Positions 1-64,000 of a stretch of DNA of 64,000 bases are shown here, one piece after another; the stretch's first letter is position 1; every line of letters starts with the position of its first letter. The notes below the pieces were generated by a model. That model was not told the origin of the DNA. It saw only the letters and a list, made by a program, of their open reading frames with translations, and ran no database searches. A program made the position numbers and the translations under genes. This stretch comes from Minisyncoccia bacterium. Lineage in GTDB: Bacteria; Patescibacteriota; Minisyncoccia; Phycocordibacterales; UBA1006. Location of the stretch: contig JBGATS010000004.1 of the NCBI GenBank assembly GCA_044229075.1, positions 878 through 64,877 on the forward strand. The letters are read 5' to 3'.

Positions 1-2097
1 TAGCGCAGGATGATCCTGCGGTACATTGGGTGATAGTTGCTGCAATATATGGTTTTGCACCATCAGGAGTGGTTGCTATGGTTCGATAGATAGGACCAGG
101 GGTAGTTACCGTAAATACATCTGTGGCAAGTAACGTTTCTCCGCTTCCATGGTTTTGTGGTCCTGGGTTAGTGTTTTTATAAAATTCGATATAGTAGTCA
201 CCAGGTGGCACATCGACATAGTAATCAACTAGTCCTGTAGCATCCACATTGGTGATTACTGGGTAGTTGAGTTGATCATTTGCACCAGTGTCGCTATCAC
301 CAATATCGTTGATATTAGTGCCGTATGGCGCTTCTGCATCGGGAACAAAATCACCATTAACATCGTGTAAAATATCAATATCATACCCGTTATTATAGAT
401 ACTATTATTAACGATTGCACCTGCAAAATTATTTCCAACAACAGAAAATCGAGGTAATACTATCCCAATAGGATTATCAGTAATACTATTATTATGGATA
501 ATTCCAACAATTTGCCTAAAACCCATTATTCCCGCAGCAGATGCGTATTTGAGAATATTTCCTTCTGCAGGAGTCACCCCACCAATATCCATATACTGAG
601 GATCTACTAAACTGTCACCAGCAATGAGAATATGTACTTCATTTTGTACAGGAACTCCTGTCACCGCCTCTTTGATCTGGGTTATCCCATCCATACCAAC
701 ACCAAAATAGTTTCCTTGGACTATATATGAATAGTTTGTACCGTCGGGAGGTGCCTGCACATCACCACCCAGTTCTAGTCCAAATCCAGGAGATCCTGCA
801 AGTGAGTTAGGGGTGCGCCCACCCGCAAAAACATTATGCTCGTAGGTTCCAGAACCCCCAACAAAAATATTTTGCCCAGAAAGATTTACACTGTCGTTTG
901 TTGTGGGGCCAATATGGGTTACACAATCTGGTTGAGTACCAAAACAGTTTCCCTTCAAGGTAATATCAGAAACTTGATGCTGTGGTGTGTTAATTGTATT
1001 TACCCAGACTGCACCTACTCCCGCATTAACAGGGCTCTGTATATGCCCACTAATAATATTACCTTCGCCAAGGTTGGACCCGCCAACAACTACGCGTTTA
1101 ATTGTATTGATAGGGTTGACAGCATTATCAATATTAACACCGATCTGACTCCCCAATCCGATTGTTCCTGTACGGTCAGTACCAATATAGTTTCCTTGAA
1201 TCATAATATCTTCACCTGATTCAATGTGAATATTTCTCGCAGCAACTGATGGATTCCAAGTATTAAGTGCGCCACTAATAATATTGCGTTCCTGTATAGT
1301 ATCTCCACCAATCGTAATATGGTGGGTCGCATCACTACTGGTTACGGTAATAATGTTTATATCACTCGATGTCGGGCGATCAGCGAATGTTGTTGACCCA
1401 TCTGATCGGACACCAATTAAATTACCCTGGATTGAGATTTCATAACTTTCAAGAATAGGAAGACTTATATTGCCTCCACTATTAATAATATTCCCATTCC
1501 CTATCGCACCATCACCAATCACGATATGGTTACTGTTCTGGATAGATAATCCAGAACTAATAGCACTATTCATTCCTGAAATATCGGTACCAATATGGGA
1601 ACAGGTAACTGAGATATTGTTTGAATTCATAATACTTAGACTTCTCACTGAGACTCCATAAATCCCGCCAGAAGATGCGCCTGAAAAGAAAATTTGTGAA
1701 TTACCACTGCCAAAGTTAATCTCCACTCCCAATGTCCGAGGAGATGAACCTGTAACAATTTCTCCACATGAAAGTCCTGGTATTCCAGAAACACCGTCGA
1801 TCATAATCGGCGAAGTAATAGCAGGAAGGGTGCTTATTGGATCAATGACCATAGGGCCACTGAATGTAATCGTATCTGATCCTGCTGGATCACCAGATCC
1901 ACATTCACCAGGTGATACGAATCCATGTGGATCTCCTGTTACAGTATCATTTGCTTTTTCTATTGCTTCACGGAGTGTACAGACACCGTCGTCTGCGATA
2001 ACATCAGTGTTTGAGTCTACAATAATACTGTTTGCATGGTGGTAATAACGACCATTGATACAAGGATTGATAATGGTTTGATAAGGTTTTTAGACAT
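1..2097 (-). CDS. Large secreted parallel beta-helix repeat protein with CSLREA-like N-terminal motif (CTLREAIEKAN) and Ca-binding DxDxDG-like repeats. C-terminus runs off the left window edge. The N-terminus shows an apparent frame break.
   Basis: Manual minus-strand translation in the frame with codon high-ends at 1 mod 3. It is open from 2089 down to position 1. Typical beta-helix repeats appear (IHNNSITDNPIGIVL, VGNNFAGAIVNNSIYNN). The motif PMVIDPISTLPAITSPIMIDG follows CTLREA. Absent from the ORF track because no stop lies in the window. Confidence 0.6.
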
Positions 2098-2135
2098 ATA
2101 GGTATAGTATATTGTATGGAGGGTATAAATGCAAG

Positions 2136-2172
2136 AAAAAAGCCAACCGGGGAGGTTGGCTTTTTTATTCTT
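2136..2172. terminator. Rho-independent terminator hairpin AGCCAACC-GGGGA-GGTTGGCT flanked by A6 and T-runs, so it can act in both directions
   Basis: Perfect 8-bp stem with A/T flanks. Sits between two minus-strand genes. A similar CCAACC/GGTTGG hairpin occurs at 3963-3995. Confidence 0.6.
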
Positions 2173-2175
2173 TTT

Positions 2176-3789
2176 TCAGCTATTATCTCTGCAATAATGT
2201 GCTACCTTATGATCTGGTAATCCGCTAGAAGTGTTTCTCATATATTTTTTAAAAGAAGTTTTTAATACAACATATCTGAAAAGATCTTTTGTATTAAAAA
2301 CGGGTAAAAAATATTTTTGTTTCATTGTTATTGAATTAAAACGAGAATATTTTTTTTCTGCGGATGACCTAATTTCTTTTTTTGAGAAACCGGTAATTAT
2401 TACCTGATCACCTTTTTCAAGGTCTGGAGGGACAGCAGTGTAGAAACAAGGTATTCTTTCTACATGTTTTTTTTGTGAGAAAAAAAACTTCTTAAAAAAT
2501 TGATCAATGGTAAGCGGACCAATATATTGATCAATTTTTATCTCGTTCCCTCTACCAATTTCATTGGTTAACACTGGAACAAATATTTTTTCCTGTATTA
2601 AGAAATATGATAATCCAGAGGCATAATGATTTCCCCAATCAGCGCCTGTGTACACATATAATCTGCGTGGAGGATTCTCTTTCAGTCTTCGTACAAGACT
2701 AAAAAGAGTTTTATTAGTAAACCTCTCTAAGGAAATCAGATATATACCTGGTAGAACATTCCCTAATTGTAAAAAAATTACCGTAATCGGTAGAATTATT
2801 TTTACACGAAAAGAAGACAATTCCTCTCTTGTAAGAAATACTATAAAGAGTGGCAAGATAAAACCGTATATTGGTGTTGCATAATGAGCAGCATACCCAA
2901 TATTTGTTCCTAAGAGAGCCCCTATATACACAATTGCAAGAGTACTAATTACGACAGTAGGGGTCAAAATGACTTTCTTATTTCTAAAAAAGAAATAAAG
3001 TATCGACAGTACAGTCAAACCGCAAATAATAATTATACTTGGATCGGAAATACTCCATTCTATAATTGCTTTTACTGCAAAAATAAAACTTGGTATAAAA
3101 CCAGCATCTGCACTCTGATACAAATCTTGAATCCTTGGAATAACAAAAAAAACATATAGCGAAAAGAAAATTATCCCTATAAAAGTGATAATTGCTCCAG
3201 CAATTTTTTCATAATTATTTTTTGAAAAAATAACTAAACTGATCCCTAATACGGTCATGGTAACCGCTGCGGTTTCTTTCAATAGTATTGCAACCATTCC
3301 AACAATAGTAAGTTGTATAGTCCAAGAAATATTTCTTTTTTTAAAGAAAAAAAGATTACTTATTATTAAAAATAATAATAGTAAATACCTCTCGGCATAC
3401 AATACCCTAAAAAAGGGAGCTGTCATTGCTGGGGAAAAAATTAATATTACAAGGAAAATTCCGAACAGCCACTTAATAGTTGAGCTTTTTATCCTTTTAA
3501 AAAACGGATATAGAAAATACCCACATAATAAAAAAGTGAGCGCAGAAAATCCATACGTGATGGTTAAAAAACCAATACGATCGGGAAAGAACTTGCGAAA
3601 CAAGTGCAACTCTGCGCCATGAAGTGGAAAAAATCTTCCACCACTGATGAGTTCAAATCCATACCAGCGACCAGCATCATCGGCAGCCAGAAAACCTGTG
3701 TCGTCAAATGGTGAAAAGTATCTCGTGTTGGTAAAAATTAATAGTGCATATATGATACATACTACTGAAAAAATAATTTTTGTTTTCAT
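2176..3789 (-). CDS. Polytopic membrane glycosyltransferase, GT-C fold (ArnT/PMT/GT39-like)
   Basis: At least 10 predicted TM helices. The first loop carries a DD motif (SPFDDTGFLAADDAGRWYG) typical of GT-C enzymes. C-terminal soluble domain. Start chosen at MKTKIIF, downstream of a leader inverted repeat. Confidence 0.55.
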   Translation of the reverse strand: MKTKIIFSVVCIIYALLIFTNTRYFSPFDDTGFLAADDAGRWYGFELISGGRFFPLHGAELHLFRKFFPDRIGFLTITYGFSALTFLLCGYFLYPFFKRIKSSTIKWLFGIFLVILIFSPAMTAPFFRVLYAERYLLLLFLIISNLFFFKKRNISWTIQLTIVGMVAILLKETAAVTMTVLGISLVIFSKNNYEKIAGAIITFIGIIFFSLYVFFVIPRIQDLYQSADAGFIPSFIFAVKAIIEWSISDPSIIIICGLTVLSILYFFFRNKKVILTPTVVISTLAIVYIGALLGTNIGYAAHYATPIYGFILPLFIVFLTREELSSFRVKIILPITVIFLQLGNVLPGIYLISLERFTNKTLFSLVRRLKENPPRRLYVYTGADWGNHYASGLSYFLIQEKIFVPVLTNEIGRGNEIKIDQYIGPLTIDQFFKKFFFSQKKHVERIPCFYTAVPPDLEKGDQVIITGFSKKEIRSSAEKKYSRFNSITMKQKYFLPVFNTKDLFRYVVLKTSFKKYMRNTSSGLPDHKVAHYCRDNS

Positions 3790-3962
3790 TTTTAAAATTG
3801 TTTTGGTGATGAAAAACCTCGAAAATAATTCAAAGATTTTCGTCACCAAAACAACCTATTTGACAAAGAACTCTATGTTAGAGTCTATATAATCATATTA
3901 TTATGTATATGTCAACTGTTCGTATATTTTATTTATGTACGAATCATCTATTCGCCACTCTT

Positions 3963-3995
3963 GGATTAAAAAAACCAACCTTTACGGGGTTGGCT
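3963..3995. terminator. Terminator hairpin CCAACC-TTTACG-GGGTTGG with A-run
   Basis: Lies downstream of the stop of the 4015 minus-strand gene. Confidence 0.5.
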
Positions 3996-4014
3996 CAAAA
4001 TTCTATAGGCAAAA

Positions 4015-6639
4015 CTAATTTTTAATCAGTTTGCCTATATATATTTTATTTTCAGATTTTCCTTCGAGGAAGTAAATTCCTGATGGAAAATTTGAAAGAT
4101 CTATCTGATTTAATCCAGATGTGAGCTCTCGTGTTGAAATAAGGACTTCAATTGAATTAAATATTTTCAGTGTACAATTCTCTTGAATCTCAACTTGTGC
4201 CAACCCATTTGTTGGATTTGGGTAGACAAGAACTTCTTGTGGAATTGTTATTACCTCTGACATGGATAGTACGCATATATCAGAATATGTGTATGTATCG
4301 TCAAAATCAATTTGTTTTATTCGATAATAAATTTTACCACTAAGTGTGGCTGTATCTACAAAAAAATAGTCGCGAAATTGATTACTATTTCCATCACCAG
4401 AAGGCACAAAACCAATGCTATCAAACTGTATACCATCCAACGAGCGTTCGATTGTGAACCCAGTATTGTTTATCTCTGATGCGGTTGACCATGAAAGTTT
4501 TGCACTTCCAGAGTCAATCTTGCACCCAAAGGAAACTAGTTCTACTGGCAACAATATTGCTGGGCGTAATACAAACGTCAACGTAATATCAGTATCTGAG
4601 AAGATTTGAAACTTTCTCGATGAATCTGGATACTCTTTTATCATGACGTCATGTCCGTTTAGAACAGTATAACTAATTTGCAATCCTGGCTTTGGAAGAT
4701 ACGGCCCCGACCAACTTTTGGTTAACGTCAGACTATTGAATTCTAACGTAACTATATTTGCTGAAATCGAGTCAAATACGATATGTACGTGATTCGTATC
4801 TGTTAATACGTTGTACGCATACTGTGGTTGAAACTGGTTTGTTAGCAGTTGCAGCGCAGGTAATCTCCGTGACTCCACGAAGTTTCTAAATTCCCCGAAC
4901 GTGTGCTCTTGTCCTATTGAATCACGACCACCATTCGGGTAGCCGCCCCATGCTTCATAGTTGTATTTGTAGTACGGTATTACTTTTGGTCGAAAAGTAT
5001 CTACTATACCAGTTAAACGATCTGGAAGTAACCCAGTGTTCAGCATGTCTTCATAGACAAGTATCATTCGGTCAATCGCTTTTGGCGATTTGAGAATGAT
5101 TTTCTGAATCACTTCACGCATAAAACCAAAATAGTTGACAGATGACGGACCTAAAATTTTAGAATTCCAGTTACTCGCATTTATACCCTCCCATATTCCG
5201 ACATCATCAAAGTCCTCCATGAGGATGAACAACTTGTTTTGAGGTGTCAGCCCTAGTCCAATGTTATTATCAATTACATCATTCATATTGAAGTGATTAA
5301 TTAGACATAGATATCGTAACCAACTACCAAGATCTATCAGTGTGAGGAGTGTATCATAATGATCATAGAGTGTATCTCTTGCGAGATTCACCAACGTTTG
5401 AGTAATGGGTTTTATGCGTTGATTTGTCCCCTCTTCTACAGAAGCAATGATGCGTTTCTGACCGTCATGGTTCGTTACACTAACAGATATAACAGTATCT
5501 ATATACCCTGCAGGAAAAAACTGCAATGTGTCAAACCCAAGCGACCGGAAAAAATTCCCTACAATAGTGGTATCGTAGTCAAAATTAAATCGTACCCATG
5601 TACCAGCAAACGTGCTGTCATAGATAGTGGTATCTGACCCGACAATAAGTGTGTCGTAAAAAGTCTTAGATCCCACGTATATCGTGTCATAATACACGTT
5701 GAACGGAATCGGTCGAATTAAATCGACGGAATCCTTATCAACACCATATACCGATGCAACATACCGTTCGTCTGACTTGCGTTGAGGGAACGTGAACGAC
5801 CAATATGATCCGTTGATATACAATATAGAAACCGCATTATCAACACCACCGATCCTCCAATTAGGATAGTTAATGATGCGTTGTACAATTTCATTGATAC
5901 CAAACGCAGGTATTTGACCACCGTTGCCACTTCGCAACTTTATCTTATACTCATCTTGTAGGACACCTACTGTTGGACTAAAGACTGAGGTACGCATCTT
6001 TTTCGGACCAAAAACCGGAGATTTATTCGTTGCTTTTACGGTGAACCCTTTGTTTGCGATACAGGCACTTGAGCCTGCTGCAATATAGAATTCAACCGGC
6101 TGGTTAACCTCAAGAACTCCAGTTGGACTAAATACATGTAGCCATGCACGCACCCGTATGTCTTCTTCATAACGATTTTGCATATCTGCAAAATCAAGTG
6201 AGTCAACAGTGACGAAAAACATGTGCACATTATGCGGTATAACGCCAAGACCGATAACATAAACAGAGTCTTTTACTACTGTTTGAGTTACTGTATCGAC
6301 AAGAACTACTTGTACTACATTTGTCTTGTTTCTATCCCCACTGGGTAAGTTGGAGTCAAATGCATAACTGCACGGATTCCGTGCGTATATCACATTTTCC
6401 CAAGTATTGATTTCTGCTGGTCTTTTTTTTAACCACATACCGCCCGAGTATGGACGATATGAGTCACCAGTGAAACGATTCATTGAAACCAACACTTGCT
6501 GGTTTACACCAGCGACCCAATTCACTGTGAAATAAATTGAGTCAACATTATAGAAGCCACTTTTGTGGCTGGTTTGCGAAAAAGTTTGAATACTTAGCAA
6601 GAATGTCATTACCAAGAATACCAAGATTTTTGTTTTCAT
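4015..6639 (-). CDS. Large secreted protein with signal peptide and a C-terminal T9SS-type (Por secretion tail) sorting domain
   Basis: N-terminus MKTKILVFLVMTFLLSIQTFSQ. The C-terminal ~75 aa read VYPNPTNG...IDLSNFPSGIYFL...KLIKN, matching the TIGR04183-type CTD consensus. Confidence 0.6.
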   Translation of the reverse strand: MKTKILVFLVMTFLLSIQTFSQTSHKSGFYNVDSIYFTVNWVAGVNQQVLVSMNRFTGDSYRPYSGGMWLKKRPAEINTWENVIYARNPCSYAFDSNLPSGDRNKTNVVQVVLVDTVTQTVVKDSVYVIGLGVIPHNVHMFFVTVDSLDFADMQNRYEEDIRVRAWLHVFSPTGVLEVNQPVEFYIAAGSSACIANKGFTVKATNKSPVFGPKKMRTSVFSPTVGVLQDEYKIKLRSGNGGQIPAFGINEIVQRIINYPNWRIGGVDNAVSILYINGSYWSFTFPQRKSDERYVASVYGVDKDSVDLIRPIPFNVYYDTIYVGSKTFYDTLIVGSDTTIYDSTFAGTWVRFNFDYDTTIVGNFFRSLGFDTLQFFPAGYIDTVISVSVTNHDGQKRIIASVEEGTNQRIKPITQTLVNLARDTLYDHYDTLLTLIDLGSWLRYLCLINHFNMNDVIDNNIGLGLTPQNKLFILMEDFDDVGIWEGINASNWNSKILGPSSVNYFGFMREVIQKIILKSPKAIDRMILVYEDMLNTGLLPDRLTGIVDTFRPKVIPYYKYNYEAWGGYPNGGRDSIGQEHTFGEFRNFVESRRLPALQLLTNQFQPQYAYNVLTDTNHVHIVFDSISANIVTLEFNSLTLTKSWSGPYLPKPGLQISYTVLNGHDVMIKEYPDSSRKFQIFSDTDITLTFVLRPAILLPVELVSFGCKIDSGSAKLSWSTASEINNTGFTIERSLDGIQFDSIGFVPSGDGNSNQFRDYFFVDTATLSGKIYYRIKQIDFDDTYTYSDICVLSMSEVITIPQEVLVYPNPTNGLAQVEIQENCTLKIFNSIEVLISTRELTSGLNQIDLSNFPSGIYFLEGKSENKIYIGKLIKN

Positions 6640-6990
6640 ATTTATTATTGTTTTGATTATCAAAAAATTCAAAAGATATAAATTCTCTGGTAATCAAAAC
6701 AATGTTTGACAAGGAGCTATTTTTATAAAAAAAATTACCATACATCATAGAAAATGTAAAGCGCTCCATACTATAGGATCAGTCTCGTTCCTTGTGTTGA
6801 TATAATGTATTGTGTACAAAAAAAGCTGATCTGTGTCAGCTTTTCATATTATTTGAAATATATAGGCGTATAGTTGTTGTAATTTTTTCTATTGCCTTTT
6901 AAAATGAAAAAAGTTAGTATGATTTTATTTTTCATATGACGCATAATTTTATTTACTGTAGGATTTTCTAAGTCTATTTTGTTTTCTATA

Positions 6991-7689
6991 TTATTTCCAT
7001 TTGATATATATATTTCTAAAAGGAGAATAATCTACGCTCCATGCCAATAAATCATCTAAATTCTTCAATAATAATGAAGAACCCTCGGGTACATATTGGG
7101 TATTTTTATTTATTGACGCTATTGATTTTTCAACTGAAATCAAGGGGTCCAATAAAACATTTCCAAAATATTTATTCAAAGAATTATTATTACTTAAACT
7201 AGTGTACATTTTATTCAGTTTGTGAATATTGATTGACTTATCGGATTTTAATAAAAGATCTCCTTGAGTATTATTTTCAAAAAAATAATTATAAAAATCT
7301 ACTTGTACGAATCCAATACCCTTCACTGGGTAAAAGTTTTCGAGAGCCTCAGTCAATATTTCTTTGTGCACGTTCCCAGTAGTGATTAGGTATGGCAGTG
7401 CCATAATTCTTTTAAAACCATCATCTGATATTTGTTTATAACTGCTTTTATATAGCTTTATTAGCTGTGTTTGGGTTGAAGGAACACCGTCAATTTTAAA
7501 CTTATTGATTTCCTCTTCAAAATTGTATTCAACCCTTTTGTTGAGATTTTTTTCGAGGAATAAAAAGATGATAAAATCAACTATTCTTTTTTTATTTGTT
7601 TCCATTTTTAATTGCTTTAGTTTCCAAAAAATCTTCTGGAGTAAAGAGTCTTTGGAAACCAAAACAATATGTATCAATGAAACCCTCAC
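6991..7689 (-). CDS. Hypothetical protein, paralog of the disrupted gene at 7806-8397
   Basis: Shared motifs LPYLIxTxN and a C-terminal LLLKN with the neighbouring gene. AT-rich region. Upstream TTGACA-N17-TTAACT. Confidence 0.5.
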   Translation of the reverse strand: MRVSLIHIVLVSKDSLLQKIFWKLKQLKMETNKKRIVDFIIFLFLEKNLNKRVEYNFEEEINKFKIDGVPSTQTQLIKLYKSSYKQISDDGFKRIMALPYLITTGNVHKEILTEALENFYPVKGIGFVQVDFYNYFFENNTQGDLLLKSDKSINIHKLNKMYTSLSNNNSLNKYFGNVLLDPLISVEKSIASINKNTQYVPEGSSLLLKNLDDLLAWSVDYSPFRNIYIKWK

Positions 7690-7744
7690 CTTTATTGCAG
7701 TTAATCATAATTTGTATCTTATGTCAAGGAATGGTGGTATATAA

Positions 7745-7772
7745 AAAGGCTTACTAGGTAAGCCTTTTCCCC
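7745..7772. terminator. Hairpin AAGGCTTAC-TAG-GTAAGCCTT
   Basis: Placed just downstream of the ancestral stop (about 7806) of the duplicated-disrupted gene, not its current stop. Confidence 0.5.
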
Positions 7773-7805
7773 TCACATACAATCAACTGCCAATATATTT
7801 TAATT

Positions 7806-8397
7806 TAATTCTTCAATAGAAGAGGGTCTTCTGTAAAAATTGTTTTCTCTTGTTCAATAATATAATTAGGAATTATTTTATTAAACAATTTTAAATTATA
7901 AATTTTATCTAAAGTTCTAGATTTGCTCATTCCTGATAACAATTCTTCAAATGAGAGCTTTATTAAAATAACAATTCTTCAAATGAGAGCTTTATTAAAT
8001 CTTTCTTAGTTTTTGAATAAACAGCTAAAGAATGGTCTATAGCAGTTTTCGCCCTTTTCCAAATGTTAGGGCGAAGATTATTGATTATCAATAATCTATC
8101 ATTAACAATGATAAAATAATTGTTTTGAAAAGTAGGTGACTTAATACTTTGCTCTATTTCATGCTCAATATAACCAGTACCTTTCATAACCTTGAAAACA
8201 TCACCAACATGTTTTAAAAGCAATTTTCTATTTTCTAATCCATTTGCTGTAATAATAAGATAAGGTAATAACAATACCTTATCTATTGTAAAATTATTTT
8301 TATTGTTAAAATCATCTAAATCTGTATAAACCCCATCCTTGATAGAATTATTGGCTAAGGTAACCAATATATACGCTAAGTTCTGTATTTTTTCCAT
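7806..8397 (-). pseudogene. Hypothetical gene (paralog of 6991-7689) truncated by a 32-bp perfect tandem duplication. Current ORF is 7963-8397.
   Basis: Removing one 32-bp copy restores a continuous frame ending ...FEELLSGMSKSRTLDKIYNLKLFNKIIPNYIIEQEKTIFTEDPLLLKN. That C-terminus aligns with the paralog's. A terminator sits after the restored stop. Confidence 0.55.
7936..7999. repeat. Perfect tandem duplication of a 32-bp unit ATAACAATTCTTCAAATGAGAGCTTTATTAAA (two copies)
   Basis: Copy 1 at 7936-7967 and copy 2 at 7968-7999 are identical. The unit length is not a multiple of 3. Confidence 0.9.
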
Positions 8398-8533
8398 ATT
8401 TTTTTATAAAAAATAGCATTTTTTATACTGTTTGTCTACTACGTTTCATTAGTTACCCTTGGTGCAAAATATTAAAATGTCGGGGCGTACCCTAATTTTG
8501 CATTTCTTGGCAGAATCTGGTATGGTGCCCGAT

Positions 8534-9604
8534 ATGAATACAGAACATATCATCACCGAGGTAAAAAAACTCGAACACAGCCGTGTCGAAATAACGGTTA
8601 CGATTCCTACTGTGGAAATTGAATCGTTTCGCAATCAAGTAATCCAATCATTACAACAGTCGATCGAAATTGACGGATTCCGAAAGGGTCATGCCCCAGA
8701 ATCAAAAATCATCGAACGAGTTGGTGATATGGGAATCTTGGCAGAAATGGCAGATCAAGCATTGTCTGAAAGTTATCCGACCATTATCACAAAAACAGAA
8801 ATCATGCCGATCGGGCGACCAGAAATTGTTATTACCAAACTCATCCCTGGGAATGACGTTATGTATACCATCACCACTGATGTTATGCCGACAGTAGTCA
8901 TTAATGATGTTGAAAAAATTGCACAAGAAAAAAACAAGCACGAGCTAACCGTTGCTGTTACTGATGCTGATGTAGAAAAAGCAATTACTGAAATCAGAAA
9001 AATGCGCGCCCATGAAAAAATGCACGAGGATGGTATCGATCACCATGATCACAACCATCACAATATCGCAGACGCTGATCTCCCAGAACTCACCGATGAT
9101 TATGTGAAAGGATTAGGCAATTTTGAAACTGTTGCTGACTTTACACAACACGTGCGCACAAATCTGGAACAGGAACACACGGCAACCGCCCACGAAAAAC
9201 GTCGGTTGGAAATTATCGAGGCGATCATGGACAAAGGTACCTATGATATCCCGGCAAGTATTATCGATTTTGAATTGAATAAAATGATGGAACAATTCAG
9301 TTACGATCTAGCAATGAACGGAATGAGTATCGATGAATATGCACAACATATTGGAAAATCTATTGATGATATAAAACACGAGTGGAAAGATCAAGCAGAA
9401 AAACGTGTTCGCATGCAGCTCACACTCGAAAAAGTTGCACACGATTTTTCTATTACACCTGATCAAGAAAAAATAGATACAGAAGTTGAAAAAATCATGG
9501 ACATGTACCAGAACGAATCACTCCAAAAAGAAAATGTGGTTACCTATGTTACCCAAATCATGACTAATACTGCGGTGTTTGATTGGTTGGAAGCACAGAA
9601 ATAG
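8534..9604 (+). CDS. tig: Trigger factor, short form lacking the FKBP/PPIase domain
   Basis: N-domain motif GFRKGHAP and a C-terminal TF-like domain. About 356 aa with no PPIase signature. Start supported by TTGCAT-N17-TATGGT located 7 nt upstream. Confidence 0.75.
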   Translation: MNTEHIITEVKKLEHSRVEITVTIPTVEIESFRNQVIQSLQQSIEIDGFRKGHAPESKIIERVGDMGILAEMADQALSESYPTIITKTEIMPIGRPEIVITKLIPGNDVMYTITTDVMPTVVINDVEKIAQEKNKHELTVAVTDADVEKAITEIRKMRAHEKMHEDGIDHHDHNHHNIADADLPELTDDYVKGLGNFETVADFTQHVRTNLEQEHTATAHEKRRLEIIEAIMDKGTYDIPASIIDFELNKMMEQFSYDLAMNGMSIDEYAQHIGKSIDDIKHEWKDQAEKRVRMQLTLEKVAHDFSITPDQEKIDTEVEKIMDMYQNESLQKENVVTYVTQIMTNTAVFDWLEAQK

Positions 9605-9874
9605 TTAAATCAGCTAATACATTCATGGACTGTTATCGAGCATTACAATAATAGGTACTACTGTCCCTACGCTGCAAGAAACTTCTGCGAGATAACAGAC
9701 CATGAATGTATAAAAGATTTTGTAGCTAAATTTGAATCACGATCTTATTTTTATGACAAAAACTCGCCCAAAAGGCGTTTTTTTGATATAGTACATTTCG
9801 GGAACTGCCGAACTGAAAAAATGATTGTTTTTCCTTATTCCCTACCTACCCATTTTAATCAATCTTATATTCCT

Positions 9875-10459
9875 ATGTCCTATTTAGTCCCCACTGTACT
9901 CGAAAAAACATCCATGGGTGAACGTGCCTATGATATTTATTCACGATTATTAAAAGACCGCATCATCCTGTTATCAGGTCCAATCAATGACGAAATTGCA
10001 AATCTTGTGGTTGCTCAGCTCATATTCCTCGAAAACGAAGACTCGAAAAAAGATATCACCCTCTATATCAATTCCCCGGGTGGGCACGTGCATGCAGGAC
10101 TCGGTATTATTGATACCATGAACTTTATCAAACCAGATGTAGCAGTCGTCTGTATTGGAATGGCAGCATCGATGGGTGCTATGATTCTGTCATCAGGCGC
10201 AAAAGGTAAACGTTTTGTATTACCCAATTCCGAGGTGATGATCCACCAGCCATTGGGTGGTGCAGAAGGTCAAGCATCCGATATTGCCATTGCTGCAGAA
10301 AATATTTTGAAAACACGTAACGTGCTCTATAAAATGCTTGCAAAAAATACCGGCAAGAAGATTGATCAGATTGAAAAAGATGCCGATCGTAACTATTGGA
10401 TGTCCTCAGAAGAGGCGGTAAAATATGGAATTGTTGATAAAATTATTACCAAACGATAA
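9875..10459 (+). CDS. clpP: ATP-dependent Clp protease proteolytic subunit
   Basis: [22 protein letters not shown]...[35 protein letters not shown]. Confidence 0.9.
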
Positions 10460-10542
10460 AAAAGCCTGTGTTGTAATGACACTGGCTTTTTTTAAGAAAT
10501 AGTAAAAACTGAATCTCTGAAATCTATTTTTAATGTGAAAAA

Positions 10543-11028
10543 TTACTTATCTAAATCTTCCTCAAAAGTAAGACAGATATACTCTGGGCGATCTTTATAC
10601 CAACCAATAGCACCAGATGAAAGTTCATATCGAACAAAAACGTCTCCTGGGTATACAATCGGGTATTGTTCGTGCTTGGGTGAATCAATACCAATTTCCA
10701 AGCTTTCTGACTTAGCGATTTGAAATGCCTCGTCACGAGTGATAGGTAAATCCTTCATTAATGATCCATTCTTTGAAATGTTAAACTTTTTCAGAGAAAC
10801 AATTGTATCGTTTTGCGATTGTTCCATCAAATAATTTTCGATTAATTTCCACTCGCGAGTGGAAGAAGTATCTTCAGTAGATACCTTTTCAGGAGATATT
10901 CCCCTGTTTGGAGAAAGGTACGTTATTTTTGGGATAATTACCTGAGCAAAGAATAATCCAAAGGTTATTATTGCAATCATAGCAATTGAGAAAAAGGTTA
11001 CTTTTTCTGAAAATTTTTTACTTTTCAT
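10543..11028 (-). CDS. Membrane-anchored hypothetical protein
   Basis: N-terminal signal anchor. No recognised domain. Confidence 0.5.
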   Translation of the reverse strand: MKSKKFSEKVTFFSIAMIAIITFGLFFAQVIIPKITYLSPNRGISPEKVSTEDTSSTREWKLIENYLMEQSQNDTIVSLKKFNISKNGSLMKDLPITRDEAFQIAKSESLEIGIDSPKHEQYPIVYPGDVFVRYELSSGAIGWYKDRPEYICLTFEEDLDK

Positions 11029-11263
11029 TTTTTTTTAAATTTATAAGGTTATACAATATTTACAAAACAGATTACTGTTTTTGGATAGATTGTCAAGCTT
11101 TCTGTTTTGTGGTATGTTTTTACTGTACAAGTTTCTCCTTTCTCTCTTTTGTTTTTTACTCTGTTTTTCCTCTCCTCTTGTACGTTTTATTCCTCTCTAC
11201 TTTTGATTTTCTGTTTGGACACATTCATCTCAGAAATTCTTGTATTGTATCAACAATGTTATT

Positions 11264-12775
11264 ATGACCACTCTTGTTCTCTCACTGGTTGCCGGATTGA
11301 TTGCCGGTTACTTTGCTCGGGTACTATTTGCCCGATTCCAACAAAAATCAATCGAAACCGACGTTGCAGAAATCATGTTGCAGGCACGCACCGACGCCGG
11401 AAAAATTATCAACGATGCAGAATCACGTGCGGAAAAAGTCCTGACCCAGAGTCGGGAACTTGAACGTGATCGTGAACGTGAATTTGCAAAAACCAAGGAA
11501 CACTTGGAACGTCGTGAGCAAAATCTGGACAAACGACAATCGGACATGGATCGTGATTACGACCATCTGAAAACAAAAATTGAAGAAGTAAAAGAAATCA
11601 AAGAACGCGCGGAGGAAGCCCTACGGGCACGTAATGCAGTCCTGGAAACTGTTGCAGGACTCTCGACCGCGGAAGCGCGCGACGTACTCCTCCGTGAGGT
11701 CGAGGAAACTACCCAGGCCGACCTGGAAACACGTAGTCAAAAACTCGCGCTCTTTGGTGAAGAAAAATTAAAAGACCGCGCACGCAGTATTCTCACCCTT
11801 GCAATTAATCGTCTGGCAGCCAGCACTGCAGGGGAACTCACCACGACATCAGTCAGTATTGAAAATGACGAGGTAAAAGGAAAAATCATTGGAAAAGAGG
11901 GGCGCAACATCAGAACGTTCGAACGTATGGCTGGTGTAGAACTCTTGATTGACGATGCGCCGAACGAAATTATTATTTCTTGTTTTGATCCCATCCGCCG
12001 ACAGGTGGCGCGGGTAGCACTGGAAAACTTGTTAAAAGATGGGCGCATCCAACCCGCAAAGATCGAAGAATTCATCGAGAAGGCTCAGGCTGAAATTCAC
12101 GAAATCGTCAAGAAGAAAGGTGAAGAAGCCATGTATGAATGCGGTATTATGAACGTTGACCCGCGTGTTGTATCAATTCTGGGGCGACTCCATTTCCGTA
12201 CTAGTTACGGACAAAACGTTTTGAGACACAGTTTAGAGGTTGCCCATTTGTGCGAAATGATTGCCAGCGAGGTTGGTGCGGATCCGTATATCGCAAAATT
12301 TGCAGGACTCGTCCATGATATTGGAAAAGCACTCGATCATGAGATCGAGGGAACCCATGTGGAAATCGGTATCCGGGTACTCCAAAAATTCGGCGTAGAT
12401 GAACGCGTAATTATCGGTATGCGCAGTCACCATGATGAATATCCGCACGAATCGTTGGAAGCCGTCATTGTGCAAACCTGTGACATGATCAGTGGTGCGC
12501 GGCCTGGTGCGCGACGAGATACATTGGAAAATTATATTAAACGCTTAAAGGAGCTCGAGGCGGTTGCCGGAACATTCCAAGGCGTGATGAAGGCCTACGC
12601 GCTGCAGGCGGGACGAGAAATCCGAGTATTTGTTCATCCGGATCAATTGAATGATCATCAGGCACGTCGTGTTGCACGTGATATGGCAGTAAAAATTGAA
12701 CAAGATTTGCGTTATCCGGGTGAAATCAAGGTTACTGTGATCAGAGAGAATAGAGTGATTGAATATGCTAGATAA
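11264..12775 (+). CDS. rny: Ribonuclease Y (N-terminal TM, KH and HD domains)
   Basis: KH: GKEGRNIRTFERMAGVELLIDD. HD: LRHSLEVAHLCEMIA...GLVHDIGKA. The track starts at a TTG at 11240. ATG 11264 gives the TM start MTTLVLSLVAGL. Confidence 0.9.
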   Translation: MTTLVLSLVAGLIAGYFARVLFARFQQKSIETDVAEIMLQARTDAGKIINDAESRAEKVLTQSRELERDREREFAKTKEHLERREQNLDKRQSDMDRDYDHLKTKIEEVKEIKERAEEALRARNAVLETVAGLSTAEARDVLLREVEETTQADLETRSQKLALFGEEKLKDRARSILTLAINRLAASTAGELTTTSVSIENDEVKGKIIGKEGRNIRTFERMAGVELLIDDAPNEIIISCFDPIRRQVARVALENLLKDGRIQPAKIEEFIEKAQAEIHEIVKKKGEEAMYECGIMNVDPRVVSILGRLHFRTSYGQNVLRHSLEVAHLCEMIASEVGADPYIAKFAGLVHDIGKALDHEIEGTHVEIGIRVLQKFGVDERVIIGMRSHHDEYPHESLEAVIVQTCDMISGARPGARRDTLENYIKRLKELEAVAGTFQGVMKAYALQAGREIRVFVHPDQLNDHQARRVARDMAVKIEQDLRYPGEIKVTVIRENRVIEYAR

Positions 12776-12850
12776 AAACCACCAAATTAATTTGGTGGTT
12801 TTTTCGTGAACTGATTAATGAAAGAATACAAGCTTTCAATCATTAATATA

Positions 12851-13660
12851 TTAAATAATCTTGTTATATAATTCCTTTACACGTCGTTTATAAGTAATAT
12901 CACTATCAAAATAGTCAGTGCTAAAATTTGGATTAGAAAGATAAATATCTTTCTTCACAATACCTTTCTCAAGCTCCAAGAAGCCGATTGCTTTTTTTAT
13001 TAATTCTGTCGGTGTAATCCAATAAACAGGGTTTACATTTGTGGAAAAAATATACGGTCTTTCAATTAGTTCGTCTGCTGATAAAATTGTACTAGTGTTA
13101 AATAAATATATATTTGCATTTTGATTATTTAAATGAATTTCTCTTGAAAAGGATTCAACGATCTCTCGTGACTTCCGAAATGATGTAAAGCATTCAATAT
13201 TATGTACGTCTGCAAGTGATCCAAATGAAACAATATTTAATTCGCAATTATTCTTCTTTGATATTTTATCAAGACCTGTAACTATGGTTTGATATGCGCC
13301 AGCAACTAAACTGTATACATCATCATTAATACCATCCTTATTATGATCGTTTTCAATAACAATATTTAAATTCTCATCAATCTCGGTCTTAAATTCACCG
13401 ACTGAATGAAAATAATTAATTTTATCAAAAGAATGTTTTGGGATTTTACTAATAAATTCTTCAATTGACTTTGAATCCGTTAGGTCCACATTAATTGCTA
13501 AATGATGATCTGGTAATACAGACAGTGATTGCAAGGCAACTCCTTTTCGTGAAATACCATATATTAATGTATCATGTTCTAATAAGTATTTTTTCAACAC
13601 CTCTTGTCCCATAGAAGCAGATACTCCCGAAATTACTACAAGTTTTTTATTTGTATTCAT
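12851..13660 (-). CDS. NAD(P)-binding Rossmann-fold protein (atypical SDR-like). The catalytic YxxxK is not evident.
   Basis: KKLVVISGVSASMGQEV glycine-rich motif. AT-rich accessory-looking block. Confidence 0.45.
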   Translation of the reverse strand: MNTNKKLVVISGVSASMGQEVLKKYLLEHDTLIYGISRKGVALQSLSVLPDHHLAINVDLTDSKSIEEFISKIPKHSFDKINYFHSVGEFKTEIDENLNIVIENDHNKDGINDDVYSLVAGAYQTIVTGLDKISKKNNCELNIVSFGSLADVHNIECFTSFRKSREIVESFSREIHLNNQNANIYLFNTSTILSADELIERPYIFSTNVNPVYWITPTELIKKAIGFLELEKGIVKKDIYLSNPNFSTDYFDSDITYKRRVKELYNKII

Positions 13661-13770
13661 AATAAACATAATATAACACATAATATTAATTATGTCACAT
13701 TATATATCAATAATTATATAACTGTAAATAAAATATTTACTTTTAACTATTTTAGTGCCATACTCTGTAT

Positions 13771-14598
13771 ATGAATTTGTTCCCAAAAAAATCCATAGAG
13801 ACTGCAATTATTACCCATTTACAATATAAATCATGGGTTATTGTTGAATTGATTGAGGAATTGCGGATGAAGAGACCAAAACTTTCAAAACAGGCTGTAT
13901 ATCAAATCTTGAGAAAACTAAAAAAATCAGAAATCGTTATTGTAACAAGTAAACGAGTTGCATTATCCAGTATTTGGATTGATCGAATGCATGAATTCTT
14001 TACAGTTGCAAAACTCGCCTATAAAGGATCAGATACATCGTCAGAGAGTTTTATGAATCTTATCGACGGAGATCGTATTGTGTATGAATTCAAAGATCCT
14101 ACCGCAACAGATATTTTCTGGGGACATGCTATGGGATTACTCATAACTCACATGAAAATCAATGAACCTGTATTGCTGTATAATCCGCACCAATGGTTTT
14201 TATTAATGCGTCCAGATAGTGAATTACACTTGATTAAACAGTTTGAATTCATGGGACATCCATGGTTTACCTATATTCCATCAAAAACAAGTTTAGATAC
14301 ATATGCAAAGTCTTTGTTTTCTGGCACAAGTTCCTGTTATTTGGGTGATACCCATTATTTTAAATCCAATAGATATATTAATGTATTTGGTAATTTCCTT
14401 ATTGAAGTTGATATTGATATGCCAACTCACACCCAAATTGAGCATATTTTCAAAACAGAATCGGACCCAGGTAATGCGCAGAAAAAATTAGTATCACTGA
14501 TCGCTCGTATGCACGGCCGTAATAAGCTCACCATTTCTCGTAATGCAAAAAAAGCTGAGAAATATCGACGTGTCTTCAAAAAATATTTTATTTTGTAA
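13771..14598 (+). CDS. Hypothetical protein with N-terminal winged-HTH and a C-terminal domain of unknown function
   Basis: ELIEELRMKRPKLSKQAVYQILRKLKKSEIVIV is HTH-like. The leaderless promoter CATACT sits 6 nt before the ATG. Confidence 0.5.
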   Translation: MNLFPKKSIETAIITHLQYKSWVIVELIEELRMKRPKLSKQAVYQILRKLKKSEIVIVTSKRVALSSIWIDRMHEFFTVAKLAYKGSDTSSESFMNLIDGDRIVYEFKDPTATDIFWGHAMGLLITHMKINEPVLLYNPHQWFLLMRPDSELHLIKQFEFMGHPWFTYIPSKTSLDTYAKSLFSGTSSCYLGDTHYFKSNRYINVFGNFLIEVDIDMPTHTQIEHIFKTESDPGNAQKKLVSLIARMHGRNKLTISRNAKKAEKYRRVFKKYFIL

Positions 14599-14621
14599 AA
14601 ACCTCTTGCATGAAGAGGTTT

Positions 14622-15119
14622 TTACATTTCTTTTATATCTGTAACAATATAAATATTTTCTCGACTCGTAATATCACCATCCCCTGGAATATCACCATAA
14701 ATAGCTGTTATTTCATATTTCTTACCTTCAGGAATAGTCCAACCCCAGAAATCTTCACCCATTAATTCTTTTCTTGTTACAATGATACTTTTATTATTCT
14801 TTATATCGAATAACACCTTGCCCTTTACTACACTATCACTACTCACATCAACATAACTATCTTCTTTTCCTGTATATAAATATATTCTTTTCTCCAAGAA
14901 AAATGGAGCAGTATTCTTTGTTGTGGTAAATTCCAGTCGATCCTTTGATTCAGAATTTATTGTAGTACTTAACTCTTTTGCCTGGTCAAAAACAATTTGT
15001 TTTTTGGACATATAATCAAATGGTATTATTCGATCTTTTGAGAACAAAAATATACCCGATACTAGTATCGTACCAATAATAAATCCAAATAGAACGTGAA
15101 TAAATGTTTTCATATGCAT
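14622..15119 (-). CDS. Membrane-anchored hypothetical protein
   Basis: N-terminal TM. No known domain. Confidence 0.45.
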   Translation of the reverse strand: MHMKTFIHVLFGFIIGTILVSGIFLFSKDRIIPFDYMSKKQIVFDQAKELSTTINSESKDRLEFTTTKNTAPFFLEKRIYLYTGKEDSYVDVSSDSVVKGKVLFDIKNNKSIIVTRKELMGEDFWGWTIPEGKKYEITAIYGDIPGDGDITSRENIYIVTDIKEM

Positions 15120-15151
15120 ATAAATTATGTGCTAAAAATAAAGACAAACTT

Positions 15152-15379
15152 TTAATCAAACATCCTTCTTTTATGCTTTTCTTTTCCTTTTTTCAACTCT
15201 TTCTTTTTATCGACATGTCCACCTGTTTTAAACGTTTTTCCAAACGGCGCTTGATTATTTTTCAGCTGAGCCTCGTAATCGGCGTGACGTATCGTATTAC
15301 TGTGTAATTCACGCTTCTGTTGCTCTATTTTTTCTGCCTGTTTTTTGTTTCCAGGATTTTTTTCGAAATTTAGTTTCAT
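15152..15379 (-). CDS. Small basic lysine-rich hypothetical protein
   Basis: 75 aa, K/E rich. Confidence 0.35.
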   Translation of the reverse strand: MKLNFEKNPGNKKQAEKIEQQKRELHSNTIRHADYEAQLKNNQAPFGKTFKTGGHVDKKKELKKGKEKHKRRMFD

Positions 15380-15428
15380 ACCTTAAAGTATACCACAAAA
15401 AAGCCTGTTTTTACAAACAGGTTACAGG

Positions 15429-15752
15429 CTATCTATTTTTTCTACCCGAGAAGTTTAATTCTTTTAACAATTCTTCAAGTTCATTACTTTTTGTAAAAGA
15501 ACTATTTTCTACAAAAAGAGTAACTTTTTTTGTATCACAATGAGGAGAAATGGCAAAAGATTTAATAAATCCGACCTTCTGTGCCTCTGTCAGTTTTTTT
15601 ACAAACATAGGTTCTTCTCCTCTTTCAAGAGAGAAAACTAATTTTCCTTCGGTGACACTCACTGTTCGTAAAACACTATTAACGGTAATATCAAATAATT
15701 GTTTATCCTTATTACCTTTACTAAAAAGTTTTATTTTTTGAAAAAAGCTCAT
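15429..15752 (-). CDS. Hypothetical protein
   Basis: 107-aa ORF with coding-like composition. Confidence 0.4.
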   Translation of the reverse strand: MSFFQKIKLFSKGNKDKQLFDITVNSVLRTVSVTEGKLVFSLERGEEPMFVKKLTEAQKVGFIKSFAISPHCDTKKVTLFVENSSFTKSNELEELLKELNFSGRKNR

Positions 15753-15955
15753 ATTTCATATTTTAGGTGAACAAATTTGTTTTAACTATAACTATTTTAG
15801 TAAAAAAGTCAATATTTCCCATTTTATAAAAAATACCTTATACTATAAAGGTCTTTTGTGTATCCTTGAAAAAGGTACCCAAGAGCTCTAGAGCATTATC
15901 ATTTTAACCGAATAATCTTCCAAAGGCCTTGGAATTATTCATTTTATCTACTACT

Positions 15956-16228
15956 ATGAACAAAGCAGACCTCGCAACAATGGTTCACGAAAAAATCGGC
16001 GGAACCAAAGTACAATCAGAAGATGTTGTGCAATCAATCTTTGACGCTATTACTGCAACCTTGAAAAAGGGTGACGATGTGTCTATTGCTGGATTTGGAA
16101 TCTTTTCAGTTACCAAAAAAGCTGCACGTATGGCACGAAACCCAAAAACTGGGGAAATGGTACAAGTAGCTGCAAAAAATGCTCCAAAATTCAAAGCTGG
16201 AAAAGCATTGAAAGATGCAGTAAAATAA
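15956..16228 (+). CDS. hup: DNA-binding protein HU
   Basis: MNKADLATMVHEKIGGTKVQ...GFGIFSVTKKAARMARNPKTGEMVQVAAKNAPKFKAGKALKDAV. Confidence 0.9.
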   Translation: MNKADLATMVHEKIGGTKVQSEDVVQSIFDAITATLKKGDDVSIAGFGIFSVTKKAARMARNPKTGEMVQVAAKNAPKFKAGKALKDAVK

Positions 16229-16261
16229 TCAAAAAATCACCGTCGAGACCGGTGATTTTTC

Positions 16262-16375
16262 CTTGCATTTTTTTATTATTCTGCTATTATCTGTACCGGG
16301 ATTGTTAGATTTTTTCATATGTTGATTTTGCGCCTCTATAGTTGCTGTGAAGCTGACTATAGAGGTTATTTTTTT
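16262..16375 (+). ncRNA. Candidate small RNA: house-style promoter (TTGCAT-N16-TGCTATTAT) followed about 80 nt later by a terminator (CCTCTATAGT-N13-ACTATAGAGG plus T-run)
   Basis: Sits between the hup terminator and tRNA-Gly. It is a second terminator directly after hup's own. Also contains a 20-aa ORF MLILRLYSCCEADYRGYFFT. Confidence 0.3.
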
Positions 16376-16450
16376 ACTTGAATACTCATGATAAAAAATA
16401 ATGAGCATTCCTCTTGATTTAAATTCAAAATATGCTACGATAGACCTATT

Positions 16451-16521
16451 GCGGTGTTAGTTTAGTGGTAGAATAACTGCCTTCCAAGCAGTGGACAAGA
16501 GTTCGATTCTCTTACGCCGCA
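16451..16521 (+). tRNA. tRNA-Gly (anticodon UCC)
   Basis: Cloverleaf: acceptor GCGGTGT/ACGCCGC, anticodon stem ACTGC/GCAGT with loop CTTCCAA, T-loop GTTCGATTC. CCA is not encoded. Confidence 0.8.
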
Positions 16522-16697
16522 CATAAAACACAGGGTCTGGACGCGAATGCGTTTGGGCCTTTTGTTTTACTTGTGAATAAAGAATCGAAAGCGGGAGCTG
16601 GTTTACGAAATCTGAAGCGCAGCGAGAGATTTTGTCAGCGAGGGCGGTGCGGGGCAGTAAGCTAGAATTTGAGCGTAGTGAAAAATTATAACCACTG

Positions 16698-16717
16698 ATC
16701 GTGACCTATTCTCTTAC
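16698..16717. repeat. Direct repeat of the tRNA-Gly 3' end (ATTCTCTTACGCCaCACA, 17 of 18 identical), about 185 bp downstream of the tRNA
   Basis: Aligned by eye. The flanks (cacaTAAAAcacaggg versus cacaacatTAAAAgcaggg) are also similar. Possible att scar or tRNA fragment. Confidence 0.5.
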
Positions 16718-16773
16718 GCCACACAACATTAAAAGCAGGGAAATTCCTTTGGAATTTCCCTGCTTTTAATGTA

Positions 16774-17760
16774 TTAAATCTCTTTCACCACTTCAAAACC
16801 ATTTATACTACCCGTAATTGTTAAACCAATTACCTCCCCAGCTATTTTTTGATGTTTAATCTTTTTAGCAAGAATATTTAATGTTGCCCCAGATCCTGTA
16901 AAGTCATCGATAATCATTACTTTTTTAAAAGTATAATTTTTATTCACCACTACCATGGTGTTTTCTGCATTAATCATACGATCTTGAATATCTTTTAAAC
17001 TTTTTTGTTGAACCATAATAGGTGTTGCAATTTTCTCAATAAAAACCTGTGGTAGGTCAATTTTTATTTCTCTTGCCAACTCTTTCATAAACTGAATTGT
17101 TCGTGGAACGGTTGGTGGTACGAACGCTATCGCATCAGAATTAATGGTCTCAATTACCTGTTGTATTTCTGGAAGAACTTTTTGGAGAACTTTCTTGATT
17201 AACATTTTATTTTGTGTTTGTTTTCCATGGAATAGCCATGTTGCAATTTTTGTTTTCCCAAATAGAGGCAAACTGTGTGGGTGTAGATAGAGTAGTTTGT
17301 CAAGAAAAACTTCATTTTTATTAAATGACCGAGCTAATTTATTCGTTGCGTCTATTACACTATTTTTCTTGAGCCGGTCATACTCTTGGATTAATTGAAC
17401 ATATTCTGACGCTTTTTTTTCTAAGTCAAATTTTCGATCATAGCACCAAATATTGAAACCTTGTATTCCTTCAATTTCATTCCCATCTGGAGTAATTAAT
17501 GTAAAGTTTTCATTAATTGTATTAATTGCGTTATTGTCAATAGAATTACTTGACGTTACTACTTGAGAATCATTTTTGTTTATTGAATAATACACCTTTG
17601 GTGGTTTTCCTTGTTTCACTAAAATACCCTTTTCTACAAGAGTTTTGAGGTGGCGATGGGTCATCTGATAGCTAATTCCAAGGAACTCAGTAATTTGATT
17701 TGGAGTAAGTTGCTCACTTTTTCTTATGAAATCAAGTATTTTTTGTTGATTTATATTCAT
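16774..17760 (-). CDS. Transcriptional regulator: N-terminal winged-HTH fused to a C-terminal phosphoribosyltransferase domain (PurR-like architecture)
   Basis: HTH: QKILDFIRKSEQLTPNQITEFLGISYQMTHRHLKTLVEKGIL. PRT motif: VMIIDDFTGSGATLN. Confidence 0.6.
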   Translation of the reverse strand: MNINQQKILDFIRKSEQLTPNQITEFLGISYQMTHRHLKTLVEKGILVKQGKPPKVYYSINKNDSQVVTSSNSIDNNAINTINENFTLITPDGNEIEGIQGFNIWCYDRKFDLEKKASEYVQLIQEYDRLKKNSVIDATNKLARSFNKNEVFLDKLLYLHPHSLPLFGKTKIATWLFHGKQTQNKMLIKKVLQKVLPEIQQVIETINSDAIAFVPPTVPRTIQFMKELAREIKIDLPQVFIEKIATPIMVQQKSLKDIQDRMINAENTMVVVNKNYTFKKVMIIDDFTGSGATLNILAKKIKHQKIAGEVIGLTITGSINGFEVVKEI

Positions 17761-17790
17761 AGTTTATAGTTTACTATAAACTATAAACTA
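17760..17790. promoter_or_regulatory. Perfect 14-bp inverted repeat TAGTTTATAGTTTA-cta-TAAACTATAAACTA that abuts and overlaps the start codon of the wHTH-PRTase gene
   Basis: Checked base by base. Probable autoregulatory operator. Confidence 0.6.
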
Positions 17791-17796
17791 ATGCAA

Positions 17797-17828
17797 GTAA
17801 TTAAAAACCACCCAGGAATTCCTGGGTG
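17797..17828. other. Perfect 32-bp palindrome AAAAACCACCCAGGAATTCCTGGGTGGTTTTT in a divergent intergenic region
   Basis: Hairpin with A/T flanks. No convergent gene to terminate. Confidence 0.5.
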
Positions 17829-18223
17829 GTTTTTCATTCCCTTTGCTTGTTTATGAGTCTGTAAAGTAGAAGTATCAGTTGTACCGTCTTTCATAGTAGA
17901 GAAGTCGGCGAGGAGAGAGGGTGTTAAAATGTTGTCATTCCTGCACAGGCAGGAATATTGCATTTCAACGACCGACTCCTTATATAATATTCGATACTAC
18001 CCCTATTTTACCTCACAAACAAGCAAAGAGAGCGGTGGAAATTGTGAAGCAATTTCCACCGCAATTGTATTTTCGCGGTTGTTCCAATCCGTCCACTATT
18101 GGACATGCCTATAGCAAGCCTATAATGAACGGAATAAGAAATTCAAATACTATTGATTTTTATAAAAAATATGCTATTCTAAATTTAGATAGCAAACTAT
18201 CTAAATTCTATAAACTCTATTAT

Positions 18224-19336
18224 ATGCATATATATCAACGTACAATTGAAAAAAGAATTATAGGAAAATTGTTTCAAAATAAAATTATTACCATTTTGGG
18301 TCCACGTCAATCTGGAAAAACCACTCTCTCTAAATCAATTATCGAACCATTTGGTGATTCTGGGAGGTATTTTAACTGTGAACTTTTGGAAATAAGAAAT
18401 AATCTTATTCCAGGAAAACCTGAAACTCTTTATGAATTTGTTAAGCATTATAAAATTATTGTACTTGATGAAGCTCAAACCGTTGAAAATATTGGGTTTA
18501 TTCTAAAAAACTTTGTTGATACTTACCCTGAAATTCAGATTATTGCAACTGGATCAAGTTCTTTTGATTTAGCAAACAAAATTAACGAGCCAATGACAGG
18601 GCGCACATATGAATTTACCCTGTACCCATTATCATATAGTGAGCTTGATAGTGTTAATCTTGATCAAGCACTAACGTTTGGTATGTACCCGGGAATCGTT
18701 TCTGCGGAAATGGCTGATAGACGTGATCGCCTTCAAAATATTGCCACTAATTATCTATATAAAGATATCTTTAATTTTGAAAATATTCGCAAACCGATGG
18801 TTTTTGAAAAGCTTGTAAAAACTCTAGCACGCGAGATTGGAACGCAGATTTCAACCGACCGACTTGCAAAAACACTTGACACTAACAAGGCAACCGTAGA
18901 ACGCTATATCGCACTATTGGAACAAGCATTTATTATAAAGCGACTGTATTCCTTTTCAAGAAACCTCACCTCTGAACTAAAGAAAGCCTATAAGGTATAT
19001 TTTTTAGACATTGGTTTACGTAATGTTCTTGCAGAAGATGTGGTGTCACCTGAACATCGTGCAGACAATGGTCATCTATTCGAAAACTTTTTTATTATCG
19101 AACGAATAAAACATATGTCGAATATTGGCCACTACCCGTCACATTATTTTTGGCGAACCTATGATAAAAATGAGGTTGATCTGATTGAACTCGAAGCTGG
19201 CAATATTTTTGCATTTGAATGTAAATATACATCTGATCAATTTACAAAATCACTTCATACATTCAACAAAACGTACCCTGGATCAAAAATCGCTCTTGTA
19301 CATAAAAATAATCTCGATGATTTTTTTGGTGTATAA
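18224..19336 (+). CDS. AAA family ATPase (AAA_14 plus DUF4143 type)
   Basis: P-loop ITILGPRQSGKTTL. Promoter TATAAA is 9 nt before ATG 18224. A 9-bp inverted repeat TTTAGATAG-caaa-CTATCTAAA lies at 18184-18205 just upstream. Confidence 0.65.
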   Translation: MHIYQRTIEKRIIGKLFQNKIITILGPRQSGKTTLSKSIIEPFGDSGRYFNCELLEIRNNLIPGKPETLYEFVKHYKIIVLDEAQTVENIGFILKNFVDTYPEIQIIATGSSSFDLANKINEPMTGRTYEFTLYPLSYSELDSVNLDQALTFGMYPGIVSAEMADRRDRLQNIATNYLYKDIFNFENIRKPMVFEKLVKTLAREIGTQISTDRLAKTLDTNKATVERYIALLEQAFIIKRLYSFSRNLTSELKKAYKVYFLDIGLRNVLAEDVVSPEHRADNGHLFENFFIIERIKHMSNIGHYPSHYFWRTYDKNEVDLIELEAGNIFAFECKYTSDQFTKSLHTFNKTYPGSKIALVHKNNLDDFFGV

Positions 19337-19509
19337 TTCCTTTTTCCCTATCCACCCACCAATTACTTGATGAGTGGAATAAGAAAATCAAACAAGACGA
19401 CCAAGTCTGTTTGAATGTAATTTTCATATTTATCATAATACCACAATTACACTATTTTTTCATAACACAATTAAAATTTTGTAATACAAAAACAGCTTTT
19501 TAAGCTGTT

Positions 19510-21435
19510 TTACCACTCCAAATACACGGTTTTCAATGGCTCATCAGGAATATCACCAGTATCTGCATAGTTGAGAAGTTCCATCGGAATATCTGACAAA
19601 AACTCTGACGGTGCATTGAAGTTTTGCTGACCATACACAGTTCGCGCATACGCATGTGACAAGTATAATCGTTCGCGTGCACGCGTAACGGCTACATAGA
19701 ACAGTCTGCGTTCCTCTTCTTGCTCCTCTTTCCCTTTTTTCTGATCGTAGCCTGCATGCGGAAACAATCCTTGCTCCATTCCTGATACGAACACATAATC
19801 GAATTCGAGTCCTTTTGCAGCGTGTACGGTCATCAGGCGTACTGCTGGTCGGTCATCGCGCATATTGTCCTGTTCTGATAATAATGCAATATCCTCGAGC
19901 ATACGTAAGATTCCCTCACCAACTTCAATGTCGTCATAACGCAGTGCATAGGTTACTAATTCTTCCATTGTTTCTAATCGCTCCTGTTCATCGGCTGATC
20001 CATTGCTATATACCGTAAACATACCCGATCGATGAATCGCATAGCGAACCGTTTCTGATGGAATTTTATCAAAGGCTACCTTTCGAATATCATTGATAAT
20101 GTTCTGAAAATCTCTGTAGCCGCCACTTGCTGCACCTGATAATTCATTTGCTTGGCCGGCAAATATTTTTGCGAGTGCAACTTTGCCGATACCACGTTTT
20201 GGTTCGTTGATCACGCGTTTAATATCTGACAGACTTTCTGGATTGATTGCTGCACGAATATAGGAAACCAAATCTTTTATTTCCTTTCGTTCGAAAAATT
20301 TTACACCCAATACTTGATAGGGAATTTCATGATGCAAGCATGCTTCCTCGAGTGCTCGTGATTGGAAATGTGTTCGATAGAGAACTGAAATTTCAGTTGC
20401 AGGAATTCCATTAGACAATAGTGTTTTAATTTCACTTGCGATCAATGACGCCTCGTGTGATTCGTTCAGCCCGATAAAAAGTGTTATTGGTTCACCTGCA
20501 GGTTTTTCTGTGCGTAATGTTTTCTCGATTCGAGTTGTGTTCTTGGTAATAATTGCATCAGCTACAGACAAAATATTTGCTGTTGATCGATAATTTTGTT
20601 CGAGTAAGATTGTGACCGTTCCTGGAAAATCTCGTTCAAAGTTCAGCATGTTTTTAATATTTGCACCACGCCAGCTGTAGATATTTTGATCAGTGTCACC
20701 TACGGCACAAATATTATGAGCCGTTCCTGCCAAAAGTTTTGCAATCTGGTATTGAATTTCATTGGTATCTTGGTATTCGTCAATATGCACATATTTGAAT
20801 TTTTCTTGTAATATCTTTCTAACATCTGCGTTTTCCTCTATCAAGTCTTTCGTTTTAACTAATAGATCATCAAAATCAAGTGCATGTTCGGCTTGTTTTT
20901 TTTGCTCGTATAATCGCCAAATATTCAACGCGTGACTGGTCACCGTACTATGCACATCGGTTTCAAATGTTCCAGGTTTCTTACCTGCATTTTTTGCATT
21001 ACTGATAATAGTTTTGATTGTACGCGGATCATACTGTTTTGGATCGATGGAAAGTTCCTCCATACAATCCTTGATCAGTCGCGTGGTGTCAGTTGTATCC
21101 ATGATGACGAATTCTTTTCGTAATTTTGCCTCGTGATAAAATTGTCGCAAGATATATACACCCAATCCGTGAAATGTTTTCATAATCGGCATCGATCGAT
21201 GTTCCCCTAACAGTTTGTGAAGCCGTTCTCGCATTTCAGTTGCTGCTTTATTGGTAAAGGTGATCGCCAGAATATTATCTGCAGAAACACCGTTTTTGAT
21301 CAGGTGTAAAATACGATAGGTTAATGTTTTTGTTTTTCCTGTTCCAGCACCAGCAACGATTAATAATGGTCCGTTGGTATGAAGCACTGCCCGTTGTTGT
21401 TCTAGATTGAGGTCATTCAAATAAGATTCGTTCAT
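19510..21435 (-). CDS. pcrA: ATP-dependent DNA helicase, UvrD/PcrA/Rep family
   Basis: GPLLIVAGAGTGKTKTLTYRILHLI and UvrD-family motifs throughout 641 aa. Confidence 0.9.
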   Translation of the reverse strand: MNESYLNDLNLEQQRAVLHTNGPLLIVAGAGTGKTKTLTYRILHLIKNGVSADNILAITFTNKAATEMRERLHKLLGEHRSMPIMKTFHGLGVYILRQFYHEAKLRKEFVIMDTTDTTRLIKDCMEELSIDPKQYDPRTIKTIISNAKNAGKKPGTFETDVHSTVTSHALNIWRLYEQKKQAEHALDFDDLLVKTKDLIEENADVRKILQEKFKYVHIDEYQDTNEIQYQIAKLLAGTAHNICAVGDTDQNIYSWRGANIKNMLNFERDFPGTVTILLEQNYRSTANILSVADAIITKNTTRIEKTLRTEKPAGEPITLFIGLNESHEASLIASEIKTLLSNGIPATEISVLYRTHFQSRALEEACLHHEIPYQVLGVKFFERKEIKDLVSYIRAAINPESLSDIKRVINEPKRGIGKVALAKIFAGQANELSGAASGGYRDFQNIINDIRKVAFDKIPSETVRYAIHRSGMFTVYSNGSADEQERLETMEELVTYALRYDDIEVGEGILRMLEDIALLSEQDNMRDDRPAVRLMTVHAAKGLEFDYVFVSGMEQGLFPHAGYDQKKGKEEQEEERRLFYVAVTRARERLYLSHAYARTVYGQQNFNAPSEFLSDIPMELLNYADTGDIPDEPLKTVYLEW

Positions 21436-21555
21436 GATTACTAGTATATCAATTTTTCATAAAAGGTAAGTATGTTAAAAAAAGAAAATGTGGTCAAAAA
21501 ATGTGTTTTAAAAATGACTTGTATCTGTTTCCTAATACTGATATACTCATCGTAT

Positions 21556-21930
21556 ATGTCAAAAGAAACAAAGATTTTTATTGGAATTATTATTGGATTA
21601 ATTGTATTCATTGGTGGACTGTTTATTATTAACATGAAAACTCCTGGTAAATATGACGAATTCGCACAATGTATTACTGATTCTGGTGCAAAATTCTATG
21701 GAGCATTCTGGTGCCCGCACTGCCAAGCACAAAAGCAACTCTTTGGAAAATCTGCGAAAAAACTTCCCTATATCGAATGTTCAACTCCTGATAAACAACC
21801 CACTGCACAATGTCTCGACGCGGGAATTAAAGGGTATCCAACATGGATATTTTCTGACGGAAGCCAAGCCTCCGGTGAACAAACATTTGCACAATTAGCA
21901 GAAAAAACAGGGTGTCCTGTGCCAAAGTAA
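21556..21930 (+). CDS. Thioredoxin-fold thiol-disulfide oxidoreductase (DsbA-like), membrane-anchored
   Basis: FYGAFWCPHCQAQK contains a CxxC motif. Leaderless promoter TATACT is 8 nt before the ATG. Confidence 0.65.
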   Translation: MSKETKIFIGIIIGLIVFIGGLFIINMKTPGKYDEFAQCITDSGAKFYGAFWCPHCQAQKQLFGKSAKKLPYIECSTPDKQPTAQCLDAGIKGYPTWIFSDGSQASGEQTFAQLAEKTGCPVPK

Positions 21931-21940
21931 TCCTTCCCTT

Positions 21941-22486
21941 ATGCCTCTCGAAACATTTAATATCTTGATCGGTGCTGGCACTCTAATTCTGGGAATTATT
22001 ACCATCGCATTAATACTCTTGTACGTTATTCTGGGAAGACAAAGTACATTCATCACTACCCTCCTTAATCACAGCGTGATTGTTGGGTTCGGTATTGGAC
22101 TTGCTGCAGTGGTTGGATCACTCACCTATTCAGAATTGTATCGCTTACCGCCATGTTTATTCTGTTGGTGGCAACGAATATTTCTCTATCCACAACTCAT
22201 CATGTTTGGAATTGCCTGGTATCGAAAAAATGTGACAGATCGTTCTGACGTTTTTTATTACACAACACCGATAGCGATCATTGGCACCCTTATTTCCCTG
22301 TATCACGTTATTCTCCAACAAGGAATTATTGGTGCTTCCGGAGCATGTCTGGAAAGTGGAGTTTCTTGTACCATTATCGATATCCAAGTTTTCGGATTCT
22401 TAACCATTCCGATGATGGCGCTCTTGTTGGGAATAATTTCTTCCCTCTTAGGACTACTCGTACTCACTCACAAAAAAAATGCGTAG
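21941..22486 (+). CDS. Disulfide bond formation protein, DsbB/BdbC-like
   Basis: Multi-TM protein with PPCLFCWWQRI (CxxC motif) and a second Cys pair. Translationally coupled to the upstream DsbA-like gene. Confidence 0.65.
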   Translation: MPLETFNILIGAGTLILGIITIALILLYVILGRQSTFITTLLNHSVIVGFGIGLAAVVGSLTYSELYRLPPCLFCWWQRIFLYPQLIMFGIAWYRKNVTDRSDVFYYTTPIAIIGTLISLYHVILQQGIIGASGACLESGVSCTIIDIQVFGFLTIPMMALLLGIISSLLGLLVLTHKKNA

Positions 22487-22574
22487 CGTTTTTTTTGTGA
22501 GTGAGTACTCTTTGTTCACGTATCTCATGTCGGCTTTACTAGATTTTTTACTCTTTCTGGGTATACTGCATGAT

Positions 22575-23036
22575 ATGCATCGACACTTCACTATCGACGA
22601 CTTGGAGAATTTAGAACGAGTAATGACTACGTTTTATGAAGACCTTGTCTCCTATTACCAAAAAAACCCTCCTGAAAAAGCGGTTATTATTACACTATCT
22701 GGCGATCTTGGTGCAGGAAAAACAACCACAACCCAGATACTCGCGAGACTCCTAGGTATCTCTGAAACCGTCCAGAGCCCGACATTTGTGATAAAAAAAG
22801 TTTACACGACAACTCATCCTCTCTTCAAAAAACTCATCCATATTGACGCATATCGGCTCGCTGACAACCCTTCGCTTGCTGTATTGCGACTTGATGAAGA
22901 CTTTCTTGACTCTACTGCATGTATTGCCGTGGAGTGGCCAGAGATAATTACGAACCACCTCCCTGACAACTGTATCACGTTCACCTTTTCACATACACAA
23001 ACTGGTCGGGAGTTAACCATTATTACTCCTTGGTAA
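22575..23036 (+). CDS. tsaE: tRNA threonylcarbamoyladenosine biosynthesis protein TsaE
   Basis: ITLSGDLGAGKTTTTQILARLLGISETVQSPTFVI. Leaderless promoter TATACT is 7 nt before the ATG. Confidence 0.8.
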   Translation: MHRHFTIDDLENLERVMTTFYEDLVSYYQKNPPEKAVIITLSGDLGAGKTTTTQILARLLGISETVQSPTFVIKKVYTTTHPLFKKLIHIDAYRLADNPSLAVLRLDEDFLDSTACIAVEWPEIITNHLPDNCITFTFSHTQTGRELTIITPW

Positions 23037-23073
23037 AAAACCACTCAAGAAATCATGAGCGGTTTTTTATAAA

Positions 23074-23598
23074 TTAATTATGAAGCGCAGCAATTTCTTG
23101 CAAGATATCCTGACGACCCTGGCGATACGCTTTTTGGATCAAATCTTTAACGTGATTCGGATCTTTTACTCCGTAAATTCGAAATTCTTGCGATTCACCT
23201 GCTGTTTGTACGAGCACCACTCCAATTCCTAATAACGTTTCCAGAAATCCGGCTTCGGTGGTGGTAATATCCTGAATACGATCAAGCGAGAGCGTGGAAA
23301 CTTTTCGAGAAAATAACGAAACCTGTTCTACGTCGATGAGTCGTTCATCAGTGAGAATCCATGTATCGAGCATGAAATCTGTCCATTCAACAAAAAACGT
23401 TACCCAGAGAATGATCAGGTATGAAAAATACAATACTGATCCATATCCTTGCAATGAAATTAATGGGCCAATAAAAGGAATAATCAGCATAGGAAGTACT
23501 GCGAGGAAGATATATTTTGCAATTGCAATCCAAATAAAAAATGGATGTTTCCGGAAAATTGCAATTAATTGTTCTGTTGGGTTTAATTCGAATTTCAT
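23074..23598 (-). CDS. Membrane protein with a bacterial PH (bPH_2, YdbS/YdbT-like) domain
   Basis: LTDERLIDVEQVSLFSRKVSTLSLDRIQDITTTEAGFLETLLGIGVVLVQTAG. Confidence 0.65.
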   Translation of the reverse strand: MKFELNPTEQLIAIFRKHPFFIWIAIAKYIFLAVLPMLIIPFIGPLISLQGYGSVLYFSYLIILWVTFFVEWTDFMLDTWILTDERLIDVEQVSLFSRKVSTLSLDRIQDITTTEAGFLETLLGIGVVLVQTAGESQEFRIYGVKDPNHVKDLIQKAYRQGRQDILQEIAALHN

Positions 23599-23603
23599 AT
23601 CTA

Positions 23604-23789
23604 TTACAGGGCACTGATACTGGTGAACAGCGCCATAATTAAAACTACTAATCCGACCATGTACACGGTAAATACACCAGCACCTTTACCCTGTTCTGGC
23701 ATATAGGTTTTCCAGTGCCACATGAGCGCCGCAGAAACACCGAACACCAAAATAACTAATACAAAAAACGCAATTGTCATCATATTCAT
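23604..23789 (-). CDS. Small two-TM membrane protein
   Basis: MNMMTIAFFVLVILVFGVSAALMWHW...VYMVGLVVLIMALF. Confidence 0.4.
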   Translation of the reverse strand: MNMMTIAFFVLVILVFGVSAALMWHWKTYMPEQGKGAGVFTVYMVGLVVLIMALFTSISAL

Positions 23790-23930
23790 AGTACGGTTAG
23801 TATACCATAGAAACGCCTTGCGTAAAAACCAGATTCGTGCGATACTACGGGTATGTATTTTGGCTCGATCGTGTAAACGCAAGTGCTCATAAATACGGTC
23901 GAGTTTTATTTGGAAAACATTCAATCTCTC

Positions 23931-24197
23931 ATGCAAAATAACCTGTATGTAAGTTCCCTTGCTTGGGCAACTACTGATGATTCATTGCGCGCATACTTTG
24001 CCACTGTTGGTGAAGTAAAAAGTGCTATGGTTATCAAAGACAAAATGTCAGGACGATCTCGAGGATTTGGATTCGTTGAAATGGCTGATGATGCTACTGC
24101 GGCTGAAGCTGTTGCAAAACTCAACGAAACTGATCTTGATGGACGTAACATTCGTGTTGCGATCGCTCAACCTCGTGAAGAACGACCACGACAATAG
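23931..24197 (+). CDS. RRM-type RNA-binding protein
   Basis: RNP-2 LYVSSL and RNP-1 RGFGFVEM. Confidence 0.8.
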   Translation: MQNNLYVSSLAWATTDDSLRAYFATVGEVKSAMVIKDKMSGRSRGFGFVEMADDATAAEAVAKLNETDLDGRNIRVAIAQPREERPRQ

Positions 24198-24283
24198 TCA
24201 CAAAGAAAAACTACCCAATCGGGTAGTTTTTCTTTTAAAAAAATCCGCATCATTTGATGCGGATAAACATTATGTTCAAAAAA

Positions 24284-25249
24284 TTAGTTTCTTAATATTG
24301 ACCAATCATTCTGATAAACACTACTCGTATTATAAAAATTTGTTTTTACCCCAGTCCATCTGGCAAGAATAGTCATATCTTTAATATGGGCTGACCCTAT
24401 AACTAGAGCACCATTTTTTTTCTGATTATTCAATAAAAAATCAATCAATTTATAATATGCAATATATGATCTCAAGAGAATTATTTTTTTATTAATTGCA
24501 TAATAAGGACTCTCTGGATTAAAACCACCTAACATTAATGTAATCCCATTAAAAAAATGAATAATACTGTCCTCTATTCCAATAATATTAGTCTGGTTTG
24601 GAAAAGAATTTGATTCCAGTAAAGATTGAAACGCATTCTTGTTACGACAATCAATCACACTTTTAATACTTATACTCGAAATAGTACTTAATGCAATACC
24701 TAAATCATCTATATTTTTCCCATACGATTTGTTTGTAGTTATAAAATTATCAAAAAAAGAAATATTTTTATTCCATACTTTTCCTGAAAAACTTTCCATT
24801 CCAACTACTGGGTAATTATTTTTTGTAAGCAAATCTTTTATTATTGACTGGCTTTGCAAAACAATAACTTCCTGTTGTTCATCTTGAAACGCAGATATAT
24901 GTGTTTGTCCGATAATATCAACTTCTGAAATTTCATCCTTTTTTAAAACGAGTATCGAGTCAATACTTATCGACCATTTTACCAATTCATCAAGTTTAAT
25001 TAAAATGTCTTTAATCAGATTAGAGTCTGAATAATTATTTTGATTGATTATTTTTTTTATATCACCAGAAACTTGGGTAAATGGTGACTGATATTGCAAA
25101 GCAATATTTCTCTTATAATCAATTGTAAACAAATAAGACTCGTGTTTTTCTTCTTGTTTTACTTCTCTTTTTGCTGTTTCGCCGCTTTTTGCGTTTGCTA
25201 TCACGATTCCTAGAATCATGAAACAAAAAATTATTATTAATTTTTTCAT
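24284..25249 (-). CDS. Secreted TraB/GumN/Tiki-family protein (putative metalloprotease-like)
   Basis: Signal peptide. N-terminal IIGQTHISAF and C-terminal ALVIGSAHIKD resemble the GTxH and GxxH family motifs. Confidence 0.45.
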   Translation of the reverse strand: MKKLIIIFCFMILGIVIANAKSGETAKREVKQEEKHESYLFTIDYKRNIALQYQSPFTQVSGDIKKIINQNNYSDSNLIKDILIKLDELVKWSISIDSILVLKKDEISEVDIIGQTHISAFQDEQQEVIVLQSQSIIKDLLTKNNYPVVGMESFSGKVWNKNISFFDNFITTNKSYGKNIDDLGIALSTISSISIKSVIDCRNKNAFQSLLESNSFPNQTNIIGIEDSIIHFFNGITLMLGGFNPESPYYAINKKIILLRSYIAYYKLIDFLLNNQKKNGALVIGSAHIKDMTILARWTGVKTNFYNTSSVYQNDWSILRN

Positions 25250-25378
25250 ACTATTCTCTTTTTTAAAGAATAGATATAGTATATATTATATTAGATATTT
25301 GTCAAATATTAATTTGACCTTATAAAAACTGCATCAAATGATGCAGTTAATTTGACTTAGAGATTTAAAATTTTTATT

Positions 25379-26227
25379 TCAAGACATAACATGGTCCCAA
25401 AAAACCTTATTGGGGAGTAATAAAATATTCATAAAAGCTTCCTCTTTTGTAATATTATTGAAAACTTCTTCCTTAAATGATTCTTTAATTCTTTCTTCTG
25501 GAGAAAAGGCGTAATCTTGATAAACATATTCAGTCATAATTCTTTGTTGAAAGTGAATATTTTTTGCGTGATAGGCTCCTGTGATTATTACAATTGTTTC
25601 AAAATTGCACACCTGACATTTGTTCTGTAAATGATATTCTAGGGAGTTAATTATTACGTCTTCACACCCATGCTTTATTTCATGATTAATCGTATTGCAA
25701 AAATCTTCTACTCCTTGACTTAAAAAGTCGGCAAAAACCTCTCGTATTTTTTCTTTCTGTACAGAAATTCTTTTTTTAATGAATAAGTATTGAAATAGTT
25801 CATTTAGATCGTGAGTATTCGGGTTTTTACTTTTAAAATTTTTAATAGAAAAATATTTGTTTTTGATTATATGCGTGAGTTTATTTATATACTCTTGAAA
25901 TAAACTGTTTTTTAATCCACGCTTATCGGCAATAACAATACTCGCTTGAATTTGCTGGAGAAACGCATTGTGTTGTTCGTTAAAAATACTTTTTAAAACA
26001 CTTATTCTATTTTCATGCTCCACTTTTACTGTGCCGCATTTGCAGTCATGTGTTTTTTGACTAATGAGCGCATCTTCAGCAATAACCAATGTCTTTTCTG
26101 ATTTTAAAATATCTCCAAAATCGTGAATTATCTCGGAAGTTATGTGCGGGTGAACTAATGACTGTTTTTTAAATCCAGCATAATCCGTGGCGTGTACAAC
26201 ACCTAATAAATAAATTTTTTTGTCCAT
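25379..26227 (-). CDS. TraB/GumN/Tiki-family protein with extra Cys motifs
   Basis: N-terminal KIYLLGVVHATD and C-terminal IVIITGAYHAKNI family motifs. Also CKCG and CQVC. Confidence 0.45.
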   Translation of the reverse strand: MDKKIYLLGVVHATDYAGFKKQSLVHPHITSEIIHDFGDILKSEKTLVIAEDALISQKTHDCKCGTVKVEHENRISVLKSIFNEQHNAFLQQIQASIVIADKRGLKNSLFQEYINKLTHIIKNKYFSIKNFKSKNPNTHDLNELFQYLFIKKRISVQKEKIREVFADFLSQGVEDFCNTINHEIKHGCEDVIINSLEYHLQNKCQVCNFETIVIITGAYHAKNIHFQQRIMTEYVYQDYAFSPEERIKESFKEEVFNNITKEEAFMNILLLPNKVFWDHVMS

Positions 26228-26361
26228 GTTACTCTATTTAGTTTTTTGGAAAATTCCAATATCTAAATTAACATATACAGAATATATGTCAATATCTCTA
26301 AAAATATTCCCTCTTTTTAAAATTATTCAACAAAAAAATCACTCTTTGGTGATCTTTTCAT

Positions 26362-28056
26362 TTACATCCTCTCTGGCGCATCTATAGCCAGTAACTGTAA
26401 TCCGTTTTTCAGGATAATTTGCACCGCACGCGCAATCGCCAACCGATGTGCCGATATTTCAGGATTCTCTCGATCGATAATTTTATGAGCTCCGTAGAAC
26501 GAATTGAACGATCGAGCGATTTCAAGTAAATATGTGACAATATAATTTGGTGCACATTCTGAAACTGCGGACTCAACAACTTCTGGAAATCGATAGAGTA
26601 ATTTTTCAATATCAGAAATAATCTGTCCATATTTAATTTCTGGAAAAATATTTTGCTCTTGTCCTTTGTCGAGCAAGGTTTGAATACGTGCGTGTGTGTA
26701 CTGCAAGTATGGACCGGAATCACCTTCAAATGAAAGACTCGTTTCTGGATCAAAATTAATATTCATTCCTGGTTTTGCCTTTAGGATTGCAAATTTTATA
26801 GCGCCAATAGCAATCGCATCTTTTGTTGCTTGATCTAATTCTCGATCCTTTGCGCGCTCGGCAACTTCCTCGGAAACAACACTAATCATATCACTTGCAA
26901 GTGGTACGCCACCCAATCGTGATGACATTTTCTGACCTTTGAACGACATGCGCCCATGATGAATGTGGATACTTTTTTCTTTCCAATCTTTATTAATATG
27001 TTCTGCAGCATCAAGTACGATATTAAAATGCGAAACCTGTTCATGATCGGTTATAAACAGTGATGCATCTGGTGAATATCGCTCAAACTTGAGATCCAGT
27101 AGCCCTAAATCCTTTGCATCGTAAGTTGGATTTCCTTGGCTATTTATGAATACTGATGTATTCAAGTTCTTTTTTGATTCATCGGGAATATACACGATTG
27201 CGCCTTCACTTTCTGTAAAGATGTTTGGTGTGTTTTCAAGAACAATCTTTTTCCCAATAACGCCCGCCTCACTTTCGTAGATATATGCATCAAAATGTGA
27301 ACCAAGTTTTCCAACAATGTCTTCAAAATAGTCTATATTAAATTTCTTGCATGTAGTATAGACAGTCAATTCTGGTGAAGGAATACACCCATACAGATTA
27401 TCCGCGATTTCCTTTATTCGTACATGGACACGTTCATCTTCATTGTATCGTTTTGTACCTTGTACATACGCATCACCTAATACTGCTATATCTGTTGGTT
27501 GGAAATCTGGCCCATGTGTCTCAAGAATAATGAAAATTGCTTTTGCAACACCAAGAGAAATGTCTGATGGAAATGATAATGTGGTCACATCGGCGCCACT
27601 TGCTCGCATTAATCGCACCAATGATTCACCTATTGCATTATTCATCATATGTCCAATATGAAACGGTTTGAACAGATTCGGCGATGAATGTTCAACAAGA
27701 ATATTCTTTCCTGTATTTATATCAAGATTCCCAAAATTATCCTTTGCTGCAAGAATTTCTGAAAGTGCTTGTACGAAAAATTCCGGTGCCAGTTTGATAT
27801 TGATAAATCCAGGTTCTGCAATTTCAAGACTTTCAATTTCCGGAATATGTATAGCCTTCAGTTCATTCACGATATCCTGTGCCAAGTCGAGCGGTTTCTT
27901 ACCAGCCAGTTTTGCAGCCACCAAGGCAGCGTTGGTTGCATAATCACCGTGAGACAATTCACCAGGATGTTCCACACTAAAACTCACCTCTGAAATACCA
28001 AGATTTGCAAGTGCCTGCGTAATAAGACTCTTAATATATACCGATGGGTTGTTCAT
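26362..28056 (-). CDS. argS: Arginine--tRNA ligase
   Basis: 564 aa with HIGH-like PFHIGHMMNNAIGES and a class I ArgRS architecture. The C-terminal DALR-like region is conserved. Confidence 0.9.
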   Translation of the reverse strand: MNNPSVYIKSLITQALANLGISEVSFSVEHPGELSHGDYATNAALVAAKLAGKKPLDLAQDIVNELKAIHIPEIESLEIAEPGFINIKLAPEFFVQALSEILAAKDNFGNLDINTGKNILVEHSSPNLFKPFHIGHMMNNAIGESLVRLMRASGADVTTLSFPSDISLGVAKAIFIILETHGPDFQPTDIAVLGDAYVQGTKRYNEDERVHVRIKEIADNLYGCIPSPELTVYTTCKKFNIDYFEDIVGKLGSHFDAYIYESEAGVIGKKIVLENTPNIFTESEGAIVYIPDESKKNLNTSVFINSQGNPTYDAKDLGLLDLKFERYSPDASLFITDHEQVSHFNIVLDAAEHINKDWKEKSIHIHHGRMSFKGQKMSSRLGGVPLASDMISVVSEEVAERAKDRELDQATKDAIAIGAIKFAILKAKPGMNINFDPETSLSFEGDSGPYLQYTHARIQTLLDKGQEQNIFPEIKYGQIISDIEKLLYRFPEVVESAVSECAPNYIVTYLLEIARSFNSFYGAHKIIDRENPEISAHRLAIARAVQIILKNGLQLLAIDAPERM

Positions 28057-28083
28057 ATGGGTACTGTAGCATAAAATAGTAAT

Positions 28084-28132
28084 AAAAAAAGCCAGTTTGC
28101 ATGCAAACTGGCTTTTGTGATCACAAAAGTGA
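28084..28132. repeat. Terminator module copy 1: hairpin GCCAGTTTGC-AT-GCAAACTGGC followed by the perfect palindrome CTTTTGTGATCACAAAAG
   Basis: Same architecture as copy 2 at 28829-28875, with compensatory stem changes. Confidence 0.6.
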
Positions 28133-28151
28133 TTCTTTCATATCTATAAAC

Positions 28152-28775
28152 TTACTTAATTTCAATATTTTGATTAGAATGATACTGAATCTTTGTAATA
28201 ACTATTTCAAAGATTTCTTTTTCAATCTCCTCAACTGATCTATTAGCACAGACTCTCGTCCAACCATATTTTTCTCCCAATTCATTGTGAATCCTTGCTA
28301 CCTTTTGAGTAAGTTCATTATCGCTCTCATGTTTATGACCTGCTTCAATTCCACTTGAGAATCGTTCTCCGTAAAAAAGGAAACAAATATCTGGTTGTAT
28401 GAGTTTAGAATTTAACCGCTCTAATAACTCTCCATTTACACCTGCACCCATACCCCAGGCGAAACTTGTACCAATATAATCCTCTGCAATCACATGAATA
28501 CCTGCTTGTAACTTTCTCTGTAGTTCGGGTTGATAGTCAATTCTATTTTGCACTTGAATTAATTGAAACTCTCGAGCAGTTAAATTATAAGGGTTGCCCT
28601 TCCTTAAATAGTCATTAAGAATTGGTCCTGTTGGCTCCAAGTCATACCGAGCATATTTAACATACTCTGCTAATATACCGTTCTTTTTTAAATTTTCTGT
28701 AAGCTTGTCTTTTGACTGTAATGTTTTACCGAGGTTGTTAATCCCGTAAAAAGCTATAAATAATCCTTTATTCAT
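28152..28775 (-). CDS. tmk: Thymidylate kinase-like P-loop nucleotide kinase
   Basis: FIAFYGINNLGKT P-loop. Adjacent to thyA. Start taken at MNKGLF. Confidence 0.6.
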   Translation of the reverse strand: MNKGLFIAFYGINNLGKTLQSKDKLTENLKKNGILAEYVKYARYDLEPTGPILNDYLRKGNPYNLTAREFQLIQVQNRIDYQPELQRKLQAGIHVIAEDYIGTSFAWGMGAGVNGELLERLNSKLIQPDICFLFYGERFSSGIEAGHKHESDNELTQKVARIHNELGEKYGWTRVCANRSVEEIEKEIFEIVITKIQYHSNQNIEIK

Positions 28776-28828
28776 AATAAAATATTTAATTTGTGAAAAA
28801 TTTTTTATAAATATACACCAAACCAAGT

Positions 28829-28875
28829 AAAAAAGCCAGTCTCGGATGAGACTGGCTTTTGTGATCACAAAAGTG
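28829..28875. repeat. Terminator module copy 2: hairpin GCCAGTCTC-GGAT-GAGACTGGC plus TTTTGTGATCACAAAAG
   Basis: Lies between the thyA stop and the tmk start. Confidence 0.6.
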
Positions 28876-28888
28876 TAGTTTTAAATTT

Positions 28889-30175
28889 TTAAACTGCCAC
28901 CGCACCCTTTATTGTTGGATGACACTGATAATTTTCTAATGTAAAATCTTCGAATTTGAAATCATCAATGTTTTTCACATTTGGATTTAATTTCATAATT
29001 GGATATGGGAATGCTGTCCGTGTAAGCTGTTCAACAACTTGATCCATGTGATTACTATAAATGTGTAAATCACCGTAACCATGAATAAATTCTCCAACTT
29101 TACAATTAGTTACCTGTGCAACCATCATAAGAAGTAAAGCATATGAAGCAATATTAAATGGTACACCCAGAAAAATATCGCAACTACGTTGGTATAACTG
29201 TAAATCAAGTTGATATATCGGAGCTCCAACTGCATCCAAGTCATCATCATCCATGTTTTTTACATAGGATATATTTTTTTCATTCTTTTTTGCCCAATAC
29301 ACAAGTCTTTCATCAAGAGTCATAAGTCTTGAGTGAAACTGGAATAAGCAGTGACATGGCGGAAGTCCTGACTGAATCATTGCTGGTAAATCGCCAACAT
29401 TCCATGCAGATACAAGCATTCTACGAGAAATTATTCCTGTTTCATGTTGTTTGTTAATTTGTTCAACAACCTGACCTAATTGATCTATGGTATATTTTTC
29501 ATCATAGGGAATGAATTCACTATCGCTCGGCCAGTCACTGGGACGACTTGTAATTGTCCGAGTCGTTGACCATTTTCTCCATTGTTTACCGTACACAGGA
29601 CCCAAATCGCCCCATTCTTTTGCAAATGTAGGATAAGCCAATATCATCTCTTCAAACATTTTAATATCAATTTTTTTTGTGTGTTTATTATTGTAATTCT
29701 TTAATGGCCAATCAGACCAAATAGATACACCATTTTCTACTAGATATTTAATATTTGTACTTCCACTTACCAGCCAAATTAATTCATGAATTATACTTTT
29801 CAGGTGAACTTTTTTAGTGGTAATCAGCGGAAATCCATGATCAAGATTAAATCTAGATTGATATCCATGAATACCAATAGTATCAGTACCTGTTCGATCG
29901 AACTTTGGTTTGCCTTTCAATAAGGTGTGTAATAATGATTTTTCGTACTCAGAATAATCACTGTTCGAAATATGGTACGCAATGTCCATTACTTTTAATC
30001 TCTTAAGAGCATTATTCTGTAAACCTGTTAGTTCTGCTTGTTTTGCTCTTAGTGTTTTTGTTGGGATAATTTCTTTCATTTTTTTATTATTTAATTGTTT
30101 AAAAAATATTATTTTTACAACGAACATTTCTGTTCTGATTGATAGGTATTTTGCATTTTTTATAGAGAAAGTCAA
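28889..30175 (-). CDS. thyA: Thymidylate synthase (ThyA family) with an N-terminal extension and an internal insertion of about 35 aa
   Basis: [29 protein letters not shown], then an insert, then [23 protein letters not shown]. Start uncertain (alternative MKEIIP at 30079). Confidence 0.8.
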
Positions 30176-30261
30176 GGTGTCATTAATCCAGAAATTGATG
30201 GCGATGGTTCGTAAGAGAACTTATTCATCAAAAAAGCGATCCATTATGGAATCGCTTTTTT

Positions 30262-30687
30262 CTATCCCTTGATTTCAACACCCATAGATTTTGCAGATCC
30301 TGCAACCGTTTTCATTGCAGCTTCTACATCAGTCGTGTTCAAGTCAGGAAGCTTTTTTTCTGCGATTTCTCGCAATTGAGCAGTCGTGATTGACCCAGCT
30401 TTTTTCTTTGCATTAGTTCCAGAACCACTGGTGATTCCTGCAGCTTTTTTCAGCATTGCAGACATTGGTGGAGTCTTGATCACAAATTCAAATGTTCGAT
30501 CATCGTAGATCGTCATTGCAACCGATGTCATTTCACCCATCTGTTCTTTTGTAGCTGTGTTGAACTGGTTTACAAAGTCTCCAATGTTAATACCAGTCTG
30601 TCCAAGCACCGGACCAAGTGGTGGTGCTGGGGTAGCTTTCCCCCCAACAATTTGGAGCTTGAGCTGTTTCATTATTTTTTTTGCCAT
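30262..30687 (-). CDS. rplK: 50S ribosomal protein L11
   Basis: MAKKIMKQLKLQIVGGKATPAPPLGPVLGQTGINI. Followed by a terminator and not by rplA. Confidence 0.9.
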   Translation of the reverse strand: MAKKIMKQLKLQIVGGKATPAPPLGPVLGQTGINIGDFVNQFNTATKEQMGEMTSVAMTIYDDRTFEFVIKTPPMSAMLKKAAGITSGSGTNAKKKAGSITTAQLREIAEKKLPDLNTTDVEAAMKTVAGSAKSMGVEIKG

Positions 30688-30840
30688 AATATAATAATTA
30701 CCTGTGGTCAGGGTATGAAGCTCCCTTCTCACGATTATCAGAATAAACTAATAGCGTAACAAAGCCTATACTACGGATTTTTTGGGAAATGTAAAGAAGT
30801 ATTATTTGAATAATCACACTACTATTGCTATACTCATACT

Positions 30841-31344
30841 ATGGAACACCTATTTCAATTACGTATGACAGATTCTCTGGGCGGAACATCATTGCTCGAT
30901 ATTGGTGCACGCGATACACGATTAGCAGAAATTTTGAGTAAAGAAGGTTTTTCAAAAATAACCCTTCTTGATAAAAACGAAATTGTTGGAGAAGTTGAGA
31001 GAGAGAGAGTAGAAATAATTCATATGCCACTGGAATTATTTATACCAAAAGATTCATATGATTTGGTCGTTTGTCGGCACGTACTCCCCTTTGTAGAAGA
31101 CCCCTTGGAACAACTTGAACGAATACTCTCATTTGGAACGATTACTTATTTTACTCTTTTTGGTACTAATGACGACCGGAAAAAATTACATCTGGTAACC
31201 AAAGATCAAATCGAGGAAGTATTACAAAAGTTTCCGAATCTTGAAATTCGTTATCAAGGTGAATCAACATTCAAAGGAAAATTATATAATGGAGATATTA
31301 TTAATTGGCATTTATTTACCTATATCACAAAAAAGACCCTCTAG
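30841..31344 (+). CDS. Class I SAM-dependent methyltransferase, antisense insert between nusG and rplK
   Basis: LLDIGARDTRLAEIL and DLVVCRHVLPFVEDP. Leaderless promoter TGCTATACT is 6 nt before the ATG. Confidence 0.7.
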   Translation: MEHLFQLRMTDSLGGTSLLDIGARDTRLAEILSKEGFSKITLLDKNEIVGEVERERVEIIHMPLELFIPKDSYDLVVCRHVLPFVEDPLEQLERILSFGTITYFTLFGTNDDRKKLHLVTKDQIEEVLQKFPNLEIRYQGESTFKGKLYNGDIINWHLFTYITKKTL

Positions 31345-31355
31345 GTGGGTCTTTT

Positions 31356-31904
31356 TTATAATTTCTTTACCTGTACAAAATCAAGTTCCACAGATGTTTC
31401 TCGTCCGAACATATTCACCATAACTTTTACCTTACCACGATCATGATCTACCTCGGAAACATGACCTTCCATATCCTTGAACGGTCCGTCGGTAATAAAT
31501 ACCACTTCGCCCTCGGTGACCAATATGGTGTGTTTTGCTTTTTCAGCACCCTCCATGCGTGAAAACAGGAAGTCGATCTCCTCTTGCGATACAGGAACCG
31601 GTGTTGTACCAGAACCAACAAATCCAGTCACCCGTGGCGTGTTACGCACAATATACCACGAGTCGTCATCTACAATCATATCTACCAATACATATCCGGG
31701 ATAAATGCGTTCTTCTACTTCTACTTTTTTACTTCCTTTGATTTTTACGACTTTTTCCGTAGGAACTACAACGTTAAAAATTTTATCGGTCACTCCCAAT
31801 GATTCTGCGCGTTGCTTTAAATTACGCATTACTGCGTTCTCGTACCCTGCATAGGTGTGAATCGCATACCAATTGCGACCCTGTTGCATTTCTTGTCGTG
31901 ACAT
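31356..31904 (-). CDS. nusG: Transcription termination/antitermination factor NusG
   Basis: NGN domain NWYAIHTYAGYENAV and a C-terminal KOW domain. Confidence 0.9.
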   Translation of the reverse strand: MSRQEMQQGRNWYAIHTYAGYENAVMRNLKQRAESLGVTDKIFNVVVPTEKVVKIKGSKKVEVEERIYPGYVLVDMIVDDDSWYIVRNTPRVTGFVGSGTTPVPVSQEEIDFLFSRMEGAEKAKHTILVTEGEVVFITDGPFKDMEGHVSEVDHDRGKVKVMVNMFGRETSVELDFVQVKKL

Positions 31905-31934
31905 AGAAAGATAAAAAGAAAATAATGAATAATA

Positions 31935-32120
31935 CTATCGAGTAATGGCAGCTTGGAGTAACTTACTAAAGATTCCATCAAAGAGTCCGAGGTAAAAACC
32001 GGTCGCTAATGACAAAATAATCACAATGAGCGTGTGCCCAAAAGCCTCCATCGGAGAAAGCCAGGTAGTTTTTTTTGCTTCACTGATAACTCCTTTGAAA
32101 AAGGTTACAACTGAATTCAT
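31935..32120 (-). CDS. secE: Preprotein translocase subunit SecE
   Basis: 61 aa with a single TM. Conserved position upstream of nusG. Leaderless promoter TGATATACT is 6 nt before the ATG. Confidence 0.8.
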   Translation of the reverse strand: MNSVVTFFKGVISEAKKTTWLSPMEAFGHTLIVIILSLATGFYLGLFDGIFSKLLQAAITR

Positions 32121-32148
32121 AATGGATCAAGTATATCAGAAACCACAT

Positions 32149-32189
32149 AAAATACAAGGGGGACGCCTGCGGCGCCCCCCTTGTATTTT
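32149..32189. repeat. GC-rich palindromic element, copy 1 (AAAATACAA-GGGGGGaCGCC-TGC-GGCGCCCCCC-TTGTATTTT)
   Basis: Member of a 5-copy family. Located in a divergent intergenic region. Confidence 0.7.
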
Positions 32190-32282
32190 ATGTAATTGAC
32201 TTTTTATAAAAAAAGAGTATCGTGATATCAAAGTCTCAAAACGAGACCAAAAAAGATTTTTCACCTTAAAAAATATAATATA

Positions 32283-32831
32283 ATGAAAAAATTACTTTTA
32301 TTAGTATTTGTCATGATACTCTGGCAAACTAATTTCAGCCAAAATGGATGGAATCGTATTTCCTATGGAAATCAAAACCAAACATTTAATCAAACAGTAA
32401 CTATTACTGATAATGGTTACACAGGAACTGCAATTGTTCCCTTCCCGGTTGGCGCCAGTAATCTTTCCTGGCTGAAAAGAGGAAGTGCATACTATGCCAA
32501 ATGTTTTTGGAATGGTACCTGGTATGAAAGATTGATTCCCAATATTTATTGGTATCAACCACGCGCATACAATCAACAGTTTAATCAAAACTGGAATTGT
32601 CAGGTCAACGTACCTGCAGGATATAACTACCTTGGGTACGGTAACAATAATAATAACTATTACGCCGACTATTATTATGGCGGTAATTATTACCGACAAC
32701 CAATTGGTCTCAATGTTGCCTCAATCATCCTTAATATTGGAGCCTCAATTGTAAATAATTTACAAGGGAATCAACTTGGTTGGAATAACAATTGGAATAA
32801 CCAATATCCAAACGGAAATTGGAAATGGTAA
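32283..32831 (+). CDS. Secreted Asn/Tyr/Trp-rich low-complexity protein
   Basis: Signal peptide MKKLLLLVFVMILW. N/Y/W-rich repeats. Confidence 0.5.
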   Translation: MKKLLLLVFVMILWQTNFSQNGWNRISYGNQNQTFNQTVTITDNGYTGTAIVPFPVGASNLSWLKRGSAYYAKCFWNGTWYERLIPNIYWYQPRAYNQQFNQNWNCQVNVPAGYNYLGYGNNNNNYYADYYYGGNYYRQPIGLNVASIILNIGASIVNNLQGNQLGWNNNWNNQYPNGNWKW

Positions 32832-32892
32832 AAGAACAAGGAGCTACTCATCGAGTAGCTTTTTTTAATGCATCTGCTATGATATGCATCAT

Positions 32893-33282
32893 ATGAAAAA
32901 ACCATTAATACATGTAAAAAAATCAAAAACAGGCATGGGATTATTCGCAGGACAGAATATTAAAAAAGATACGAAAATTATCGAATACATTGGCGAGAAA
33001 ATATCCGACGCCGAGGCACAGCGTCGTGGTGGGCAATACTTGTTTGAAATTAATAATAAATGGACCATCGATGGATCACCGCGCTATAATAAAGCCCGGT
33101 ATATTAATCACCAATGTGGCCAAGGGAACTGTGATGCACTGAATGTGCGTGATCATATTTTCATCTATGCATTCCGTGATATTGCCGAGGGTGAGGAACT
33201 CACCTATAATTATGGCGATGAATTTTTCGAGGAACATATCAAACCAAAAGGCTGTAAATGTACAACCTGTAACCCATCCTAA
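32893..33282 (+). CDS. SET-domain protein (putative protein-lysine methyltransferase)
   Basis: GMGLFAGQNI, ARYINHQCGQGNC (NHSC-type), ELTYNYG, and a post-SET Cys cluster KGCKCTTC. Confidence 0.7.
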   Translation: MKKPLIHVKKSKTGMGLFAGQNIKKDTKIIEYIGEKISDAEAQRRGGQYLFEINNKWTIDGSPRYNKARYINHQCGQGNCDALNVRDHIFIYAFRDIAEGEELTYNYGDEFFEEHIKPKGCKCTTCNPS

Positions 33283-33345
33283 ATACAAAACCACCCATAC
33301 GGGTGGTTTTGTTGAGGAGTAATCACTCATTCACACAATGGTTGA

Positions 33346-35871
33346 TTATTCCTTTGGAGTTGGACGATACGGAGTATAGTCAACTTCTTCATGGGTTACC
33401 ACATTTTTTGGGGCAACCGGAATATCTTCACGATTGGTATAATAATGATGATGTTCCTCTCGGCGAGTCATGTAACGAATCACCAAGATGACCAAGATGA
33501 GTAAGAGGATCAGGAAGAGCCATCCTGCCAATGTTCCTGGAAGATTCCCCAGACCAAAGATTGATGCGCCCAACACTTGATTCTGTGACGCGACAAAAGT
33601 GTCAGAGTCATATGCAATTGCATTCTCTTGTGCTTGTCGGTTTTCAGGGTTTTCGAATGCGATAATTGCACGTGCAGTTACCGGATCATTTTCTTTCAAG
33701 TTTCCTACCACCTTTGTTCGGATGGTAATATCATCTTTTTCAGAAATACGTAGTTCATCGATGTTTACGTATACCGCATTCGCATCACGGTCAATCTGAC
33801 CACGGTCAGTACTGGTGATTTGGAGTGCTTTCGGGAAAGTGATTTCGAGTACGAGATCCTTGATATCAACATTAGAGATATTTTCCCATGCAACGTCGTA
33901 TACCAATTCTTCGTTTCGCGCTACGGTGTCACGACTGTTATCAATCGTTAATCGTACATAGCGAGCTCCGCCTACTGCACCGGTTACTACAGTATTTGCC
34001 ACAGGGGCAGTAACTTCGCGAACAACGGTTGTTCGTACAATTCCTGTAGATGTAGTACTTTTTACGGTAGTAGTTCCCTTGCGTGCAGTACTGAATGAAT
34101 AGGTAGTTCCTTTCACAGTACCATTACAATTTTCTACCACTGCTCGGTAATAATATGTTACACCAGGAGTAAGACCCGTAAGTGCTTGCGCCATTGATCC
34201 CGATGTTGATCGGGTAACTGACCCAGTCGCTTGTCCTAATGATGATGCAGACGTTCCATATTCAAAATACGTTCGTCCAGAACATCCGTTCATGTTGTAA
34301 AATCCATCAATCACCGCAGTCGTGTATCCAATAGATACTGGTGTGAGTGTTTGTGCTGTTGGGTCACTACTGATAGGTGGAGGTGTACCCTTTTCAATAA
34401 TAAATCGAACCCATTCACCACATACTACGTCACCATTGTTCGCACATGCGCGGTATTCATAGGTACCATTTGCAAAACCTGTTTGCACATAGCTAAATCC
34501 ATGTGATGCATTACTGTATGATCCTGCGCTTGGTGTTGCTCGTTCTGAACCATTGATTGGTCGCCAGATGAAATAGGTAGTACTCACATATCCATCATTG
34601 TTGTAAAAATTTCCCTGCAGTGTCGCAGAACCGTTCGTATTATTCACTGATGGTGAACCGGTTGCAACAGAGATATTATTTTGTGGTGGTTGTGGATTAT
34701 TAGTGATAGTAAATTGCCGAACAACTCCTTCATTATCACCATTGTCATCACTCGCACACGCAGCATAATTATATGTTCCTGTAGACAGCCCGTTTAATAC
34801 TTTTGAGAAATTAGCAGAAGAGCTGTTTCCAGAATATGACGCAGAAACAATACGAACTTCTTCCTCATTAACAGGGTTAATAATAAAACAGGTAGTAACA
34901 GAACCTTCTGCGTTAGAAAATGATCCATTTAATGTAACAGATCCTTGCCCATTTACAGAAGCTCCTCCAGTAACCACATCAGGACCATTCCCTTGTGAAG
35001 AATTTCCAATTGTGAATGATTCCCACCCACTGGCAGATGCGCTACCATACACGTTCGCACCACATGCCTGGTAGTAATACGTTCCTGCAGACAGTCCAGA
35101 GAGGTTTAATGAGAAATTCCCTGTTGTTCCTGATGGCAGGTTTGCATCTCTTTTTACAACATCTCCGTTTGGATATTTTACATCGAAACATGCTTTTGTT
35201 GCAGAATAATTAGAACTGTAGGTACCGTTAATAGTAGCACTACTGGTCCCTACGTTTGATACTTGTTGGTTCTGAATCGTTGGTGCAGATCCGGTTGGAG
35301 TATTCGCAACTACCTTGAATACTGCTTTAACTACTCCTTGATTTTCCCATCCTGGATTTACGGTTCCAATATTGATTCCTCCTGCGTTAAAAATCTGAGT
35401 AGGGTTTGATAACGCAGTCCAACTTCGGTTACTTTGTGTTTGTACATACGCACCTACAAACGTAATAGTTGAATTTTGTTGGAGGGTAATTGATCGCTCT
35501 CCACTGTCTACAGCAGATCCATTAATATATACTTGTCCTATGGTTGAAAAAGTACTTGCAGATTTGTTCCCACGAAAATCAGTTACTCGTGCAGAAACGT
35601 TTGGAGCAGGTGCATCTCCATTATTATGGAAATATACTGCGAGGTTAATAGTATCCCCATCGCCAACAGTAATATTGGTGCCCGGCCAACATGCAGTATT
35701 TGCATCTTGTGGATTGTCTGTCGCATTGACCACCATATAGGTTGGACAATCGTTCGAAGCGGAATTCATTGAATATCCTGCAAACGCGGTTTGTGTAGAA
35801 ACACTAAAACCTACCATTGCAATCAATGCAATCATTCCGATTTTTGTTATTTTTGATAAAATATTTTTCAT
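33346..35871 (-). CDS. Large surface protein: signal peptide, multiple Fn3-like repeats (TYYYRA-type), a DUF11-like domain, and a C-terminal LPGTL-hydrophobic-RRE sorting-like anchor
   Basis: Repeats end LTPGVTYYYRAVVEN, LSAGTYYYQACGAN. DUF11-like: ELVYDVAWENISNVDIKDLVLEITFPKALQITS. C-terminus: GNLPGTLAGWLFLILLLILVILVIRYMTRREE. Confidence 0.6.
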   Translation of the reverse strand: MKNILSKITKIGMIALIAMVGFSVSTQTAFAGYSMNSASNDCPTYMVVNATDNPQDANTACWPGTNITVGDGDTINLAVYFHNNGDAPAPNVSARVTDFRGNKSASTFSTIGQVYINGSAVDSGERSITLQQNSTITFVGAYVQTQSNRSWTALSNPTQIFNAGGINIGTVNPGWENQGVVKAVFKVVANTPTGSAPTIQNQQVSNVGTSSATINGTYSSNYSATKACFDVKYPNGDVVKRDANLPSGTTGNFSLNLSGLSAGTYYYQACGANVYGSASASGWESFTIGNSSQGNGPDVVTGGASVNGQGSVTLNGSFSNAEGSVTTCFIINPVNEEEVRIVSASYSGNSSSANFSKVLNGLSTGTYNYAACASDDNGDNEGVVRQFTITNNPQPPQNNISVATGSPSVNNTNGSATLQGNFYNNDGYVSTTYFIWRPINGSERATPSAGSYSNASHGFSYVQTGFANGTYEYRACANNGDVVCGEWVRFIIEKGTPPPISSDPTAQTLTPVSIGYTTAVIDGFYNMNGCSGRTYFEYGTSASSLGQATGSVTRSTSGSMAQALTGLTPGVTYYYRAVVENCNGTVKGTTYSFSTARKGTTTVKSTTSTGIVRTTVVREVTAPVANTVVTGAVGGARYVRLTIDNSRDTVARNEELVYDVAWENISNVDIKDLVLEITFPKALQITSTDRGQIDRDANAVYVNIDELRISEKDDITIRTKVVGNLKENDPVTARAIIAFENPENRQAQENAIAYDSDTFVASQNQVLGASIFGLGNLPGTLAGWLFLILLLILVILVIRYMTRREEHHHYYTNREDIPVAPKNVVTHEEVDYTPYRPTPKE

Positions 35872-36000
35872 AATTGTTTATTGTGTGAATTAAATGATAA
35901 ACAAGGGTAGTATAGCATATTTGATATTTATTGTCAAGGTTTCACCAGAAATCATTTATACTGTCAAGAACCCATCAGAAAACTTCATGCATACATAAAA

Positions 36001-36027
36001 TTCACAATACAAGAGGGGCACCTGCGG
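36001..36027. repeat. GC-rich palindromic element, copy 2 (AAGAGGGGCaCC-TGC-GGCGCCCCTCTT)
   Basis: Downstream of the 36109 gene's stop, so it can act as a terminator. Confidence 0.7.
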
Positions 36028-36108
36028 CGCCCCTCTTGATATGTATATTCCCAAAAAACTTCAACAAAAAAAAGCCCGGAACGTATCCAGACGGCTTTTA
36101 TTCAATTT

Positions 36109-36948
36109 TTATTGTATGATAGTGTTTCCTATCAATGGTCCACTACTACCTACAGGTTGTTGTGACGTGTTGGTTAGGGGAATAATAACCCCCCCGTTAA
36201 ACCTCGGGTCGTTATCAGAAATAGTACTCCCTGTAAGAGGTCTCCCTGTTGAAGTACTAGTACTAGTGCTAGTGCTAGTGCTAGCAGGAACTGTCATTGT
36301 TCCTCCAGTAAATGGAGTACCACTTGTTCCTTGTTGTGCGGTAGTGGTGTTAATAATAATATTATCTTGATAAAGTCCAGCTTTGACATTTCTGTCATTT
36401 TGGACATCAAAATAAGTTTTTTCAACTAAACCAAAGGTTTCAAGTCCGGTTTTAACAATACCTAAACCCAGATCTGCTTTTCGTTTCCTGTTAGCAATCT
36501 CGAGCTCCAATTCTTTTAATTCAGCTTGTTTTGCTTGCCAAGCAATATCATTATTAAGCTTCAATTTTTCTACTTCTAATGTCTGCATTTGTAATTGGAT
36601 TTTCATTTTTTCCAGCTCAGGATCATACGTTTGAACAGAATTATAATTTCTGTTATCTACGTTTGATGGTTGTTGGTTTTGTTGCTGCTGACTGTTGTTA
36701 TTGTTATTAATAACAGTGCATGTTTTACAAACAAAATAATATGTATTATCTGCATAATATACACCGTATATGTTCCCAGCTTGTAGTTGGTTGTTATACG
36801 CTGCCAATGTTGCATAAAGCTTGTCAGATATTGGAGCAACAACATCAGTTTGGTAAACAGCATTTGCTGGTAATTGCTGCGCATTACCATTAACTGCACA
36901 GAAAGCGATAATTAATACCGCAACGATTTTTTTAATTGTATTTCTCAT
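36109..36948 (-). CDS. Secreted coiled-coil protein with an (ST)n repeat
   Basis: Signal peptide MRNTIKKIVAVLIIAFCAVNGNA. Coiled-coil ELEKMKIQLQMQTLEVEKLKL. ASTSTSTSTSTST is encoded by a hexanucleotide SSR. Confidence 0.55.
   Translation of the reverse strand: MRNTIKKIVAVLIIAFCAVNGNAQQLPANAVYQTDVVAPISDKLYATLAAYNNQLQAGNIYGVYYADNTYYFVCKTCTVINNNNNSQQQQNQQPSNVDNRNYNSVQTYDPELEKMKIQLQMQTLEVEKLKLNNDIAWQAKQAELKELELEIANRKRKADLGLGIVKTGLETFGLVEKTYFDVQNDRNVKAGLYQDNIIINTTTAQQGTSGTPFTGGTMTVPASTSTSTSTSTSTGRPLTGSTISDNDPRFNGGVIIPLTNTSQQPVGSSGPLIGNTIIQ
36253..36285. repeat. Hexanucleotide microsatellite (AGTACT)2(AGTGCT)3 inside a CDS
   Basis: Encodes the TSTSTS tract. Length changes would remain in frame. 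Confidence 0.8.
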
Positions 36949-37150
36949 TTTTTTTTAAATTTATTTGTTAAGTAATTCTAAAACCTTGATAGAACTATCC
37001 AGATCTTGGAATTACTTAATCAAATAAATTGTTATGAAGAAATACACTTTTTTTGTGAAAGAACTCTTTAACATAGGGTTTCCTATGTTCTTACGGGTAG
37101 TATAGCATATTGGGGTTTTTTTGTCAAGTAATTTTGAGATTAAATTTAGA
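36949..37150 (-). promoter_or_regulatory. Promoter plus structured 5' leader, module A: CTTGACA-N17-TGCTATACT, an 8-bp hairpin, and an 11-bp long-range stem TTAAGTAATTC/GAATTACTTAA near the start codon
   Basis: About 85% identical over roughly 190 bp to module B at 38210-38400. Confidence 0.6.
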
Positions 37151-37225
37151 TATGACAAAAAACAAAAAAATAACCCTATTCTGTGTGAATAGGGTGCCCG
37201 ATAACGTGGGTCGACGTTTTAAATT

Positions 37226-38209
37226 TTAAAAATCATAATCTGAGCTTTTTGGACCAGAGTTATTAATATTGCTTTGTTGTAATAATACAGCGCTCGTTGG
37301 ATTATTACTCAACACAACAGCATTTTTTACTTCTTGACCTTGGTTTCCATTGATAACAACTGCTTTATCAGAAACCCTACCATTGGTATTACATGGTATA
37401 ACCACTGCTTTTTTAGGACAATCAAACACTACTGCTTTTGGTGTAGTTTGAGCTGGCTTTTCCTCCGATGTTGGTAATTTTTTCAAATGACCTGCGATCC
37501 AACTGGTACTCGGTGTATTAAAGCAATACGCCGAACCAGAGAACATCGGCTCATAACCGAAATCAGACAAGTCAATCCACCAACCACCTTCGGCTTCACC
37601 AGATCCACCAAGGGTGTGCGCCTTTCTTGGTAAAGGGAAAATTTTATTGTTGGTGATATCTACACCATCAAAATAAATTTCCTCTCCTGTTGGAGTATTT
37701 GTGTAATATACACGACTACTTTCAAAAACTTTGACAACATCTTCTATTGTAGAAAACATTTCCAAATTGTAGGTTGCAGCCAATTTTCCACCAACTGCGC
37801 TGTTGAGCGCGTTGTAAAATGCAATCAACGATTCATTATGTCGTTGTTGCATTATTGGCAAGTACTTCATGTACTCACTGTACGATAACCCGTCATACAA
37901 ACGGCCATCGTTTTTTTGGAGTGGTGTACCATACAACATAAAAGCAATATAATCACTTTTATTTTTGTAATTAACCGCCTTGCTTGGTTCCTGGCAGATG
38001 CCATTTCCCCAAACCCTGAAGCGGCTGTAAACTAATTCTCCACTTGGTTTTTTCCAAATGTCGAAATAACCATTTTTTTCTTTGATATACATTGACGTAT
38101 CAAACGACAACGTTCCATGTCCTGTTGGTGTTGGACCTTGCTGTGCCTTTGTAGCAACAACAATACACATCACAATGGCGAGTGCTAAAAATTTAATTGT
38201 ATTCTTCAT
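37226..38209 (-). CDS. Secreted hypothetical protein with C-terminal KAVV repeats, paralogous signal peptide to the 36109 gene
   Basis: MKNTIKFLALAIVMCIVVATKAQQ. Four KAVV repeats. Confidence 0.55.
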   Translation of the reverse strand: MKNTIKFLALAIVMCIVVATKAQQGPTPTGHGTLSFDTSMYIKEKNGYFDIWKKPSGELVYSRFRVWGNGICQEPSKAVNYKNKSDYIAFMLYGTPLQKNDGRLYDGLSYSEYMKYLPIMQQRHNESLIAFYNALNSAVGGKLAATYNLEMFSTIEDVVKVFESSRVYYTNTPTGEEIYFDGVDITNNKIFPLPRKAHTLGGSGEAEGGWWIDLSDFGYEPMFSGSAYCFNTPSTSWIAGHLKKLPTSEEKPAQTTPKAVVFDCPKKAVVIPCNTNGRVSDKAVVINGNQGQEVKNAVVLSNNPTSAVLLQQSNINNSGPKSSDYDF

Positions 38210-38400
38210 TTTTTTTGATTTTATTTAATTAAGTAATTCAAAAACCTTGATAATCTGTATCCAGATCTTGGAATTACTTAATCAAATGTAAATTCAGAAT
38301 GAAAAATACAATTGTTGTGAAAGAACTATAACCATAGGATTTCTATGTTCTTATGGGTAGTATAGCATATTGGTATATATTTGTCAAGTTATCAACAGAT
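38210..38400 (-). promoter_or_regulatory. Promoter plus structured 5' leader, module B (duplicate of module A)
   Basis: CTTGACA-N17-TGCTATACT. Same hairpins as module A. Confidence 0.6.
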
Positions 38401-38458
38401 AACTAAATTAAATAGAGACTACCAGCAAATGCTTGATAGTCTCGTATTTATTTAGTTT

Positions 38459-39031
38459 TTAACGGCCTGGAACCGTATTTGGTGTTGATTTGTTTTCTTC
38501 GCCTCCAACACCAGATTTTTTCGAATACATCAATTTTTGCCCTGACCCAACTATTTGCCATAATTGTCCGTCACCTAGTTTTATATACCCAGGACGTGCC
38601 GGATCTTGTTTTAAAACAAATTCCGTAGTTGGGCTAATACCTGTTGCAGTGAATGGAACCTTTACAACATCGCCATTTTTCATAGTGAACTCCATTTGGT
38701 AAATAATCCATCCATTGCCAATTTTCTCTTGCGAGAATCGGCACAGCTCCATATTTTTGATTCTATGTTCTTTATACAGCACAGAATCAACAATGTCGCC
38801 GCGTTCATTGACAAACGAGGTGTCTTTTACGTTTTTGAACGTAACTTCACCTTGGATTGCGAATTGAACTTCCAAATCTGATTTTTTTTGAATTTCACGT
38901 TTTTCTAGCGTGAAAATTCCCCATGTGTCGTTTTTTGTTTCAACGATTGGCGTTGAATTGTAAACGATTGTTTTTTTACTGCAGCTCGACATTACTAATG
39001 CGATTACTGCTAAAATAATTAATTTTTTCAT
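38459..39031 (-). CDS. Lipoprotein (lipobox MSSC), hypothetical
   Basis: MKKLIILAVIALVMSSCSKK. Upstream TTGACA-N17-TATAAT. Confidence 0.55.
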   Translation of the reverse strand: MKKLIILAVIALVMSSCSKKTIVYNSTPIVETKNDTWGIFTLEKREIQKKSDLEVQFAIQGEVTFKNVKDTSFVNERGDIVDSVLYKEHRIKNMELCRFSQEKIGNGWIIYQMEFTMKNGDVVKVPFTATGISPTTEFVLKQDPARPGYIKLGDGQLWQIVGSGQKLMYSKKSGVGGEENKSTPNTVPGR

Positions 39032-39125
39032 TTATTCTTTTTTTTTTGATTATTCAATTTTCTACTATTATATACCATAACGTATATTTTGTCAAGTTTT
39101 TTGTTGTGGAGGGGGAATACTGGGG

Positions 39126-39188
39126 GAAATACAGAAAAAAAAAGGGGGGGCGCCTGCGGCGCCCCCCCTTTTTTTTTCTCTGTATTTC
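39126..39188. repeat. GC-rich palindromic element, copy 3 (GAAATACAG-A9-G7CGCC-TGC-GGCGC7-T9-CTGTATTTC)
   Basis: Perfect 11-bp GC stem with A9/T9 flanks. Downstream of the 39242 gene's stop. Confidence 0.75.
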
Positions 39189-39241
39189 TTAAATTTACTC
39201 TAGCAAAAAATCTATACTACCAACAGTTAAAAGACTCCTTG

Positions 39242-39526
39242 TTATACTTCAATCTGCCCTGCAATCGCACGTACCTCATCCTGAATCCATATATCCAAAT
39301 CGGGAAACAATTCAGAAAGCGAAACTTGGTTAGTTGCGGTAGTAGTATGTATTCGGTGATACAGTGGCTCTATCTGATCCTGTGAAACTGTTTGTACTGC
39401 GCGTAGTGCAACAGATTGTATTACCATATCACTAATCTGGTGAACCATATCCTGTCGTTCAGTATCAGAAACCATATCCAGTCCACATGACAACGTTATT
39501 AATTTTTGAAAAACTTCATTGGTCAT
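39242..39526 (-). CDS. Hypothetical protein
   Basis: 94 aa. Forms an operon with the upstream 498-aa gene. Confidence 0.4.
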   Translation of the reverse strand: MTNEVFQKLITLSCGLDMVSDTERQDMVHQISDMVIQSVALRAVQTVSQDQIEPLYHRIHTTTATNQVSLSELFPDLDIWIQDEVRAIAGQIEV

Positions 39527-39533
39527 AGTAATT

Positions 39534-41030
39534 TTAATGCGTGATAAGTTCCTGATAAAGTCGATCCGTGATTACTCGATACAGATCTTGTCGTGAAACG
39601 TTTGCTGGCTGTTCTGGTGCTTCCTCGGAAACAGTTGGTGTAATTGTTTCATCGACTGTATTACTGATTACCGTCGATTGATCGGTGTGATCATTACCAG
39701 GAAGTGTGCGAGCAATATCTAGTGCAGGAGTTTGTATGTCACCAGGAACCGCAAGTCCGAGTGACTCTAAAACTGATTGAGCCTGTGTATCAACAGGTTG
39801 TGCAATAGTGGTTAACAACGCATTCACCGAAGACTGTTGTGCCAATGTCTGATCTGCAGGTTTTTGTTCCGATTGATCAAGTTCGAGTAATTTCTGTGAA
39901 TCAATCCACGCGCTGAACAATCGTTCTACCTGCTGTTGTAATCCATACTCCCGAGGAACCCGATCCAGGCTAATGAGTTTGTGAGTATAGTTACGAATCA
40001 GCATCCATACATCCTCGGCAGGTTGATCGAGGAACGTGTCTGTGCGTGTAACGAGGTCGTGCAATTCTACGAATGATCGTGTTTGTTTGATTGATTCTTC
40101 CAGGGTAATTTCTGGTGATGGTCCTCGTACTATTTCCTGGGTAAATGACCACGAAACTGCCTCTGGTACAACAGGTTCTGTTGGTGCAGATACTTCTTTG
40201 ATATCTGTTGTAGTATGTGTCGACACATCATGAATCATGTCTAGTTGGACAGAGGGTTGATCCTCTGTAGGAGAAATCGTTATTGTTGGTGAAACATTTT
40301 TTTCTGGTGGAACGTTTTCAGATGATAGCTGTATCGTCCCAAGTGTTCCTACAGGAGTTGCTCCTGTATTGTTGACTCGTGAAACAATCTCGACTGGTCG
40401 TGTATCAGATGTTGGTATAGTTTGTGAAACACTCGTGACCGATTGCTCTGGAAAATCTACTGGGTTTGGTAGAGGTTCCTGTGAAACTACTGTTGGTGAG
40501 TCTGGTTGGATAATTGGTTCTGAAAATTCTGATACGACTTCTCGGTATAACCGATCACCAGTATCAAGCGACACATCTGGAATTGGTTCGTTCAGAGAAA
40601 ATGTTTGGTAAGTCTTTTGGTCTCCTATCTGTTTCACGAGACTAAAAAAGTATGCCCCCGGCGTATGAATGATTCGATTGCCGGCATCAAAAGTAATTCC
40701 TTTTGAGGCGAGAATCTGGAGTACGCGCGGAGGAAGTTCATCAATAGAACTAGTCGAACGAAACGCCAAGGTATCTGGAACTGCTTTATCTTTTCCAAAT
40801 GTTACCGCAAGTGTTTTGTCGAGAATTTCATTGAGTGGTTTTTTATCAGAAGAAGCTTGGGTGCTGTTGCGTTCCTCGATTTTTCGTTCTACTGATTTTG
40901 TAACACCAAGAGATCCCAGGGACTGATTAACAACTGGTTGAACTGGTGCAGTCGTGGTCACCGTAGTAGTCGTTACCATACCATTGTTCACTGACTGAGT
41001 TGCAGTTTGTTTTTTTGATGAAGGCATCAT
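39534..41030 (-). CDS. Hypothetical low-complexity (T/S/P/Q-rich) protein. GC content is higher than the surrounding sequence.
   Basis: 498-aa ORF, compositionally biased, no recognised domain. Confidence 0.45.
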   Translation of the reverse strand: MMPSSKKQTATQSVNNGMVTTTTVTTTAPVQPVVNQSLGSLGVTKSVERKIEERNSTQASSDKKPLNEILDKTLAVTFGKDKAVPDTLAFRSTSSIDELPPRVLQILASKGITFDAGNRIIHTPGAYFFSLVKQIGDQKTYQTFSLNEPIPDVSLDTGDRLYREVVSEFSEPIIQPDSPTVVSQEPLPNPVDFPEQSVTSVSQTIPTSDTRPVEIVSRVNNTGATPVGTLGTIQLSSENVPPEKNVSPTITISPTEDQPSVQLDMIHDVSTHTTTDIKEVSAPTEPVVPEAVSWSFTQEIVRGPSPEITLEESIKQTRSFVELHDLVTRTDTFLDQPAEDVWMLIRNYTHKLISLDRVPREYGLQQQVERLFSAWIDSQKLLELDQSEQKPADQTLAQQSSVNALLTTIAQPVDTQAQSVLESLGLAVPGDIQTPALDIARTLPGNDHTDQSTVISNTVDETITPTVSEEAPEQPANVSRQDLYRVITDRLYQELITH

Positions 41031-41145
41031 AGTATTATTAGTATATCATATATTAAACAATACTGTGAATAGGTGTAGTGCTCTGAAAATTTCAAGATAA
41101 CTATTTTTTAAAAAATCTGATACTGTTTTATGCTATACTTTCACT

Positions 41146-42069
41146 ATGAATATTCAGCAAGCAAAACAGCGCTTCTTGGAATATGTTGAAATAGAAAAAG
41201 GGCGAGCGCTCAATACTGTACGAAACTACGAACACTATCTGGATGTGTTTATTCGTCACACCGCTATTCATGATACCAGTGATATCACGGACGAGATTGT
41301 CCGAGAATTTCGTCTGTGGCTCAATCGTCAACCAGTACACACAAAAATTCGTGGAGAACAAAAAACAATGTCAAAAAAAACTCAGAATTATTATTTGATC
41401 GCCCTTCGTGCATTCCTAAAATATTTAGCACGACAAGAGATAAAAAGTCTTCCTGCAGATCGTATTGAACTTGCAAAAGTTCCTATGCGAGAACTCGACT
41501 TGATTACCGCTGCCGAACTCAATCGACTGATGGACGCACCCACAGGTAGTGATGAACGTGCGCTCCGTGATCGTGCGATCTTGGAATTACTCTTTTCGAC
41601 AGGATTGCGTGTATCAGAATTATGCAACCTTACCACCGACATTGATTTTACTACTGATGAATTTTCTGTTCGTGGTAAAGGTGGAAAAATTCGCGTTGTC
41701 TTTATCTCTGATTCTGCACGTACCGCAGTACAACAATATATCCAAAAGAGAAAAGATATGTCCGACGCATTGTTCGTTGCTGTGTCGGATGAAACACGAG
41801 GAAGAAAACCAGCTGACCGTGATGCCAGTCTGACCCGCAGGGCAATCCTGCGCATTGTAAAACACTATGCAATCAAGGCTGGGATTTCAAAAAAGGTGAC
41901 CCCTCACGTGATCAGACACTGCTTTGCAACGGGGTTATTATCCAATGGTGCCGATATCCGCAGTGTGCAAGTGATGTTAGGTCATGCGAACATTGCAACC
42001 ACCCAGGTTTATACTCATGTCACCGATAAACAACTTCGTGAAGTTCACAAAAAATTTCATGGGCGATAA
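41146..42069 (+). CDS. xerC: Tyrosine recombinase XerC/XerD family
   Basis: Catalytic R...HxxR...Y: LRVSEL, HVIRHCFATGLL, QVYTHV. Leaderless promoter TGCTATACT is 6 nt before the ATG. Confidence 0.85.
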   Translation: MNIQQAKQRFLEYVEIEKGRALNTVRNYEHYLDVFIRHTAIHDTSDITDEIVREFRLWLNRQPVHTKIRGEQKTMSKKTQNYYLIALRAFLKYLARQEIKSLPADRIELAKVPMRELDLITAAELNRLMDAPTGSDERALRDRAILELLFSTGLRVSELCNLTTDIDFTTDEFSVRGKGGKIRVVFISDSARTAVQQYIQKRKDMSDALFVAVSDETRGRKPADRDASLTRRAILRIVKHYAIKAGISKKVTPHVIRHCFATGLLSNGADIRSVQVMLGHANIATTQVYTHVTDKQLREVHKKFHGR

Positions 42070-42113
42070 ATACTTCGTGACAAAAAAACCGTACCATCCT
42101 ATACTATAAATAT

Positions 42114-42788
42114 ATGAACGAGTCTTCACACAACCTCCAACACGAATATTTTGATCTTGCCTATCGCACTGGGTCTGATATTTGGACTCATATTCCTTAT
42201 CATAATCTGGCGCTCACCATGCTTCCACCTATTCCGGCGGACAGTATTGTGTTGGATGTTGGATCGGGGCGTGGATTATGGGCGTTCAAATTAATCGACC
42301 ACGGGTTCCGGGTGATTGGCCTTGATTATGTGCAATCCATTGTTGATCGAGTAAACGCAGATATCAAGCTCAACAAATATGCAGAACGTGCGCGGTTTGT
42401 TAAAGGTTCTGCAACAGACCTTCCTTTTACTGATACCAGTTTTCCATTGGTCAGCATGATTGGGTTATTACAACACCTCCCGGAATCTGATTGGGACCAA
42501 CATCTTTCCGAACTTGCACGTGTAGTACAACCTGGTGGGTATGTGCTATCCATTACCCTCTCTGATGAAACGCCACGATTTCTCGGACTTCGACCAAAAT
42601 TCAAAAACGAGTCTCCCTATAATAAATTTGGTGTGTCCTATTATTTTTTTAACAAGGATCAATTACTCGAACTCTTTGCTCGACATGGATTTCAATTGCT
42701 ATCCTATGAACACCAATTGTTCGACACGCGCAGCGATCCCGCTGATTCGTTGGGACTTCATTTTTGTGTGTTTCAGAAAATGAAATAG
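42114..42788 (+). CDS. Class I SAM-dependent methyltransferase
   Basis: LDVGSGRGLWAFKLIDHGFRVIGLD. Confidence 0.7.
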   Translation: MNESSHNLQHEYFDLAYRTGSDIWTHIPYHNLALTMLPPIPADSIVLDVGSGRGLWAFKLIDHGFRVIGLDYVQSIVDRVNADIKLNKYAERARFVKGSATDLPFTDTSFPLVSMIGLLQHLPESDWDQHLSELARVVQPGGYVLSITLSDETPRFLGLRPKFKNESPYNKFGVSYYFFNKDQLLELFARHGFQLLSYEHQLFDTRSDPADSLGLHFCVFQKMK

Positions 42789-42795
42789 TGTAAAT

Positions 42796-42830
42796 ACAAA
42801 GGGTGGGCGCCTGCGGCGCCCACCCTTTGT
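42796..42830. repeat. GC-rich palindromic element, copy 4 (perfect 16-bp arms ACAAAGGGTGGGCGCC-TGC-GGCGCCCACCCTTTGT)
   Basis: Terminator position after the 42114 gene. Confidence 0.75.
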
Positions 42831-42892
42831 TTATAGTATTCGTTCCAAAAAAAACTCTTTACGAATCACGATAAACATTTATACTACATTGT

Positions 42893-43690
42893 ATGAAACT
42901 CGTCTCTTGGAATGTAAATGGAATCCGCGCCGTACATAAAAAAGATTTATTTATACCAATGGTTCAGGTGTTGCAACCAGATGTGATTTGTTTACAAGAA
43001 ACAAAAGCAGAACAACATCAATCACCCATCGATTTATCTGATTATCATGAATATTGGAATTCATCACAAGGTCGCAAGGGTTACAGTGGTACCGCAATTT
43101 TCACCAAGGAAAAACCATTAAATGTATTTCTCGATTTTCCAGAAACAATAACAAAAAAATATACATTAGCAGATCGATATGGCGACCCAAATATAGAAGG
43201 TCGAGTCATTGCAATAGAATTAAAAAAATGTTTTATCGTGAATGTATACACCCCAAATTCTAAAGGCGACCTAAGCCGGCTTCCCTTGCGCGAGAAAAAT
43301 TGGGATCCTGCATTTTTGGAATATTGTAAGGAACTCGAAAAATCAAAACCAGTACTGTTCTGTGGTGATTTGAATGTTGCTCATACCTTTGATGATCTTG
43401 CCAATCCAAAACAAAACATTGGCACACACGGTTTTACTGAACAGGAACGCGCAAGTATTGATACTATAATTACGGCTGGATTTATTGATACATTCCGCAT
43501 GTTCACCACAGGAAACGGTCATTACAGCTGGTGGAGTAATTTTGGTAATGCACGATCGCGCAATGTTGGTTGGCGTATTGATTATTGGTTTGTATCGAAA
43601 AAATTGAAGCCAAAAGTGGTTGCAAGTACGATCCACCCAGAATTCCTGGGGTCAGATCATTGTCCAGTAGTACTTGACATTTCATTATAA
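42893..43690 (+). CDS. xthA: Exodeoxyribonuclease III / AP endonuclease
   Basis: MKLVSWNVNGIRAV...VICLQETK... Confidence 0.85.
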   Translation: MKLVSWNVNGIRAVHKKDLFIPMVQVLQPDVICLQETKAEQHQSPIDLSDYHEYWNSSQGRKGYSGTAIFTKEKPLNVFLDFPETITKKYTLADRYGDPNIEGRVIAIELKKCFIVNVYTPNSKGDLSRLPLREKNWDPAFLEYCKELEKSKPVLFCGDLNVAHTFDDLANPKQNIGTHGFTEQERASIDTIITAGFIDTFRMFTTGNGHYSWWSNFGNARSRNVGWRIDYWFVSKKLKPKVVASTIHPEFLGSDHCPVVLDISL

Positions 43691-43702
43691 TAAGAATAAA
43701 AT

Positions 43703-44062
43703 GTGAAAGAATCAAAATTTTATAACATGAACACAGAAATTAATCTAAGCGGAGAAAAATTTGATATTTTTTCATCTACAGACAGAAAAAGCTTGTTACA
43801 AAGACTACAAGTTTTAGTAAAAAACTTTACATCTCCAGAAATAGAGATGCAATCTCATCTGGGGAAAAATTTTATTAAAAAAATAAAATTAAGAACCAAA
43901 GAGTTGGTTTCTTATGTGGTAGAAAGTCTTAAATTTTTAGTTGCTGAAATGAGTAATCAAATTCCAAAAAAAATTCTAAAGGAGTTGAATATTTTTTTAT
44001 TTAAAATTGAAAAACTTCAAGATTGTCTTTTGGAAAATAAAAAAATTGAACAAAAAATTTAA
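43703..44062 (+). CDS. Hypothetical protein
   Basis: 119 aa. A terminator AGCGTGCC-TATTAT-GGCACGCT follows. Confidence 0.4.
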   Translation: MKESKFYNMNTEINLSGEKFDIFSSTDRKSLLQRLQVLVKNFTSPEIEMQSHLGKNFIKKIKLRTKELVSYVVESLKFLVAEMSNQIPKKILKELNIFLFKIEKLQDCLLENKKIEQKI

Positions 44063-44134
44063 ATAAGATTAGCGTGCCTATTATGGCACGCTTTTTTATT
44101 AGATCAAGTCACCCATGCATGCTATACTGCCTTC

Positions 44135-45733
44135 ATGAAAAATCAGAAATATATTTTTATTACTGGTGGTGTGGTATCAGGATTGGGAAAAGGTATCATG
44201 GGGGCGAGTCTGGGCTTGATTCTCAAGTCCAGCGGATTTTCTGTCGAAGCCTTGAAAATGGATCCCTACCTCAACATTGATCCAGGGACGATGTCTCCCT
44301 ATGAACACGGCGAAGTGTATGTGTTGGACGATGGATCAGAAACAGATCTAGATCTGGGGCATTATGAACGATTTTTGGGAACCCATTTATCAGCACAGAG
44401 CACCCTCTCTGCAGGAAAAATTTATCACACTATTCTATCCCGTGAACGTGCGGGGGAATATTTAGGACACACGGTCCAATTGATTCCTCATATCACTGAT
44501 TTTATTAAAACTACGTACGCAACAACGAACAGTGATATTAAAATTATTGAGATTGGTGGTTCGACTGGTGATATGGAGGCAGAAGTATTTCTGGAAAGTC
44601 TCCGTCAGTTTAAACGCGATCACCCGGAACAAGTTCTCCATGTACATCTGGGATATATTCCCTACTTAGGCGTTTCTGGAGAATACAAGTCAAAACCCAT
44701 CCAAAACTCACTCCGTGAATTACTCCGCCTAGGAATTGCGCCAGACATCATCGCTGCACGATATGAACCAAACGATCACGAGGAGCTTCCAACATCACTG
44801 CTCGAAAAAATTGCACTCTTTGGAAACATTTCCCGCGATCGGGTAATTCCTTGTCCTGATCTGGAAAATATTTATCAAGTTCCTATTCATCTCTTGGAAA
44901 ATACTTCGATCATAACACCACTTACTGATTTTTGTGGACAGGAGCTCCACCCAACACTACCTCGATTCTTTTATGATTACCAAACCCTAAAAGATAAAAC
45001 ACTTCGCATCGCACTCGTTTCAAAATATACAAAACTTTCTGATGCGTACCTCAGTGTTATTGAATCAATCAAGATAGCTGCAACTGCGCACAACGTTGCA
45101 GCTACTACTACCATCGTTGATGCAGATGATCCTGATTTGTTACAGAAACTAGAACCGTTCGATGCAATTATTATCCCTGGAGGTTTTGGGTCACGTGGTA
45201 TGGAAGGAAAAATAAAAGCAATCACCTACGCTCGTACAACTGGAAAACCATTCCTTGGAATTTGCTTGGGATTACAATTAGCGGTCGTTGAGTTTGCTCG
45301 CGCATTTAGCCATCCGAACGCGGTGAGTCGCGAGATGGAAAACACGACAGAGTCTGATGCGTTCATTATTGATTTTATTCCAGAACAACTCAAGATCGAA
45401 CAAAAAGGCGGCACCATGCGACTGGGTACCTATCCTTGTACCCTGAAACCAGGAACATTGGTCCACGAATTATTCGGAACAGAACAAACCATAGAACGAC
45501 ACCGCCATCGGTTAGAGGTACAAAATGGGTATGAAGAAATTCTTGAAAAAAACAGAATGATTATTTCTGGAAAGTTTATCAAGCCAGATACTGATGATTA
45601 CCTAGTAGAAATGATTGAGCTTGATCGTTCGATCCATCCATACTTTGTCGCAACACAATCACATCCAGAATTCTTGTCACAGCCTGATCATCCGCATCCA
45701 CTCTTTCATGGATTGATCAAAGCGTGTTTGTAA
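44135..45733 (+). CDS. pyrG: CTP synthase
   Basis: Begins KYIFITGGVVSGLGKG. Contains a GATase domain with GICLGLQ. Confidence 0.95.
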   Translation: MKNQKYIFITGGVVSGLGKGIMGASLGLILKSSGFSVEALKMDPYLNIDPGTMSPYEHGEVYVLDDGSETDLDLGHYERFLGTHLSAQSTLSAGKIYHTILSRERAGEYLGHTVQLIPHITDFIKTTYATTNSDIKIIEIGGSTGDMEAEVFLESLRQFKRDHPEQVLHVHLGYIPYLGVSGEYKSKPIQNSLRELLRLGIAPDIIAARYEPNDHEELPTSLLEKIALFGNISRDRVIPCPDLENIYQVPIHLLENTSIITPLTDFCGQELHPTLPRFFYDYQTLKDKTLRIALVSKYTKLSDAYLSVIESIKIAATAHNVAATTTIVDADDPDLLQKLEPFDAIIIPGGFGSRGMEGKIKAITYARTTGKPFLGICLGLQLAVVEFARAFSHPNAVSREMENTTESDAFIIDFIPEQLKIEQKGGTMRLGTYPCTLKPGTLVHELFGTEQTIERHRHRLEVQNGYEEILEKNRMIISGKFIKPDTDDYLVEMIELDRSIHPYFVATQSHPEFLSQPDHPHPLFHGLIKACL

Positions 45734-45743
45734 TAACCAAGCA

Positions 45744-45810
45744 ATACAAAACTCTATAAAAAAAAGGGGGGCGCCTGCGGCGCCCCCCTTTTTTTTATAG
45801 AGTTTTGTAT
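45744..45810. repeat. GC-rich palindromic element, copy 5 (67-bp perfect palindrome ATACAAAACTCTATA8G6CGCC-TGC-GGCGC6T8ATAGAGTTTTGTAT)
   Basis: 32-bp perfect arms. Terminator position after pyrG. Confidence 0.8.
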
Positions 45811-45857
45811 TCGAAACATTATACCCAAAAAAATTCCTATGCTATACTACATATGTT

Positions 45858-47144
45858 ATGAAAACAAAAAAACTTTTTCTTTCTATTATTACCAGTTTCG
45901 TCCTATTAGGCGTATTTACACCAACCGTTGATGCGTTCTGTCGCCCGTTTTGGAACCCATCACAGCAATTCGACATGGAAGGCGCAATGAATGTATTTGT
46001 CCATCACGCAGACAATATTGAATCAGTAATCGTCCAACCAGCATACAAGGGAACGGTAAAAGATTTTGCATTGGTATTTGCAACGCCCAACCGTCCAAAG
46101 GTAACCGACGCACCAAAGGGTATTTTTGAACATTTGAATAACCTTACCAATCCATGGGTACCTGTACCCATGATGCTTAATGCAGATATTGCCAGCACAA
46201 GCATTGCAGAAAAATCGGTAACCGTTCACGAAATCGCAACCGCAGGTGATTACACGGCAACTATTCTGTCTGCAACATCTGCAACCGCACTTGCCGACTA
46301 TCTCCGCACTAATGGATACACGGTCAGCGCAAAAGACACCGAGGTATTCAATTATTATGTATCAAAAGGAACTTGGTATTTTGTCGCACTAAAAGCCGAT
46401 TTGACCAAGGTAACCCAAAACCCTGATGGAAAAATTGACGGACTCCTCAGCCCTATTCAGATTACTTTTGCTTCCGATCGTGCAATACTCCCTATGAAAC
46501 TCCTTGCGGGTGACATGGGGACCGTAAAACTCTTGGTATACACCCTCTCGAAAAATGGTCTCTTCATCCCTGGGGTTGATGTGCAGTATGCTAAAAAATT
46601 AACCAACAGTAGCCCACGCGTTACGACTGAATTCGATTGGGCAGCGTGGACAAAAATGAATGAAGTCATCTACGAACCGCTCGCGGGAATCCTTGCCAGA
46701 TTCAATCCTGCACAAAACTGGCTCGTTCGTATGGGTGTTGATGTAGACACAAAATCGGTCACGAGCGACTTGGTATTCACCGATATGATTCCAGGCCCTG
46801 TCAGCCAACAGAACGGAACTCCGAAACGATTCCTCCCTGAACAATTACCGAAACTTGCCGGGGTACTACCAGGAACAGGTGAAGTTTCCACCGGAGACCG
46901 TTATCAAGCATTCTTTACCAGTTCTCAAAAACTTACCTACGGGTCTCGGGGACAGCAGGTAGCGTTGTTACAGGAACTCCTTAATCAAATTATGAAACCA
47001 GCTTCCCCGCTCGTTCCTGATGGAACATGGGGACGAAAAACTGCAGCTCTCGTGCGTACTTTCCAAACCCAATTCGGTATCAAAATTGACGGTATTGTTG
47101 GAAGTCAGACGCGAACATTTATGCAGAGTTTGATGCAGAAATAG
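45858..47144 (+). CDS. Secreted protein with a C-terminal peptidoglycan-binding (PG_binding_1-like) domain
   Basis: Signal peptide. C-terminus: GQQVALLQELLNQ...DGTWGRKTAALVRTFQTQFGIKIDGIVGSQT. Confidence 0.55.
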   Translation: MKTKKLFLSIITSFVLLGVFTPTVDAFCRPFWNPSQQFDMEGAMNVFVHHADNIESVIVQPAYKGTVKDFALVFATPNRPKVTDAPKGIFEHLNNLTNPWVPVPMMLNADIASTSIAEKSVTVHEIATAGDYTATILSATSATALADYLRTNGYTVSAKDTEVFNYYVSKGTWYFVALKADLTKVTQNPDGKIDGLLSPIQITFASDRAILPMKLLAGDMGTVKLLVYTLSKNGLFIPGVDVQYAKKLTNSSPRVTTEFDWAAWTKMNEVIYEPLAGILARFNPAQNWLVRMGVDVDTKSVTSDLVFTDMIPGPVSQQNGTPKRFLPEQLPKLAGVLPGTGEVSTGDRYQAFFTSSQKLTYGSRGQQVALLQELLNQIMKPASPLVPDGTWGRKTAALVRTFQTQFGIKIDGIVGSQTRTFMQSLMQK

Positions 47145-47178
47145 TATTCTATAAAAAACGAGTGATCACTCGTTTTTT

Positions 47179-47448
47179 TTATGTACCTGAAGATTTTCTA
47201 TGAGGACATCCGGCCCAACAACAGGGGCGACGTTTACCTTTTTGCAGATTTTCACTCATACGCACAATATGGCTTTCTCGAGTGGTTGGTTTCTTGAAAA
47301 ACGTTATCCAACAGATCCATTCATTACGTGCCAATGGTGTCAGCGTATTCCACAGCTCTCGTAATGTATTATTTTCGAGTAAAACTGCTCGCACATCCTT
47401 TGGTACTATATGAAATGATCCGGGGAGAATGGTGATTTTTTGAGACAT
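47179..47448 (-). CDS. Small YdeI/OmpD-associated-family-like protein
   Basis: LTPLARNEWICWITFFKKPTTRESHIVRM...GKRRP. Confidence 0.4.
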   Translation of the reverse strand: MSQKITILPGSFHIVPKDVRAVLLENNTLRELWNTLTPLARNEWICWITFFKKPTTRESHIVRMSENLQKGKRRPCCWAGCPHRKSSGT

Positions 47449-47498
47449 ATCTCTATAGTACCAAACTATGAAAATAAAAAAACCTTTTTAAGGTTTTT

Positions 47499-47795
47499 TT
47501 ATTTTTGCTTTCGCTTGGTTGTTGCTGCTTTCTTGGGAAGTACGTTTTTCTTTTTCCCTTCTACTAATTTTTGATCAACCAGGAAATTGTATACCGTTGC
47601 AGAAGGTTGTGCACCATTTGCAAGATAGGTTTTTGTTTTTTCGGTGTGGAAAGATACAGTTCCCATTTTTGGGTTGTATGATCCAATAACCTCAATAAAT
47701 TTTCCAGATTTTGGAGCATTGCGACGATCGGTAACTACCACACGGAAATGTGCCTCGTTTCGTCGTCCAATTCGTTGTAGTCGCATAGTTAACAT
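47499..47795 (-). CDS. rpsP: 30S ribosomal protein S16
   Basis: MLTMRLQRIGRRNEAHFRVVVTDRRNAPKSGKFIEVIGSYNP. Promoter TTGACT-N17-TACTAT is 10 nt upstream. Confidence 0.85.
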   Translation of the reverse strand: MLTMRLQRIGRRNEAHFRVVVTDRRNAPKSGKFIEVIGSYNPKMGTVSFHTEKTKTYLANGAQPSATVYNFLVDQKLVEGKKKNVLPKKAATTKRKQK

Positions 47796-48082
47796 AAGTT
47801 CCCCGATAGTAGCAAAAATGGAAATAAAAGTCAAATATATACAAACCAACCATAATTAAATTTTTTCCCACATCCTCTTAAACACCTCTCGCATATTGTG
47901 TGCCATAACACTATCGTGGATCTCTACCAAATACGCTGGTTTCTGACTGGTTACGATCATAATAATATACGCCCCAACAATCCATTGTGACCCCGTAAAA
48001 TCATTGTCACCATCCCAAAACCGTATTTCACGCCGATCAAGTTGATGCGCAGCGGATTAAATAAAAACCACAAGAGTGGTTT

Positions 48083-48832
48083 TTATTGTTTTAATGAATT
48101 CCACATGATTTCAAAACTCTCTTTATGCATTTGAATGATAGTTGGGTCAGTTAAAACTGTTGCTGATGTAGGCTCGAGTAATCTATGTATCACTACTTTT
48201 TGAGGAATGATCACAAGATTAGTAGAAAGTGTTGTATTTTTTGGTAAGAAACGAATTTGCATATTATAATTTCTTTCAAACTGTTTATGTTTTCTAGCTG
48301 TTTCAGATTCAATAATTAATAATCGTATATTGATATTAAGCTTTGCACGGCGTGACATAAAATCTTCAAAGAATTCTTTATCTTTATCATACCATTCATG
48401 CTGATTTGAGATAACACAGTAATCCTGATGTGGTTGAATATTATTTAAGAGGTCATCATATACAGAACGTATAGCTTGGGTACCTGTATAAATTTTTGTA
48501 TCACCTGTTTTATTCTTAGTTTGATACTGTGCTAATAAGATTGGTAATATTCCTTCAAATGTTTTTGCCCGAGCGTTTAATAATTGCGATAGTTTCTGCG
48601 GATCTTCAACGATTAAAAACGATTTTAATCCCCTAACATCTTCAGAAACAAGGCCTTTTTGTTTTAACGACTCGATAATATGATAAATTGTAGTTCTTTT
48701 AATCTCTGTAACACGAGAAATTTTTAAAACCGTTGCTTCTCCTAACTGTAAAATCGCCAAATAAACCTTTGCTTCGAGCTCTGAAAGCCCAATATCGGTT
48801 ATTATTTTATAAATAGAATTGTTTTGTTTCAT
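48083..48832 (-). CDS. TrmB-family transcriptional regulator
   Basis: LSELEAKVYLAILQLGEATVLKISRVTEIKRTTIYHIIESLKQKGLV. Confidence 0.65.
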   Translation of the reverse strand: MKQNNSIYKIITDIGLSELEAKVYLAILQLGEATVLKISRVTEIKRTTIYHIIESLKQKGLVSEDVRGLKSFLIVEDPQKLSQLLNARAKTFEGILPILLAQYQTKNKTGDTKIYTGTQAIRSVYDDLLNNIQPHQDYCVISNQHEWYDKDKEFFEDFMSRRAKLNINIRLLIIESETARKHKQFERNYNMQIRFLPKNTTLSTNLVIIPQKVVIHRLLEPTSATVLTDPTIIQMHKESFEIMWNSLKQ

Positions 48833-48978
48833 AACTGTTAATTATTTGGTCAACATAATCGTGTTGTATATATTGTATTATATACCTAATTATCTTTTTT
48901 GTCGACATATATGACATAATTATAAAAACAAATTATAGTACCAAAAATAGTACATTGTAAACAATTAAAAAAATAATT

Positions 48979-49695
48979 ATGACAAACGCAGAAAAATCAA
49001 AGGTTTCCATGGAAGAACCGACAGCACCAGAAATATTCCACATTCATATTGATTCCCAGGATCCAGTTACAGATGATACAACCGCCTTTAATAATTGGGT
49101 AGTCAAAACATTAGGTTTCTATCATCACGATTTTATTGGTCATCCTGCTGGATATAAACATTTTGAACCATCTATTCATTCAACCTTTAAAACAAGAGAT
49201 AAGAATGAATTTGAAAAAGTTTGGAGTAAACTTGTTAATAAAGTAAAAGATTTTCCAAACATGTTTGGTTATCTGGAAGGTGAATACATTCCTACTGATA
49301 AAAGAATTGCATTTAAGCCGATTACTGAATTCTTTTTACCTAAGTTTTCGGTTTTGCGCAGAACATTAACTGAAATCGAAGAATTCAGGCAAACCGAATT
49401 TCACTTGGTATTGGATAATAAATATTCAGATCAGCGAGTTATTACTGCATTGTTAGATGCAGGTTTATATGGAGCAATACTGGATAAAAAAGACTATCAA
49501 GCAATTGTACTAACTGCACAAGGTCATCGTCGTATTATCCATCCGCTTATGAAAGAGGTAAAAGACTACTTAAACCGTGTTGGTGGTGTGGTGCGATGTA
49601 CTTTAAAAGAAGAGATTTCAATTCATGGTCACAAGGTGAATATTATCGAAGAAAAACTTCCTGAAATCGTAGATCAATTAATTCTTTTATCTTAA
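48979..49695 (+). CDS. Hypothetical protein
   Basis: 238 aa. Divergent from the TrmB-like gene. Confidence 0.4.
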   Translation: MTNAEKSKVSMEEPTAPEIFHIHIDSQDPVTDDTTAFNNWVVKTLGFYHHDFIGHPAGYKHFEPSIHSTFKTRDKNEFEKVWSKLVNKVKDFPNMFGYLEGEYIPTDKRIAFKPITEFFLPKFSVLRRTLTEIEEFRQTEFHLVLDNKYSDQRVITALLDAGLYGAILDKKDYQAIVLTAQGHRRIIHPLMKEVKDYLNRVGGVVRCTLKEEISIHGHKVNIIEEKLPEIVDQLILLS

Positions 49696-49957
49696 ATCTA
49701 ACTCAATAAAATGGATTATTATTCTAGATTGGGTAACTTCATTTTTGATTGTAGGAAATTTCTGGTATGCATCAGTTAAAAAAGAACGAGTTAATTCAAA
49801 AAGATATAATTGGTTTCAAATTATTGGAGGAGTTCTCATGATAACAACTGGATATTACAAGGGATTATACGGAATGATCTTTCGGCAATTATTTTTTGTA
49901 GTTATTGCAACCAGAAATCTTTTTAACCAAAAACCTAGAACATAAGTTCTAGGTTTT

Positions 49958-51667
49958 TTACTTCTTCACACCATGTTTCACGTGTAACTTCTTCACTTCT
50001 TCTTGTTCTTCTTGTTCCTTTCGTTCCTTTCCTGCTTCTCCGAGCTTTTTAAGATCTACATCTGAAAGTTTTTCAAATTCACCAACACGATTCGAAAGAT
50101 ATTCAATCGTGTTTTTTTCTGGATCTTCCAGAACTTCCTCGAGAAGTGCGTGTAACATCCATCCCATTCGTGGGCCTGGTTTCACGTGTAACTTGTTCAT
50201 CAGGTAATTTCCATCTACTTTCAATTGTGAAACACTGATTGGGTCACGCAGGCATTCCTCGATCATCGCAAAATATTTACGTAATCGATACGGTGCTTCG
50301 GTTTTATTCATTCCGACACGATCACATTCGCGGATCTGCATGAGCTGCCAGATTGGATGCTGAGTTGTTTCTCCTTCTCCTAAATTAGGAGAAGGTTGGG
50401 ATGAGGTCGTAACATTCGCAATCATCCTTCTTACAGCAGACAATGTAATTGATTCAGTATCACTGAAAAACATGTGCCATCTGACAAATTTCACAACCAG
50501 TTCCGTCTCGGCTTTTGGAAATTTCAATCGTTCCATTATTTTCTGCGCAATGCGTGCACCAACTACCTCGTGTCCATAAAATGTATAAGCTTTTTTACTA
50601 CCAGGTCGACGAGTTTTTGGTTTTCCAATATCGTGAAACAATGCTGCGAGTCGTATATGAAATGAGTATTTTTTATCAGCCGCATGTTGCAAAGCATGAA
50701 CTAGGTGATCAAACACATCATAAATATGTACACCGCCCTGAATACAACCAATACTTGGAATGATTTCAGGTAAAATAACGTCCAACAAACCTAATTGTTT
50801 CATGTGAAACAATGCAATGGCCGGGCTGTCCGAATTTATAATCTTGATAAACTCATCACGGATCCGTTCTGCAGAAATATTTTTAAGTAATTCTCGAGTT
50901 TCAATAATCGCATTCATTGTTTCATATGAAACAGTAAAACCAAGCTGCGCTGAAAATCTGATTGCCCGCATAATACGAAGCGCGTCTTCCCTGAATCGTT
51001 CAGTTGGGTCACCAACGGCAATAATCATTTGTTTTTCAATCGCCTGTTTCCCGTGAAACGGATCTATCAGCTGGAATGTTTCAAGGTCAATTGCGATTGC
51101 ATTCATCGTAAAATCACGTCGTGACAAATCGTCATAAATAGTGTCGCTAAAGGACACACTGTCAGGATGTCGGTTATCCGAATACGCCCCTTCTAATCGA
51201 TATGGAGTTATTTGAATGTCTCTGACAGAACTATCAATCAATTCATCTTCAAACACAATTGAAACAGTTCCAAACACGTTTTCATACACAACCTTAAAAT
51301 CGTTATCTTCAAACAGTTTCACAATTTGTTCAGGTTTTGCATTGGTGGTAATATCCCAGTCTTTTGGTTTATGTATACCTAGTGAAGCCTTGGTGAAATC
51401 TGGTGAAACATTATTTTTAATTCGTTTTTCTGGTAAATCTAAATCATCTCCTGATACTTCTGATGGTTTGAGTATTTGTTCGAACACTTGTTCTGGTTTC
51501 ACACTATCACCAGTTTCGAGTCGCGAAGAAATTGAAGAATTATTAGAAAAAACTATTTGGGAAATTAAGAGATCCCGCACACACCCACCAACAAGAAACG
51601 CTTCAAATCCAGCGGTTTTTAATGTTTCTGTTACACGTGAAACGTTTTTGGGAACAATAAAATTCAT
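49958..51667 (-). CDS. cca: tRNA nucleotidyltransferase (CCA-adding enzyme, HD-domain type) with a head-domain insertion of about 60 aa and a K/E-rich C-terminal tail
   Basis: GGCVRDLLI ... KPKDWDITT are separated by an insert. HD domain RLAALFHDIGKP. Six parS-like sites lie inside the CDS. Confidence 0.85.
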   Translation of the reverse strand: MNFIVPKNVSRVTETLKTAGFEAFLVGGCVRDLLISQIVFSNNSSISSRLETGDSVKPEQVFEQILKPSEVSGDDLDLPEKRIKNNVSPDFTKASLGIHKPKDWDITTNAKPEQIVKLFEDNDFKVVYENVFGTVSIVFEDELIDSSVRDIQITPYRLEGAYSDNRHPDSVSFSDTIYDDLSRRDFTMNAIAIDLETFQLIDPFHGKQAIEKQMIIAVGDPTERFREDALRIMRAIRFSAQLGFTVSYETMNAIIETRELLKNISAERIRDEFIKIINSDSPAIALFHMKQLGLLDVILPEIIPSIGCIQGGVHIYDVFDHLVHALQHAADKKYSFHIRLAALFHDIGKPKTRRPGSKKAYTFYGHEVVGARIAQKIMERLKFPKAETELVVKFVRWHMFFSDTESITLSAVRRMIANVTTSSQPSPNLGEGETTQHPIWQLMQIRECDRVGMNKTEAPYRLRKYFAMIEECLRDPISVSQLKVDGNYLMNKLHVKPGPRMGWMLHALLEEVLEDPEKNTIEYLSNRVGEFEKLSDVDLKKLGEAGKERKEQEEQEEVKKLHVKHGVKK

Positions 51668-51803
51668 AAATTACAATAACTTTAACTTTATCCAAAATAA
51701 TTTGTAACTTTTTGTTTCATGTGAAACAACTATTCATACTAATCAACCAAATAGTTAATACTTGACATATTAATATAAATATGCTAAAATTAGAATAAAA
51801 AAT

Positions 51804-51959
51804 ATGGAGAAAATAATAAATTGGCTGTGGAGAGCAGCCAGATGGGGTGGATGGTTTTCACTTCATCAATTATTAAAACTGATGTCCGCTCTTCTATTAT
51901 GGGCATCAGAACTTGCCACAACAGCATCAAAAGCTTGTGGCAGGAAAATCGGTATCTAA
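51804..51959 (+). CDS. Candidate small ORF (51 aa, Trp/Arg-rich amphipathic), convergent with pspC
   Basis: Preceded by TTGACA-N17-TGCTAAAAT at 51762-51790. MEKIINWLWRAARWGGWFSLHQLLKLMSALLLWASELATTASKACGRKIGI. Below the ORF-track size cutoff. Confidence 0.3.
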   Translation: MEKIINWLWRAARWGGWFSLHQLLKLMSALLLWASELATTASKACGRKIGI

Positions 51960-51974
51960 ATGGTTACCGATTTT

Positions 51975-52274
51975 TTATTTTTCTTTCTTTTCGTTTGATT
52001 CATCTGGAATATCTTTTTTTATGTCTTTTTCTTCTGTCTCTATTTCTTTTTCAATACTTTCTTTGTCTTTTAATTTTTCAGAGTCAAGTGATGTAGTTTT
52101 TGGTATAACAATCCAACAAATAATGTAAAACAAAATTCCTGCAAAAAGGGTTAGGATCGTAAAAAGAACGTATCCCAAGCGAATAACTGTAGTATCAATA
52201 TCAAAATATTCTGCAAAACCAGCAAGAACACCTGCAACGACTTTATCAGAATTTGAACGATATAGTTTTTTCAT
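51975..52274 (-). CDS. PspC-domain membrane protein
   Basis: MKKLYRSNSDKVVAGVLAGFAEYFDIDTTVIRLGYVLFTILT. The track ORF extends spuriously over the tRNA. Confidence 0.7.
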   Translation of the reverse strand: MKKLYRSNSDKVVAGVLAGFAEYFDIDTTVIRLGYVLFTILTLFAGILFYIICWIVIPKTTSLDSEKLKDKESIEKEIETEEKDIKKDIPDESNEKKEK

Positions 52275-52474
52275 ATGAATGATCATTATTAATTTTGAAT
52301 AAATATAATATATAGACAAAAAACTTCTCGAGGTTTGAATATTATACTCATACGAATACGAATTATTTCTACCGAAATCTAGTAAACTTCTACAAAAACA
52401 AAAGAAAGTTTTTGTTGTGGTAATAAAAATTTTCTCGAAGAATAAATTAATACTTTTTGTTCCACATATTTTTG

Positions 52475-52546
52475 TGCACCTGCCAGGACTCGAACCCAGA
52501 ATAACAGTTCCGAAGACTGCTGTGATATCCATTTCACCACAGGTGC
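52475..52546 (-). tRNA. tRNA-Arg (anticodon UCG)
   Basis: Minus-strand cloverleaf: acceptor GCACCTG/CAGGTGC, anticodon stem GCAGT/ACTGT with loop CTTCGGA, T-loop TTCGAGT. 72 nt. Confidence 0.65.
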
Positions 52547-52653
52547 AACAAAAGAAATAATAGCATAGATTTATAAAAAAATCAATTTATATAAGACATC
52601 GAGGTATTACACGTAGACAGAATTATTCAAGGACGTAAAAATTAATTACCCTA

Positions 52654-53175
52654 TTATCGGACAGAAAGATGTTCAATTCTCTCGAAAAGGTATTGATTAG
52701 TCTCTTTATCGAGATATACACCAATCCCGTCAATTTGCCAGCGTGTTTCACGGGAAACATTCCTGCTAGAAAGATATATTTCGGCTGTTTTTATGATTCG
52801 ATTCACCTTGAAATAGGATATATTTTGAAAAGGATTTTTTATTTTCCGATATTCTCTATCAAATTGCTCCCGAACATTTTCTGGTTGAGGTTTTTCTAAA
52901 CTAGTTTCACGGGAAACATTCTTATCGCGAAAAGAATATATCTCTCCGTTCATTGTTAACAGTTTTTTTGTAACAAGAGTTTCATGTGAAACAGTAATTG
53001 TCTTTACCTCGAAAAAATAATAACAATTATTTAATAATGCAATGATATCAATTTCACCAAATCTTGTAGAAAAATTTCTTTCAATAATCGAAAAACCTTG
53101 TTTCACGAGAAACATTTCCGCCTGATCTTCACCATTTTTCCCAATTTTTTGTTTTATTGAAGTAAAATTTTTCAT
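52654..53175 (-). CDS. yraN: YraN-family (UPF0102) endonuclease-like protein with a C-terminal extension. Contains 4 parS-like sites.
   Basis: GKNGEDQAEMFLVKQGFSIIERNFSTRFGEIDIIAL...YFFEVKT. Confidence 0.65.
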   Translation of the reverse strand: MKNFTSIKQKIGKNGEDQAEMFLVKQGFSIIERNFSTRFGEIDIIALLNNCYYFFEVKTITVSHETLVTKKLLTMNGEIYSFRDKNVSRETSLEKPQPENVREQFDREYRKIKNPFQNISYFKVNRIIKTAEIYLSSRNVSRETRWQIDGIGVYLDKETNQYLFERIEHLSVR

Positions 53176-53279
53176 AAATATTTGTGTTTCATATGAAACA
53201 TATATTATAAAAACTGATTATTTGATCAAAAATTATGTTTTCAATTTATTTTCACATATATAGTGTTTCACGTGAAACA

Positions 53280-53640
53280 TATATGATATACACAAGTATA
53301 TAAACTATTATAAAAAGACATTTTTTTCAGAAAAAACTATATGTAGCAAGGGTTTTTCTGATTATATTAGTATGACAGATAATTATTATCGACACAACAC
53401 TCCTCTCAAAAAGGACAATATTGACTGTCTTTTATAAACATATCCCACTGGTTTATCCACAGTTTTATTGAAAAATAAGCTTCAAAAAACACATCACGAT
53501 GAAAAAAATCATTTTTTGCAAATTATTTTAGACAACAGATTTTTTGTGTTTTCTTTTAAAAGGACACGTCCAAACCTATTGTATTGTGGATAACTCATTA
53601 ATTACAAAAAACTACTCAAATTGAGTAGTTTTTTGTAAAA
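53280..53640. promoter_or_regulatory. AT-rich intergenic region with DnaA boxes: candidate oriC
   Basis: Perfect TTATCCACA at 53453-53461. Perfect inverse TGTGGATAA at 53585-53593. TTATCGACA at 53387-53395. ATATCCCAC at 53441-53449. Flanked on the left by the parS array. Confidence 0.45.
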
Positions 53641-53641
53641 A

Positions 53642-53905
53642 TTATTTGAGGCCGATCTTCTTGAGAAGAACTTCGTATGCATCAAAATTTTTCTTTTTAA
53701 TGTATCCGAGAAGCTTTCGTCGTTCTGCAACCATTGCAATGAGTCCCCGACGAGAGTGGATGTCTTTTTTGTGGAGTTGCAAATGAGCGGTTAATTGATT
53801 GATTTGCTCACTGAGTAATGCAACCTGAACTTCTGGAGAACCGGTATTTGTTTCCGCCCCACCAAAGTCTTTCACAATTTTTGTTTTTGCTTGTTTTGTT
53901 AACAT
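53642..53905 (-). CDS. rpsO: 30S ribosomal protein S15
   Basis: MLTKQAKTKIVKDFGGAETNTGSPEVQVALLSEQINQLTAHLQLHKKDIHSRRGL. Confidence 0.9.
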   Translation of the reverse strand: MLTKQAKTKIVKDFGGAETNTGSPEVQVALLSEQINQLTAHLQLHKKDIHSRRGLIAMVAERRKLLGYIKKKNFDAYEVLLKKIGLK

Positions 53906-54036
53906 GAGGGTGTTATAGCATATTTTGAAACAAAAAGCAAGAATTTTATTCTCTGTATTTGGAAAATACCCCCACCAACATCATCTCTATATATACCTTG
54001 CAAAAGACCGATAACCAGGATATACTCGATACCATT

Positions 54037-54107
54037 GCAGGCATGGTTTAGTGGTAAAATACCTCCTTGCCAAGGAGGAGTCGGGGGTTCGATTCCCCCT
54101 GCCTGCA
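54037..54107 (+). tRNA. tRNA-Gly (anticodon GCC)
   Basis: Acceptor GCAGGCA/TGCCTGC, anticodon stem CCTCC/GGAGG with loop TTGCCAA, T-arm GGGGG-TTCGATT-CCCCC. Promoter TTGCAA-N17-TATACT upstream. Confidence 0.8.
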
Positions 54108-54302
54108 CAAACACAAATTTATATACATTTTAAAAACTTAATTTTTAGATTTCCAGGAAAAATCAATTGAAAATTTTATGGATTTTTAGCATATATTACC
54201 TATATACTATTTGTCGTTGTAAGAACTTTATTGTAGTTAAGGTGAGAATTTAAGACGAAATTATTGACAAAATTATAGAAGTATGCTAATATTAAAATAA
54301 AA

Positions 54303-55319
54303 ATGGGCGAAAGAAAAAATAAACACATCATATTGATGGTGTGTATAATTATGACTTTTTTGTTATTTTTAGTAAAAAATAACAAAAAAGATGTTGCAGA
54401 ACCAATTATTTCTGTAACAAAAAAATCTCCAGGAATTAAACGGGTGGAGATAGCGGGAAGTCGCTCATTTCTCAAGAAACGACCGTTGGGTAATTTTAAA
54501 TTCAAGGACAGTATTCCTGAACCTGAATTTAAAAACCTCGTCATGCTCGGTGAGATTGGGAAGTTTGGCTCAGATAATTTCGAAGGAAAAATTATCCGCA
54601 GTCTTCGCTTTCAAAATCTTACCAGGGAAGTTGAGAGGAGGTATAACCTTCCTGATAATATTCTCTTGGCAATGATCGTACAGGAATCTTCCGGTGCAGA
54701 CCTATTACCAAACGGGTTGGGTGATGGGGGGTTCGGTCTGTGTCACATGCAACCAATTGTAGCGCGGGAATTTGGGCTTTATACCTACAAAGCATGTAGT
54801 GCTATGGTTTGTAACGGAAAAGACAAAAGATCTTGCCTACGAAACGGTAAGCGGGTTGACCACGCATCGGAGCTGAGTGTGTTTATCTTAAAAAACAGGC
54901 TCGGCAGAAAAGGTGTTTACCATGTTGATGATAGGTTACACCCTATCTACAACATAGATGCCGCTGGGAGGATGATTGCCTACCACATAGCGGCAGAAAA
55001 ACAACTCCCAGGCATGGGACCCCTACGCACAGCCATTTGTCGGTATGCAGGGTCAACCAATTACTGTGCTTATTGGGATGCAGTGCGTATGGTAATGAAA
55101 AAATTAAATAACCCCGCTTATATTAAAAAGGTGGAGGCGTTATTTAACAATTCAAACAAAAATTTACAAATTAACGGGAAACCTGGTAATTTTCAAAAAT
55201 ATATCGAGGTTTCCCAGCAGCAACTGTATAATTATGGGCTATCAGAGTATGAAAAATTACCATACTGGTCTATAAAAAATACAGATATTGTACAAAAAAC
55301 CTACAAAAAATATATATAG
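54303..55319 (+). CDS. Membrane-anchored lytic transglycosylase (SLT domain)
   Basis: LLAMIVQESSGADLLPNGLGDGGFGLCHMQP. Confidence 0.65.
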   Translation: MGERKNKHIILMVCIIMTFLLFLVKNNKKDVAEPIISVTKKSPGIKRVEIAGSRSFLKKRPLGNFKFKDSIPEPEFKNLVMLGEIGKFGSDNFEGKIIRSLRFQNLTREVERRYNLPDNILLAMIVQESSGADLLPNGLGDGGFGLCHMQPIVAREFGLYTYKACSAMVCNGKDKRSCLRNGKRVDHASELSVFILKNRLGRKGVYHVDDRLHPIYNIDAAGRMIAYHIAAEKQLPGMGPLRTAICRYAGSTNYCAYWDAVRMVMKKLNNPAYIKKVEALFNNSNKNLQINGKPGNFQKYIEVSQQQLYNYGLSEYEKLPYWSIKNTDIVQKTYKKYI

Positions 55320-55496
55320 TAGGTATTGCTCCCTTTTTCAGAAGGGGGCTTTTTTATCTCATAAAATGAATCTCTCAGATGCAGAACACTTAGTGTATCA
55401 ACTTGAGCTTTGCATTAATTTATCCGTACAAAACAACGAAATATTTAAAGTATAAAAATACTGTTATTAAAATAAAAATCCTGCTATACTTTCACC

Positions 55497-56963
55497 ATGA
55501 AACAAGTCATCATTTTTCACGACGCCTTCTCAAATCCACTTTCTGCCTGGTATCAATCAGTACAGTCGATCATTCCTGATGGGTACACTTTTCTATCTCC
55601 GGAGCTTCCTGGCGGAACAGAACAAGGAATGACTTTTTGGATGCAAACATTTGAAAAAGTTCGCTCAGGATTCAACGACTCGACAATTGTTATCACGCAT
55701 GGAATAAGTACGTTTGCATGGCTCCGTTTTTTGGAAACCATGACTCAGCCAGTGCGCATGACTATTATTGTCGCCGGGTGTGACCAAGTTCCCGGACATC
55801 AAGTATTGGCACCTATTGCAAAAAGTTTTCTAACGAATCCGTTTAATTATTCACTCGTCACGAAAAATGCGGGGACTGTTATCCATATCACCAACACGTC
55901 TGATCCTTTTATATCGCCGACTCTTTCACGAGATTTACAATCTCATATATCAGGAGAAATGATTACCTTATCAGGGGTAGGACATTTCACGGAAACAACA
56001 GAAACGGAACTCATCCAAACACTACAATCTATTTTCCAAAAAACTACTGCTCATGATGCAGAGGTTGCACGTTTAAAACTGGAGCATCGCGCTCAGGCTG
56101 AAAAAGAAGAGCTTGCAAAATCACTTGTTCCCGGAGTTATTACCTATGACAGCACAAAGGCTCAGAGTTTGTCTGGGTATCAAGGGAAAGTTATCTCTGA
56201 ATTATTAGCAGAAGCACGTGAAGAAGATCTCTTGAAAAAAGAGCAGAGCCCAAAAAGTATAAAAAATGTTTTCTATATTTTGGGAACAATACTATTTTTA
56301 ATCGCTGGTGCATGGTTTATCATTTCCGCACTACAACGATACCAACCAAAAATTGCTCCAATAATCAACCGAGGCACACAATCGTATCAAAACACGATCA
56401 TGCAAGTTTCTGAATTTACCTCTTTTGATATTACCAACCTTGCAAGTTATGAAATTCTTAAAAATTTCAACGCACTTCAACAAAAAGAAATTCCTGAAAA
56501 ATCATTTTTTGCAATTGTTCCAAAAGTTAATGAAAAAATTCCACCGCTCGAAACTTTTTTTACGTCATTAGACATTCGGTCTCCTCTTGGATTTACCTCA
56601 AAGTCTCGTGACTACCTATATAGTTATTACAAACCAGAAGGAATTTCTGAGAAAATACCATTTCTCCTGATTCGTTTTGATGGTTATGAAATAATGCATA
56701 CACTCCTCTCTGGATGGGAACCACGAATGATTATCGAAACGAGAACCTTGTTTCAAAAAAAACAAGCTGAATTCGTAACCCAGCCCGAAGCATTTCCTTT
56801 TGAAGATGTGGTAATCAATAATATTGTACTCCGAAAAGGGTCACTCTCTACATCGGAATCACTATATTATGGATTTATTACGAATACTGTCCTGTTAATC
56901 ACTCCTAATCCAGCTGTTTTAGATCCTATTGTTCGATCGATGAATAATACTACTGCGCAATAA
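55497..56963 (+). CDS. Hypothetical fusion protein: N-terminal alpha/beta-hydrolase-like (RBBP9/YdeN-like) region, a central TM, and a C-terminal domain of unknown function
   Basis: IIFHDAFSNPLSAWYQ...IVITHGISTFAWLRFLE. TM NVFYILGTILFLIAGAWFIISAL. Leaderless promoter TGCTATACT is 6 nt before the ATG. Confidence 0.45.
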   Translation: MKQVIIFHDAFSNPLSAWYQSVQSIIPDGYTFLSPELPGGTEQGMTFWMQTFEKVRSGFNDSTIVITHGISTFAWLRFLETMTQPVRMTIIVAGCDQVPGHQVLAPIAKSFLTNPFNYSLVTKNAGTVIHITNTSDPFISPTLSRDLQSHISGEMITLSGVGHFTETTETELIQTLQSIFQKTTAHDAEVARLKLEHRAQAEKEELAKSLVPGVITYDSTKAQSLSGYQGKVISELLAEAREEDLLKKEQSPKSIKNVFYILGTILFLIAGAWFIISALQRYQPKIAPIINRGTQSYQNTIMQVSEFTSFDITNLASYEILKNFNALQQKEIPEKSFFAIVPKVNEKIPPLETFFTSLDIRSPLGFTSKSRDYLYSYYKPEGISEKIPFLLIRFDGYEIMHTLLSGWEPRMIIETRTLFQKKQAEFVTQPEAFPFEDVVINNIVLRKGSLSTSESLYYGFITNTVLLITPNPAVLDPIVRSMNNTTAQ

Positions 56964-57006
56964 TTATTATTGTACAATTATAAAAATGTGCTACACTTAC
57001 TATCTC

Positions 57007-57375
57007 ATGAAATCTATGAACCAAAAAACACTCGCGGAGCTGAAAAACCTTCTCGAAGCAGAAAAAGCTTCGCTTTTTGAAGAACTTTCACATATTGGAA
57101 CCCAAAACCCGCAAACTGGTGATTGGCAGGCGATACCTGTTGAAACTGACGGGGAAGGCGAATCAGACTATAGCGACCAAGCTGACTACATCGAGGAGTT
57201 TGGATCTCGAGTAGCACGATTGGCAGAAATGGAAAAACAGTATAGTGAAGTACTCGCCGCACTCGACAGAATAGATCAGGGTGTATATGGTGTCTGTGAA
57301 AAATCAGGGCAACCAATTGAACTTGACCGACTCCTCGCTAATCCTACTGCACGAACCTGTAAAGCAATGATGTGA
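57007..57375 (+). CDS. DksA/TraR-family protein (2-Cys variant)
   Basis: Coiled-coil N-terminus. C-terminus GVYGVCEKSGQPIELDRLLANPTARTC. Extended -10 TGCTACACT is 9 nt before the ATG. Confidence 0.5.
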   Translation: MKSMNQKTLAELKNLLEAEKASLFEELSHIGTQNPQTGDWQAIPVETDGEGESDYSDQADYIEEFGSRVARLAEMEKQYSEVLAALDRIDQGVYGVCEKSGQPIELDRLLANPTARTCKAMM

Positions 57376-57439
57376 TATTAAACCAGTTATATGGTTTTTT
57401 ATTTTCAATTTTTTATTTTGTTGTTATAATCAACACACT

Positions 57440-58963
57440 ATGCTCTCTACATTTTCTCGTGTGTATTCTGCGCAACCGTTTCAGTTACAAGGACACCTCG
57501 TCACGGTTGAAGTTGATATTACTAATGGTAGTCATCATTTCAGTATTATTGGACTCCCTGACAAAGCGGTTGAAGAGTCACGTGACCGTGTATCCAGTGC
57601 TATAAAAAACTCTGGATTCATTTCGCCAAAACAAGAAAATTTCAAAACTGTTGTTTCACTTGCTCCCGCAGAACTAAAAAAAGAGGGTTCCTATTTTGAT
57701 CTTGCAATTGCGTTGGGGTACCTCCTTTCATCACATGCAATCGATTTTGATCCAGAGAAAAAACTCTTCCTAGGTGAATTATCGCTCAATGGTCAAGTAG
57801 GAAAAGTTTTCGGAGTATTGCCCTTGGTTCAGTTTGCAAAACAATCTGGTTTTACCGAGGTGTTTGTCCCAAGGGAAAACGCCCAAGAAGCTGCACTGGT
57901 TGGTGGAATTACTATCTATACAGTTGATACCTTAAAACAAGTTATCGACCACCTGACAGAATCAGAACATCTCCCACCAGAACCACAAACAGAAATTAAT
58001 TTCACTGATCGTGCGGAAATTGTGACTGATTTTTTCGATATCAAGGGTCAAGAAATTGCAAAACGAGGACTCGAAATTGCAGCTGCTGGTGGACACAACA
58101 TTGTCATGTATGGACCACCAGGAACAGGGAAAACAATGCTTGCCCGGGCGTTCACAGGAATACTTCCCATACTCTCTCTTGATGAAGCTTTGGAGGTTAC
58201 CGGTATTCATAGTATTTCCGGAAAACTCGATCGTCCACTGATTATCCATCCACCGTTCCGTAGTCCTCACCACACCTCCAGTTATGTGTCGCTCATTGGT
58301 GGTGGCGCTGTCCCAAAACCTGGCGAGGTAACGCTCGCACATCGTGGTGTATTATTTCTTGATGAGTTTCCAGAATTTGAAACACGTGTATTAGAATCCA
58401 TGCGCCAACCACTGGAGGATCGTGTGGTAAATATCTCACGAGCCAAGGGAAATGCAACGTTTCCATCACAATTTATACTGGTCGCAGCAATGAACCCGTG
58501 TCCATGTGGAAATGCAGGATCATTACATAAAAAATGTATTTGTACTCAAAATGATATCGCGCGCTATGGACGGAAAATTTCTGGGCCAATTATGGATCGT
58601 ATTGATTTATGGATTCCGGTAGAACATATTGATTATGAGAAACTTGGGAACATTCATGATGCAGAAAAAAGTGAGCTCATAAAAGAACGCGTAAAACAAG
58701 CGCGCGATCAGCAACACACAAGATTTGATACGTATAAGAAATTAAACGCACATATGCAATCGCGCGACGTAGAGCAGTTAGCTATTACCGAAGGTGCAAA
58801 ACAAACATTGAACAAGAGTGCCCAAATAATGAAACTGTCGCCGCGCGCATATCACCGTGTTATAAAACTCGCACGCACAATTGCAGATCTCGATAGGCGT
58901 GAAATAATTACAGAGGATCATATTTTAGAAGCGTTGCAGTATCGACCAAAACAACAGTATTAA
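57440..58963 (+). CDS. comM: Mg-chelatase-like AAA+ ATPase ComM/YifB
   Basis: Lon-like N-terminus. Walker A MYGPPGTGKTMLARAF. Has RGVLFLDEFPEF and a C-terminal ChlI domain. Confidence 0.9.
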   Translation: MLSTFSRVYSAQPFQLQGHLVTVEVDITNGSHHFSIIGLPDKAVEESRDRVSSAIKNSGFISPKQENFKTVVSLAPAELKKEGSYFDLAIALGYLLSSHAIDFDPEKKLFLGELSLNGQVGKVFGVLPLVQFAKQSGFTEVFVPRENAQEAALVGGITIYTVDTLKQVIDHLTESEHLPPEPQTEINFTDRAEIVTDFFDIKGQEIAKRGLEIAAAGGHNIVMYGPPGTGKTMLARAFTGILPILSLDEALEVTGIHSISGKLDRPLIIHPPFRSPHHTSSYVSLIGGGAVPKPGEVTLAHRGVLFLDEFPEFETRVLESMRQPLEDRVVNISRAKGNATFPSQFILVAAMNPCPCGNAGSLHKKCICTQNDIARYGRKISGPIMDRIDLWIPVEHIDYEKLGNIHDAEKSELIKERVKQARDQQHTRFDTYKKLNAHMQSRDVEQLAITEGAKQTLNKSAQIMKLSPRAYHRVIKLARTIADLDRREIITEDHILEALQYRPKQQY

Positions 58964-59012
58964 TTAGATGTATTACATTATACAAAAAACCACAAAATGA
59001 CTTTGTGGTTTT

Positions 59013-59987
59013 TTAATATAATATTGGCGTTTTAATACCACGAAACTCTAGGTGAAGATGGGGACCAGTTGATCGTCCTGTGTTTCCTGATTCACCAATT
59101 TTTTGACCCTGGGAAACGCGTTGGCCAGCCTCGACACTGATCGAGCTCTGGTGTGCGTACAGTGATTGCGACCCATTATCATGTTGGATAATGGTTAAAC
59201 CACCGTATCCACCATTATAGCCAGAGGCTTTTGCCACGAGTACCACACCATCAGCGGCAGCAACAATCGTGGTTCCTACAGGGGCACCAATATCAACCGC
59301 GTTATACGGCCCGTGGAATCCTTGAGTTTTTATACCACGCATTGGTTTGATGAAATATCCTTGTGCGGCAGATGAATCCTTTGTGTTCCCTGAAATTTTT
59401 GCCATTGTTTTCTTATACAATGAATCAGTTGATTTTCCTCCTTTTGTTTTTTCAGGTGAAGTATTTTTTGTAATTTTCGGAGAAGAAAAAGTAATATCTC
59501 CGTCGGGAACAATAATGGTTGTTCCTGTGGTAAGTCTTTCGTTTTTCTCGATATTGTTATAGGAAGCAACCTCGTCAATATCCGCTTTATATTTTTTTGC
59601 AATAGCTGCAATAGTGTCGCCTTTTACAACAATATGTTTCACACCAGTAATTGGTAAGATTACTAATGATTGTCCGACACGAACCGTTGCTTTTGGTGGG
59701 ATACTGTTCGCCCAGCGGATAGTGTTTGTTGATACATTGAAACGATCAGCGATTTCTGAAAGTGTGTCTCCAGACTGAACAACATAGGTAGTGATCGTGT
59801 CTCGTGAAGGAACATCAATATCCTGTTCATCATAAATATTAATCGACGCAACAAATGCATCCTGGTCTGTAGTAATAATTGATGACTCTATAGGAGTTAA
59901 TGTCATTGGTGAAAATCGCGCCTGGAGAATAGGAAGTGTTTGTGTAGTTTCTGTTCGAACACCTTGCGCCGATGCGCGATTATTCAT
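59013..59987 (-). CDS. LysM-containing M23 family peptidase
   Basis: Two LysM motifs (VVQSGDTLSEIADRFNVS and VKGDTIAAIAKKYKADIDEV). M23: NAVDIGAPVGTTIVAAADGVV...HLHLEFR. An in-frame upstream TM-like segment has no canonical start. Confidence 0.8.
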   Translation of the reverse strand: MNNRASAQGVRTETTQTLPILQARFSPMTLTPIESSIITTDQDAFVASINIYDEQDIDVPSRDTITTYVVQSGDTLSEIADRFNVSTNTIRWANSIPPKATVRVGQSLVILPITGVKHIVVKGDTIAAIAKKYKADIDEVASYNNIEKNERLTTGTTIIVPDGDITFSSPKITKNTSPEKTKGGKSTDSLYKKTMAKISGNTKDSSAAQGYFIKPMRGIKTQGFHGPYNAVDIGAPVGTTIVAAADGVVLVAKASGYNGGYGGLTIIQHDNGSQSLYAHQSSISVEAGQRVSQGQKIGESGNTGRSTGPHLHLEFRGIKTPILY

Positions 59988-60380
59988 CCATCCAGCAAAA
60001 ACATGCTGAGGAATATATATCCCAGCAATAATACCGCCTATAACGAGCCCTATAACACCTCTCCCAATGATTTGTTTTTTGTTTTGTAAAAAAGATTGAA
60101 TAAGCCAAAGAAGAATAAACTACCTAAAAATGACCAGAAAAAGATACTTTTGTGTATATAATTGTGTTTTTTAGATAATTTTTTACAAGAATTACCGAGA
60201 ACAGCCAGAACTATCGTGCCTCATATCCAGAACCGGGTTTCCCCGAACACTTCTACCAGGTTACCACAGAAAATACCCCCATCAAGTAAAAAGTATCATT
60301 ACAAAACTATATATAAACTTTGTCAAATATTGTGTTCTGTGTCTTTTAAAAACCCTTTTATGTTATACTATTGTCTATCT

Positions 60381-61205
60381 ATGCCTCTTCCTGTTATTCC
60401 AAAAAATTCTCTCGGTCAGAACTTTCTCAATTCTGACCGAGTTGTCACCAGAATTATTGACGCTGCAAACCCTGCTGCGGACGACTTGATATTGGAAATT
60501 GGTCCGGGATTAGGGGTTATCACTAAAAAGTTGTTACAGACTGCAGGGAAAGTAGTCGCCGTGGAGAAAGATCCTCATTTATACACTATTTTATCTGATC
60601 AATTCTCGAAAGAGATATCCGACGGTGTTTTGGAACTTATTTCTGGAGACATTCTTGATTTTGATCCAACTATTTTTCAGTCGCCCAAATATGCTGGCTT
60701 TCACTATAAAATAGCGGCGAATATCCCCTACAATATCACCGGACTCATTATTCGAAAGTTTCTCAGCGCGTCCTACCAACCAGAAACTATGGTGCTCCTC
60801 ATTCAAAAAGAGGTCGCCGACCGTATTATTGCTCGTGACGGGAAAGAATCTCTCTTATCATTGAGCGTAAAACTCTATGGAATCCCGAAACTAGTCACTA
60901 ATGTTTCACGAGGAAATTTTAATCCACCGCCGCGTGTTGATTCTGCGGTTATCCAAATTACTCATATTTCACGAATCCATTTTCCTAAAAAAGCATGTGA
61001 AGACTTGTTTTTCAAAATCATCCACGCAGGATTTGCTCATAAACGAAAAGTACTCTTGAAAAATTTGGTCGAAGCAAGTATTACGTCACGTGAAATCTTG
61101 GGAAAAATATTTACCGAAAGAAATCTCTCGGTGACAATTCGCGCGGAAGACTTGAAATTAGAAGACTGGATTTTTATTACTAATATAGTGTATACTACTC
61201 CCTAA
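60381..61205 (+). CDS. rsmA: 16S rRNA (adenine1518-N6/adenine1519-N6)-dimethyltransferase
   Basis: LGQNFL...DDLILEIGPGLGVIT...IAANIPYNITGLIIRKFL. TATACT is 11 nt before ATG 60381. Confidence 0.9.
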   Translation: MPLPVIPKNSLGQNFLNSDRVVTRIIDAANPAADDLILEIGPGLGVITKKLLQTAGKVVAVEKDPHLYTILSDQFSKEISDGVLELISGDILDFDPTIFQSPKYAGFHYKIAANIPYNITGLIIRKFLSASYQPETMVLLIQKEVADRIIARDGKESLLSLSVKLYGIPKLVTNVSRGNFNPPPRVDSAVIQITHISRIHFPKKACEDLFFKIIHAGFAHKRKVLLKNLVEASITSREILGKIFTERNLSVTIRAEDLKLEDWIFITNIVYTTP

Positions 61206-61206
61206 T

Positions 61207-62148
61207 ATGAATACAACGTTGTCACCATTACCTGAACAGAATCCTGTTCCCCTATCAACACCACCACAACATCCGTGGGAAAAATATTTACCGAGTCGAA
61301 GAATTCGCCTGATTATTCTAATGCTTGTTATTGGTCTCATCGGGTATGGATTATGGAAACCTGTTTCGCGTATCGTAAAAAGTTTTTTTTCAAAAGATGT
61401 TTCAGTAATGGATTCATTATTGCAAACACCTGTTACGGAACAACCAGTAACACAACTATCCATTGATAAAGATACTGATGGTGACGGTCTCGCAGATTGG
61501 CAAGAAACCCTTATTGGAACTGATCCAGAAATTCCAAACTCTGAATCAGAAATCCCGAAGGAATTGCGTGAAATTATTACCGAAAAAACTTCCGGGATTA
61601 TTACTACTGAGGATAAACTTGCATTAAATGTGTACCAACGACTTCTCTCGGAGCCAGTTGGTGAAAATATTAATCAGGCAATCCAAGCCGCCACTACAAA
61701 GGAACTACTTGATTTAGCAAACACAATTGAACAAGGGGCGCCCCAATATGGATATGACGACCTGGACTTGGTTGATATGACCAATGAATCAAAATCTACC
61801 TATCAAAGAGAAATACAGCAAATACAAAAATCCTTAACTGTATCAAAAGAAACTCTTGCAGCAATCTATACTGCATTATTAAAAAATGAAAAAACAACTC
61901 TGTTAACCAGTATTCAGTTAGGTATTACCCAACAGATTACTCGGCTACTGGAAATGCCAGTACCCCTCTCCTTTGCTGATCAGCATTTAATCGTGATCAA
62001 CACACTTTCAAAGGCAAATACTGTATTTTCTTCACCTGTTTCAGATAGTTCAATGGTATATGCAAAAGTCCTTGCTTTCCAAAAAAACAACAATGCCCTG
62101 GTCGATGCGTTAATAAACATTAATAGTTTATTGCAAATAAAAAATTAA
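61207..62148 (+). CDS. Membrane-anchored hypothetical protein with a Ca-binding-like DKDTDGDGLADWQE motif
   Basis: N-terminal TM LIILMLVIGLIGYGLW. Coupled to rsmA with a 1-nt gap. Confidence 0.5.
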   Translation: MNTTLSPLPEQNPVPLSTPPQHPWEKYLPSRRIRLIILMLVIGLIGYGLWKPVSRIVKSFFSKDVSVMDSLLQTPVTEQPVTQLSIDKDTDGDGLADWQETLIGTDPEIPNSESEIPKELREIITEKTSGIITTEDKLALNVYQRLLSEPVGENINQAIQAATTKELLDLANTIEQGAPQYGYDDLDLVDMTNESKSTYQREIQQIQKSLTVSKETLAAIYTALLKNEKTTLLTSIQLGITQQITRLLEMPVPLSFADQHLIVINTLSKANTVFSSPVSDSSMVYAKVLAFQKNNNALVDALININSLLQIKN

Positions 62149-62152
62149 TTTT

Positions 62153-64000
62153 ATGTCTACAAAATTTTTTCAAAAAATTATAAGTGTTTGTTTATTAGCA
62201 ACCTTTCTTCTCCCGAATATTATTTTTGCAGCACCAGTTTCTGATGTTGCAAATACAGCTCAGTCAACTATTAGTGCTGTTTCCGAAACTCTAGGAGTTA
62301 TTAAAGAGTATGGATTAGACACGTTGGCGGTTACGCTTGCTCAAACCATCTCTTCAAAACTTGCGAATAAAATTTTTAATAAAGCAAACGGTGGTGCCAG
62401 TGGGGATAGTTCAGAAAAAAGTTTTATTACTAATTTTTCTGACTATTTTAGTAATCTAAGTAACCAACAAGTTGATAAATTTGTCACTGAATTAGGAATT
62501 TCCAATAATCCATACGCACCTGATATTGTGAAAGGACTTATCACTAGTACCCAAAATCTTGCCCGAGACCAAAGCCCTCTGGAGGCGTTCAATCTCGATC
62601 GAGTCGTTGGGGCAGATTGGAAAGAATTTGCCACAGACGCAAGTGTGGGTGGATGGGACGGTATTCTTGCACTCTCCAACCCTGCGAACACCAATATCGG
62701 AGCAAACATTCTCGCCCAAGAAGAAATAGCGCGAAAAATAGAACAAGCAAAAGAGCTCGAACAAATAAAGCTCACCAGTCCTGGAACACGACCTCAAGGA
62801 AAATGTTCCCTTGACTTTAAACAATATAAAGAAGATATAAACAAAATCAAACAAAACAGAAGTAATCTCGGACCTGATGGGAAACCTATTACAAATGATA
62901 GGGCTACTCCAAGCAACCCAAGAGCAATACCAAGTACTACAAATCTTGGGCCTGATGGGAAACCTGTTGCAGACGACCAAAATACGTTAACTCCATTACA
63001 AGAAAATGTAGCAACAAGTCTTTCTCTTGCAGAAGATTATGGTGGTTGTCTCCAAGAGATGATTAACAACCCTGTTGGTTTAGTAACGAGTGGTATTGAT
63101 AGTGCGCTTGATCAGGCAAGCGACCGTCTCACCCAAGGTGATGAATTAGGCGAACTCATTGGTGGAGTACTCACTACCATGTTATCAACCTTTATTAAAT
63201 CAGGACTCACTGCACTGCAAGCAGATTTCCAATCGAATCGTGGTGTTGGTGGTCCAGAACAGCTGGTAGCCACAAACGGACAAACCATTCCCTGGACACA
63301 GGCACCACAAACAATTATTGACCTGAAGGAGGAATTTCCAGGTGCATTATCTGATACAGAAAAAGAAGTCGAAAATTTAAGAGAGTACATTACCAAAATT
63401 ACGGAAACCACCGAATCCGGGAAAACCTACGCGTCAATGATCACACAGCTGGATCAATGTATTCCTGGTCCAGATCATGGGTATAAGAAACGATTATCAG
63501 CGTATGTCAGCAAACAAACCAAAAGACTTGAAAAAAGAAAAGACAAGGGGAAAAATGCAAAAACAGTAGCAAAAAATAATGCACTCGAAAATATTGACGC
63601 AAGTTTGGACGCTGCAAAACTCTATACCGACCTATTCATGAACAATGATGTTTATAATATTCCTGGGGCAGGAATTATGATCAGCCAAGTAAAAACCATT
63701 GATATCCTGGCAGATCGGTATCAAAACGCAAAATCAGAACTCACCAATAAACAAATCACCCTTAATTTATTATATTCATTGGAGAGCGCACTCCAGACAA
63801 ACCTGAAAAGTATTAAACAATTTATCCCAGGATTACCAGAAAAATTAGTGTTTACTAATACTACCTGGAACAACCTATCAGCTACAGAAAAAAATACACT
63901 GGTAATATGGTCAAAAACAATAGCAAATGTTCCAAAGGAGGCACCATTAACCATTGAAAATTGGAACGCGTTATCGGCAGCACAAAAAAACACAATGATT
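62153..64000 (+). CDS. Large secreted hypothetical protein, 3' partial (runs off the right window edge)
   Basis: Signal peptide MSTKFFQKIISVCLLATFLLPNIIFAAP. Coding-like + frame through 64000. Short repeats NLGPDGKP. Not in the track because it has no in-window stop. Confidence 0.55.
   Translation, partial: MSTKFFQKIISVCLLATFLLPNIIFAAPVSDVANTAQSTISAVSETLGVIKEYGLDTLAVTLAQTISSKLANKIFNKANGGASGDSSEKSFITNFSDYFSNLSNQQVDKFVTELGISNNPYAPDIVKGLITSTQNLARDQSPLEAFNLDRVVGADWKEFATDASVGGWDGILALSNPANTNIGANILAQEEIARKIEQAKELEQIKLTSPGTRPQGKCSLDFKQYKEDINKIKQNRSNLGPDGKPITNDRATPSNPRAIPSTTNLGPDGKPVADDQNTLTPLQENVATSLSLAEDYGGCLQEMINNPVGLVTSGIDSALDQASDRLTQGDELGELIGGVLTTMLSTFIKSGLTALQADFQSNRGVGGPEQLVATNGQTIPWTQAPQTIIDLKEEFPGALSDTEKEVENLREYITKITETTESGKTYASMITQLDQCIPGPDHGYKKRLSAYVSKQTKRLEKRKDKGKNAKTVAKNNALENIDASLDAAKLYTDLFMNNDVYNIPGAGIMISQVKTIDILADRYQNAKSELTNKQITLNLLYSLESALQTNLKSIKQFIPGLPEKLVFTNTTWNNLSATEKNTLVIWSKTIANVPKEAPLTIENWNALSAAQKNTMI

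Follow-up and report, generated by a model that had tools for sequence, protein, structure and literature searches.

A family of GC-rich palindromes with a common core in an AT-rich Patescibacteria genome, probably serving as bidirectional terminators

What is a GC-rich palindrome doing when it recurs, with the same core and the same loop, between unrelated genes of an AT-rich genome? The question is raised by a 64-kb stretch of DNA from a Patescibacteria (CPR) genome, referred to here as the window, in which five intergenic palindromes have in common the core GG(G/A)C(G/A)CC-TGC-GGCGCC. A preliminary description of the sequence had proposed that they form a GC-rich family, and the family is genuine: the pattern GSCKCCTGCGGCGCC, with up to two mismatches allowed, matches exactly the five copies, with the loop reading TGC on the + strand in every one, against a chance expectation of 0.01 (100 shuffles, none of which reached five matches). 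The copies are single hairpins separated from their neighbors by 3-3.8 kb, and they occupy 13.6 kb of the window, a degree of clustering with p about 0.01 in a post-hoc permutation. The preliminary description had linked this 32-46 kb segment to a surface-protein island and its flanks; the segment also holds conserved housekeeping genes, namely an xerC/D-like gene, xth, and pyrG. In ~200 kb of DNA from the clade, every hairpin with at least six G/C-only loop-adjacent pairs has the GGCGCC stem. In viral contigs, the same stem is paired with many different loops, and the fixed loop of the family is thus a mark of ancestry and not of hairpin physics.

The extents of the copies are collected in Table 1, together with other features discussed below. 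All five had been located previously, with the center of copy 2 placed at 36014 instead of 36024 and the perfect palindrome of copy 5 given as 67 bp, when it extends to 69 nt. The outer arms of copy 2 are imperfect in the window strain. Pairing in copy 3 continues to about 39125-39189, taking in an outer AATACAG/CTGTATT, and copy 5 consists of an A8-G6CGCC-TGC-GGCGC6-T8 unit nested in an outer terminator-like palindrome, AATACAAAACTCTAT/ATAGAGTTTTGTATT. On both strands, the RNA of all copies folds with about -23 to -55 kcal/mol (z -5.4 to -12.6), and none of 200 shuffles was as stable.

Table 1. Positions of the five palindromes and of neighboring features in the window
Feature	Position	Strand	Arms and pairing	Sequence and remarks	RNA fold (kcal/mol)
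Copy 1	32145-32193	none	23-nt arms, 96% complementary	ACATAAAATACAAGGGGGACGCC-TGC-GGCGCCCCCCTTGTATTTTATGT	-35.8 (+), -43.9 (-)
Copy 2	35999-36049	none	24-nt arms at 75%; well paired at 36010-36038	CAAGAGGGGCACC-TGC-GGCGCCCCTCTTG	-23.1 (+), -31.0 (-)
Copy 3	39133-39179	none	22-nt arms, 100%	AGAAAAAAAAAGGGGGGGCGCC-TGC-GGCGCCCCCCCTTTTTTTTTCT	-48.6
Copy 4	42791-42835	none	21-nt arms at 90%; perfect 17-nt arms at 42795-42831	TAAATACAAAGGGTGGGCGCC-TGC-GGCGCCCACCCTTTGTTTATA	-36.3
Copy 5	45743-45811	none	33-nt arms, 100%	69-nt perfect palindrome	-54.9 (z -12.6)
Predicted secE promoter	32130-32157	-		-35-like TTGTAT (+ strand 32152-32157), 16-nt spacer, -10 TATACT (32130-32135), 9 nt to ATG at 32120	
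Non-family bidirectional terminator	33285-33312	none		ACAAAACCACCC-ATAC-GGGTGGTTTTGT, AAAT 5' of hairpin	
Weak T8-tailed hairpin	36074-36092	-	7 pairs	directly 3' of stop of 279-aa gene; tail TTTTTTTTGT; conserved in L210	
Terminator remnant of 94-aa gene	39222-39241	-		one arm and loop deleted relative to L106	

The architecture of the elements is that of intrinsic terminators, with a stable G/C-rich stem-loop and a T/U-rich tract 3' of the stem. About 30 other palindromes in the window have an identical layout of A-tract, stem, loop, stem, and T-tract. The T-tails of copies 3 (T9) and 5 (T8) are present on both strands, and those of copies 1, 2, and 4 are interrupted (TTGTATTTTAT, TTGATATGTATATT, and TTTGTTTAT, respectively). 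A scan for consensus terminators lists copies 1, 3, and 5, at top ranks, and Rfam returns only matches far below threshold, to families that end in a terminator (sraA and the L20, Thr, and ylbH leaders) or to generic hairpins. Conserved outer arms, AATACA(A/G)...(T/C)TGTATT, had been described for the whole family; in the window strain, the exact AATACAA...TTGTATT is limited to copies 1 and 5, the pair in copy 3 reads AATACAG...CTGTATT, and copies 2 and 4 have the left half only. Nor are these arms a hallmark of the family, as AATACAA also lies directly 5' of three unrelated hairpins, at 2264, 19483, and 33282. They are the generic A-tract/T-tract terminator flank of this genome.

All five copies are intergenic, and the placing of four of them at terminator positions is borne out: copies 2-5 lie 3' of a gene end, 3-63 nt past the stop codon and 10-62 nt ahead of the next promoter. 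Copy 2 is 60 nt downstream of the stop of a gene for a 279-aa protein (36109-36948, - strand) and precedes the TTGACA-17-TATACT promoter of the 841-aa gene by 62 nt. The weak hairpin between copy 2 and the 279-aa gene is either an older terminator or one that works in tandem with the copy. Copy 3 is found 63 nt downstream of the stop of the 94-aa gene (39242-39526, - strand) and precedes a TTGACA-17-TATAAT promoter by 38 nt. Comparison of the sequences downstream of the 94-aa gene shows that L106, one of the genomes compared, keeps an intact AAAGAGCTCC-TCC-GGAGCTCTTT terminator, and a simple terminator also lies directly 3' of the orthologous gene in L110 and L107. The sequence at 39222-39241 is thus the half-deleted original terminator, left beside copy 3 in a case of turnover. 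Copy 4 begins 3 nt past a methyltransferase stop codon and copy 5 begins 10 nt past that of pyrG. An assignment to integron attC or Xer sites was considered and rejected: the hairpins are perfect, with no extrahelical bases or R/L boxes, and they are flanked by housekeeping genes with their own promoters.

Four close strains and further relatives were available for comparison, and in those compared copies 1, 2, 4, and 5 are passed on vertically without a change of site. Between strains, the copies change in the way expected of palindromes. Orthologs of copy 1 are perfect in L212 and further mutated in L210. Copy 2 has perfect 19-nt arms in L210, and the two versions differ by a clustered three-base change, TAT/ACA, and a paired A/G change. 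In L106, copy 4 has perfect 19-nt arms and its loop is flipped from TGC to GCA; the window, L106, and L110 carry the same T:A variant of this copy in surrounding intergenic DNA that cannot be aligned, and the copy is still present in a relative whose PyrG is 78% identical. The L106 ortholog of copy 5 carries two double substitutions, each of them symmetric, within flanks of about 98% identity. Among 24 family members, 86.5% of cells pair, compared with 73.6% in shuffles (0 of 500 as high), and 12 pairs have changed on both sides, with a covariation score of 0.343 versus 0.111.

Quasipalindromes are known to mutate by template switching (the Ripley model), and small hairpin inversions are known from chloroplast DNA. 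Loop inversion and complex changes between close strains that restore complementarity are the expected signs of this process, and the loop inversion of copy 4, the clustered perfecting change of copy 2, and the symmetric double changes of copy 5 would all be accounted for by it. The model, to which the patterns of sequence change point, covers how the elements mutate and not their purpose.

Copy 1 had been set against a terminator role on account of its position in a divergent promoter region. It does indeed lie between secE (31935-32120, - strand) and the gene that starts at 32283 (+ strand), 25 nt upstream of the secE ATG. However, in five relatives SET, secE, and nusG are codirectional with no element present, and the homology of these SET-secE relatives to the window ends at 32141, 4 nt from copy 1. 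Copy 1 is thus located at an inversion junction. The other end of the inverted segment is the hairpin at 33285-33312, which separates the SET gene from the 841-aa gene, convergent with it, and which L210 and L212 also have. The divergent location is a derived state and therefore weak evidence against a terminator role.

The TTGTAT hexamer of the predicted secE promoter falls inside the palindrome arm of copy 1, and in the relatives the equivalent -10 is paired with a TAGACT that overlaps the SET stop codon. Copy 1 therefore appears, as judged from promoter-like motifs, to provide the -35-like hexamer for secE-nusG, in an arrangement (TTGTAT-16-TATACT-9-ATG) that fits the layout of promoter-coupled terminators (Fletcher et al., bioRxiv 10.64898/2026.08.19.745784). 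The one A/C mismatch of copy 1 on the + strand corresponds to a G.U pair in the - strand RNA, and 4 of 4 mismatches are G.U-compatible on the secE-sense strand, which strand-biased C-to-T mutation explains equally well.

We consider it probable, on balance, that the elements are strong bidirectional Rho-independent terminator or insulator hairpins of common ancestry, belonging to a Paceibacteria-like CPR genome and kept symmetric by hairpin-templated repair. Each would separate two neighboring transcription units. Transcription of either strand would produce a G/C stem of 10-11 bp (up to 33 bp in total) followed by a T-rich tail, which together would release RNA polymerase, and the hairpin left at the 3' end should also shield the upstream mRNA. 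The common core of 15-23 nt would reflect descent from a single hairpin module, copies of which reached several terminator sites in the vicinity, most probably through short-patch templated copying from one hairpin to another. Because a G:C to C:G swap has no wobble intermediate, the G/C-only stem would be “frozen,” and symmetry at the DNA level would be kept by intrastrand, hairpin-templated strand switching, the same process that would flip the loops. Placed in a divergent region by inversion, copy 1 would have become a promoter-coupled terminator through the use of its arm as the -35 of secE-nusG.

Like known bidirectional and promoter-coupled terminators, the elements comprise an A-tract, a G/C-rich stem, a short loop, and a T-tract, symmetric so that function on both strands is possible. 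Copies 2-5 likewise occupy the gap from a stop codon to the promoter that follows, and, as in the promoter-coupled class, the hairpin of copy 1 supplies a -35-like hexamer 16 nt from the -10. They depart from ordinary terminators, each of which in the window has its own stem, in carrying one identical 15-23 nt core at five sites, in having stems of up to 33 bp that are the sole G/C-only stems in ~200 kb of the clade, and in the occurrence of some family members between divergent genes. Some observations count against the terminator reading: copy 1 of the window, copy 4 of L110, and an element of L211 lie between divergent genes, where the need for a terminator is not obvious; the T-tract of copies 3 and 5 is fully paired with the A-tract; and copy 5 maintains a further 15 bp of outer stem, beyond the needs of termination.

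A resemblance to REP/BIME or MITE-like elements had been suggested, and a non-autonomous mobile palindrome, moved by a transposase acting in trans or by natural transformation and landing in or beside terminator hairpins with termination as a side effect, is a doubtful competitor. Like the REP/BIME (REPIN) elements of γ-proteobacteria, the copies are GC-rich extragenic palindromes of about 35-70 nt found at several gene 3' ends, with a possible role as terminators or 3' mRNA stabilizers and an association with rearrangements and IS insertions. They differ from them in being single, perfect or nearly perfect hairpins, in numbering five in 64 kb, and in lacking the GT[AG]G head, which is absent from the alignment of the five copies, as well as the inverted doublets (REPINs/BIMEs). 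Each element is in its entirety a hairpin closed by a 3-nt loop, and no copy has terminal repeats around internal sequence or flanking direct repeats of the kind left by target-site duplication. When essentially every ORF of 110 aa or more in the window, along with several shorter ones, was scanned against Pfam, no Y1_Tnp (RAYT), DDE, or other transposase was found. On these diagnostic features, the elements match neither class. Mobility would explain why several clustered copies occupy unrelated sites, why copy 5 looks like an A8-G6...C6-T8 unit set centrally into an older AT-rich terminator, and why a site upstream of a DUF4143 ATPase has a GC-core element in L211 and L095 and a different palindrome in the window. 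The core and three sub-types (G-run, GAGGGG, and GGTGGG) are also sparsely distributed at non-orthologous sites in other Paceibacteria, Saccharibacteria, and unclassified AT-rich MAGs, with 8 of 45 genome-collection matches coming from six CPR MAGs, and relatives have 0-2 copies per 8-21 kb, with family members at other loci too. Identical versions of 27-31 nt are found in distant MAGs: AAGAGGGGCGCC-TGC-GGCGCCCCTCTT is present in one from Saccharibacteria, one that is unclassified, and one labeled “Bacteroidota,” a distribution more in keeping with horizontal spread than with copying on a local scale alone. Scans of genomes and metagenomes with strict patterns found no many-copy genome, however, and from strain to strain the copies keep to their orthologous sites. 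L110 has copy 4, which is missing from its sister L154 (86% PyrG identity), L107, and L156, and L148-L153 lack copy 1, yet in each case the DNA is rearranged or unalignable. Inheritance in the relatives compared is vertical, and the insertion polymorphism proposed as a check was not seen in clean form, with no clean empty site among them. A more specific version is rather unlikely, namely that these are undescribed minimal mobile palindromes of Patescibacteria, of about 25-40 nt, that copy themselves into the centers of terminator hairpins, as the nesting in copy 5 and the replacement of the core at the DUF4143 ATPase site would suggest. They would spread locally and between CPR lineages, perhaps by transformation or by hairpin-primed template switching with no dedicated transposase, and would act as starting points for inversions and IS insertions.

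It is improbable that the core is a sequence-specific protein site, GGCGCC-N3-GGCGCC, whether the operator of a dimeric regulator, a nucleoid or insulator site, or an XerC/D-like recombination site. Its primary sequence is invariant in the five copies and their orthologs, as far as the relative with 78% PyrG identity, while the flanks diverge; a promoter follows closely downstream of every copy, with copy 1 between two divergent -35 boxes; and terminator palindromes can reportedly double as transcription-factor sites (bioRxiv 10.64898/2026.08.19.745784). Against this, the predicted downstream transcript starts anywhere from about 47 to about 122 nt from the element center, so that the protein-binding role raised earlier is not indicated; the flanking genes (secE/nusG, surface proteins, xth, and a DUF2330 gene) are functionally unrelated; and compensatory change maintains pairing far past any plausible operator. 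The tyrosine recombinase is at the same place in L107 and L154, which lack the elements, and looks like a housekeeping enzyme, and the layout of attC/dif sites is missing. Least credible is a DNA uptake signal kept as inverted pairs. Such pairs of DUS/USS in Neisseria and Pasteurellaceae, where a single repeated sequence provides the stem for many terminators, were reportedly described by Kingsford and colleagues in 2007, and CPR bacteria are naturally competent and transformable; the presence of the core in several CPR lineages would also fit. DUS/USS, however, occur about once per kb, genes included, whereas the family core is rare, local, and strictly intergenic, with 5 sites in 64 kb, 0 in the other 50 kb, and 0 in coding sequence. 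Outside the elements, the half-site GGCGCC shows no enrichment (3 in the window versus 2.5 expected), and stretches of 9-30 kb from several close relatives contain no copy.

Hardly any regulatory elements have been mapped in Patescibacteria, and the first genetic tools for these organisms are only now appearing. If the bidirectional terminator reading is true, the family would give them a recognizable strong terminator module. Near-identical strains also offer a clear natural case of palindrome evolution, with flipped loops, arms corrected from a template, homopolymer slippage, and the turnover of an older terminator. This is a tidy example and not a new genetic system; only if the elements are mobile would there be a new mechanism or the settling of an open question. 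The palindromes also coincide with synteny breaks and contig ends in the relatives, and CPR assemblies therefore probably fragment at them.

Reading of all five sites bore out the shared core proposed in the preliminary description. The core is GGCGCC-TGC-GGCGCC in copies 3–5, its left half being GACGCC in copy 1 and GGCACC in copy 2. A degenerate core pattern (up to two mismatches) matches exactly five sites in the 64 kb, against a shuffle expectation of 0.01. These sites span 13.6 kb, a clustering with p ~0.01 by post-hoc permutation. The centre of copy 2 is at 36024 and not, as formerly reported, at 36014. Segmental duplication was rejected, as no similarity between the flanks of the copies extends beyond the palindromes, and so was a restriction-site avoidance or restriction-modification target reading of GGCGCC, because this hexamer is not depleted outside the elements (3 observed against 2.5 expected in the window). 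The loop reads TGC on the + strand in 5/5 copies irrespective of gene strand (p ~0.06). That it marks the direction of replication or transcription was rejected, since the ortholog of copy 4 in L106, a contig from a close relative, is flipped, making loop orientation labile and uninformative.

Palindromic copies (extents by inverted-repeat search), their neighboring genes, and contig ends of relatives near family palindromes; window coordinates unless a contig is named
Feature	Position	Strand	Arms (nt)	Complementarity	Location
rplK and nusG	nusG 31356-31904	-			secE side of copy 1
secE	31935-32120	-			adjoins copy 1
Copy 1	32145-32193		23	96%	
182-aa secreted-looking protein, then SET-domain protein		+			between copy 1 and 841-aa gene
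841-aa protein		-			between SET gene and copy 2
Copy 2	35999-36049		24	75%	
279-, 327-, 190-aa proteins, function unknown		-			between copies 2 and 3
Copy 3	39133-39179		22	100%	
94-aa and 498-aa proteins		-			after copy 3
XerC/D-like recombinase, methyltransferase		+			before copy 4
Copy 4	42791-42835		21	90%	
xth, 119-aa protein, pyrG		+			between copies 4 and 5
Copy 5	45743-45811		33	100%	
DUF2330/PG-binding protein		+			after copy 5
Contig-end sites	L212 position 1 (window 35995); L211 11255-11273; L093 122-148; L101 7280-7306				

Of the palindromes surveyed across the window, ~30 are intergenic hairpins, such as AAAAACCACCAAATT/AATTTGGTGGTTTTT and AAAGAAAAACTACCC-AATC-GGGTAGTTTTTCTTT, built of an A-tract, stem, short loop, stem, and T-tract, the architecture of bidirectional intrinsic terminators. 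All five copies share this build with a far stronger stem: their fold energies range from -23 to -55 kcal/mol (z down to -12.6), and copies 1, 3, and 5 rank top in a terminator scan of the window. Only three tRNAs, and none of the elements, reach the Rfam gathering score in the window; sub-threshold matches of the elements are exclusively to terminator-bearing leaders, sRNAs, and miRNA hairpins. In line with the terminator position attributed to four copies, copies 2–5 lie 3–63 nt past a stop codon and 10–62 nt before the next predicted promoter, copies 4 and 5 having their own promoters further downstream. The outer arms, AATACAA/TTGTATT, were described as a conserved family trait. Unrelated hairpins, at 2264, 19483, and 33282 in the window and once more in L106, have these arms immediately beside them. 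The arms are the local form of the A-tract/T-tract and no signature of the core family. That they serve as -35 boxes for all copies was rejected as a general rule because the spacing fits copy 1 only.

One core occurs at five sites, and the remaining terminators of the window have individual stems, with the exceptions of a loose CCACC group and a pair at 28085/28829. In ~200 kb of clade DNA, all hairpins with at least six G/C-only pairs belong to the core family. The terminators of the pair (28085-28118 and 28829-28862) flank a thymidylate-kinase-like gene and have a common outer stem, AAAAAAGCCAGT...ACTGGCTTTTGT, with differing inner stems; they constitute a second small “terminator family” among neighbors.

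Homologs of PyrG and NusG assign the window to Patescibacteria, the best named matches being to Paceibacteria (“Pacebacteria”), Parcubacteria, and “Patescibacteria group.” Relative loci were gathered via these two proteins and the 841-aa protein, the relatives deriving from JGI 3300056825 and 3300056831 and from SRR30545106, SRR26424594, and SRR23004069. Copies 1, 2, 4, and 5 are vertically inherited at their sites. L106 is 93–95% identical in nucleotide sequence to window 39239-47837 and contains copies 4 and 5. Its copy 4 has the loop inverted to GCA inside perfect 19-nt arms. Its copy 5, with flanks ~98% identical to those of the window, differs by two symmetric double substitutions (CTCTAT/ATAGAG to CTCCAT/ATGGAG, and A/G with T/C at the boundary) and one extra C. 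Copy 1 is covered by L210 (95–97.5% identity) and L212 (96.6%), and copy 2 by L210. The arms of copy 1 are perfect over 23 nt in L212, with independent C-to-T changes in the window and in L210, and all variation in the surrounding 160-nt stretch is confined to the element. Copy 2 is a perfect palindrome with 19-nt arms in L210. Compared with the window, one arm has a clustered TAT/ACA change, the opposite arm a paired A/G change, and the core a T/C change. In the more distant L110 (PyrG 78% identical), copy 4, T:A variant included, persists upstream of xth, between divergent genes and in otherwise unalignable intergenic DNA. It is absent from L154, the sister of L110 (86% to L110), and from L107 and L156. 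Across 24 family members, retrieved with patterns that fixed part of the core, 86.5% of cells are paired and covariation is 0.343; shuffles give 73.6% and 0.111, and 0/500 reach the observed values. Pairing also persists outside the searched core, where many changes occur on both sides. G·U-compatible mismatches were rejected as proof of RNA-level selection because all four are C-to-T changes on the same G-rich strand, which mutational bias explains equally well.

Two copies, 1 and 3, lie at rearrangement junctions. SET, secE, and nusG point the same way in five relatives, where the 35–47-nt spacer is devoid of any element; homology of the window to these relatives stops at 32141, 4 nt short of copy 1. 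An inverted SET segment is common to the window, L210, and L212, as is the 182-aa gene, of which the five codirectional relatives have no counterpart. The inverted segment is 32200-33345 (182-aa and SET genes), with junctions at 32141-32145 and 33285-33312. The latter is a hairpin that forms the far end of the segment, and the hairpins at both junctions share AAATACAA. The secE -10 box, TATACT, is 9 nt before the ATG; paired with TAGACT in the relatives, it has as post-inversion partner the TTGTAT of the copy 1 palindrome arm, at 16-nt spacing. This arm may act in the secE promoter, and the layout matches a “promoter-coupled terminator” (bioRxiv 10.64898/2026.08.19.745784). Beside copy 3, half of the original terminator of the 94-aa gene, which is complete in L106, is deleted in the window; this fits a strong element taking the place of the old one. 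A large synteny break with an IS30-like element occurs in L106 ~45 nt from the expected copy 3 site. There (L106 1311-4510, JGI 3300056825 contig, next to window ~39225), ~18 kb of the window (21.4–39.2 kb) is replaced by the IS30-like gene (HTH_38 + rve, 3500-4459) and a UvrD gene split into five ORF fragments.

Strict family patterns were scanned against one genome per species and against JGI metagenomes, matching 45 and 37 stretches, respectively. Most are perfect hairpins, and many come from high-GC genomes, where they are ordinary hairpins of unremarkable stem. Matches in these scans are sporadic, with no many-copy genome. Eight genome matches derive from six CPR MAGs (Paceibacteria, Parcubacteria, Saccharibacteria), two of which have two copies each, and three sub-types (G-run, GAGGGG, and GGTGGG) recur across genomes. 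In L095 (Paceibacterota) and L211, a family member lies upstream of a DUF4143 ATPase gene; at the equivalent site the window has a different, 38-nt perfect palindrome (AAAAACCACCCAGGAATTCCTGGGTGGTTTTT, 17799-17838) between divergent MarR-like and DUF4143 ATPase genes. Contigs of relatives start or end at or within ~120 nt of family palindromes, which are a probable cause of breaks in short-read CPR genome assemblies. A GGGCGCC-TGC-GGCGCCC hairpin is also found in giant-virus MAG contigs (L012, L015, L019, L033, and L035; IMG/VR), in runs of several different small G/C hairpins on AT-rich contigs. The high-GC repeat TCTCGAGGGCCCCCTGCGGCGCCCCCCGTTTGAACGTCGCGCTTG, on many contigs of one or two samples (L113, L119, L125, L129, L131, and L135; metagenome Ga0209302, Ga0115006), is an unrelated dispersed repeat that matches the search pattern by chance.

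The best-supported reading, which we hold to be reasonably probable, is that the copies share an origin and serve as strong bidirectional intrinsic terminators or insulators. A generic-hairpin cause of the TGC loop was rejected by a control on viral contigs, in which the GGGGCGCC-NNN-GGCGCCCC stem carries at least 27 loop classes, TGC/GCA being merely one of the commoner. Since the same stem tolerates many loops there, the invariant TGC/GCA loop reflects ancestry, not hairpin stability. The elements would evolve by hairpin-templated strand switching, which flips loops and corrects arms, and by homopolymer slippage; the G/C-only stem would be frozen because G:C to C:G swaps have no wobble intermediate. 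Hairpins with similar A/T flanks could have templated the local copying of the module to five neighboring sites. Neither repeated palindromic terminators nor quasipalindrome dynamics are new. A literature search found nothing specific on a shared-core terminator family in Patescibacteria, and to our knowledge none has been described there.

The preliminary description likened the copies to REP/BIME or MITE elements. Recurrence of the core across lineages and the nested appearance of copy 5 speak for such a mobile origin, but every testable hallmark is absent (transposase, target-site duplications, head motif, and doublets), the 64-kb window encoding no transposase gene of any type, and we consider it unlikely. 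The data are a poor fit to a protein-binding site, which is distinctly improbable, and to a DNA uptake signal, for which the chances are slimmer still.

Three successive - strand genes (841, 279, and 327 aa) each have the same promoter module, TTGACA-17-TATACT with conserved flanks (35905-35949, 37095-37139, and 38355-38399). Two of them, the 279- and 327-aa genes, are ~80% identical in their 5' regions (36931-37132 versus 38192-38392), so their products are probably paralogous surface or secreted proteins. TATACT -10 boxes of secE, xth, and the DUF2330 gene, at 32130-32135 (-), ~42881-42886 (+), and ~45845-45850 (+), are just 7–9 nt 5' of the ATG, a spacing that points to mRNAs of this organism being leaderless or nearly so. 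Finally, the palindrome TGTTTCA(T/C)(A/G)TGAAACA, which could be an operator-like motif, occurs three times (50794-50813, 50916-50935, and 53183-53202), twice within the ORF of a CCA-adding enzyme.

Follow-up and report, generated by a model that had tools for sequence, protein, structure and literature searches.

The E. coli adhE and phage lambda N leaders are 5'-UTR hairpins processed by RNase III, and the E. coli ompA leader and the B. subtilis aprE and ermC leaders carry 5'-terminal stem-loops that act as stabilisers, the known hairpins of this kind being short (about 5-12 bp). RNA thermometers include the fourU elements, in which UUUU pairs with AGGA, the ROSE elements, with their U(U/C)GCU motif, and the Listeria prfA leader. 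At the vsp, vpma and vsa loci of Mycoplasma, variable surface lipoprotein genes share conserved 5' cassettes. In Staphylococcus aureus, RNase III cuts a long hairpin in the cspA 5' UTR, which stabilises the mRNA and, because an inhibitory structure is resolved, activates its translation (PMC3386247), and the inhibition of RNase J1 by 5' hairpins is discussed in the same paper (PMC3386247). In Flavobacterium johnsoniae, which lacks Shine-Dalgarno (SD) sequences, structure at -20 to +20 reduces initiation (PMC6847099).

Two leaders, W1 and W2, located upstream of genes 36109-36948 and 37226-38209 in the window (the whole 64,000-nucleotide stretch of DNA that was analysed), are best read from their sequences as the most similar pair within a wider family of structured 5' leaders that share a long hairpin, P2. 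Searching the window against Rfam 15 at gathering score returned three tRNAs only, an E-value scan of 35850-39150 gave chance-level matches only, and the relatives L012, L015 and L017 (related metagenomic contigs) matched no Rfam 15 family at gathering score. The best sub-threshold match to P2 was mir-203 (19.9 bits; gathering score 65), and P2 has nothing in common with Rfam 15 families beyond generic hairpin resemblance.

Promoter-leader cassettes and the long hairpin P2

On the minus strand, W1 (37129..36931) and W2 (38389..38192) are 83.4% identical across 205 nt (BLASTN), with a concordant MAFFT alignment, and each shared cassette consists of a consensus extended -10 promoter, a leader of ~143 nt and the first six codons. 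The upstream similarity given in the preliminary description (about 190 bp at about 85% identity) is thus present, and its extent is corrected here to include 18 nt of coding sequence. The pattern TTGACA-N17-TATACT occurs four times in the window, compared with 0.07 expected, and ATATGCTATACTACCC, exact in precisely three copies, lies upstream of genes 33346-35871, 36109-36948 and 37226-38209, in agreement with the -10 context initially described as common to them. Allowing up to three mismatches, ATATGCTATACTACCC has eight matches in the window (0.39 expected). The W1 and W2 genes are co-oriented, each with its own consensus promoter and terminator. Their products, previously taken to be paralogues of one surface-protein family, are not paralogous: their BLASTP match is confined to the signal peptide (12/27, E 0.024) and they fall into two different orthologous groups. 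The proteins of leadered genes have diverged to 26-38% identity among orthologues in the syntenic cluster. For the 327-aa protein, a word-indexed homologue search retrieved only itself and the predicted structure is of low confidence (pLDDT 46.5). A homologue search with a three-member alignment added a single new protein (P0025), an exhaustive search yielded 10 representative clusters, and PDB sequence searches with three of the proteins gave no meaningful match.

Both leaders fold more stably than their dinucleotide shuffles (z = -7.4 and -3.75), and none of 200 shuffles equalled either leader. P2 is a continuous bipartite hairpin of 28-32 bp in W1 and W2, ending 9-13 nt upstream of the AUG; the 11-bp long-range stem noted earlier does exist beside the start codon, but it is the outer part of this hairpin. 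From its base, the W1 core comprises the 11-bp outer stem, a 1x1 mismatch, a 7-bp inner stem containing an AAGA:UUUU block, a further mismatch, 4 bp and a GUUC loop. The 26-nt 5' arm GATTAAGTAATTCCAAGATCTGGATA is the same in W1 and W2 and occurs nowhere else in the window, and the core arms of the two hairpins are identical at 26/26 and 23/24 positions; W1 and W2 differ instead at the mismatch position and in the apical loop, as well as in the promoter spacer and some of the linker. As its 3' arm, P2 has an A-rich stretch on which the ribosome would otherwise land, and the UUUU run pairs with AAGA 31-32 nt 5' of the AUG. With a G+C content of 19-31% and, on the sense strand, an A-rich tract behind it, P2 lacks the G+C-rich hairpin and U-tract of an intrinsic terminator or attenuator; attenuation, an option raised at the outset, is excluded because no U-tract follows the hairpin.

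The predicted RNA 5' end, AAGAA..., is derived from promoter geometry alone. With the start placed 7 nt past the -10 hexamer, AAGAAC (+1 to +6; 37092-37087 in W1) can pair with GUUCUU as an alternative outer helix that would pair the predicted 5' end; otherwise the 5'-proximal hairpin begins at +4. The 8-bp leader hairpin of the preliminary description is intact in W1, but in W2 it consists of 5 bp, a bulge and then 2 bp. Hairpins of other sequence occupy the 5'-proximal position in L015a/b/c, L021a/b, L023 and L024, and the short-form leaders carry no stable 5' hairpin. The pyrimidine motif GTTCYTT was found in 16 of the 18 leaders examined, including that of the distant L019 (AAGTTCTTTGAAA), the deviating leaders being M5 (GCTCCTT) and M4 (GTTTCAT). 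Leader peptides were also considered as an explanation of the leaders and rejected, as the uORFs of W1 and W2 differ in frame and peptide.

Table 1. Coordinates of leader features in the window (positions numbered from its first nucleotide).
Feature	Position	Strand	Remarks
W1 promoter	37099..37127	-	-35 TTGACA 37127-37122; extended -10 TGC-TATACT, hexamer 37104-37099
W1 predicted 5' UTR	36949..37092	-	~144 nt; start A37092 inferred from 7-nt spacing past -10
W1 5'-proximal hairpin	37070..37089	-	AACAUAGG-AAAC-CCUAUGUU
W1 pyrimidine motif GUUCUUU	37058..37064	-	conserved across leaders
W1 anti-start, P3 5' strand	37034..37046	-	UGUAUUUCU-U-CAU
W1 P2	36958..37030	-	32 bp, 2 G.U; core 37019-36968
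W1 start codon and codons 2-4, P3 3' strand	36937..36948	-	AUGAGAAAUACA
W2 promoter	38359..38387	-	-35 TTGACA 38387-38382; -10 TATACT 38364-38359
W2 predicted 5' UTR	38210..38352	-	~143 nt
W2 5' hairpin region	38349-38330	-	
W2 GUUCUUU	38326-38320	-	
W2 anti-start, P3 5' strand	38313-38299	-	AAUUGUAUUUUUCAU
W2 P2	38223..38287	-	28 bp, 3 G.U; core 38281-38229
W2 start codon and codons 2-5, P3 3' strand	38195..38209	-	AUGAAGAAUACAAUU
M3 P2-type hairpin	3795..3857	-	26 bp, 4 G.U; 5 nt before AUG 3789; promoter TTGACA 3915-3910; GTTCTTT 3871-3865
M5 P2-type hairpin	6647..6703	-	24 bp, 3 G.U; 7 nt before AUG 6639; promoter TTTACA 6760-6755 / TAATTT 6737-6732
M4 P2-type hairpin	7611..7668	-	25 bp, 4 G.U; 5 nt before AUG 7605; promoter TTGACA 7727-7722 / TTAACT 7704-7699
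841-aa gene promoter and short leader	35874..35937	-	same extended -10 context; leader differs

Further copies and covariation of P2

Five P2-type hairpins are present in the window, namely those of W1 and W2 and three others (M3, M5 and M4) before the genes starting at 3789, 6639 and 7605. The M3 gene encodes a 537-aa protein with a hydrophobic N-terminus, the M5 gene an 874-aa protein that combines a signal peptide with a C-terminal sorting domain of the type IX secretion system (T9SS), and the M4 gene a 204-aa protein; a signal peptide or N-terminal hydrophobic segment is encoded by four of the five window genes carrying P2. A covariance model (R1) trained on W1 and W2 alone had M3 and M4 as its best non-self matches in the window, scoring M3 at 24.3 bits on the opposite strand (E 0.02) and 22.5 bits on the sense strand (E 0.057), and M4 at 21.5 bits (E 0.09). 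The W1/W2-based model also recovered L017 and L012a among the relatives, in which at least 10 further copies precede orthologous genes (L012a/b, L015a/b/c, L017, L021a/b, L023 and three in L024), and a related leader is present in L019. All 18 copies lie in sense orientation between promoter and AUG, and P2 across all forms is a bipartite hairpin of 22-33 bp with its base 4-20 nt (mostly 4-13) upstream of the AUG. Since the leaders precede orthologous genes whose proteins are only 26-38% identical, the element is old. The 841-aa gene has a short leader of another kind, entirely occupied by an 8-bp hairpin, UUGUUUAU..AUAAACAA (35904-35874), 2 nt before AUG 35871, which is retained in every orthologue with one compensatory change from U-A to A-U.

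In an alignment of 12 P2 hairpins, 92.0% of cells were paired compared with 60.9% after shuffling (0/500 shuffles matched the observed value), although these counts are biased towards pairing by the structure-anchored alignment, in which the AAGA:UUUU block served as a manually placed anchor because MAFFT could not align the hairpins structurally. In slid registers the alignment was just 36-56% paired, and 21 of the 24 pairs were altered on both sides; for this pair counting, the ungapped alignment was forced with artificial GC tags and N-masked apical loops, which are non-biological. Folded on its own, each sequence also gives its hairpin as the minimum-free-energy structure. Two neighbouring pairs are swapped in the close homologue L021b, with UUAAGUAAUUC/GAAUUACUUAA in W replaced by UUAGAUAAUUC/GAAUUAUCUAA. 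Ten hairpins of 22-33 bp had folding energies of -16.6 to -30 kcal/mol, and the sense fold was more stable than the antisense fold in nine of the ten, by a mean of ~8 kcal/mol. Each P2 hairpin contains 2-4 G.U pairs, and a covariance model gave the sense strands 96.7 and 93.1 bits, the antisense strands only 65.6 and 56.7. The G.U pairs, sense stability and sense model scores together indicate that the fold belongs to the sense RNA. Strong covariation and additional copies, whose absence had been set beforehand as the refuting outcome, were both found, the copies in the window as well as in the relatives, bearing out the initial proposal of a conserved structured leader RNA rather than a recent duplication alone; at the level of sequence, the covariation of P2 identifies a real conserved RNA element.

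Four consecutive pairs are near-invariant amid freely varying stems (A-U in 11/12 hairpins, A-U in 11/12, G.U in 8/12 with A-U in the rest, and A-U in 10/12), which could mark a binding platform for a dedicated RNA-binding regulator, with the secreted-protein genes forming a post-transcriptional regulon. The recognition site in this case would be the AAGA:UUUU block with its G.U wobble beside a mismatch, and/or GUUCYUU. The persistence of GUUCYUU in the distant L019 and the prevalence of signal peptides or hydrophobic segments among P2-bearing window genes are consistent with such a regulon. However, no candidate regulator is conserved beside the clusters, the gene set is small and the conserved block may stem from common descent, making this explanation unlikely.

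The 83% identity of W1 and W2 is, judging from the sequences, best explained by concerted evolution, through gene conversion or cassette replacement, of a promoter-leader-first-codons cassette. In three genomes, the cassettes of neighbouring genes share 83%, about 95% and 100% identity; identical triplicates occur in relatives, and the homogenisation of 5' cassettes between otherwise unrelated neighbours takes in their signal peptides. In this reading, selection keeps the functional cassette segments constant, with an older, widespread leader architecture underneath. The similarity of adjacent copies and the identical triplicates would also fit a recent segmental duplication of which a functionless remnant persists, or a MITE/REP-like mobile palindrome that inserted upstream of genes by chance, a reading to which we attach next to no probability, as the fold is conserved in differing sequence before orthologous genes, position and sense orientation are fixed in 18 of 18 copies, divergence is concentrated in loops and spacers, and the flanking coding regions are unrelated; the covariation already contradicts it. 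The near-identical copies in mixed orientation and position that mark MITE/REP elements (Correia, ERIC-like) differ from the 18 copies with compensatory changes seen here. Exact patterns gave no other copies elsewhere: TTAAGTAATTC-N20-45-GAATTACTTAA hit only four unrelated chance palindromes in 185,579 species genomes (a collection excluding the source genome), and an exact 19-mer scan of JGI metagenomes gave five chance matches within unrelated sequence.

A XerD-like tyrosine recombinase gene (41146-42069) lies 2.7 kb away, and together with the homogenised signal-peptide-containing cassettes it might suggest a DNA-level element, either an operator or a recombination site for this recombinase, giving phase or antigenic variation of surface proteins. 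We consider this highly improbable, because the G.U pairs leave the palindrome imperfect in DNA and strand-specific, pairing is retained in sequence that differs wholly between genomes, and the recombinase gene is not syntenic with the cluster in L012, L015, L018 and L024. Moreover, all copies are direct with their own promoters, which makes inversion switching impossible.

The start region and initiation without a Shine-Dalgarno sequence

In the long-form leaders (W1, W2 and relatives), where the hairpin at the 5' end is followed by GUUCYUU, an anti-start sequence in the linker (...UUUCAU) pairs with the AUG and first codons to form helix P3. The anti-start is shown by sequence comparison to covary with codons 2-4 across W1, W2 and L021b, UGUAUUUCU of W1 pairing with AGA AAU ACA, UGUAUUUUU of W2 with AAG AAU ACA and UGUUUUUUU of L021b with AAA AAA ACA, and this pairing with the first codons accounts for the continuation of the W1/W2 similarity through 18 nt of coding sequence. 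Cognate linker:start duplexes were stronger than non-cognate ones in three of four lineages, and P3 exceeded shuffles at p <= 0.01 for W1, W2 and L012a. In W1, an unpaired A-rich spacer (36957-36949) lies directly 5' of the start codon. In the short forms M3, M4, M5, L012b and L017, anti-start pairing did not reach significance; the absence of P3 from these forms indicates that start-codon masking is not universal, the universal part being P2 beside the AUG. The predicted accessibility of the W1 and W2 start regions was unexceptional relative to other window genes, in a crude comparison in which most control sequences contain untranscribed upstream DNA. Translational control through P3 masking of the start codon in the long forms is plausible.

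As initially described, neither leader has an SD-like sequence, and SD-like 4-mers at -20 to -5 were found at none of 45 start sites in the window, against a background of 6.7%. Window genes are SD-less with A-rich upstream regions. Among 19 genes with a strong promoter match, the -10 lies within 12 nt of the start codon in seven, at 13-70 nt in seven and further away in five, so the previous characterisation of most other genes as leaderless is correct only in part. Internal leaderless promoters (TAAATT and TAAAAT, 8-9 nt 5' of the AUGs) were considered and are unlikely, having neither a -35 nor an extended -10 of the kind seen in the real promoters of this genome.

An unlikely but more far-reaching possibility is that P2 and its A-tract act as a lineage-wide substitute for the SD interaction on long-leadered mRNAs. 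In a genome devoid of SD sites, where several genes seem to be leaderless, a stable hairpin at a fixed distance of a few nucleotides 5' of the AUG could mark the start site by mimicking a 5' end, halting and positioning the ribosome; alternatively, an RNase cut at or in the hairpin could give a near-leaderless, translatable mRNA. If this were true, the anti-start helix and concerted evolution of the cassette would constitute a dedicated expression system for secreted proteins.

Masking of the long-form AUG by P3 through AU/GU-rich pairing, and the U-runs that pair with purines through G.U in a manner recalling fourU, raise the question of an RNA thermometer, in which wobble pairing at the start would melt when warmer (host?) and switch surface proteins on. 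The thermosensor option of the preliminary description is nevertheless very unlikely in its classical form, since there is no SD for a labile fourU- or ROSE-type helix to mask, P2 at -17 to -30 kcal/mol is too stable for physiological melting, the masking helix P3 is missing from the short forms, and no ROSE motif was seen by eye in the W1 leader, the only one inspected in this way.

Proposed function and comparison with known systems

Collectively, we favour, with moderate confidence, a lineage-specific cis-acting 5'-UTR element that shuts the start region away in structure and presents an extended dsRNA helix, probably as a target for RNase III or a helicase, within cassettes undergoing concerted evolution. 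Each gene would form its own transcription unit with a near-consensus sigma-70-type promoter and an extended -10, and the folded leader would hold the translation-initiation region paired, thereby controlling translation and mRNA stability. Relief would act on the long and almost perfect dsRNA helix, most probably through cleavage of P2 by RNase III or through its opening by a helicase or a dsRNA-binding protein. Once cut, P2 would no longer connect the start region to the anti-start strand and to its own U-rich 5' arm, and a short A-rich, translatable leader would remain. Protection of the primary transcript would fall to the 5'-terminal hairpin. It is plausible that proteins bind the leaders or that RNase III recognises them. 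The sequences show the conserved architecture, covariation in both P2 and P3, the strand bias and the placement relative to promoter and AUG, from which we infer the transcription start, the translational repression and triggering by RNase III. A scan of ~55 ORFs of the window revealed no gene for RNase III.

Near-consensus promoters suggest high expression, with which an inhibitory leader sits awkwardly, and P2 could instead be a constitutive mRNA stabiliser or insulator that, together with the 5' hairpin, protects against decay and shields the A-rich start from the sequence upstream of it, with no switch or processing. The decay meant here is 5'-end-dependent or 5'-3' exonucleolytic. The 5'-proximal hairpin predicted to engage the first nucleotides, the hairpin filling the short leader of the 841-aa gene, the presence of an RNase Y gene in the window and the unpaired AUG of short-form leaders all point in this direction. 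However, a constant helix of 22-33 bp with a conserved G.U block exceeds protective need and would attract RNase III, and the covarying P3 of the long forms would have no role; we therefore regard stabilisation without processing as a credible but distinctly less probable account than the occluding, processed leader.

These leaders add a previously undescribed, covariation-supported cis-acting RNA family that Rfam 15 does not include. Their host belongs to an uncultured lineage that branches deeply and that combines sigma-70-type consensus promoters with a lack of SD sequences and with a protein bearing a T9SS C-terminal sorting domain. For the study of how start sites are selected and tuned when SD pairing is absent, a multi-copy hairpin 4-13 nt from the AUG, joined in some leaders by a covarying anti-start helix, offers concrete constructs, and the homogenised cassettes provide a case of concerted evolution of regulatory modules. 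Practical impact is modest pending demonstrated function.

Like the Mycoplasma vsp, vpma and vsa loci, the present cluster has a promoter/5' UTR and signal-peptide region homogenised among neighbours with unrelated or divergent mature parts, and a tyrosine recombinase gene lies nearby in the window. Here, however, all genes point the same way under promoters of their own, the recombinase gene does not accompany the cluster in relatives, and what is conserved is an RNA fold rather than a recombination site; the arrangement departs from that of recombinase-driven, phase-variable vsp/vpma loci, with their inverted recombination sites in conserved 5' regions, single active promoter and linked site-specific recombinase. 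The stabiliser stem-loops resemble these leaders in the predicted pairing of the 5' end, the hairpins near the start codon and the genes concerned, which encode envelope or secreted proteins with high expression (presumed here), but P2 is internal and 2-4 times longer, and an extra anti-start helix is present. With the RNase III-processed hairpins, P2 shares a near-continuous dsRNA helix of ~20 bp or more in the 5' UTR, forming an irregular hairpin that extends over more than two helical turns, in a gene whose expression is strong (presumably so for the genes described here). In both, the unprocessed leader structures the initiation region and a cut would leave a shorter translatable leader, cleavage of P2 being predicted here from sequence. 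In contrast to those systems, what is masked is not an SD but the A-rich upstream tract, plus the AUG in the long forms, and P2 is a multi-copy element (five copies in 64 kb and more in relatives) with a conserved AAGA:UUUU wobble block.

Architecture of the W1 and W2 modules

Two minus-strand genes are each preceded by a promoter plus leader module, termed W1 and W2, respectively (table). The preliminary description had put their shared upstream region at about 190 bp with about 85% identity, and alignment bears this out, with 83.4% identity over 205 nt. As it had also stated, CTTGACA-N17-TATACT opens both modules, and their -10 context recurs at the 33346 gene, the 16-mer ATATGCTATACTACCC being found exactly three times in the window (W1, W2, and the 841-aa gene). 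TTGACA-N16-18-TATACT occurs four times in the window versus 0.07 expected. Read from the sequence, the two genes are separate units, each comprising a terminator-like hairpin with a T-run, a promoter, a leader, the coding sequence, and a terminator. The proposed paralogy of their proteins does not hold, the signal peptide being the sole part in common. A search of 1.84 billion clusters yielded only 10 representative relatives of the 327-aa protein.

The transcription start was set 7 nt past the -10 on the basis of spacing, a placement supported by genes such as rpsO (AUG 53905) and 30841, in which the -10 lies 6-7 nt from the start codon. Given this placement, the predicted leaders are ~144 nt (W1) and ~143 nt (W2) long, begin with AAGAAC, and contain a 5' hairpin, a GUUCUUU motif, an AU-rich linker, and P2, a long bipartite hairpin beside the AUG. 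The 5' hairpin had been described as 8 bp in both leaders, which is correct for W1, while it is weakened in W2; the reported 11-bp stem exists, merely as the outer portion of P2. The full P2 helix spans 32 bp in W1 (-27 kcal/mol) and 28 bp in W2 (-24.5 kcal/mol), and its base lies 9 and 13 nt from the AUG, respectively, leaving an A-run unpaired. Whole leaders folded more stably than their dinucleotide shuffles, with z = -7.4 (W1) and -3.75 (W2).

Coordinates of the features discussed, in the window unless a related contig (L015, L024) is named
Feature	Position	Strand	Remarks
Gene downstream of W1	36109-36948	minus	279 aa
Gene downstream of W2	37226-38209	minus	327 aa
Shared W1/W2 region	37129..36931 vs 38389..38192		
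841-aa gene	33346-35871		CLIPPER/DUF11-like
Leader of 841-aa gene	35874-35904	minus	
M3 hairpin	3857-3795	minus	AUG 3789
M5 hairpin	6703-6647	minus	AUG 6639
M4 hairpin	7668-7611	minus	AUG 7605
Second gene cluster	2176-7727	minus	537, 874, and 204 aa
W1/W2 cassettes	-35 to +18		83% identity
L015a/c cassettes	L015 6490-6750 vs 8860-9120		about 95% identity, through signal-peptide cleavage site
L024 cassettes (three)	L024 2555-2757, 3453-3655, 4662-4864		100% identity, 203 nt
REP-like units	L015 4760-4990, 7470-7600		intergenic
Long palindromes	45743-45811, 39126-39188, 17783-17854, 22472-22496, 53596-53643		
Repeat region	37226-37450		
XerD-like recombinase	41146-42069	plus	2.7 kb from cluster
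TsaE and DsbB	21.9-23.0 kb		
ThyA-type ORF	28889-30175	minus	428 aa
tRNA-Arg(TCG)	52474-52546	minus	
PspC-domain ORF	51975-52532		

Conservation of the P2 hairpin

The P2 fold is conserved and strand-specific, and it occupies a fixed position, with a strong promoter on one side and the AUG on the other. In an alignment of 12 P2 hairpins that was hand-anchored on structure at the common AAGA:UUUU block, with artificial tags and N-masked loops, standard pairs occupy 92.0% of cells versus 60.9% after shuffling, and none of 500 shuffles matched the observed value; against the concern over anchoring, the minimum-free-energy structure predicted for each sequence alone is likewise its hairpin. Both-side changes were present at 21 of 24 pairs, and sliding the partner by 1-3 columns reduced pairing to 36-56%. 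In L021b, a leader from a related metagenomic contig with 71-72% identity to W1/W2, two adjacent outer-stem pairs are swapped (A-U/G-C to G-C/A-U), and a U.G pair of L012b is C-G in L017. Each hairpin contains 2-4 G.U pairs; one position is G.U in 8 of the 12 and A-U in the other four, never G-C. The sense fold is more stable than the antisense fold in 9/10 hairpins, and the covariance model favours the sense strand by about 30-36 bits. Between W1 and W2, the P2 core arms are identical at 26/26 and 23/24 positions, the differences falling in the apical loop, a mismatch position, and the promoter spacer.

Descriptor and fold scans of the regions upstream of all window genes recovered three more P2-type hairpins (M3, M4, and M5), each between its own promoter and AUG. 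A covariance model built from W1 and W2 alone ranked M3 (24.3 bits, E 0.02, opposite strand; 22.5 bits, E 0.057, sense strand) and M4 (21.5 bits, E 0.09, sense strand) as the top non-self matches in the window, and also detected L017, L012a, and L012b in relatives; its remaining matches were terminators. Products of four of the five P2-bearing window genes carry N-terminal signal or hydrophobic segments.

The M3-M5 leaders precede three consecutive monocistronic genes that form a second cluster, the 874-aa product of which has a T9SS sorting domain; each gene has its own promoter and short-form P2 leader, with outer stems starting (A/G)UUGUUUUG and ending CAAAACAAU or AAAGCAAU. ORF lists begin these genes too early (TTG/GTG), and the true starts are likely the ATG codons at 3789, 6639, and 7605. 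Five very long palindromes, each sited between genes that are convergent or adjacent, are the chief false positives of hairpin searches in the window. Their arms measure 19-36 nt, those of 45743-45811 being 33 nt long and 100% complementary. With an A-tract, G+C-rich core, T-tract layout, they resemble bidirectional intrinsic terminators whose A/U pairing is extended.

Anti-start pairing and leader cassettes in relatives

In folds that include the first codons, the linker pairs with the AUG and codons 2-4/5, forming P3, for which the linker strand is UGUAUUUCU-U-CAU in W1 and AAUUGUAUUUUUCAU in W2. In three of the four lineages compared, cognate linker:start duplexes are stronger than non-cognate pairings. 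They also exceed shuffled linkers, at p <= 0.01 in W1, W2, and L012a and at about 0.03 in L015a/c. In the three homologues that could be aligned, coding changes in codons 2-4 are mirrored in the anti-start strand, with UGUAUUUCU for AGA AAU ACA in W1, UGUAUUUUU for AAG AAU ACA in W2, and UGUUUUUUU for AAA AAA ACA in L021b, amounting to two double changes and one wobble. P3 accounts for the fact that the first 18 nt of the coding sequence belong to the conserved module. Significant pairing of this kind is absent from the short-form leaders, which measure about 81-91 nt (M3-M5, L012b, and L017).

In related contigs, reached via homologues of the 841-aa neighbour and the 327-aa protein, the 841-aa orthologue is preceded by a cluster of genes for small secreted proteins, in conserved synteny. 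The cluster proteins, named here by source and length, form orthologous groups at just 26-38% identity, one comprising W_327, L012_286, and L015_295 and another W_279, L015_253, L012_224, and L014_231. These genes are preceded by leaders with the same promoter and architecture and mostly different sequence, found in L012 (a/b), L015 (a/b/c), L017, L021 (a/b), L023, and L024 (three), and the more distant contig L019 retains the promoter, an AAGTTCTTTGAAA motif, and a bipartite hairpin of 14+10 bp. Orthologous leaders are highly divergent between genomes, whereas leaders of unrelated neighbour genes are homogenised within a genome, a pattern that, judged from these alignments, is concerted evolution. 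The coding sequences behind the identical L024 and near-identical L015 promoter-leader-N-terminus cassettes are unrelated, and several short-read contigs break at or near these cassettes.

The 841-aa gene has a different, short leader, nearly all of which is an 8-bp hairpin with a conserved ..AATTCAC.. loop, ending 2 nt before the AUG in the window. This hairpin is kept in all orthologues examined (L011, L012, L013, L014, L015, L017, and L024), and L015 shows a single compensatory change, U-A to A-U. The C-terminal thirds of leader-driven proteins (the window repeat region, L012_286, L012_295, and L015_295) contain short (P)(N/K)(A/V)VV repeats, such as KAVV, PNVV, and PKVV, often preceding C or N; the repeat region had no match in Pfam or PDB and may serve in cell-surface anchoring or sorting. 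L015 also contains clustered REP-like palindromic units (TTGTCATTCTGG..CCAGAATC, GTCATTCCTGCG..GCAGGAATC), and none of this type were seen in the window.

Genomic setting and proposed function

The window is chromosomal, encoding RNase Y, PcrA, ArgRS, CTP synthase, ClpP, trigger factor, and YifB. Its promoters are sigma-70-type with an extended -10 (TTGACA-N17-TGnTAnnnT), not the Bacteroidia TTTG/TAnnTTTG type; SD-like sequences were found at 0/45 window start sites, and upstream regions are A-rich and G-poor. Such promoters and the lack of SD-like sequences are an unusual combination for a genome that, as here, encodes a protein bearing a T9SS C-terminal sorting domain. In several genes (e.g., rpsO AUG 53905, 30841, 54303, 8534, and 21556), the -10 lies 6-10 nt from the ATG, and these genes are therefore probably leaderless. 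Clustering at 90% identity leaves both ClpP and RNase Y as singletons, suggesting that the lineage is poorly sampled. A close relative's 33.6-kb JGI contig (CTP synthase at least 90% identical) ends within the XerD-like tyrosine recombinase gene, and the adjoining stretch on the left (33-41 kb) may thus differ among strains. In relatives, the 841-aa orthologue is flanked by TsaE and DsbB, which are displaced in the window, so rearrangement has occurred. Family matches of the ThyA-type thymidylate synthase ORF are discontinuous (about 77-282 and 322-428), implying an internal insertion together with an N-terminal extension or a misassigned TTG start. The PspC-domain ORF overlaps the tRNA gene with its annotated 5' end and probably starts further downstream.

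For the leaders, the folded RNA would keep the initiation region structured: the A-rich tract that forms the 3' arm of P2 (about -6 to -25) would be held within the helix, and the AUG itself would be paired in long-form leaders. As a helix of more than two turns, P2 would be a natural RNase III substrate, and its cleavage is plausible. We favour a processing- or unwinding-dependent element controlling translation and stability; the main rival is a role solely as a constitutive stabiliser or insulator. Specific tests contradicted each of the readings as a terminator or attenuator, a classical thermometer, a DNA operator or recombination site, a MITE, and a neutral duplication.

In Flavobacterium johnsoniae, which is SD-less, initiation is reduced by pairing within -20..+20 (PMC6847099), and in S. 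aureus cspA, an RNase III cut in a 5'-UTR hairpin stabilises the mRNA and activates translation (PMC3386247). No Rfam 15 family matched the leader element in the window and relatives scanned, and the element represents a new family, restricted to its lineage, among the known structured 5'-UTR control hairpins, with a candidate regulatory role.

Follow-up and report, generated by a model that had tools for sequence, protein, structure and literature searches.

A dense array of parS-type palindromes embedded in yraN and cca: a probable centromere of a Paceibacteria chromosome

Plasmid F carries its centromere, sopC, as 12 tandem 43-bp repeats, and P1 parS is another plasmid centromere. In Firmicutes, the ParB paralogue Noc binds parS-related palindromes (consensus ATTTCCCGGGAAAT, with ATTTCC arms), which occur throughout the chromosome but not around the terminus. 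Some parS sites of Bacillus subtilis are intragenic, as in spo0J. The B. subtilis chromosome has 10 parS sites, 8 of them in the origin domain, with the consensus TGTTNCACGTGAAACA (PMC7022226, Table 1), and Caulobacter crescentus has 5 in its origin domain (PMC7022226, Table 1; PMC5815017). Myxococcus xanthus has 22-24 parS sites, with a 22-repeat stretch in a 3.12-kb fragment, and its cluster is located upstream of parAB, at a distance of about 30 kb from ori (PMC3899335, PMC3778016). Patescibacteria are tiny, in cell and genome size alike, and hardly any have been cultured; in the literature that we searched, no paper joins parS or ParB, or DnaA boxes or origins, with Patescibacteria, the candidate phyla radiation or Parcubacteria.

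We searched a 64-kb window (the whole stretch of Paceibacteria DNA analyzed here) for the 16-mer TGTTTCACGTGAAACA, allowing up to 3 mismatches. There are 13 matches, all at 49974-53279 (Table 1), exactly as many and exactly where the preliminary description of this DNA had placed them, and the dense cluster is thus confirmed. Dinucleotide-preserving shuffles of the window gave a mean of 0.67 matches and a maximum of 3. No match at this threshold occurs in the remaining 60.7 kb of the window, 25 other genes (27 kb) contain no parS-like site, and the 6.5 kb past the right end of the window, which hold two large unannotated genes, contain neither parS nor ParB. The consensus derived from the 13 sites is canonical parS, and the identification proposed earlier agrees with the published chromosomal consensus (PMC7022226, text and Table 1). 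One copy is perfect and four carry a single mismatch; the central CACGTG varies in several sites (CATATG, CATGTG, CACGGG, CACGAG). Three of the 16-mers (50918, 53185 and 53264) are perfect palindromes rather than the five first reported: TGTTTCATGTGAAACA has a TG centre, is not self-complementary, and hence is no perfect palindrome. Information content is limited to the 14-16-nt core, the sequences flanking the sites are unrelated, and the spacing is irregular (75-1031 nt), indicating a protein-binding motif rather than a repeat element. The cca gene holds six of the sites and yraN four; the other three are in intergenic DNA upstream of these genes. In a search of the intergenic regions for non-coding RNA, the only match above threshold was the tRNA-Arg; the others were sub-threshold matches to the rpsO terminator hairpin.

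Table 1. Coordinates of parS-type sites, genes and DnaA-box elements, numbered from the start of the window.
Feature	Position	Strand	Context
TrmB-family winged-helix regulator gene	48083-48832		
cca, CCA-adding tRNA nucleotidyltransferase, 569 aa, six sites	49958..51667	-	Pfam PolyA_pol, PolyA_pol_RNAbd, HD, tRNA_NucTran2_2; homologues
parS-like site TGTTTCACGTGTAACT, 2 mismatches	49974..49989		cca codons 560-565 (KLHVKH), in the C-terminal tail, which distant CCA homologues lack
parS-like site GGTTTCACGTGTAACT, 3 mismatches	50178..50193		cca codons 492-497 (KLHVKP)
parS-like site TGTTTCATGTGAAACA, 1 mismatch	50796..50811		cca codons 286-291 (LFHMKQ)
parS-like site TGTTTCATATGAAACA, 2 mismatches, perfect palindrome	50918..50933		cca codons 245-250 (TVSYET)
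parS-like site TGTTTCCCGTGAAACG, 2 mismatches	51045..51060		cca codons 203-208 (PFHGKQ)
parS-like site TGTTACACGTGAAACG, 2 mismatches	51629..51644		cca codons 8-13 (NVSRVT); position most widely kept among orthologues
parS-like site TGTTTCATGTGAAACA, 1 mismatch	51713..51728		intergenic, 45 nt upstream of cca start; overlaps weak -35-like hexamer
PspC-domain membrane protein gene, without sites	51975..52277	-	
tRNA-Arg (TCG), without sites	52474..52546	-	
yraN, UPF0102 nuclease-like protein, 173 aa, four sites	52654..53175	-	Pfam UPF0102 at residues 15-60 only
parS-like site TGTTTCACGGGAAACA, 1 mismatch	52744..52759		yraN codons 139-144 (NVSRET)
parS-like site AGTTTCACGGGAAACA, 2 mismatches	52903..52918		yraN codons 86-91 (NVSRET), within hypervariable internal insert
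parS-like site AGTTTCATGTGAAACA, 2 mismatches	52978..52993		yraN codons 61-66 (TVSHET), insert start
parS-like site TGTTTCACGAGAAACA, 1 mismatch	53099..53114		yraN codons 21-26 (MFLVKQ)
parS-like site TGTTTCATATGAAACA, 2 mismatches, perfect palindrome	53185..53200		9 nt upstream of yraN start codon
parS TGTTTCACGTGAAACA, perfect consensus, palindrome	53264..53279		88 nt upstream of yraN
DnaA-box element TGTCTTTTATAAACATATCCCACTGGTTTATCCACA, made up of three box-like 9-mers in direct orientation, the last a perfect TTATCCACA	53426..53461	+	conserved
Second perfect DnaA box (TGTGGATAA as read on the + strand), in opposite orientation to the first	53585..53593	-	

It is instructive to compare this array with the known systems. 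The sites share the 16-nt palindrome of B. subtilis, whose natural sites may depart from the consensus at one or two positions, and ParB loading and SMC recruitment near the origin, as in that species, is the role expected here. However, in B. subtilis the sites extend across a large domain near the origin, whereas here 13 fall within 3.3 kb, ten of them in two genes; and, unlike the B. subtilis type, there is no parAB operon in the window, nor within 10 kb in any relative. In C. crescentus, a single ParB complex forms near the origin on several closely spaced sites, a likeness to the arrangement expected here, but that cluster has fewer sites and adjoins parAB. The M. xanthus array, which is chromosomal too and lies near the origin, has a density similar to or higher than that observed here. 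Thus density alone is not unprecedented: the preliminary description was right that the sites reach the density of a centromere array, but the rarity it implied was overstated, given the 22 sites in 3.12 kb of M. xanthus (PMC3899335). The M. xanthus array adjoins parAB, and its sites are of the GC-rich variant TGTTCCACGTGGAACG, whereas here parAB is unlinked, the AT-rich canonical form is used, the sites lie within housekeeping coding sequence, and their position is kept across many related genomes. Plasmid arrays such as F sopC and P1 parS likewise concentrate many ParB-type binding sites in a short stretch, but as regular tandem units in non-coding DNA beside a par operon; the present sites are irregularly spaced, consist of the 16-mer only, and are in frame. 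A plasmid-type iteron centromere (sopC/parC type) was rejected, given the spacing of 75-1031 nt, the unconserved flanks, and the lack of par genes. Three sites resemble Noc-binding sites in having a CCCG or CGGG centre, but the arms are those of parS (GTTTCA/TGAAAC), not ATTTCC. Chromosomes with dense parS arrays have been described before; what is distinctive here is the conservation, across relatives, of a putative centromere embedded in genes.

The preliminary description had counted at least ten sites in open reading frames and had proposed that selection at the DNA level shapes the proteins; the count and the DNA-level selection both hold. There are ten in-gene sites (six in cca and four in yraN), compared with 2.6 on average and never more than 6 over 3000 synonymous recodings, indicating that synonymous codons are tuned to the motif; the codons of cca are also tuned when this gene is tested alone by synonymous recoding. 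Selection therefore acts on the DNA motif itself, apart from coding, and intergenic copies are also present: the sites reported at the upstream regions of cca and yraN are indeed there, three in number, one 45 nt ahead of the cca start and two ahead of that of yraN, at 9 and 88 nt. The frame offsets of the ten in-gene sites are all 1 or 2, never the TGA-containing frame. Because that third frame brings TGA in frame, a site can be accommodated in just two frames, with the result that the peptide words V-S-x-E-T and F/L-H-x-K-Q/H/P recur. The identical DNA motif is found in two unrelated proteins and in two reading frames, encoding NVSRVT, PFHGKQ, TVSYET, LFHMKQ, KLHVKP and KLHVKH in CCA, and MFLVKQ, TVSHET and NVSRET (twice) in YraN; every word listed earlier for these proteins was found. 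Sites had also been assigned to lineage-specific inserts. For YraN, extra sequence does bear sites, but alignment with relatives shows it to be an internal, hypervariable insert of about 45 aa rather than a C-terminal extension. The length of YraN increases with the number of its sites (Spearman rho 0.54). For CCA, the assignment went too far, since the C-terminal tail is common to all aligned close CCA relatives. Matches of distant CCA homologues stop near residue 524, and distant CCA orthologues have unrelated residues at the site positions, e.g., KIEEKT opposite TVSYET.

The location of the array is conserved. Across 55 related Paceibacteria loci, the yraN-cca block contains 0.705 sites/kb, compared with 0.020 sites/kb outside it (flanks totaling 693 kb), a 35-fold difference. 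Dozens of related genomes carry the block with parS clusters: the arrays of close relatives have 16, 14, 11 and 9 sites, and those of further metagenome relatives have 5-10 sites each. At the loci of distant cca homologues (Spirochaetota, Clostridium, and more distant candidate-phyla bacteria) there are zero sites, so the comparison of orthologues envisaged in the preliminary description reveals clusters that are shared among relatives at yraN-cca and absent at distant cca loci. In 16 of the 55 related loci the block lacks any site at up to 2 mismatches, and the arrangement is thus common, not universal, among relatives. Where relatives do have the same arrangement, the yraN-cca array is very probably their centromere. 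Single sites turn over, and the locus is retained: one lineage (L083) has lost its cca sites and kept nine around yraN, at a protein identity of 77%. The only cca sites that recur in species-level relatives are the N-terminal VS[RH]VT and VS[HY]ET; with just these two positions recurring, the idea that all cca sites are ancient was rejected.

As the preliminary description had noted, the 64-kb window contains no parA or parB; neither was detected by Pfam, phmmer or a ParB HMM, and no SMC gene is present there either. The HMM was built from 60 real ParBs, and Spo0J and Soj sequences served as phmmer queries. The same three approaches, applied to the window and 85 loci (1.35 Mb), detected no ParB or ParA, and none was detected in 20 further metagenome loci; both proteins are absent from about 1.5 Mb (the window plus 104 related loci). 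NCBIfam models applied to the ten open reading frames without a Pfam match identified no partition-related proteins. A protein-database search with a consensus ParB returned thermophilic Clostridia only, generic seeds of this kind favouring well-sampled groups. From the absence of ParB in the window and the related loci, we infer that a cognate ParB is encoded by a gene unlinked to the array.

The hallmarks of oriC are a DnaA-box cluster, an AT-rich stretch, a GC-skew switch and, often, an adjacent dnaA gene. A cluster of DnaA boxes lies 150-300 nt from the array and comprises one inverted box besides three direct box-like 9-mers. Of the 55 related loci, 37 have a perfect DnaA box in the equivalent position with respect to yraN; the cluster is upstream of yraN here, and between yraN and cca in most relatives. 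The pooled GC skew of the relatives changes sign at the DnaA cluster, also after coding-strand control, and the right-minus-left difference in skew is positive in 23 of 26 loci. Together, the conserved boxes and the pooled skew switch in relatives suggest a replication origin. In the window itself, the cumulative GC skew falls monotonically, with no minimum or sign switch at 53.4 kb (the right flank being too short and mixed to be decisive), so that origin proximity is only putative in this genome. No dnaA gene is found near the cluster in any locus examined. The cluster is a candidate replication origin or DnaA-binding cluster.

We consider it probable (about 0.8), on the basis of these sequence comparisons, that the 13 palindromes are chromosomal parS sites for the ParB (Spo0J) CTPase clamp and form the centromere of this Paceibacteria chromosome. 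ParB dimers would bind at each 16-mer, and the CTP-bound clamps would then close and slide to flanking DNA, producing a single large partition complex across the roughly 3.5-kb yraN-cca region. This complex would label the DNA near the origin as the part to be segregated, together with any ParA that the organism may encode, and would probably also be a loading point for SMC. Most sites are in coding DNA because the genome is gene-dense. Selection for the motif would fix synonymous codons, alter amino acids at tolerant CCA positions, and would have filled the variable YraN insert with parS-encoded words; sites would be gained and lost over evolution, the cluster staying at yraN-cca beside the conserved DnaA boxes.

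The same palindromes could be operators of another local DNA-binding protein, TrmB-like or YraN itself, acting in control of cca and yraN or as a ParB-independent centromere. In many relatives, as in the window, a TrmB-like gene does lie a few kb from cca, two or three sites encroach on the upstream regions of cca and yraN, and no ParB was found in the window or the related loci searched. We nevertheless regard such a binder as improbable: the ParB-specific consensus is matched at essentially all 16 positions, which makes convergence very unlikely (PMC7022226), 10 of the 13 sites are deep in coding sequence, which is unexpected for operators, and 9-16 sites per array far exceed a regulator's need.

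It is also conceivable that the DNA words have no function of their own and are a by-product of constraint on the CCA and YraN proteins or of duplication within them. The recoding analysis largely refutes this, the ten in-gene sites exceeding all 3000 recodings, and we assign it very little probability, although the average of 2.6 matches that survive recoding shows that protein sequence contributes, and some words do fall in conserved motifs (FLVKQGF in YraN, L-x-VKPG in CCA). A protein-level origin would also have to accommodate three intergenic sites, including the sole perfect one, a single motif in two unrelated proteins and two frames, the unrelated residues of distant orthologues (KIEEKT versus TVSYET), and a lineage, L083, that lacks cca sites at 77% protein identity. 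Slighter still is the chance that the motif is a dispersed repeat (REP/MITE-like), a DNA uptake sequence or a genome-wide signal that happens to be concentrated locally. The part of the genome inspected is the 64 kb plus the 6.5-kb extension, but the other 60.7 kb of the window hold zero copies, the 693 kb of relatives' flanks hold 0.020 sites/kb, nothing is conserved beyond the 16-mer, and the sites are in frame within conserved genes. A REP/MITE element or uptake sequence was rejected on these grounds: there are no copies beyond the 3.3 kb, the core alone is kept, and 10 of 13 copies are in genes. A comparable density elsewhere, which the preliminary description had named as evidence against a centromere, was thus seen neither in the rest of the window nor in the relatives' flanks.

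Since ParB loading at parS is textbook knowledge, the surprise of a parS centromere is limited. The locus predicts the point at which a Patescibacteria chromosome is taken hold of during segregation, and possibly the point where its replication begins. It is also a case of overlapping codes, in which a DNA-binding motif limits the frame, the codons and even the amino acids of two essential-type genes. The yraN-cca module of parS sites and DnaA boxes is a possible anchor for orienting or checking Paceibacteria assemblies, and for coverage-based estimates of replication rate. More tentatively, and with considerable doubt, we suggest that in a broad lineage of Paceibacteria oriC (the DnaA cluster) and the parS array might form one compact module, unlinked to dnaA and parAB, and that the YraN insert and CCA tail might persist partly as carriers of parS. 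If this were true, the locus would give the first map of origin and centromere in the candidate phyla radiation, and would clearly exemplify protein insertions driven by a DNA element that acts in cis.

We found 13 matches to the parS-type 16-mer TGTTTCACGTGAAACA with at most 3 mismatches in the 64-kb window, all of them within 49974-53279, compared with a mean of 0.67 and a maximum of 3 in dinucleotide-preserving shuffles. A looser 14-mer search returned the same 13 as the sole matches with 0-1 mismatches; the 9 others in the window all carry 2. The gene map, built from an ORF listing with Pfam and tRNA scans, places every gene of the array region on the minus strand and ten sites inside cca and yraN, in agreement with a preliminary description that had reported 13 sites in 3.3 kb, mostly in these two genes. 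The remaining three are intergenic: a single site precedes the cca start by 45 nt, and the yraN start is preceded by two sites, at distances of 9 and 88 nt. Five sites had been described as perfect palindromes, but just three of the 16-mers are perfect. The central hexamer differs among the sites, CATATG, CATGTG, CACGGG and CACGAG being among its forms.

Features of the array region and other window genes discussed in the text
Feature	Position	Strand	Remark
282-aa ORF without family	25379-26227	-	
XerC/XerD-type tyrosine recombinase	41146-42069	+	
pyrG (CTP synthase)	44135-45733	+	
TrmB-family winged-helix regulator	48083-48832	-	
cca	49958-51667	-	six parS sites inside
PspC-domain gene	51975-52277	-	
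tRNA-Arg	52474-52546	-	
yraN/UPF0102	52654-53175	-	four parS sites inside
intergenic region yraN/rpsO			466 nt
DnaA-box element (36 nt)	53426-53461	+	ends with the first perfect DnaA box, 53453 (+)
second perfect DnaA box	53585-53593	-	
rpsO	53642-53905	-	

When the 13 sites are aligned with 14 nt of flank, information is found only in the 14-16-nt core, the flanks are unrelated, and the centre-to-centre spacings vary between 75 and 1031 nt. A motif bound by a protein has this structure; tandem repeats, mobile elements and segmental duplications do not. Nor does the array, with sites confined to one stretch of the window, irregularly spaced and with unrelated flanks, fit a plasmid iteron centromere, a dispersed repeat or an uptake sequence. 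The 13 sites give a consensus that matches exactly the one published for chromosomal parS, TGTTNCACGTGAAACA, which Firmicutes, Actinobacteria, Thermus and many Proteobacteria share (PMC7022226).

The same locus carries sites in many related genomes. Sites were counted in 80 loci taken from species-representative genomes and in three loci of close relatives. Among 55 Paceibacteria loci, there are 122 sites (≤2 mismatches) in the 173 kb of yraN-cca block, or 0.705 per kb, against 14 sites in the 693 kb of flanks, or 0.020 per kb; another twenty metagenome loci show the same picture. Homologues of CCA with as little as about 57% identity, from Patescibacteria of the Paceibacteria/Parcubacteria type (titled Nomurabacteria, Kaiserbacteria, Taylorbacteria, Adlerbacteria and Paceibacterota), have the same peptide words. 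Distant cca loci (Spirochaetota, Clostridium and remoter candidate-phyla bacteria) have zero sites, the sole matches in that batch being on two short Paceibacteria-type contigs, L063 and L067. Four loci from close relatives, L002, L084, L085 and L083, contain 16, 14, 11 and 9 sites, respectively; in more distant genomes individual positions are only partly conserved. In L083, whose CCA is 77% identical, the cca sites are lost except for one 3-mismatch remnant, yet nine sites are kept in yraN, its upstream region and a neighbouring 588-aa ORF (5396-7800 and 10001-11485), which shows that the array is able to shift from one host gene to another. The locus is retained while individual parS sites turn over. 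Two close relatives, L084 (14275) and L085 (14208), have an outlying site, AGTTACACGTGAAACA (2 mismatches), where a Fic-domain gene ends, some 2.5 kb downstream of cca; there is no window counterpart in the stretch compared.

The sites leave a clear mark on codon choice and on protein sequence. All ten in-gene sites are confined to two of the three reading frames: the third reads TGT TTC ACG TGA, an in-frame stop, and both strands are alike because the motif is a palindrome. With only two frames usable, the sites produce recurring words, V-S-x-E-T in one frame and F/L-H-x-K-Q/H/P in the other, and every peptide word previously listed for YraN and CCA is indeed present. In 3000 synonymous versions of cca and yraN, recoded with the codon usage of 25 other window genes, we obtained a mean of 2.6 and a maximum of 6 parS matches versus the 10 observed, so the choice of codons is fitted to the motif; the 25 other genes themselves (27 kb in all) contain zero matches. 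At the alignment positions of the parS words, distant CCA orthologues have unrelated residues; the CCA and YraN sequences have thus also drifted toward parS-compatible words. In this family, the extra YraN sequence, formerly taken for a C-terminal extension, is internal: a hypervariable insert that separates the EVK strand from the C-terminal helix and is full of VSRET- and VSHET-type words. The longer YraN is, the more sites it tends to hold (rho 0.54). The K/E-rich CCA tail ending KLHVKH is common to all aligned close relatives and missing from distant-homologue matches, which stop near residue 524. The window CCA also has an insert of ~60 aa (51370-51560, residues about 38-100) that most relatives lack; at its position several relatives have a parS-encoded NVSRE (for example, the site at L084 10120), and NNVSPD in the window CCA is apparently a decayed parS site.

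Which protein reads these sites? Searches of the 64-kb window found no ParB, ParA or SMC gene, as had been noted for parA and parB, and no ParB or ParA was found in any fetched related locus, so that parB is unlinked to the array within 10 kb in these genomes. A generic ParB protein search returned only Clostridia, and the literature searched was silent on partition systems in these organisms. We infer that a cognate ParB exists, since the motif agrees exactly with the consensus targeted by the ParB family; convergence of an unrelated protein on all 16 parS positions is very unlikely. The sole plausible local alternative binder of the palindromes is the TrmB-family regulator encoded a few kb from cca; such a gene is also near cca in L004, L012, L014, L042, L052, L083 (two copies) and L084. 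Motif, clustering, codon tuning and conservation of the locus in relatives together support the centromere interpretation, and we consider it probable (about 0.8) that the array, with its presumed ParB, is the chromosomal parS centromere of an uncultivated Patescibacteria lineage.

In ParABS systems, ParB dimers nucleate at parS, and with CTP bound they form closed clamps that slide; the resulting complex is a handle for segregation and, in many species, an SMC loading site as well (PMC7333895, PMC7022226). Loading of ParB at 13 sites in 3.3 kb would cover yraN-cca with a single dense partition complex, which would serve as the segregation handle. Where genes are dense and intergenic regions small, parS sites would be forced into coding DNA, where tolerant segments (the YraN insert, the CCA tail and surface positions) could absorb them. 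Genomes carry from 1 to 20-23 parS sites, and reviews pose the reason for their clustering as a question (PMC7333895). Myxococcus xanthus likewise has a dense chromosomal array, with 22-24 sites and a 22-repeat stretch in a 3.12-kb fragment upstream of parAB (PMC3899335, PMC3778016). The motif studied here is canonical, but the array differs from known ones in that its sites are in frame within two housekeeping genes, its locus is conserved across many Paceibacteria genomes while sites turn over, it is unlinked to parAB, and a conserved DnaA-box cluster immediately adjoins it. The evolutionary twist is a probable centromere written into coding sequence, where it shapes protein inserts.

The window's sole two perfect TTATCCACA boxes are intergenic and lie beside the array (Table). 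Of 55 related loci, 37 have a perfect box in the corresponding position upstream of yraN. It falls within a conserved 36-nt element (TGTCYTTTAT..TTATCCACA; in the window, TGTCTTTTATAAACATATCCCACTGGTTTATCCACA) that contains three direct box-like 9-mers; an inverted box often comes after it. GC skew pooled over the 37 loci is negative to the left of the element and positive to the right, and this difference persists when ORFs are separated by coding strand; taken one by one, 23 of 26 loci give a positive value, though the loci share synteny and ancestry and are not independent trials. Two observations speak against an origin: the window's own GC skew has no sign change at 53.4 kb, and dnaA is absent within 10 kb of the element in every locus examined. 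Between lineages, blocks such as dksA-comM change both their side of the element and their orientation: in most relatives (for example L010, L017 and L018, about 14-21 kb) the rpsO/serine-hydrolase/dksA-like/comM block lies downstream of cca and shares its strand, whereas in the window (53642-58963) and L084 (4002-7835) it is inverted on the other side. Such swaps are expected of inversions centred on an origin, and the rearrangements look like inversions centred on the DnaA-box element. In the window yraN is also flipped, which leaves all parS sites on one side. We regard the element as a candidate oriC or DnaA-binding cluster, which adds weight to the centromere reading without proving origin proximity, and a possible combined origin-centromere module at yraN-cca is a useful lead.

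Several other genes deserve mention. In the window, L002 (8111-9721) and L083 (15523-17265), the CTP synthase gene pyrG is 1-6 kb away from the array, which is curious given that ParB is a CTPase; this may instead be plain synteny. The 282-aa ORF has a sub-threshold Pfam match to the kinetochore Ndc80/HEC domain (E 4.6e-4, 20.3 bits vs a cutoff of 25.1) that is probably due to chance. Past the right end of the window, the extension of its contig (L082 1746-8232, about 62.2-68.6 kb in window coordinates) encodes 940- and 1193-aa genes with no Pfam family. The XerC/XerD-type recombinase gene, ~8 kb from the array, is syntenic at L084 17200-18147.

Follow-up and report, generated by a model that had tools for sequence, protein, structure and literature searches.

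Gene context of the yraN–rpsO intergenic region

The window considered here (the whole stretch of DNA analysed, 64,000 nucleotides in length) belongs to a small, AT-rich genome of the CPR/Patescibacteria and has a GC content of about 0.37. It contains an intergenic region of 466 bp between yraN and rpsO (positions 53176–53641), whose GC content is 0.242. A preliminary description had presented it as the longest AT-rich non-coding stretch. Amongst the gaps longer than 250 bp it does have the lowest GC content, but it is only the third in length. The features found in the region and in its surroundings are collected in Table 1. To the right of the tRNA-Gly gene, four plus-strand genes follow as far as comM. 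The possibility of a plasmid or secondary replicon is ruled out by the core genes present in the window, amongst them ribosomal protein and tRNA synthetase genes.

Table 1 Features of the yraN–rpsO intergenic region and of the neighbouring genes. Positions are those of the window.
Feature	Position	Strand	Remarks
CCA-adding enzyme	49958–51667	−	
parS array, 13 sites	49974–53279		Match to TGTTTCACGTGAAACA, 0–3 mismatches
PspC-domain protein	about 51975–52271	−	
tRNA-Arg	52474–52546	−	
yraN/UPF0102, nuclease-like family protein, 173 aa	52654–53175	−	Pfam PF02021, E 1.5e-16
Promoter-like site facing yraN (TTGAAA, 16 nt, AATAAT)	53217–53244	−	Consensus match only
One-mismatch DnaA box TTATCGACA	53386–53394	+	Window genome only, not conserved in relatives
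Inverted pair of second motif, AAAAGGACA and TGTCTTTT	53409–53417 and 53426–53433		The latter abuts box 1
Box 1, TTATAAACA	53432–53440	+	Clade consensus TTATACACA
Box 2, ATATCCCAC	53440–53448	+	Consensus TATCCAC
Box 3, perfect DnaA box TTATCCACA	53453–53461	+	Followed by GTTTTR
AT-rich spacer between the facing perfect boxes, 123 bp	53462–53584		Starts GTT TTA TTG
Box 4, perfect DnaA box TGTGGATAA	53585–53593	−	Faces box 3
rpsO terminator, hairpin with a perfect 18-bp stem between runs of T and A	53602–53638		Right border of the non-coding region
rpsO (ribosomal protein S15)	53642–53905	−	Pfam PF00312
tRNA-Gly	54037–54108	+	

The hairpin at the right border of the region is the terminator of rpsO and not origin sequence, and the promoter-like site at the other end sits between the two intergenic parS sites. 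The only small open reading frames in the gap are 20–45 aa long, and none of them is notable. A non-coding RNA was also considered and rejected, as the Rfam matches were all below threshold (SpF25 with 30 bits for a cut-off of 48, overlapping the terminator hairpin, and the S15 leader with 24 for a cut-off of 39.5).

A dense array of parS sites

The parS cluster that had been placed directly to the left of the region is real. With at most three mismatches, 13 parS-like sites were found for 0.67 expected, while the rest of the window contains none. They start at positions 49974, 50178, 50796, 50918, 51045, 51629, 51713, 52744, 52903, 52978, 53099, 53185 and 53264, and the array spans 3.3 kb. 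The last site is a perfect match to TGTTTCACGTGAAACA and, together with the one at 53185, lies within the intergenic region. Ten of the 13 sites are inside the coding sequences of the CCA-adding enzyme and of yraN, where they encode recurring peptides, and their positions are kept in the orthologues. The ParB signature motif was not found in the window or in the related loci (L001–L034).

DnaA boxes in the window

The two perfect DnaA boxes of opposite orientation noticed previously, box 3 and box 4, are indeed present and are the only ones in the 64-kb window, 132 bp apart. The two variants mentioned alongside them were also found, one being box 2 and the other the one-mismatch box at 53386. 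Overall, 208 bp of the gap hold two perfect boxes, one with a single mismatch and two weaker ones, and no comparable cluster of DnaA boxes was found elsewhere in the window. Counted from start to start, box 1 and the co-oriented box 2 are separated by 8 nt, and box 2 and box 3 by 13 nt. The number of boxes is in itself unremarkable: two perfect boxes compare with 0.90 expected, 22 out of 100 shuffles reach two, and boxes with one mismatch are not enriched over the window (23 found, 24.1 expected). The case for something other than chance comes from the gap shared by both perfect boxes, for which we estimate a probability of about 0.002 (both boxes 132 bp apart within one gap), and above all from the conservation of the element described below, rather than from the count.

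A three-box element conserved amongst relatives

Related loci were gathered via the CCA enzyme (33 loci, GTDB), the closest of which come from MAGs labelled Candidatus Paceibacterota or Nomurabacteria. Box 3 comes last in a series of three DnaA-box-like elements with the same orientation and the consensus TGTCYTTTATAMACA-TATCCAC-N4-TTATCCACA-GTTTTG. In 21 of the 33 loci, yraN (minus strand) is followed by parS and then by the box TTATCCACA (plus strand, at most one mismatch), with a distance of 130–190 bp between parS and the box, which is perfect in 16 of these 21 GTDB loci. The three-box core is kept in register in all of the loci from the clade of the window (22/22, with an aligned consensus of TGTCnTTTATAAACAnTATCCACAnAGTTATCCACAGTTTTG; the core alignment takes in these 22 loci and one Falkowbacteria locus), and positions 53426–53467 of the window fit the core consensus of the clade exactly.

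Metagenomes were then scanned with the pattern TTTATNNACA-N11-12-TTATCCACAGTT, which matched at least 120 loci. Amongst the 120 loci listed, 64 have yraN (minus strand) directly left of the pattern, typically accompanied by parS some 130 bp before box 3 and, on the right, by the CCA enzyme gene (plus strand). Three have the CCA enzyme gene as their sole probe-gene neighbour, and six contain a dnaA-like match, one of which is weak. The remaining 47 are without probe genes, and many of them resemble multi-box origins from other phyla. The scan also recovers canonical origins, with four loci from other phyla carrying the pattern just past the 3' end of dnaA, as well as one CPR locus (L110) with about 2 kb between it and dnaA. 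Because it retrieves canonical and multi-box origins too, the pattern is an origin-type signature, which in the clade of the window is linked to yraN and not to dnaA.

In total, the element is present in at least 85 distinct loci (21 species-level relatives and at least 64 metagenome contigs). Its information content peaks on box 3, the best-conserved part, for which the alignment columns are nearly invariant, across relatives whose CCA-enzyme identity falls to about 50%. Box 4 has counterparts, with one or two mismatches, only in the nearest relatives L005 and L002. The right-hand neighbour of the element differs among relatives and can be tRNA-Gly, tRNA-Arg, the CCA enzyme gene or rpsO, the last of these in the window genome only, while L002 and L005 carry rpsO across yraN. 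The window genome shows a local inversion relative to these two loci, through which the element stays with yraN.

A second motif, AARGAC/GTCYTT, is repeated around the boxes, with 3.5 copies per ±150 bp for a background of 0.5 per 300 bp (70 loci). One copy abuts box 1 at a fixed position in 66 of the 70 loci, and the others form inverted pairs. Besides the pair given in Table 1, the window has extra copies at 53312–53320 and 53558–53566. As far as can be judged from sequence, these AARGAC(A)/(T)GTCYTT repeats suggest an additional DNA-binding factor, possibly an origin factor specific to the lineage. In other CPR-like origins, different inverted repeats (TAGACTWAA) are seen at equivalent places.

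Position of dnaA and origins of sister lineages

That dnaA is not nearby, as had been stated, holds for the window, for the 4.7 kb beyond its right end and for ±10 kb around the element in the relatives. A B. subtilis DnaA sequence, validated with Pfam (270 bits), was used as the tblastn query and gave no match in the window, in L002–L034 or in the yraN-linked metagenome loci. The DnaA signature motifs are likewise absent from the window and from L001–L034. With L188, the right flank reaches about 68.7 kb and gains two genes, both on the plus strand, and no dnaA. The dnaA gene of the window genome must therefore be over 53 kb away from the element on the left side, or over 15 kb away on the right. 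Searches for the dnaA of this clade with the Falkowbacteria DnaA, cluster representatives and the Jorgensenbacteria DnaA returned other lineages only.

The sister lineages present a different arrangement. In the complete Falkowbacteria genome CP065010.1 (L179), the order is yraN, tRNA, box triple, yidC-yidD-rnpA-rpmH, and then dnaA and dnaN. The triple (TTATGCACA-aaatccactac-TTATCCACA) lies 2.4 kb upstream of dnaA and forms a second cluster, as the dnaA-dnaN spacer itself holds a textbook unwinding module, TTATCCCCACTATCCACA-CCCC-TTATTAGTATTACTGTTATT. Three Jorgensenbacteria-like Paceibacterota (L183, L185 and L186) have an equivalent module together with a skew switch at dnaA. These loci also served as controls for the skew analysis, which places the switch at dnaA in both the Falkowbacteria and the Jorgensenbacteria-like loci. 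Considering the textbook dnaA-dnaN origins found in sister CPR lineages, the ancestral CPR origin looks to have been canonical, and the clade of the window to have departed from that state.

Strand composition and gene orientation

Six genes and a tRNA to the left of the element (47179–53175) had been described as minus-strand and the genes to the right as mostly plus-strand, in line with divergent replication. One plus-strand gene (48979–49695) is found among those on the left, and rpsO, the immediate neighbour on the right, is on the minus strand. Over the window, the minus strand carries 65% of the coding bases to the left of the element, and the plus strand 84% of those to its right. The genes of the relatives also point away from the element (59% of the coding bases on the minus strand to the left, 63% on the plus strand to the right).

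The GC skew check that had been recommended gave a different result in the window and in the relatives. The raw skew of the window is flat and negative on either side of the element (−0.047 and −0.031 over ±10 kb). The GC3 skew goes from −0.085 on the left (47 genes) to −0.006 on the right (8 genes), with a z of 2.07, but a changepoint test gives a permutation p of 0.25 once the choice of the split point is allowed for. This step of +0.08 has the sign expected of an origin and cannot be told apart from noise: values of +0.07 to +0.11 represent about one standard deviation of the steps along the window, which contains larger ones elsewhere. The two genes past the right end have GC3 skews of −0.07 and +0.08.

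In the relatives, the GC3 skew switches from minus to plus at the element. For the 69 loci pooled, plus genes to the left have a plus-strand GC3 skew of −0.122 and minus genes one of −0.126, and to the right the values are +0.042 and +0.035, respectively. As plus and minus genes give similar values, the switch is independent of gene orientation. The difference between right and left is positive in 34 out of 36 loci, with a mean of +0.19. When 4 kb on each side are compared, the mean step at the element is +0.233 (positive in 17 of 18 loci, p 1.5e-5), while it is −0.05 and −0.08 at control points placed 4 kb away on each side. For 17 of 27 loci, the cumulative GC skew reaches its minimum no more than 1 kb from box 3. 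The step is present in all of the nearest relatives (L002, L005, L007, L009 and L010), and four relatives (L025, L026, L031 and L100) have the element and no step. The minus-to-plus direction seen in the relatives is that of an origin, not of a terminus.

Search for an unwinding element

It had also been proposed that the A/T tracts of the region could serve as a DNA unwinding element, which neither duplex stability nor the position of AT-rich DNA bears out. The stability of the spacer between the facing perfect boxes is only 0.3–1.3 standard deviations below the window mean, and the gap is not the least stable DNA of the window. The least stable part of the gap is near parS, opposite to the side to which the boxes point, and no AT-rich block at a fixed position was found across the at least 85 loci.

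In the basal unwinding system (BUS) of the B. subtilis type, a pair of co-oriented DnaA boxes is followed by a short GC-rich spacer, three or more DnaA-trios and AT-rich DNA (PMC8287927, PMC10721633). With a threshold of at least three DnaA-trios (3'-NAN-5') within 16 bp of a box, a scan of the window yields three trios (GTT TTA TTG) directly after box 3, at spacer 0. This threshold is however very permissive in AT-rich DNA, where false positives are many (for instance at 493–501, inside a coding region), and the positive controls L179 and L180 have 7–8 trios. The run of trios is not conserved in the relatives, in which GTTTTG alone amounts to two. The GC-rich spacer between boxes and trios is absent as well, with GTTTT directly after box 3 where the controls have CCCC or CCCT. 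The element does resemble the BUS in its co-oriented boxes 1 and 2, whose start spacing of 8 nt is the same as in the dnaA-dnaN pairs of L186 (TTATCCCCATATCCACA) and L179, and in the AT-rich DNA following box 3. It differs from the BUS in that a third, perfect box occupies the place of the GC cluster and trios, in that no trio is of the preferred CTA type, and in its location outside the dnaA-dnaN spacer.

Interpretation as a probable chromosomal origin

The preliminary description had proposed an oriC located beside parS and away from dnaA, and the results argue for it. We consider it probable (at roughly two chances in three, or 0.68) that the gap at 53176–53641 is the oriC of the chromosome in a CPR bacterium of the Paceibacteria class, joined to a parS centromere. 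The evidence is mainly comparative: the element conserved in register, the skew switch of the relatives, the divergence of the genes and the lack of a dnaA nearby. The dense parS array next to the gap, and the presence in it of both perfect boxes of the window, also speak for an origin. The window genome would presumably behave like its relatives.

Under this interpretation, DnaA would bind the perfect box 3 and, cooperatively, the weaker co-oriented boxes upstream (53432–53448), and in the window genome also the facing perfect box 4. The DnaA oligomer would then extend in the direction in which the boxes point, into the AT-rich spacer at 53462–53584, and open it for the loading of the helicase. 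By analogy with the basal unwinding system and with the box orientation in the control loci, which together give the direction of extension, this spacer is the candidate site of both oligomer extension and unwinding. ParB would be loaded across the neighbouring 3.3 kb, at the 13 parS sites, thereby tying segregation and the organisation of the chromosome arms to the origin. The AARGACA/TGTCYTT inverted repeats found on either side of the boxes are probably bound by an additional factor.

Of the rival explanations, the strongest places the cluster of DnaA boxes and parS near an origin without making it the start site. It would be either the relic of the upstream half of a two-part origin or a titrating or reactivating locus comparable to datA or DARS, with unwinding taking place elsewhere, at a box pair with trios in a dnaA-dnaN spacer. 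E. coli datA and DARS1/2 are clusters of DnaA boxes which regulate DnaA and are not origins, and the element resembles them in being small, conserved and away from dnaA. In favour of this rival, the Falkowbacteria genome has its box triple upstream of dnaA and its unwinding element in the dnaA-dnaN spacer, so that the element of the window could be the half of an ancestral two-part origin that does not unwind. The Jorgensenbacteria-like Paceibacterota, in which both the unwinding module and the skew switch are at dnaA, count for it as well. The yraN element is moreover without a conserved run of trios or a GC cluster, the skew of the window does not reverse its sign, and four relatives lack the step. 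An origin at a dnaA more than 10 kb away nevertheless predicts a monotonic skew across the element, whereas the observed step is located at the element (34 of 36 loci) and disappears when the comparison is shifted by 4 kb in either direction. The cumulative minima group within 1 kb of box 3, and it is also there that the gene orientation diverges. While datA and DARS match neither a switch in strand composition nor parS, the element carries such a switch in the relatives, and we know of no two-part origin whose halves are tens of kilobases apart, which counts against a relic. We therefore regard a two-part relic or a DnaA-regulatory cluster as unlikely, although it is the alternative that survives best.

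The boxes could also be transcriptional operators, through which DnaA would regulate yraN or the nearby tRNA genes or rpsO, the gap being a common AT-rich promoter and the parS array being independent of the boxes. The element always accompanies yraN, even through the local inversion relative to L002 and L005, promoter-like sites are present in the gap, and DnaA is described as a transcription factor which prefers closely spaced pairs of sites (PMC11317965). However, between the boxes and the start of yraN lie parS and some 100 bp, the boxes point away from this gene, and the neighbour on the other side varies among relatives. As operators would also leave the orientation-independent skew switch and the gene divergence unexplained, we find this explanation improbable. 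Finally, a functionless chance co-occurrence of boxes in an AT-rich gap, with which the unremarkable counts of perfect and one-mismatch boxes agree, is effectively refuted by the base-for-base conservation of the core over at least 85 loci in spite of the divergence of the CCA enzyme.

If the region is the origin, a broader scenario can be put forward, although only tentatively and as a rather doubtful extrapolation at this stage: a large subclade of Paceibacteria would have uncoupled its origin from dnaA, with a minimal three-box initiation that dispenses with the otherwise near-universal module of box pair and DnaA-trios, an unknown factor acting on the AARGACA/TGTCYTT repeats, and a centromere fused to the origin and embedded partly in the neighbouring coding sequences. 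CPR bacteria account for a very large share of the diversity of bacteria and are mostly uncultivated, and for them an origin signature (yraN, parS, about 130–190 bp, and TTATACACA-TATCCAC-N4-TTATCCACAGTTTTG) would anchor growth-rate estimates based on read depth and help in checking genome assemblies. The region would also, as an origin, be a candidate replicator for genetic tools. The contrast with the dnaA-dnaN origin of the sister lineages would constitute a natural experiment on the movement of origins and on the dispensability of the box-plus-trio module.

Comparison with known origins and centromeres

Both origins away from dnaA and parS clusters near origins are already known. What appears to be new is the architecture, in which a minimal three-box core is associated with yraN and parS outside the dnaA-dnaN region, without a recognisable trio module, with a second conserved motif, and with parS sites that lie largely within coding sequences. 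A literature search for an oriC of CPR bacteria or Paceibacteria, or for a link between yraN and oriC, found no such description.

The E. coli oriC, between mnmG (gidA) and mioC, and the Caulobacter Cori, beside hemE, are both located away from dnaA. The region resembles them as an AT-rich intergenic cluster of DnaA boxes with a skew switch (as seen in the relatives), divergent genes and no linkage to dnaA. It differs in its much smaller number of boxes (three conserved ones, of which one is perfect and two are weak, and a further perfect one in the window genome), in the absence of 13-mer repeats, GATC clusters and CtrA sites, and in its neighbours, which are yraN and tRNA genes, with parS inside the gap.

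The Falkowbacteria locus L179 and the CPR locus L110 have a homologous triple (TTATNCACA-AATCCAC-N-TTATCCACA), with a tRNA and inverted repeats specific to the lineage on its flanks; in L179, yraN is about 1.4 kb from the triple. The canonical CPR origins come from the same phylum-level group as the window but are unlike the region in that the triple is kept about 2.4 kb from dnaA (L179), the full set of box pair, GC cluster and trios being in the dnaA-dnaN spacer, and in that the skew switch is at dnaA, with no parS within ±10 kb (L179, L183, L185 and L186).

Origin-proximal clusters of parS and ParB are found in Caulobacter, Myxococcus, Corynebacterium and Streptomyces. As in these bacteria, the parS sites of the window are canonical 16-bp palindromes clustered at the (putative) origin, several of them within genes. 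Unlike in these bacteria, parA and parB are not adjacent to the array, which is very dense, with 13 sites in 3.3 kb, and ten of the sites lie in two unrelated coding sequences.

parS-like sites within genes

Most of the parS array beside the putative origin is protein-coding: 10 of the 13 parS-like sites lie within genes, six in that of the CCA-adding enzyme and four in yraN. The coding sites are read in two frames, which gives rise to the recurring peptides (N/T)VS(R/H/Y)ET or xFHxKx. The positions in the CCA-adding enzyme gene are kept in the orthologues from L002–L006 and L011, all related loci compared with the window. The array has expanded in the subclade of the window, since more distant relatives carry only 0–5 sites per locus.

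For the CCA-adding enzyme, the alignment begins at residue 100 for most orthologues; the N-terminal segment of ~100 residues, which is alignable in the closest relatives only, contains, besides a parS site at codons 8–13, a stretch of low complexity. In YraN, the Pfam match covers only residues 15–60, corresponding to positions 1–42 of the 80 in the profile, and the protein sequence seems to carry an insertion of ~80 residues containing three parS sites.

Organisation of the putative origin

Compared with the two nearest relatives (L002 and L005), yraN has been inverted together with the origin element as one unit, and rpsO is now located between the element and tRNA-Gly. This small rearrangement has the putative origin at its centre.

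A second motif, AARGAC(A)/(T)GTCYTT, accompanies the DnaA boxes. Across 70 related loci it is enriched ~7-fold near the boxes, occupies preferred positions and frequently forms inverted pairs. In other CPR-like origins, TAGACTWAA-type inverted repeats take the place of this motif.

Coordinates of features discussed in the text (window coordinates unless a locus is named)
Feature	Position	Strand	Remarks
BUS-like match	493–501		rejected
Left-end ORF	1–2100	-	
XerC/D-type tyrosine recombinase gene	41146–42069	+	putative origin ~12 kb to its right
CCA-adding enzyme gene	49958–51667		
Coding parS-like sites	49974–53114		
yraN	52654–53175	-	YraN, 173 aa; Pfam UPF0102 match
Region compared for the inversion	52654–54108; L002 7652–9200; L005 7971–9400		
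AARGAC(A)/(T)GTCYTT copies	53312–53320, 53409–53417, 53426–53433, 53558–53566		also in 70 related loci
Ribosomal S15 leader, weak Rfam match	53852–53973	-	upstream of rpsO
Right-end ORF	62153–64000	+	
Sister-lineage origins	L179 (CP065010.1) 5872–11605; L183, L185 and L186 11383–11570		

Comparison with relatives and sister lineages

The GC3-skew step across the yraN–parS–box element is absent in four related loci (L025, L026, L031 and L100), although the element is present. Either these loci have a weak skew, or their genomes have the origin at another position. The Falkowbacteria (L179) and Jorgensenbacteria-like (L183, L185 and L186) genomes have a textbook origin in the dnaA–dnaN interval, consisting of two adjacent boxes, a GC cluster and 7–8 trios, and no parS site occurs within ±10 kb. 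In the Falkowbacteria genome there is additionally a box triple upstream, and a yraN gene lies ~1.4 kb from it.

Other features of the window

The match to the S15 leader is weak (24.2 bits against a cut-off of 39.5, E 0.016). Long ORFs run off both ends of the window. The left one is repeat-rich and probably codes for a surface protein; the BUS-like match (basal unwinding system, a DnaA-box pair with DnaA-trios) found inside it is a false positive. The right one corresponds to a 940-aa protein, which is followed on L188, the contig extending this flank, by a protein of 1193 aa.
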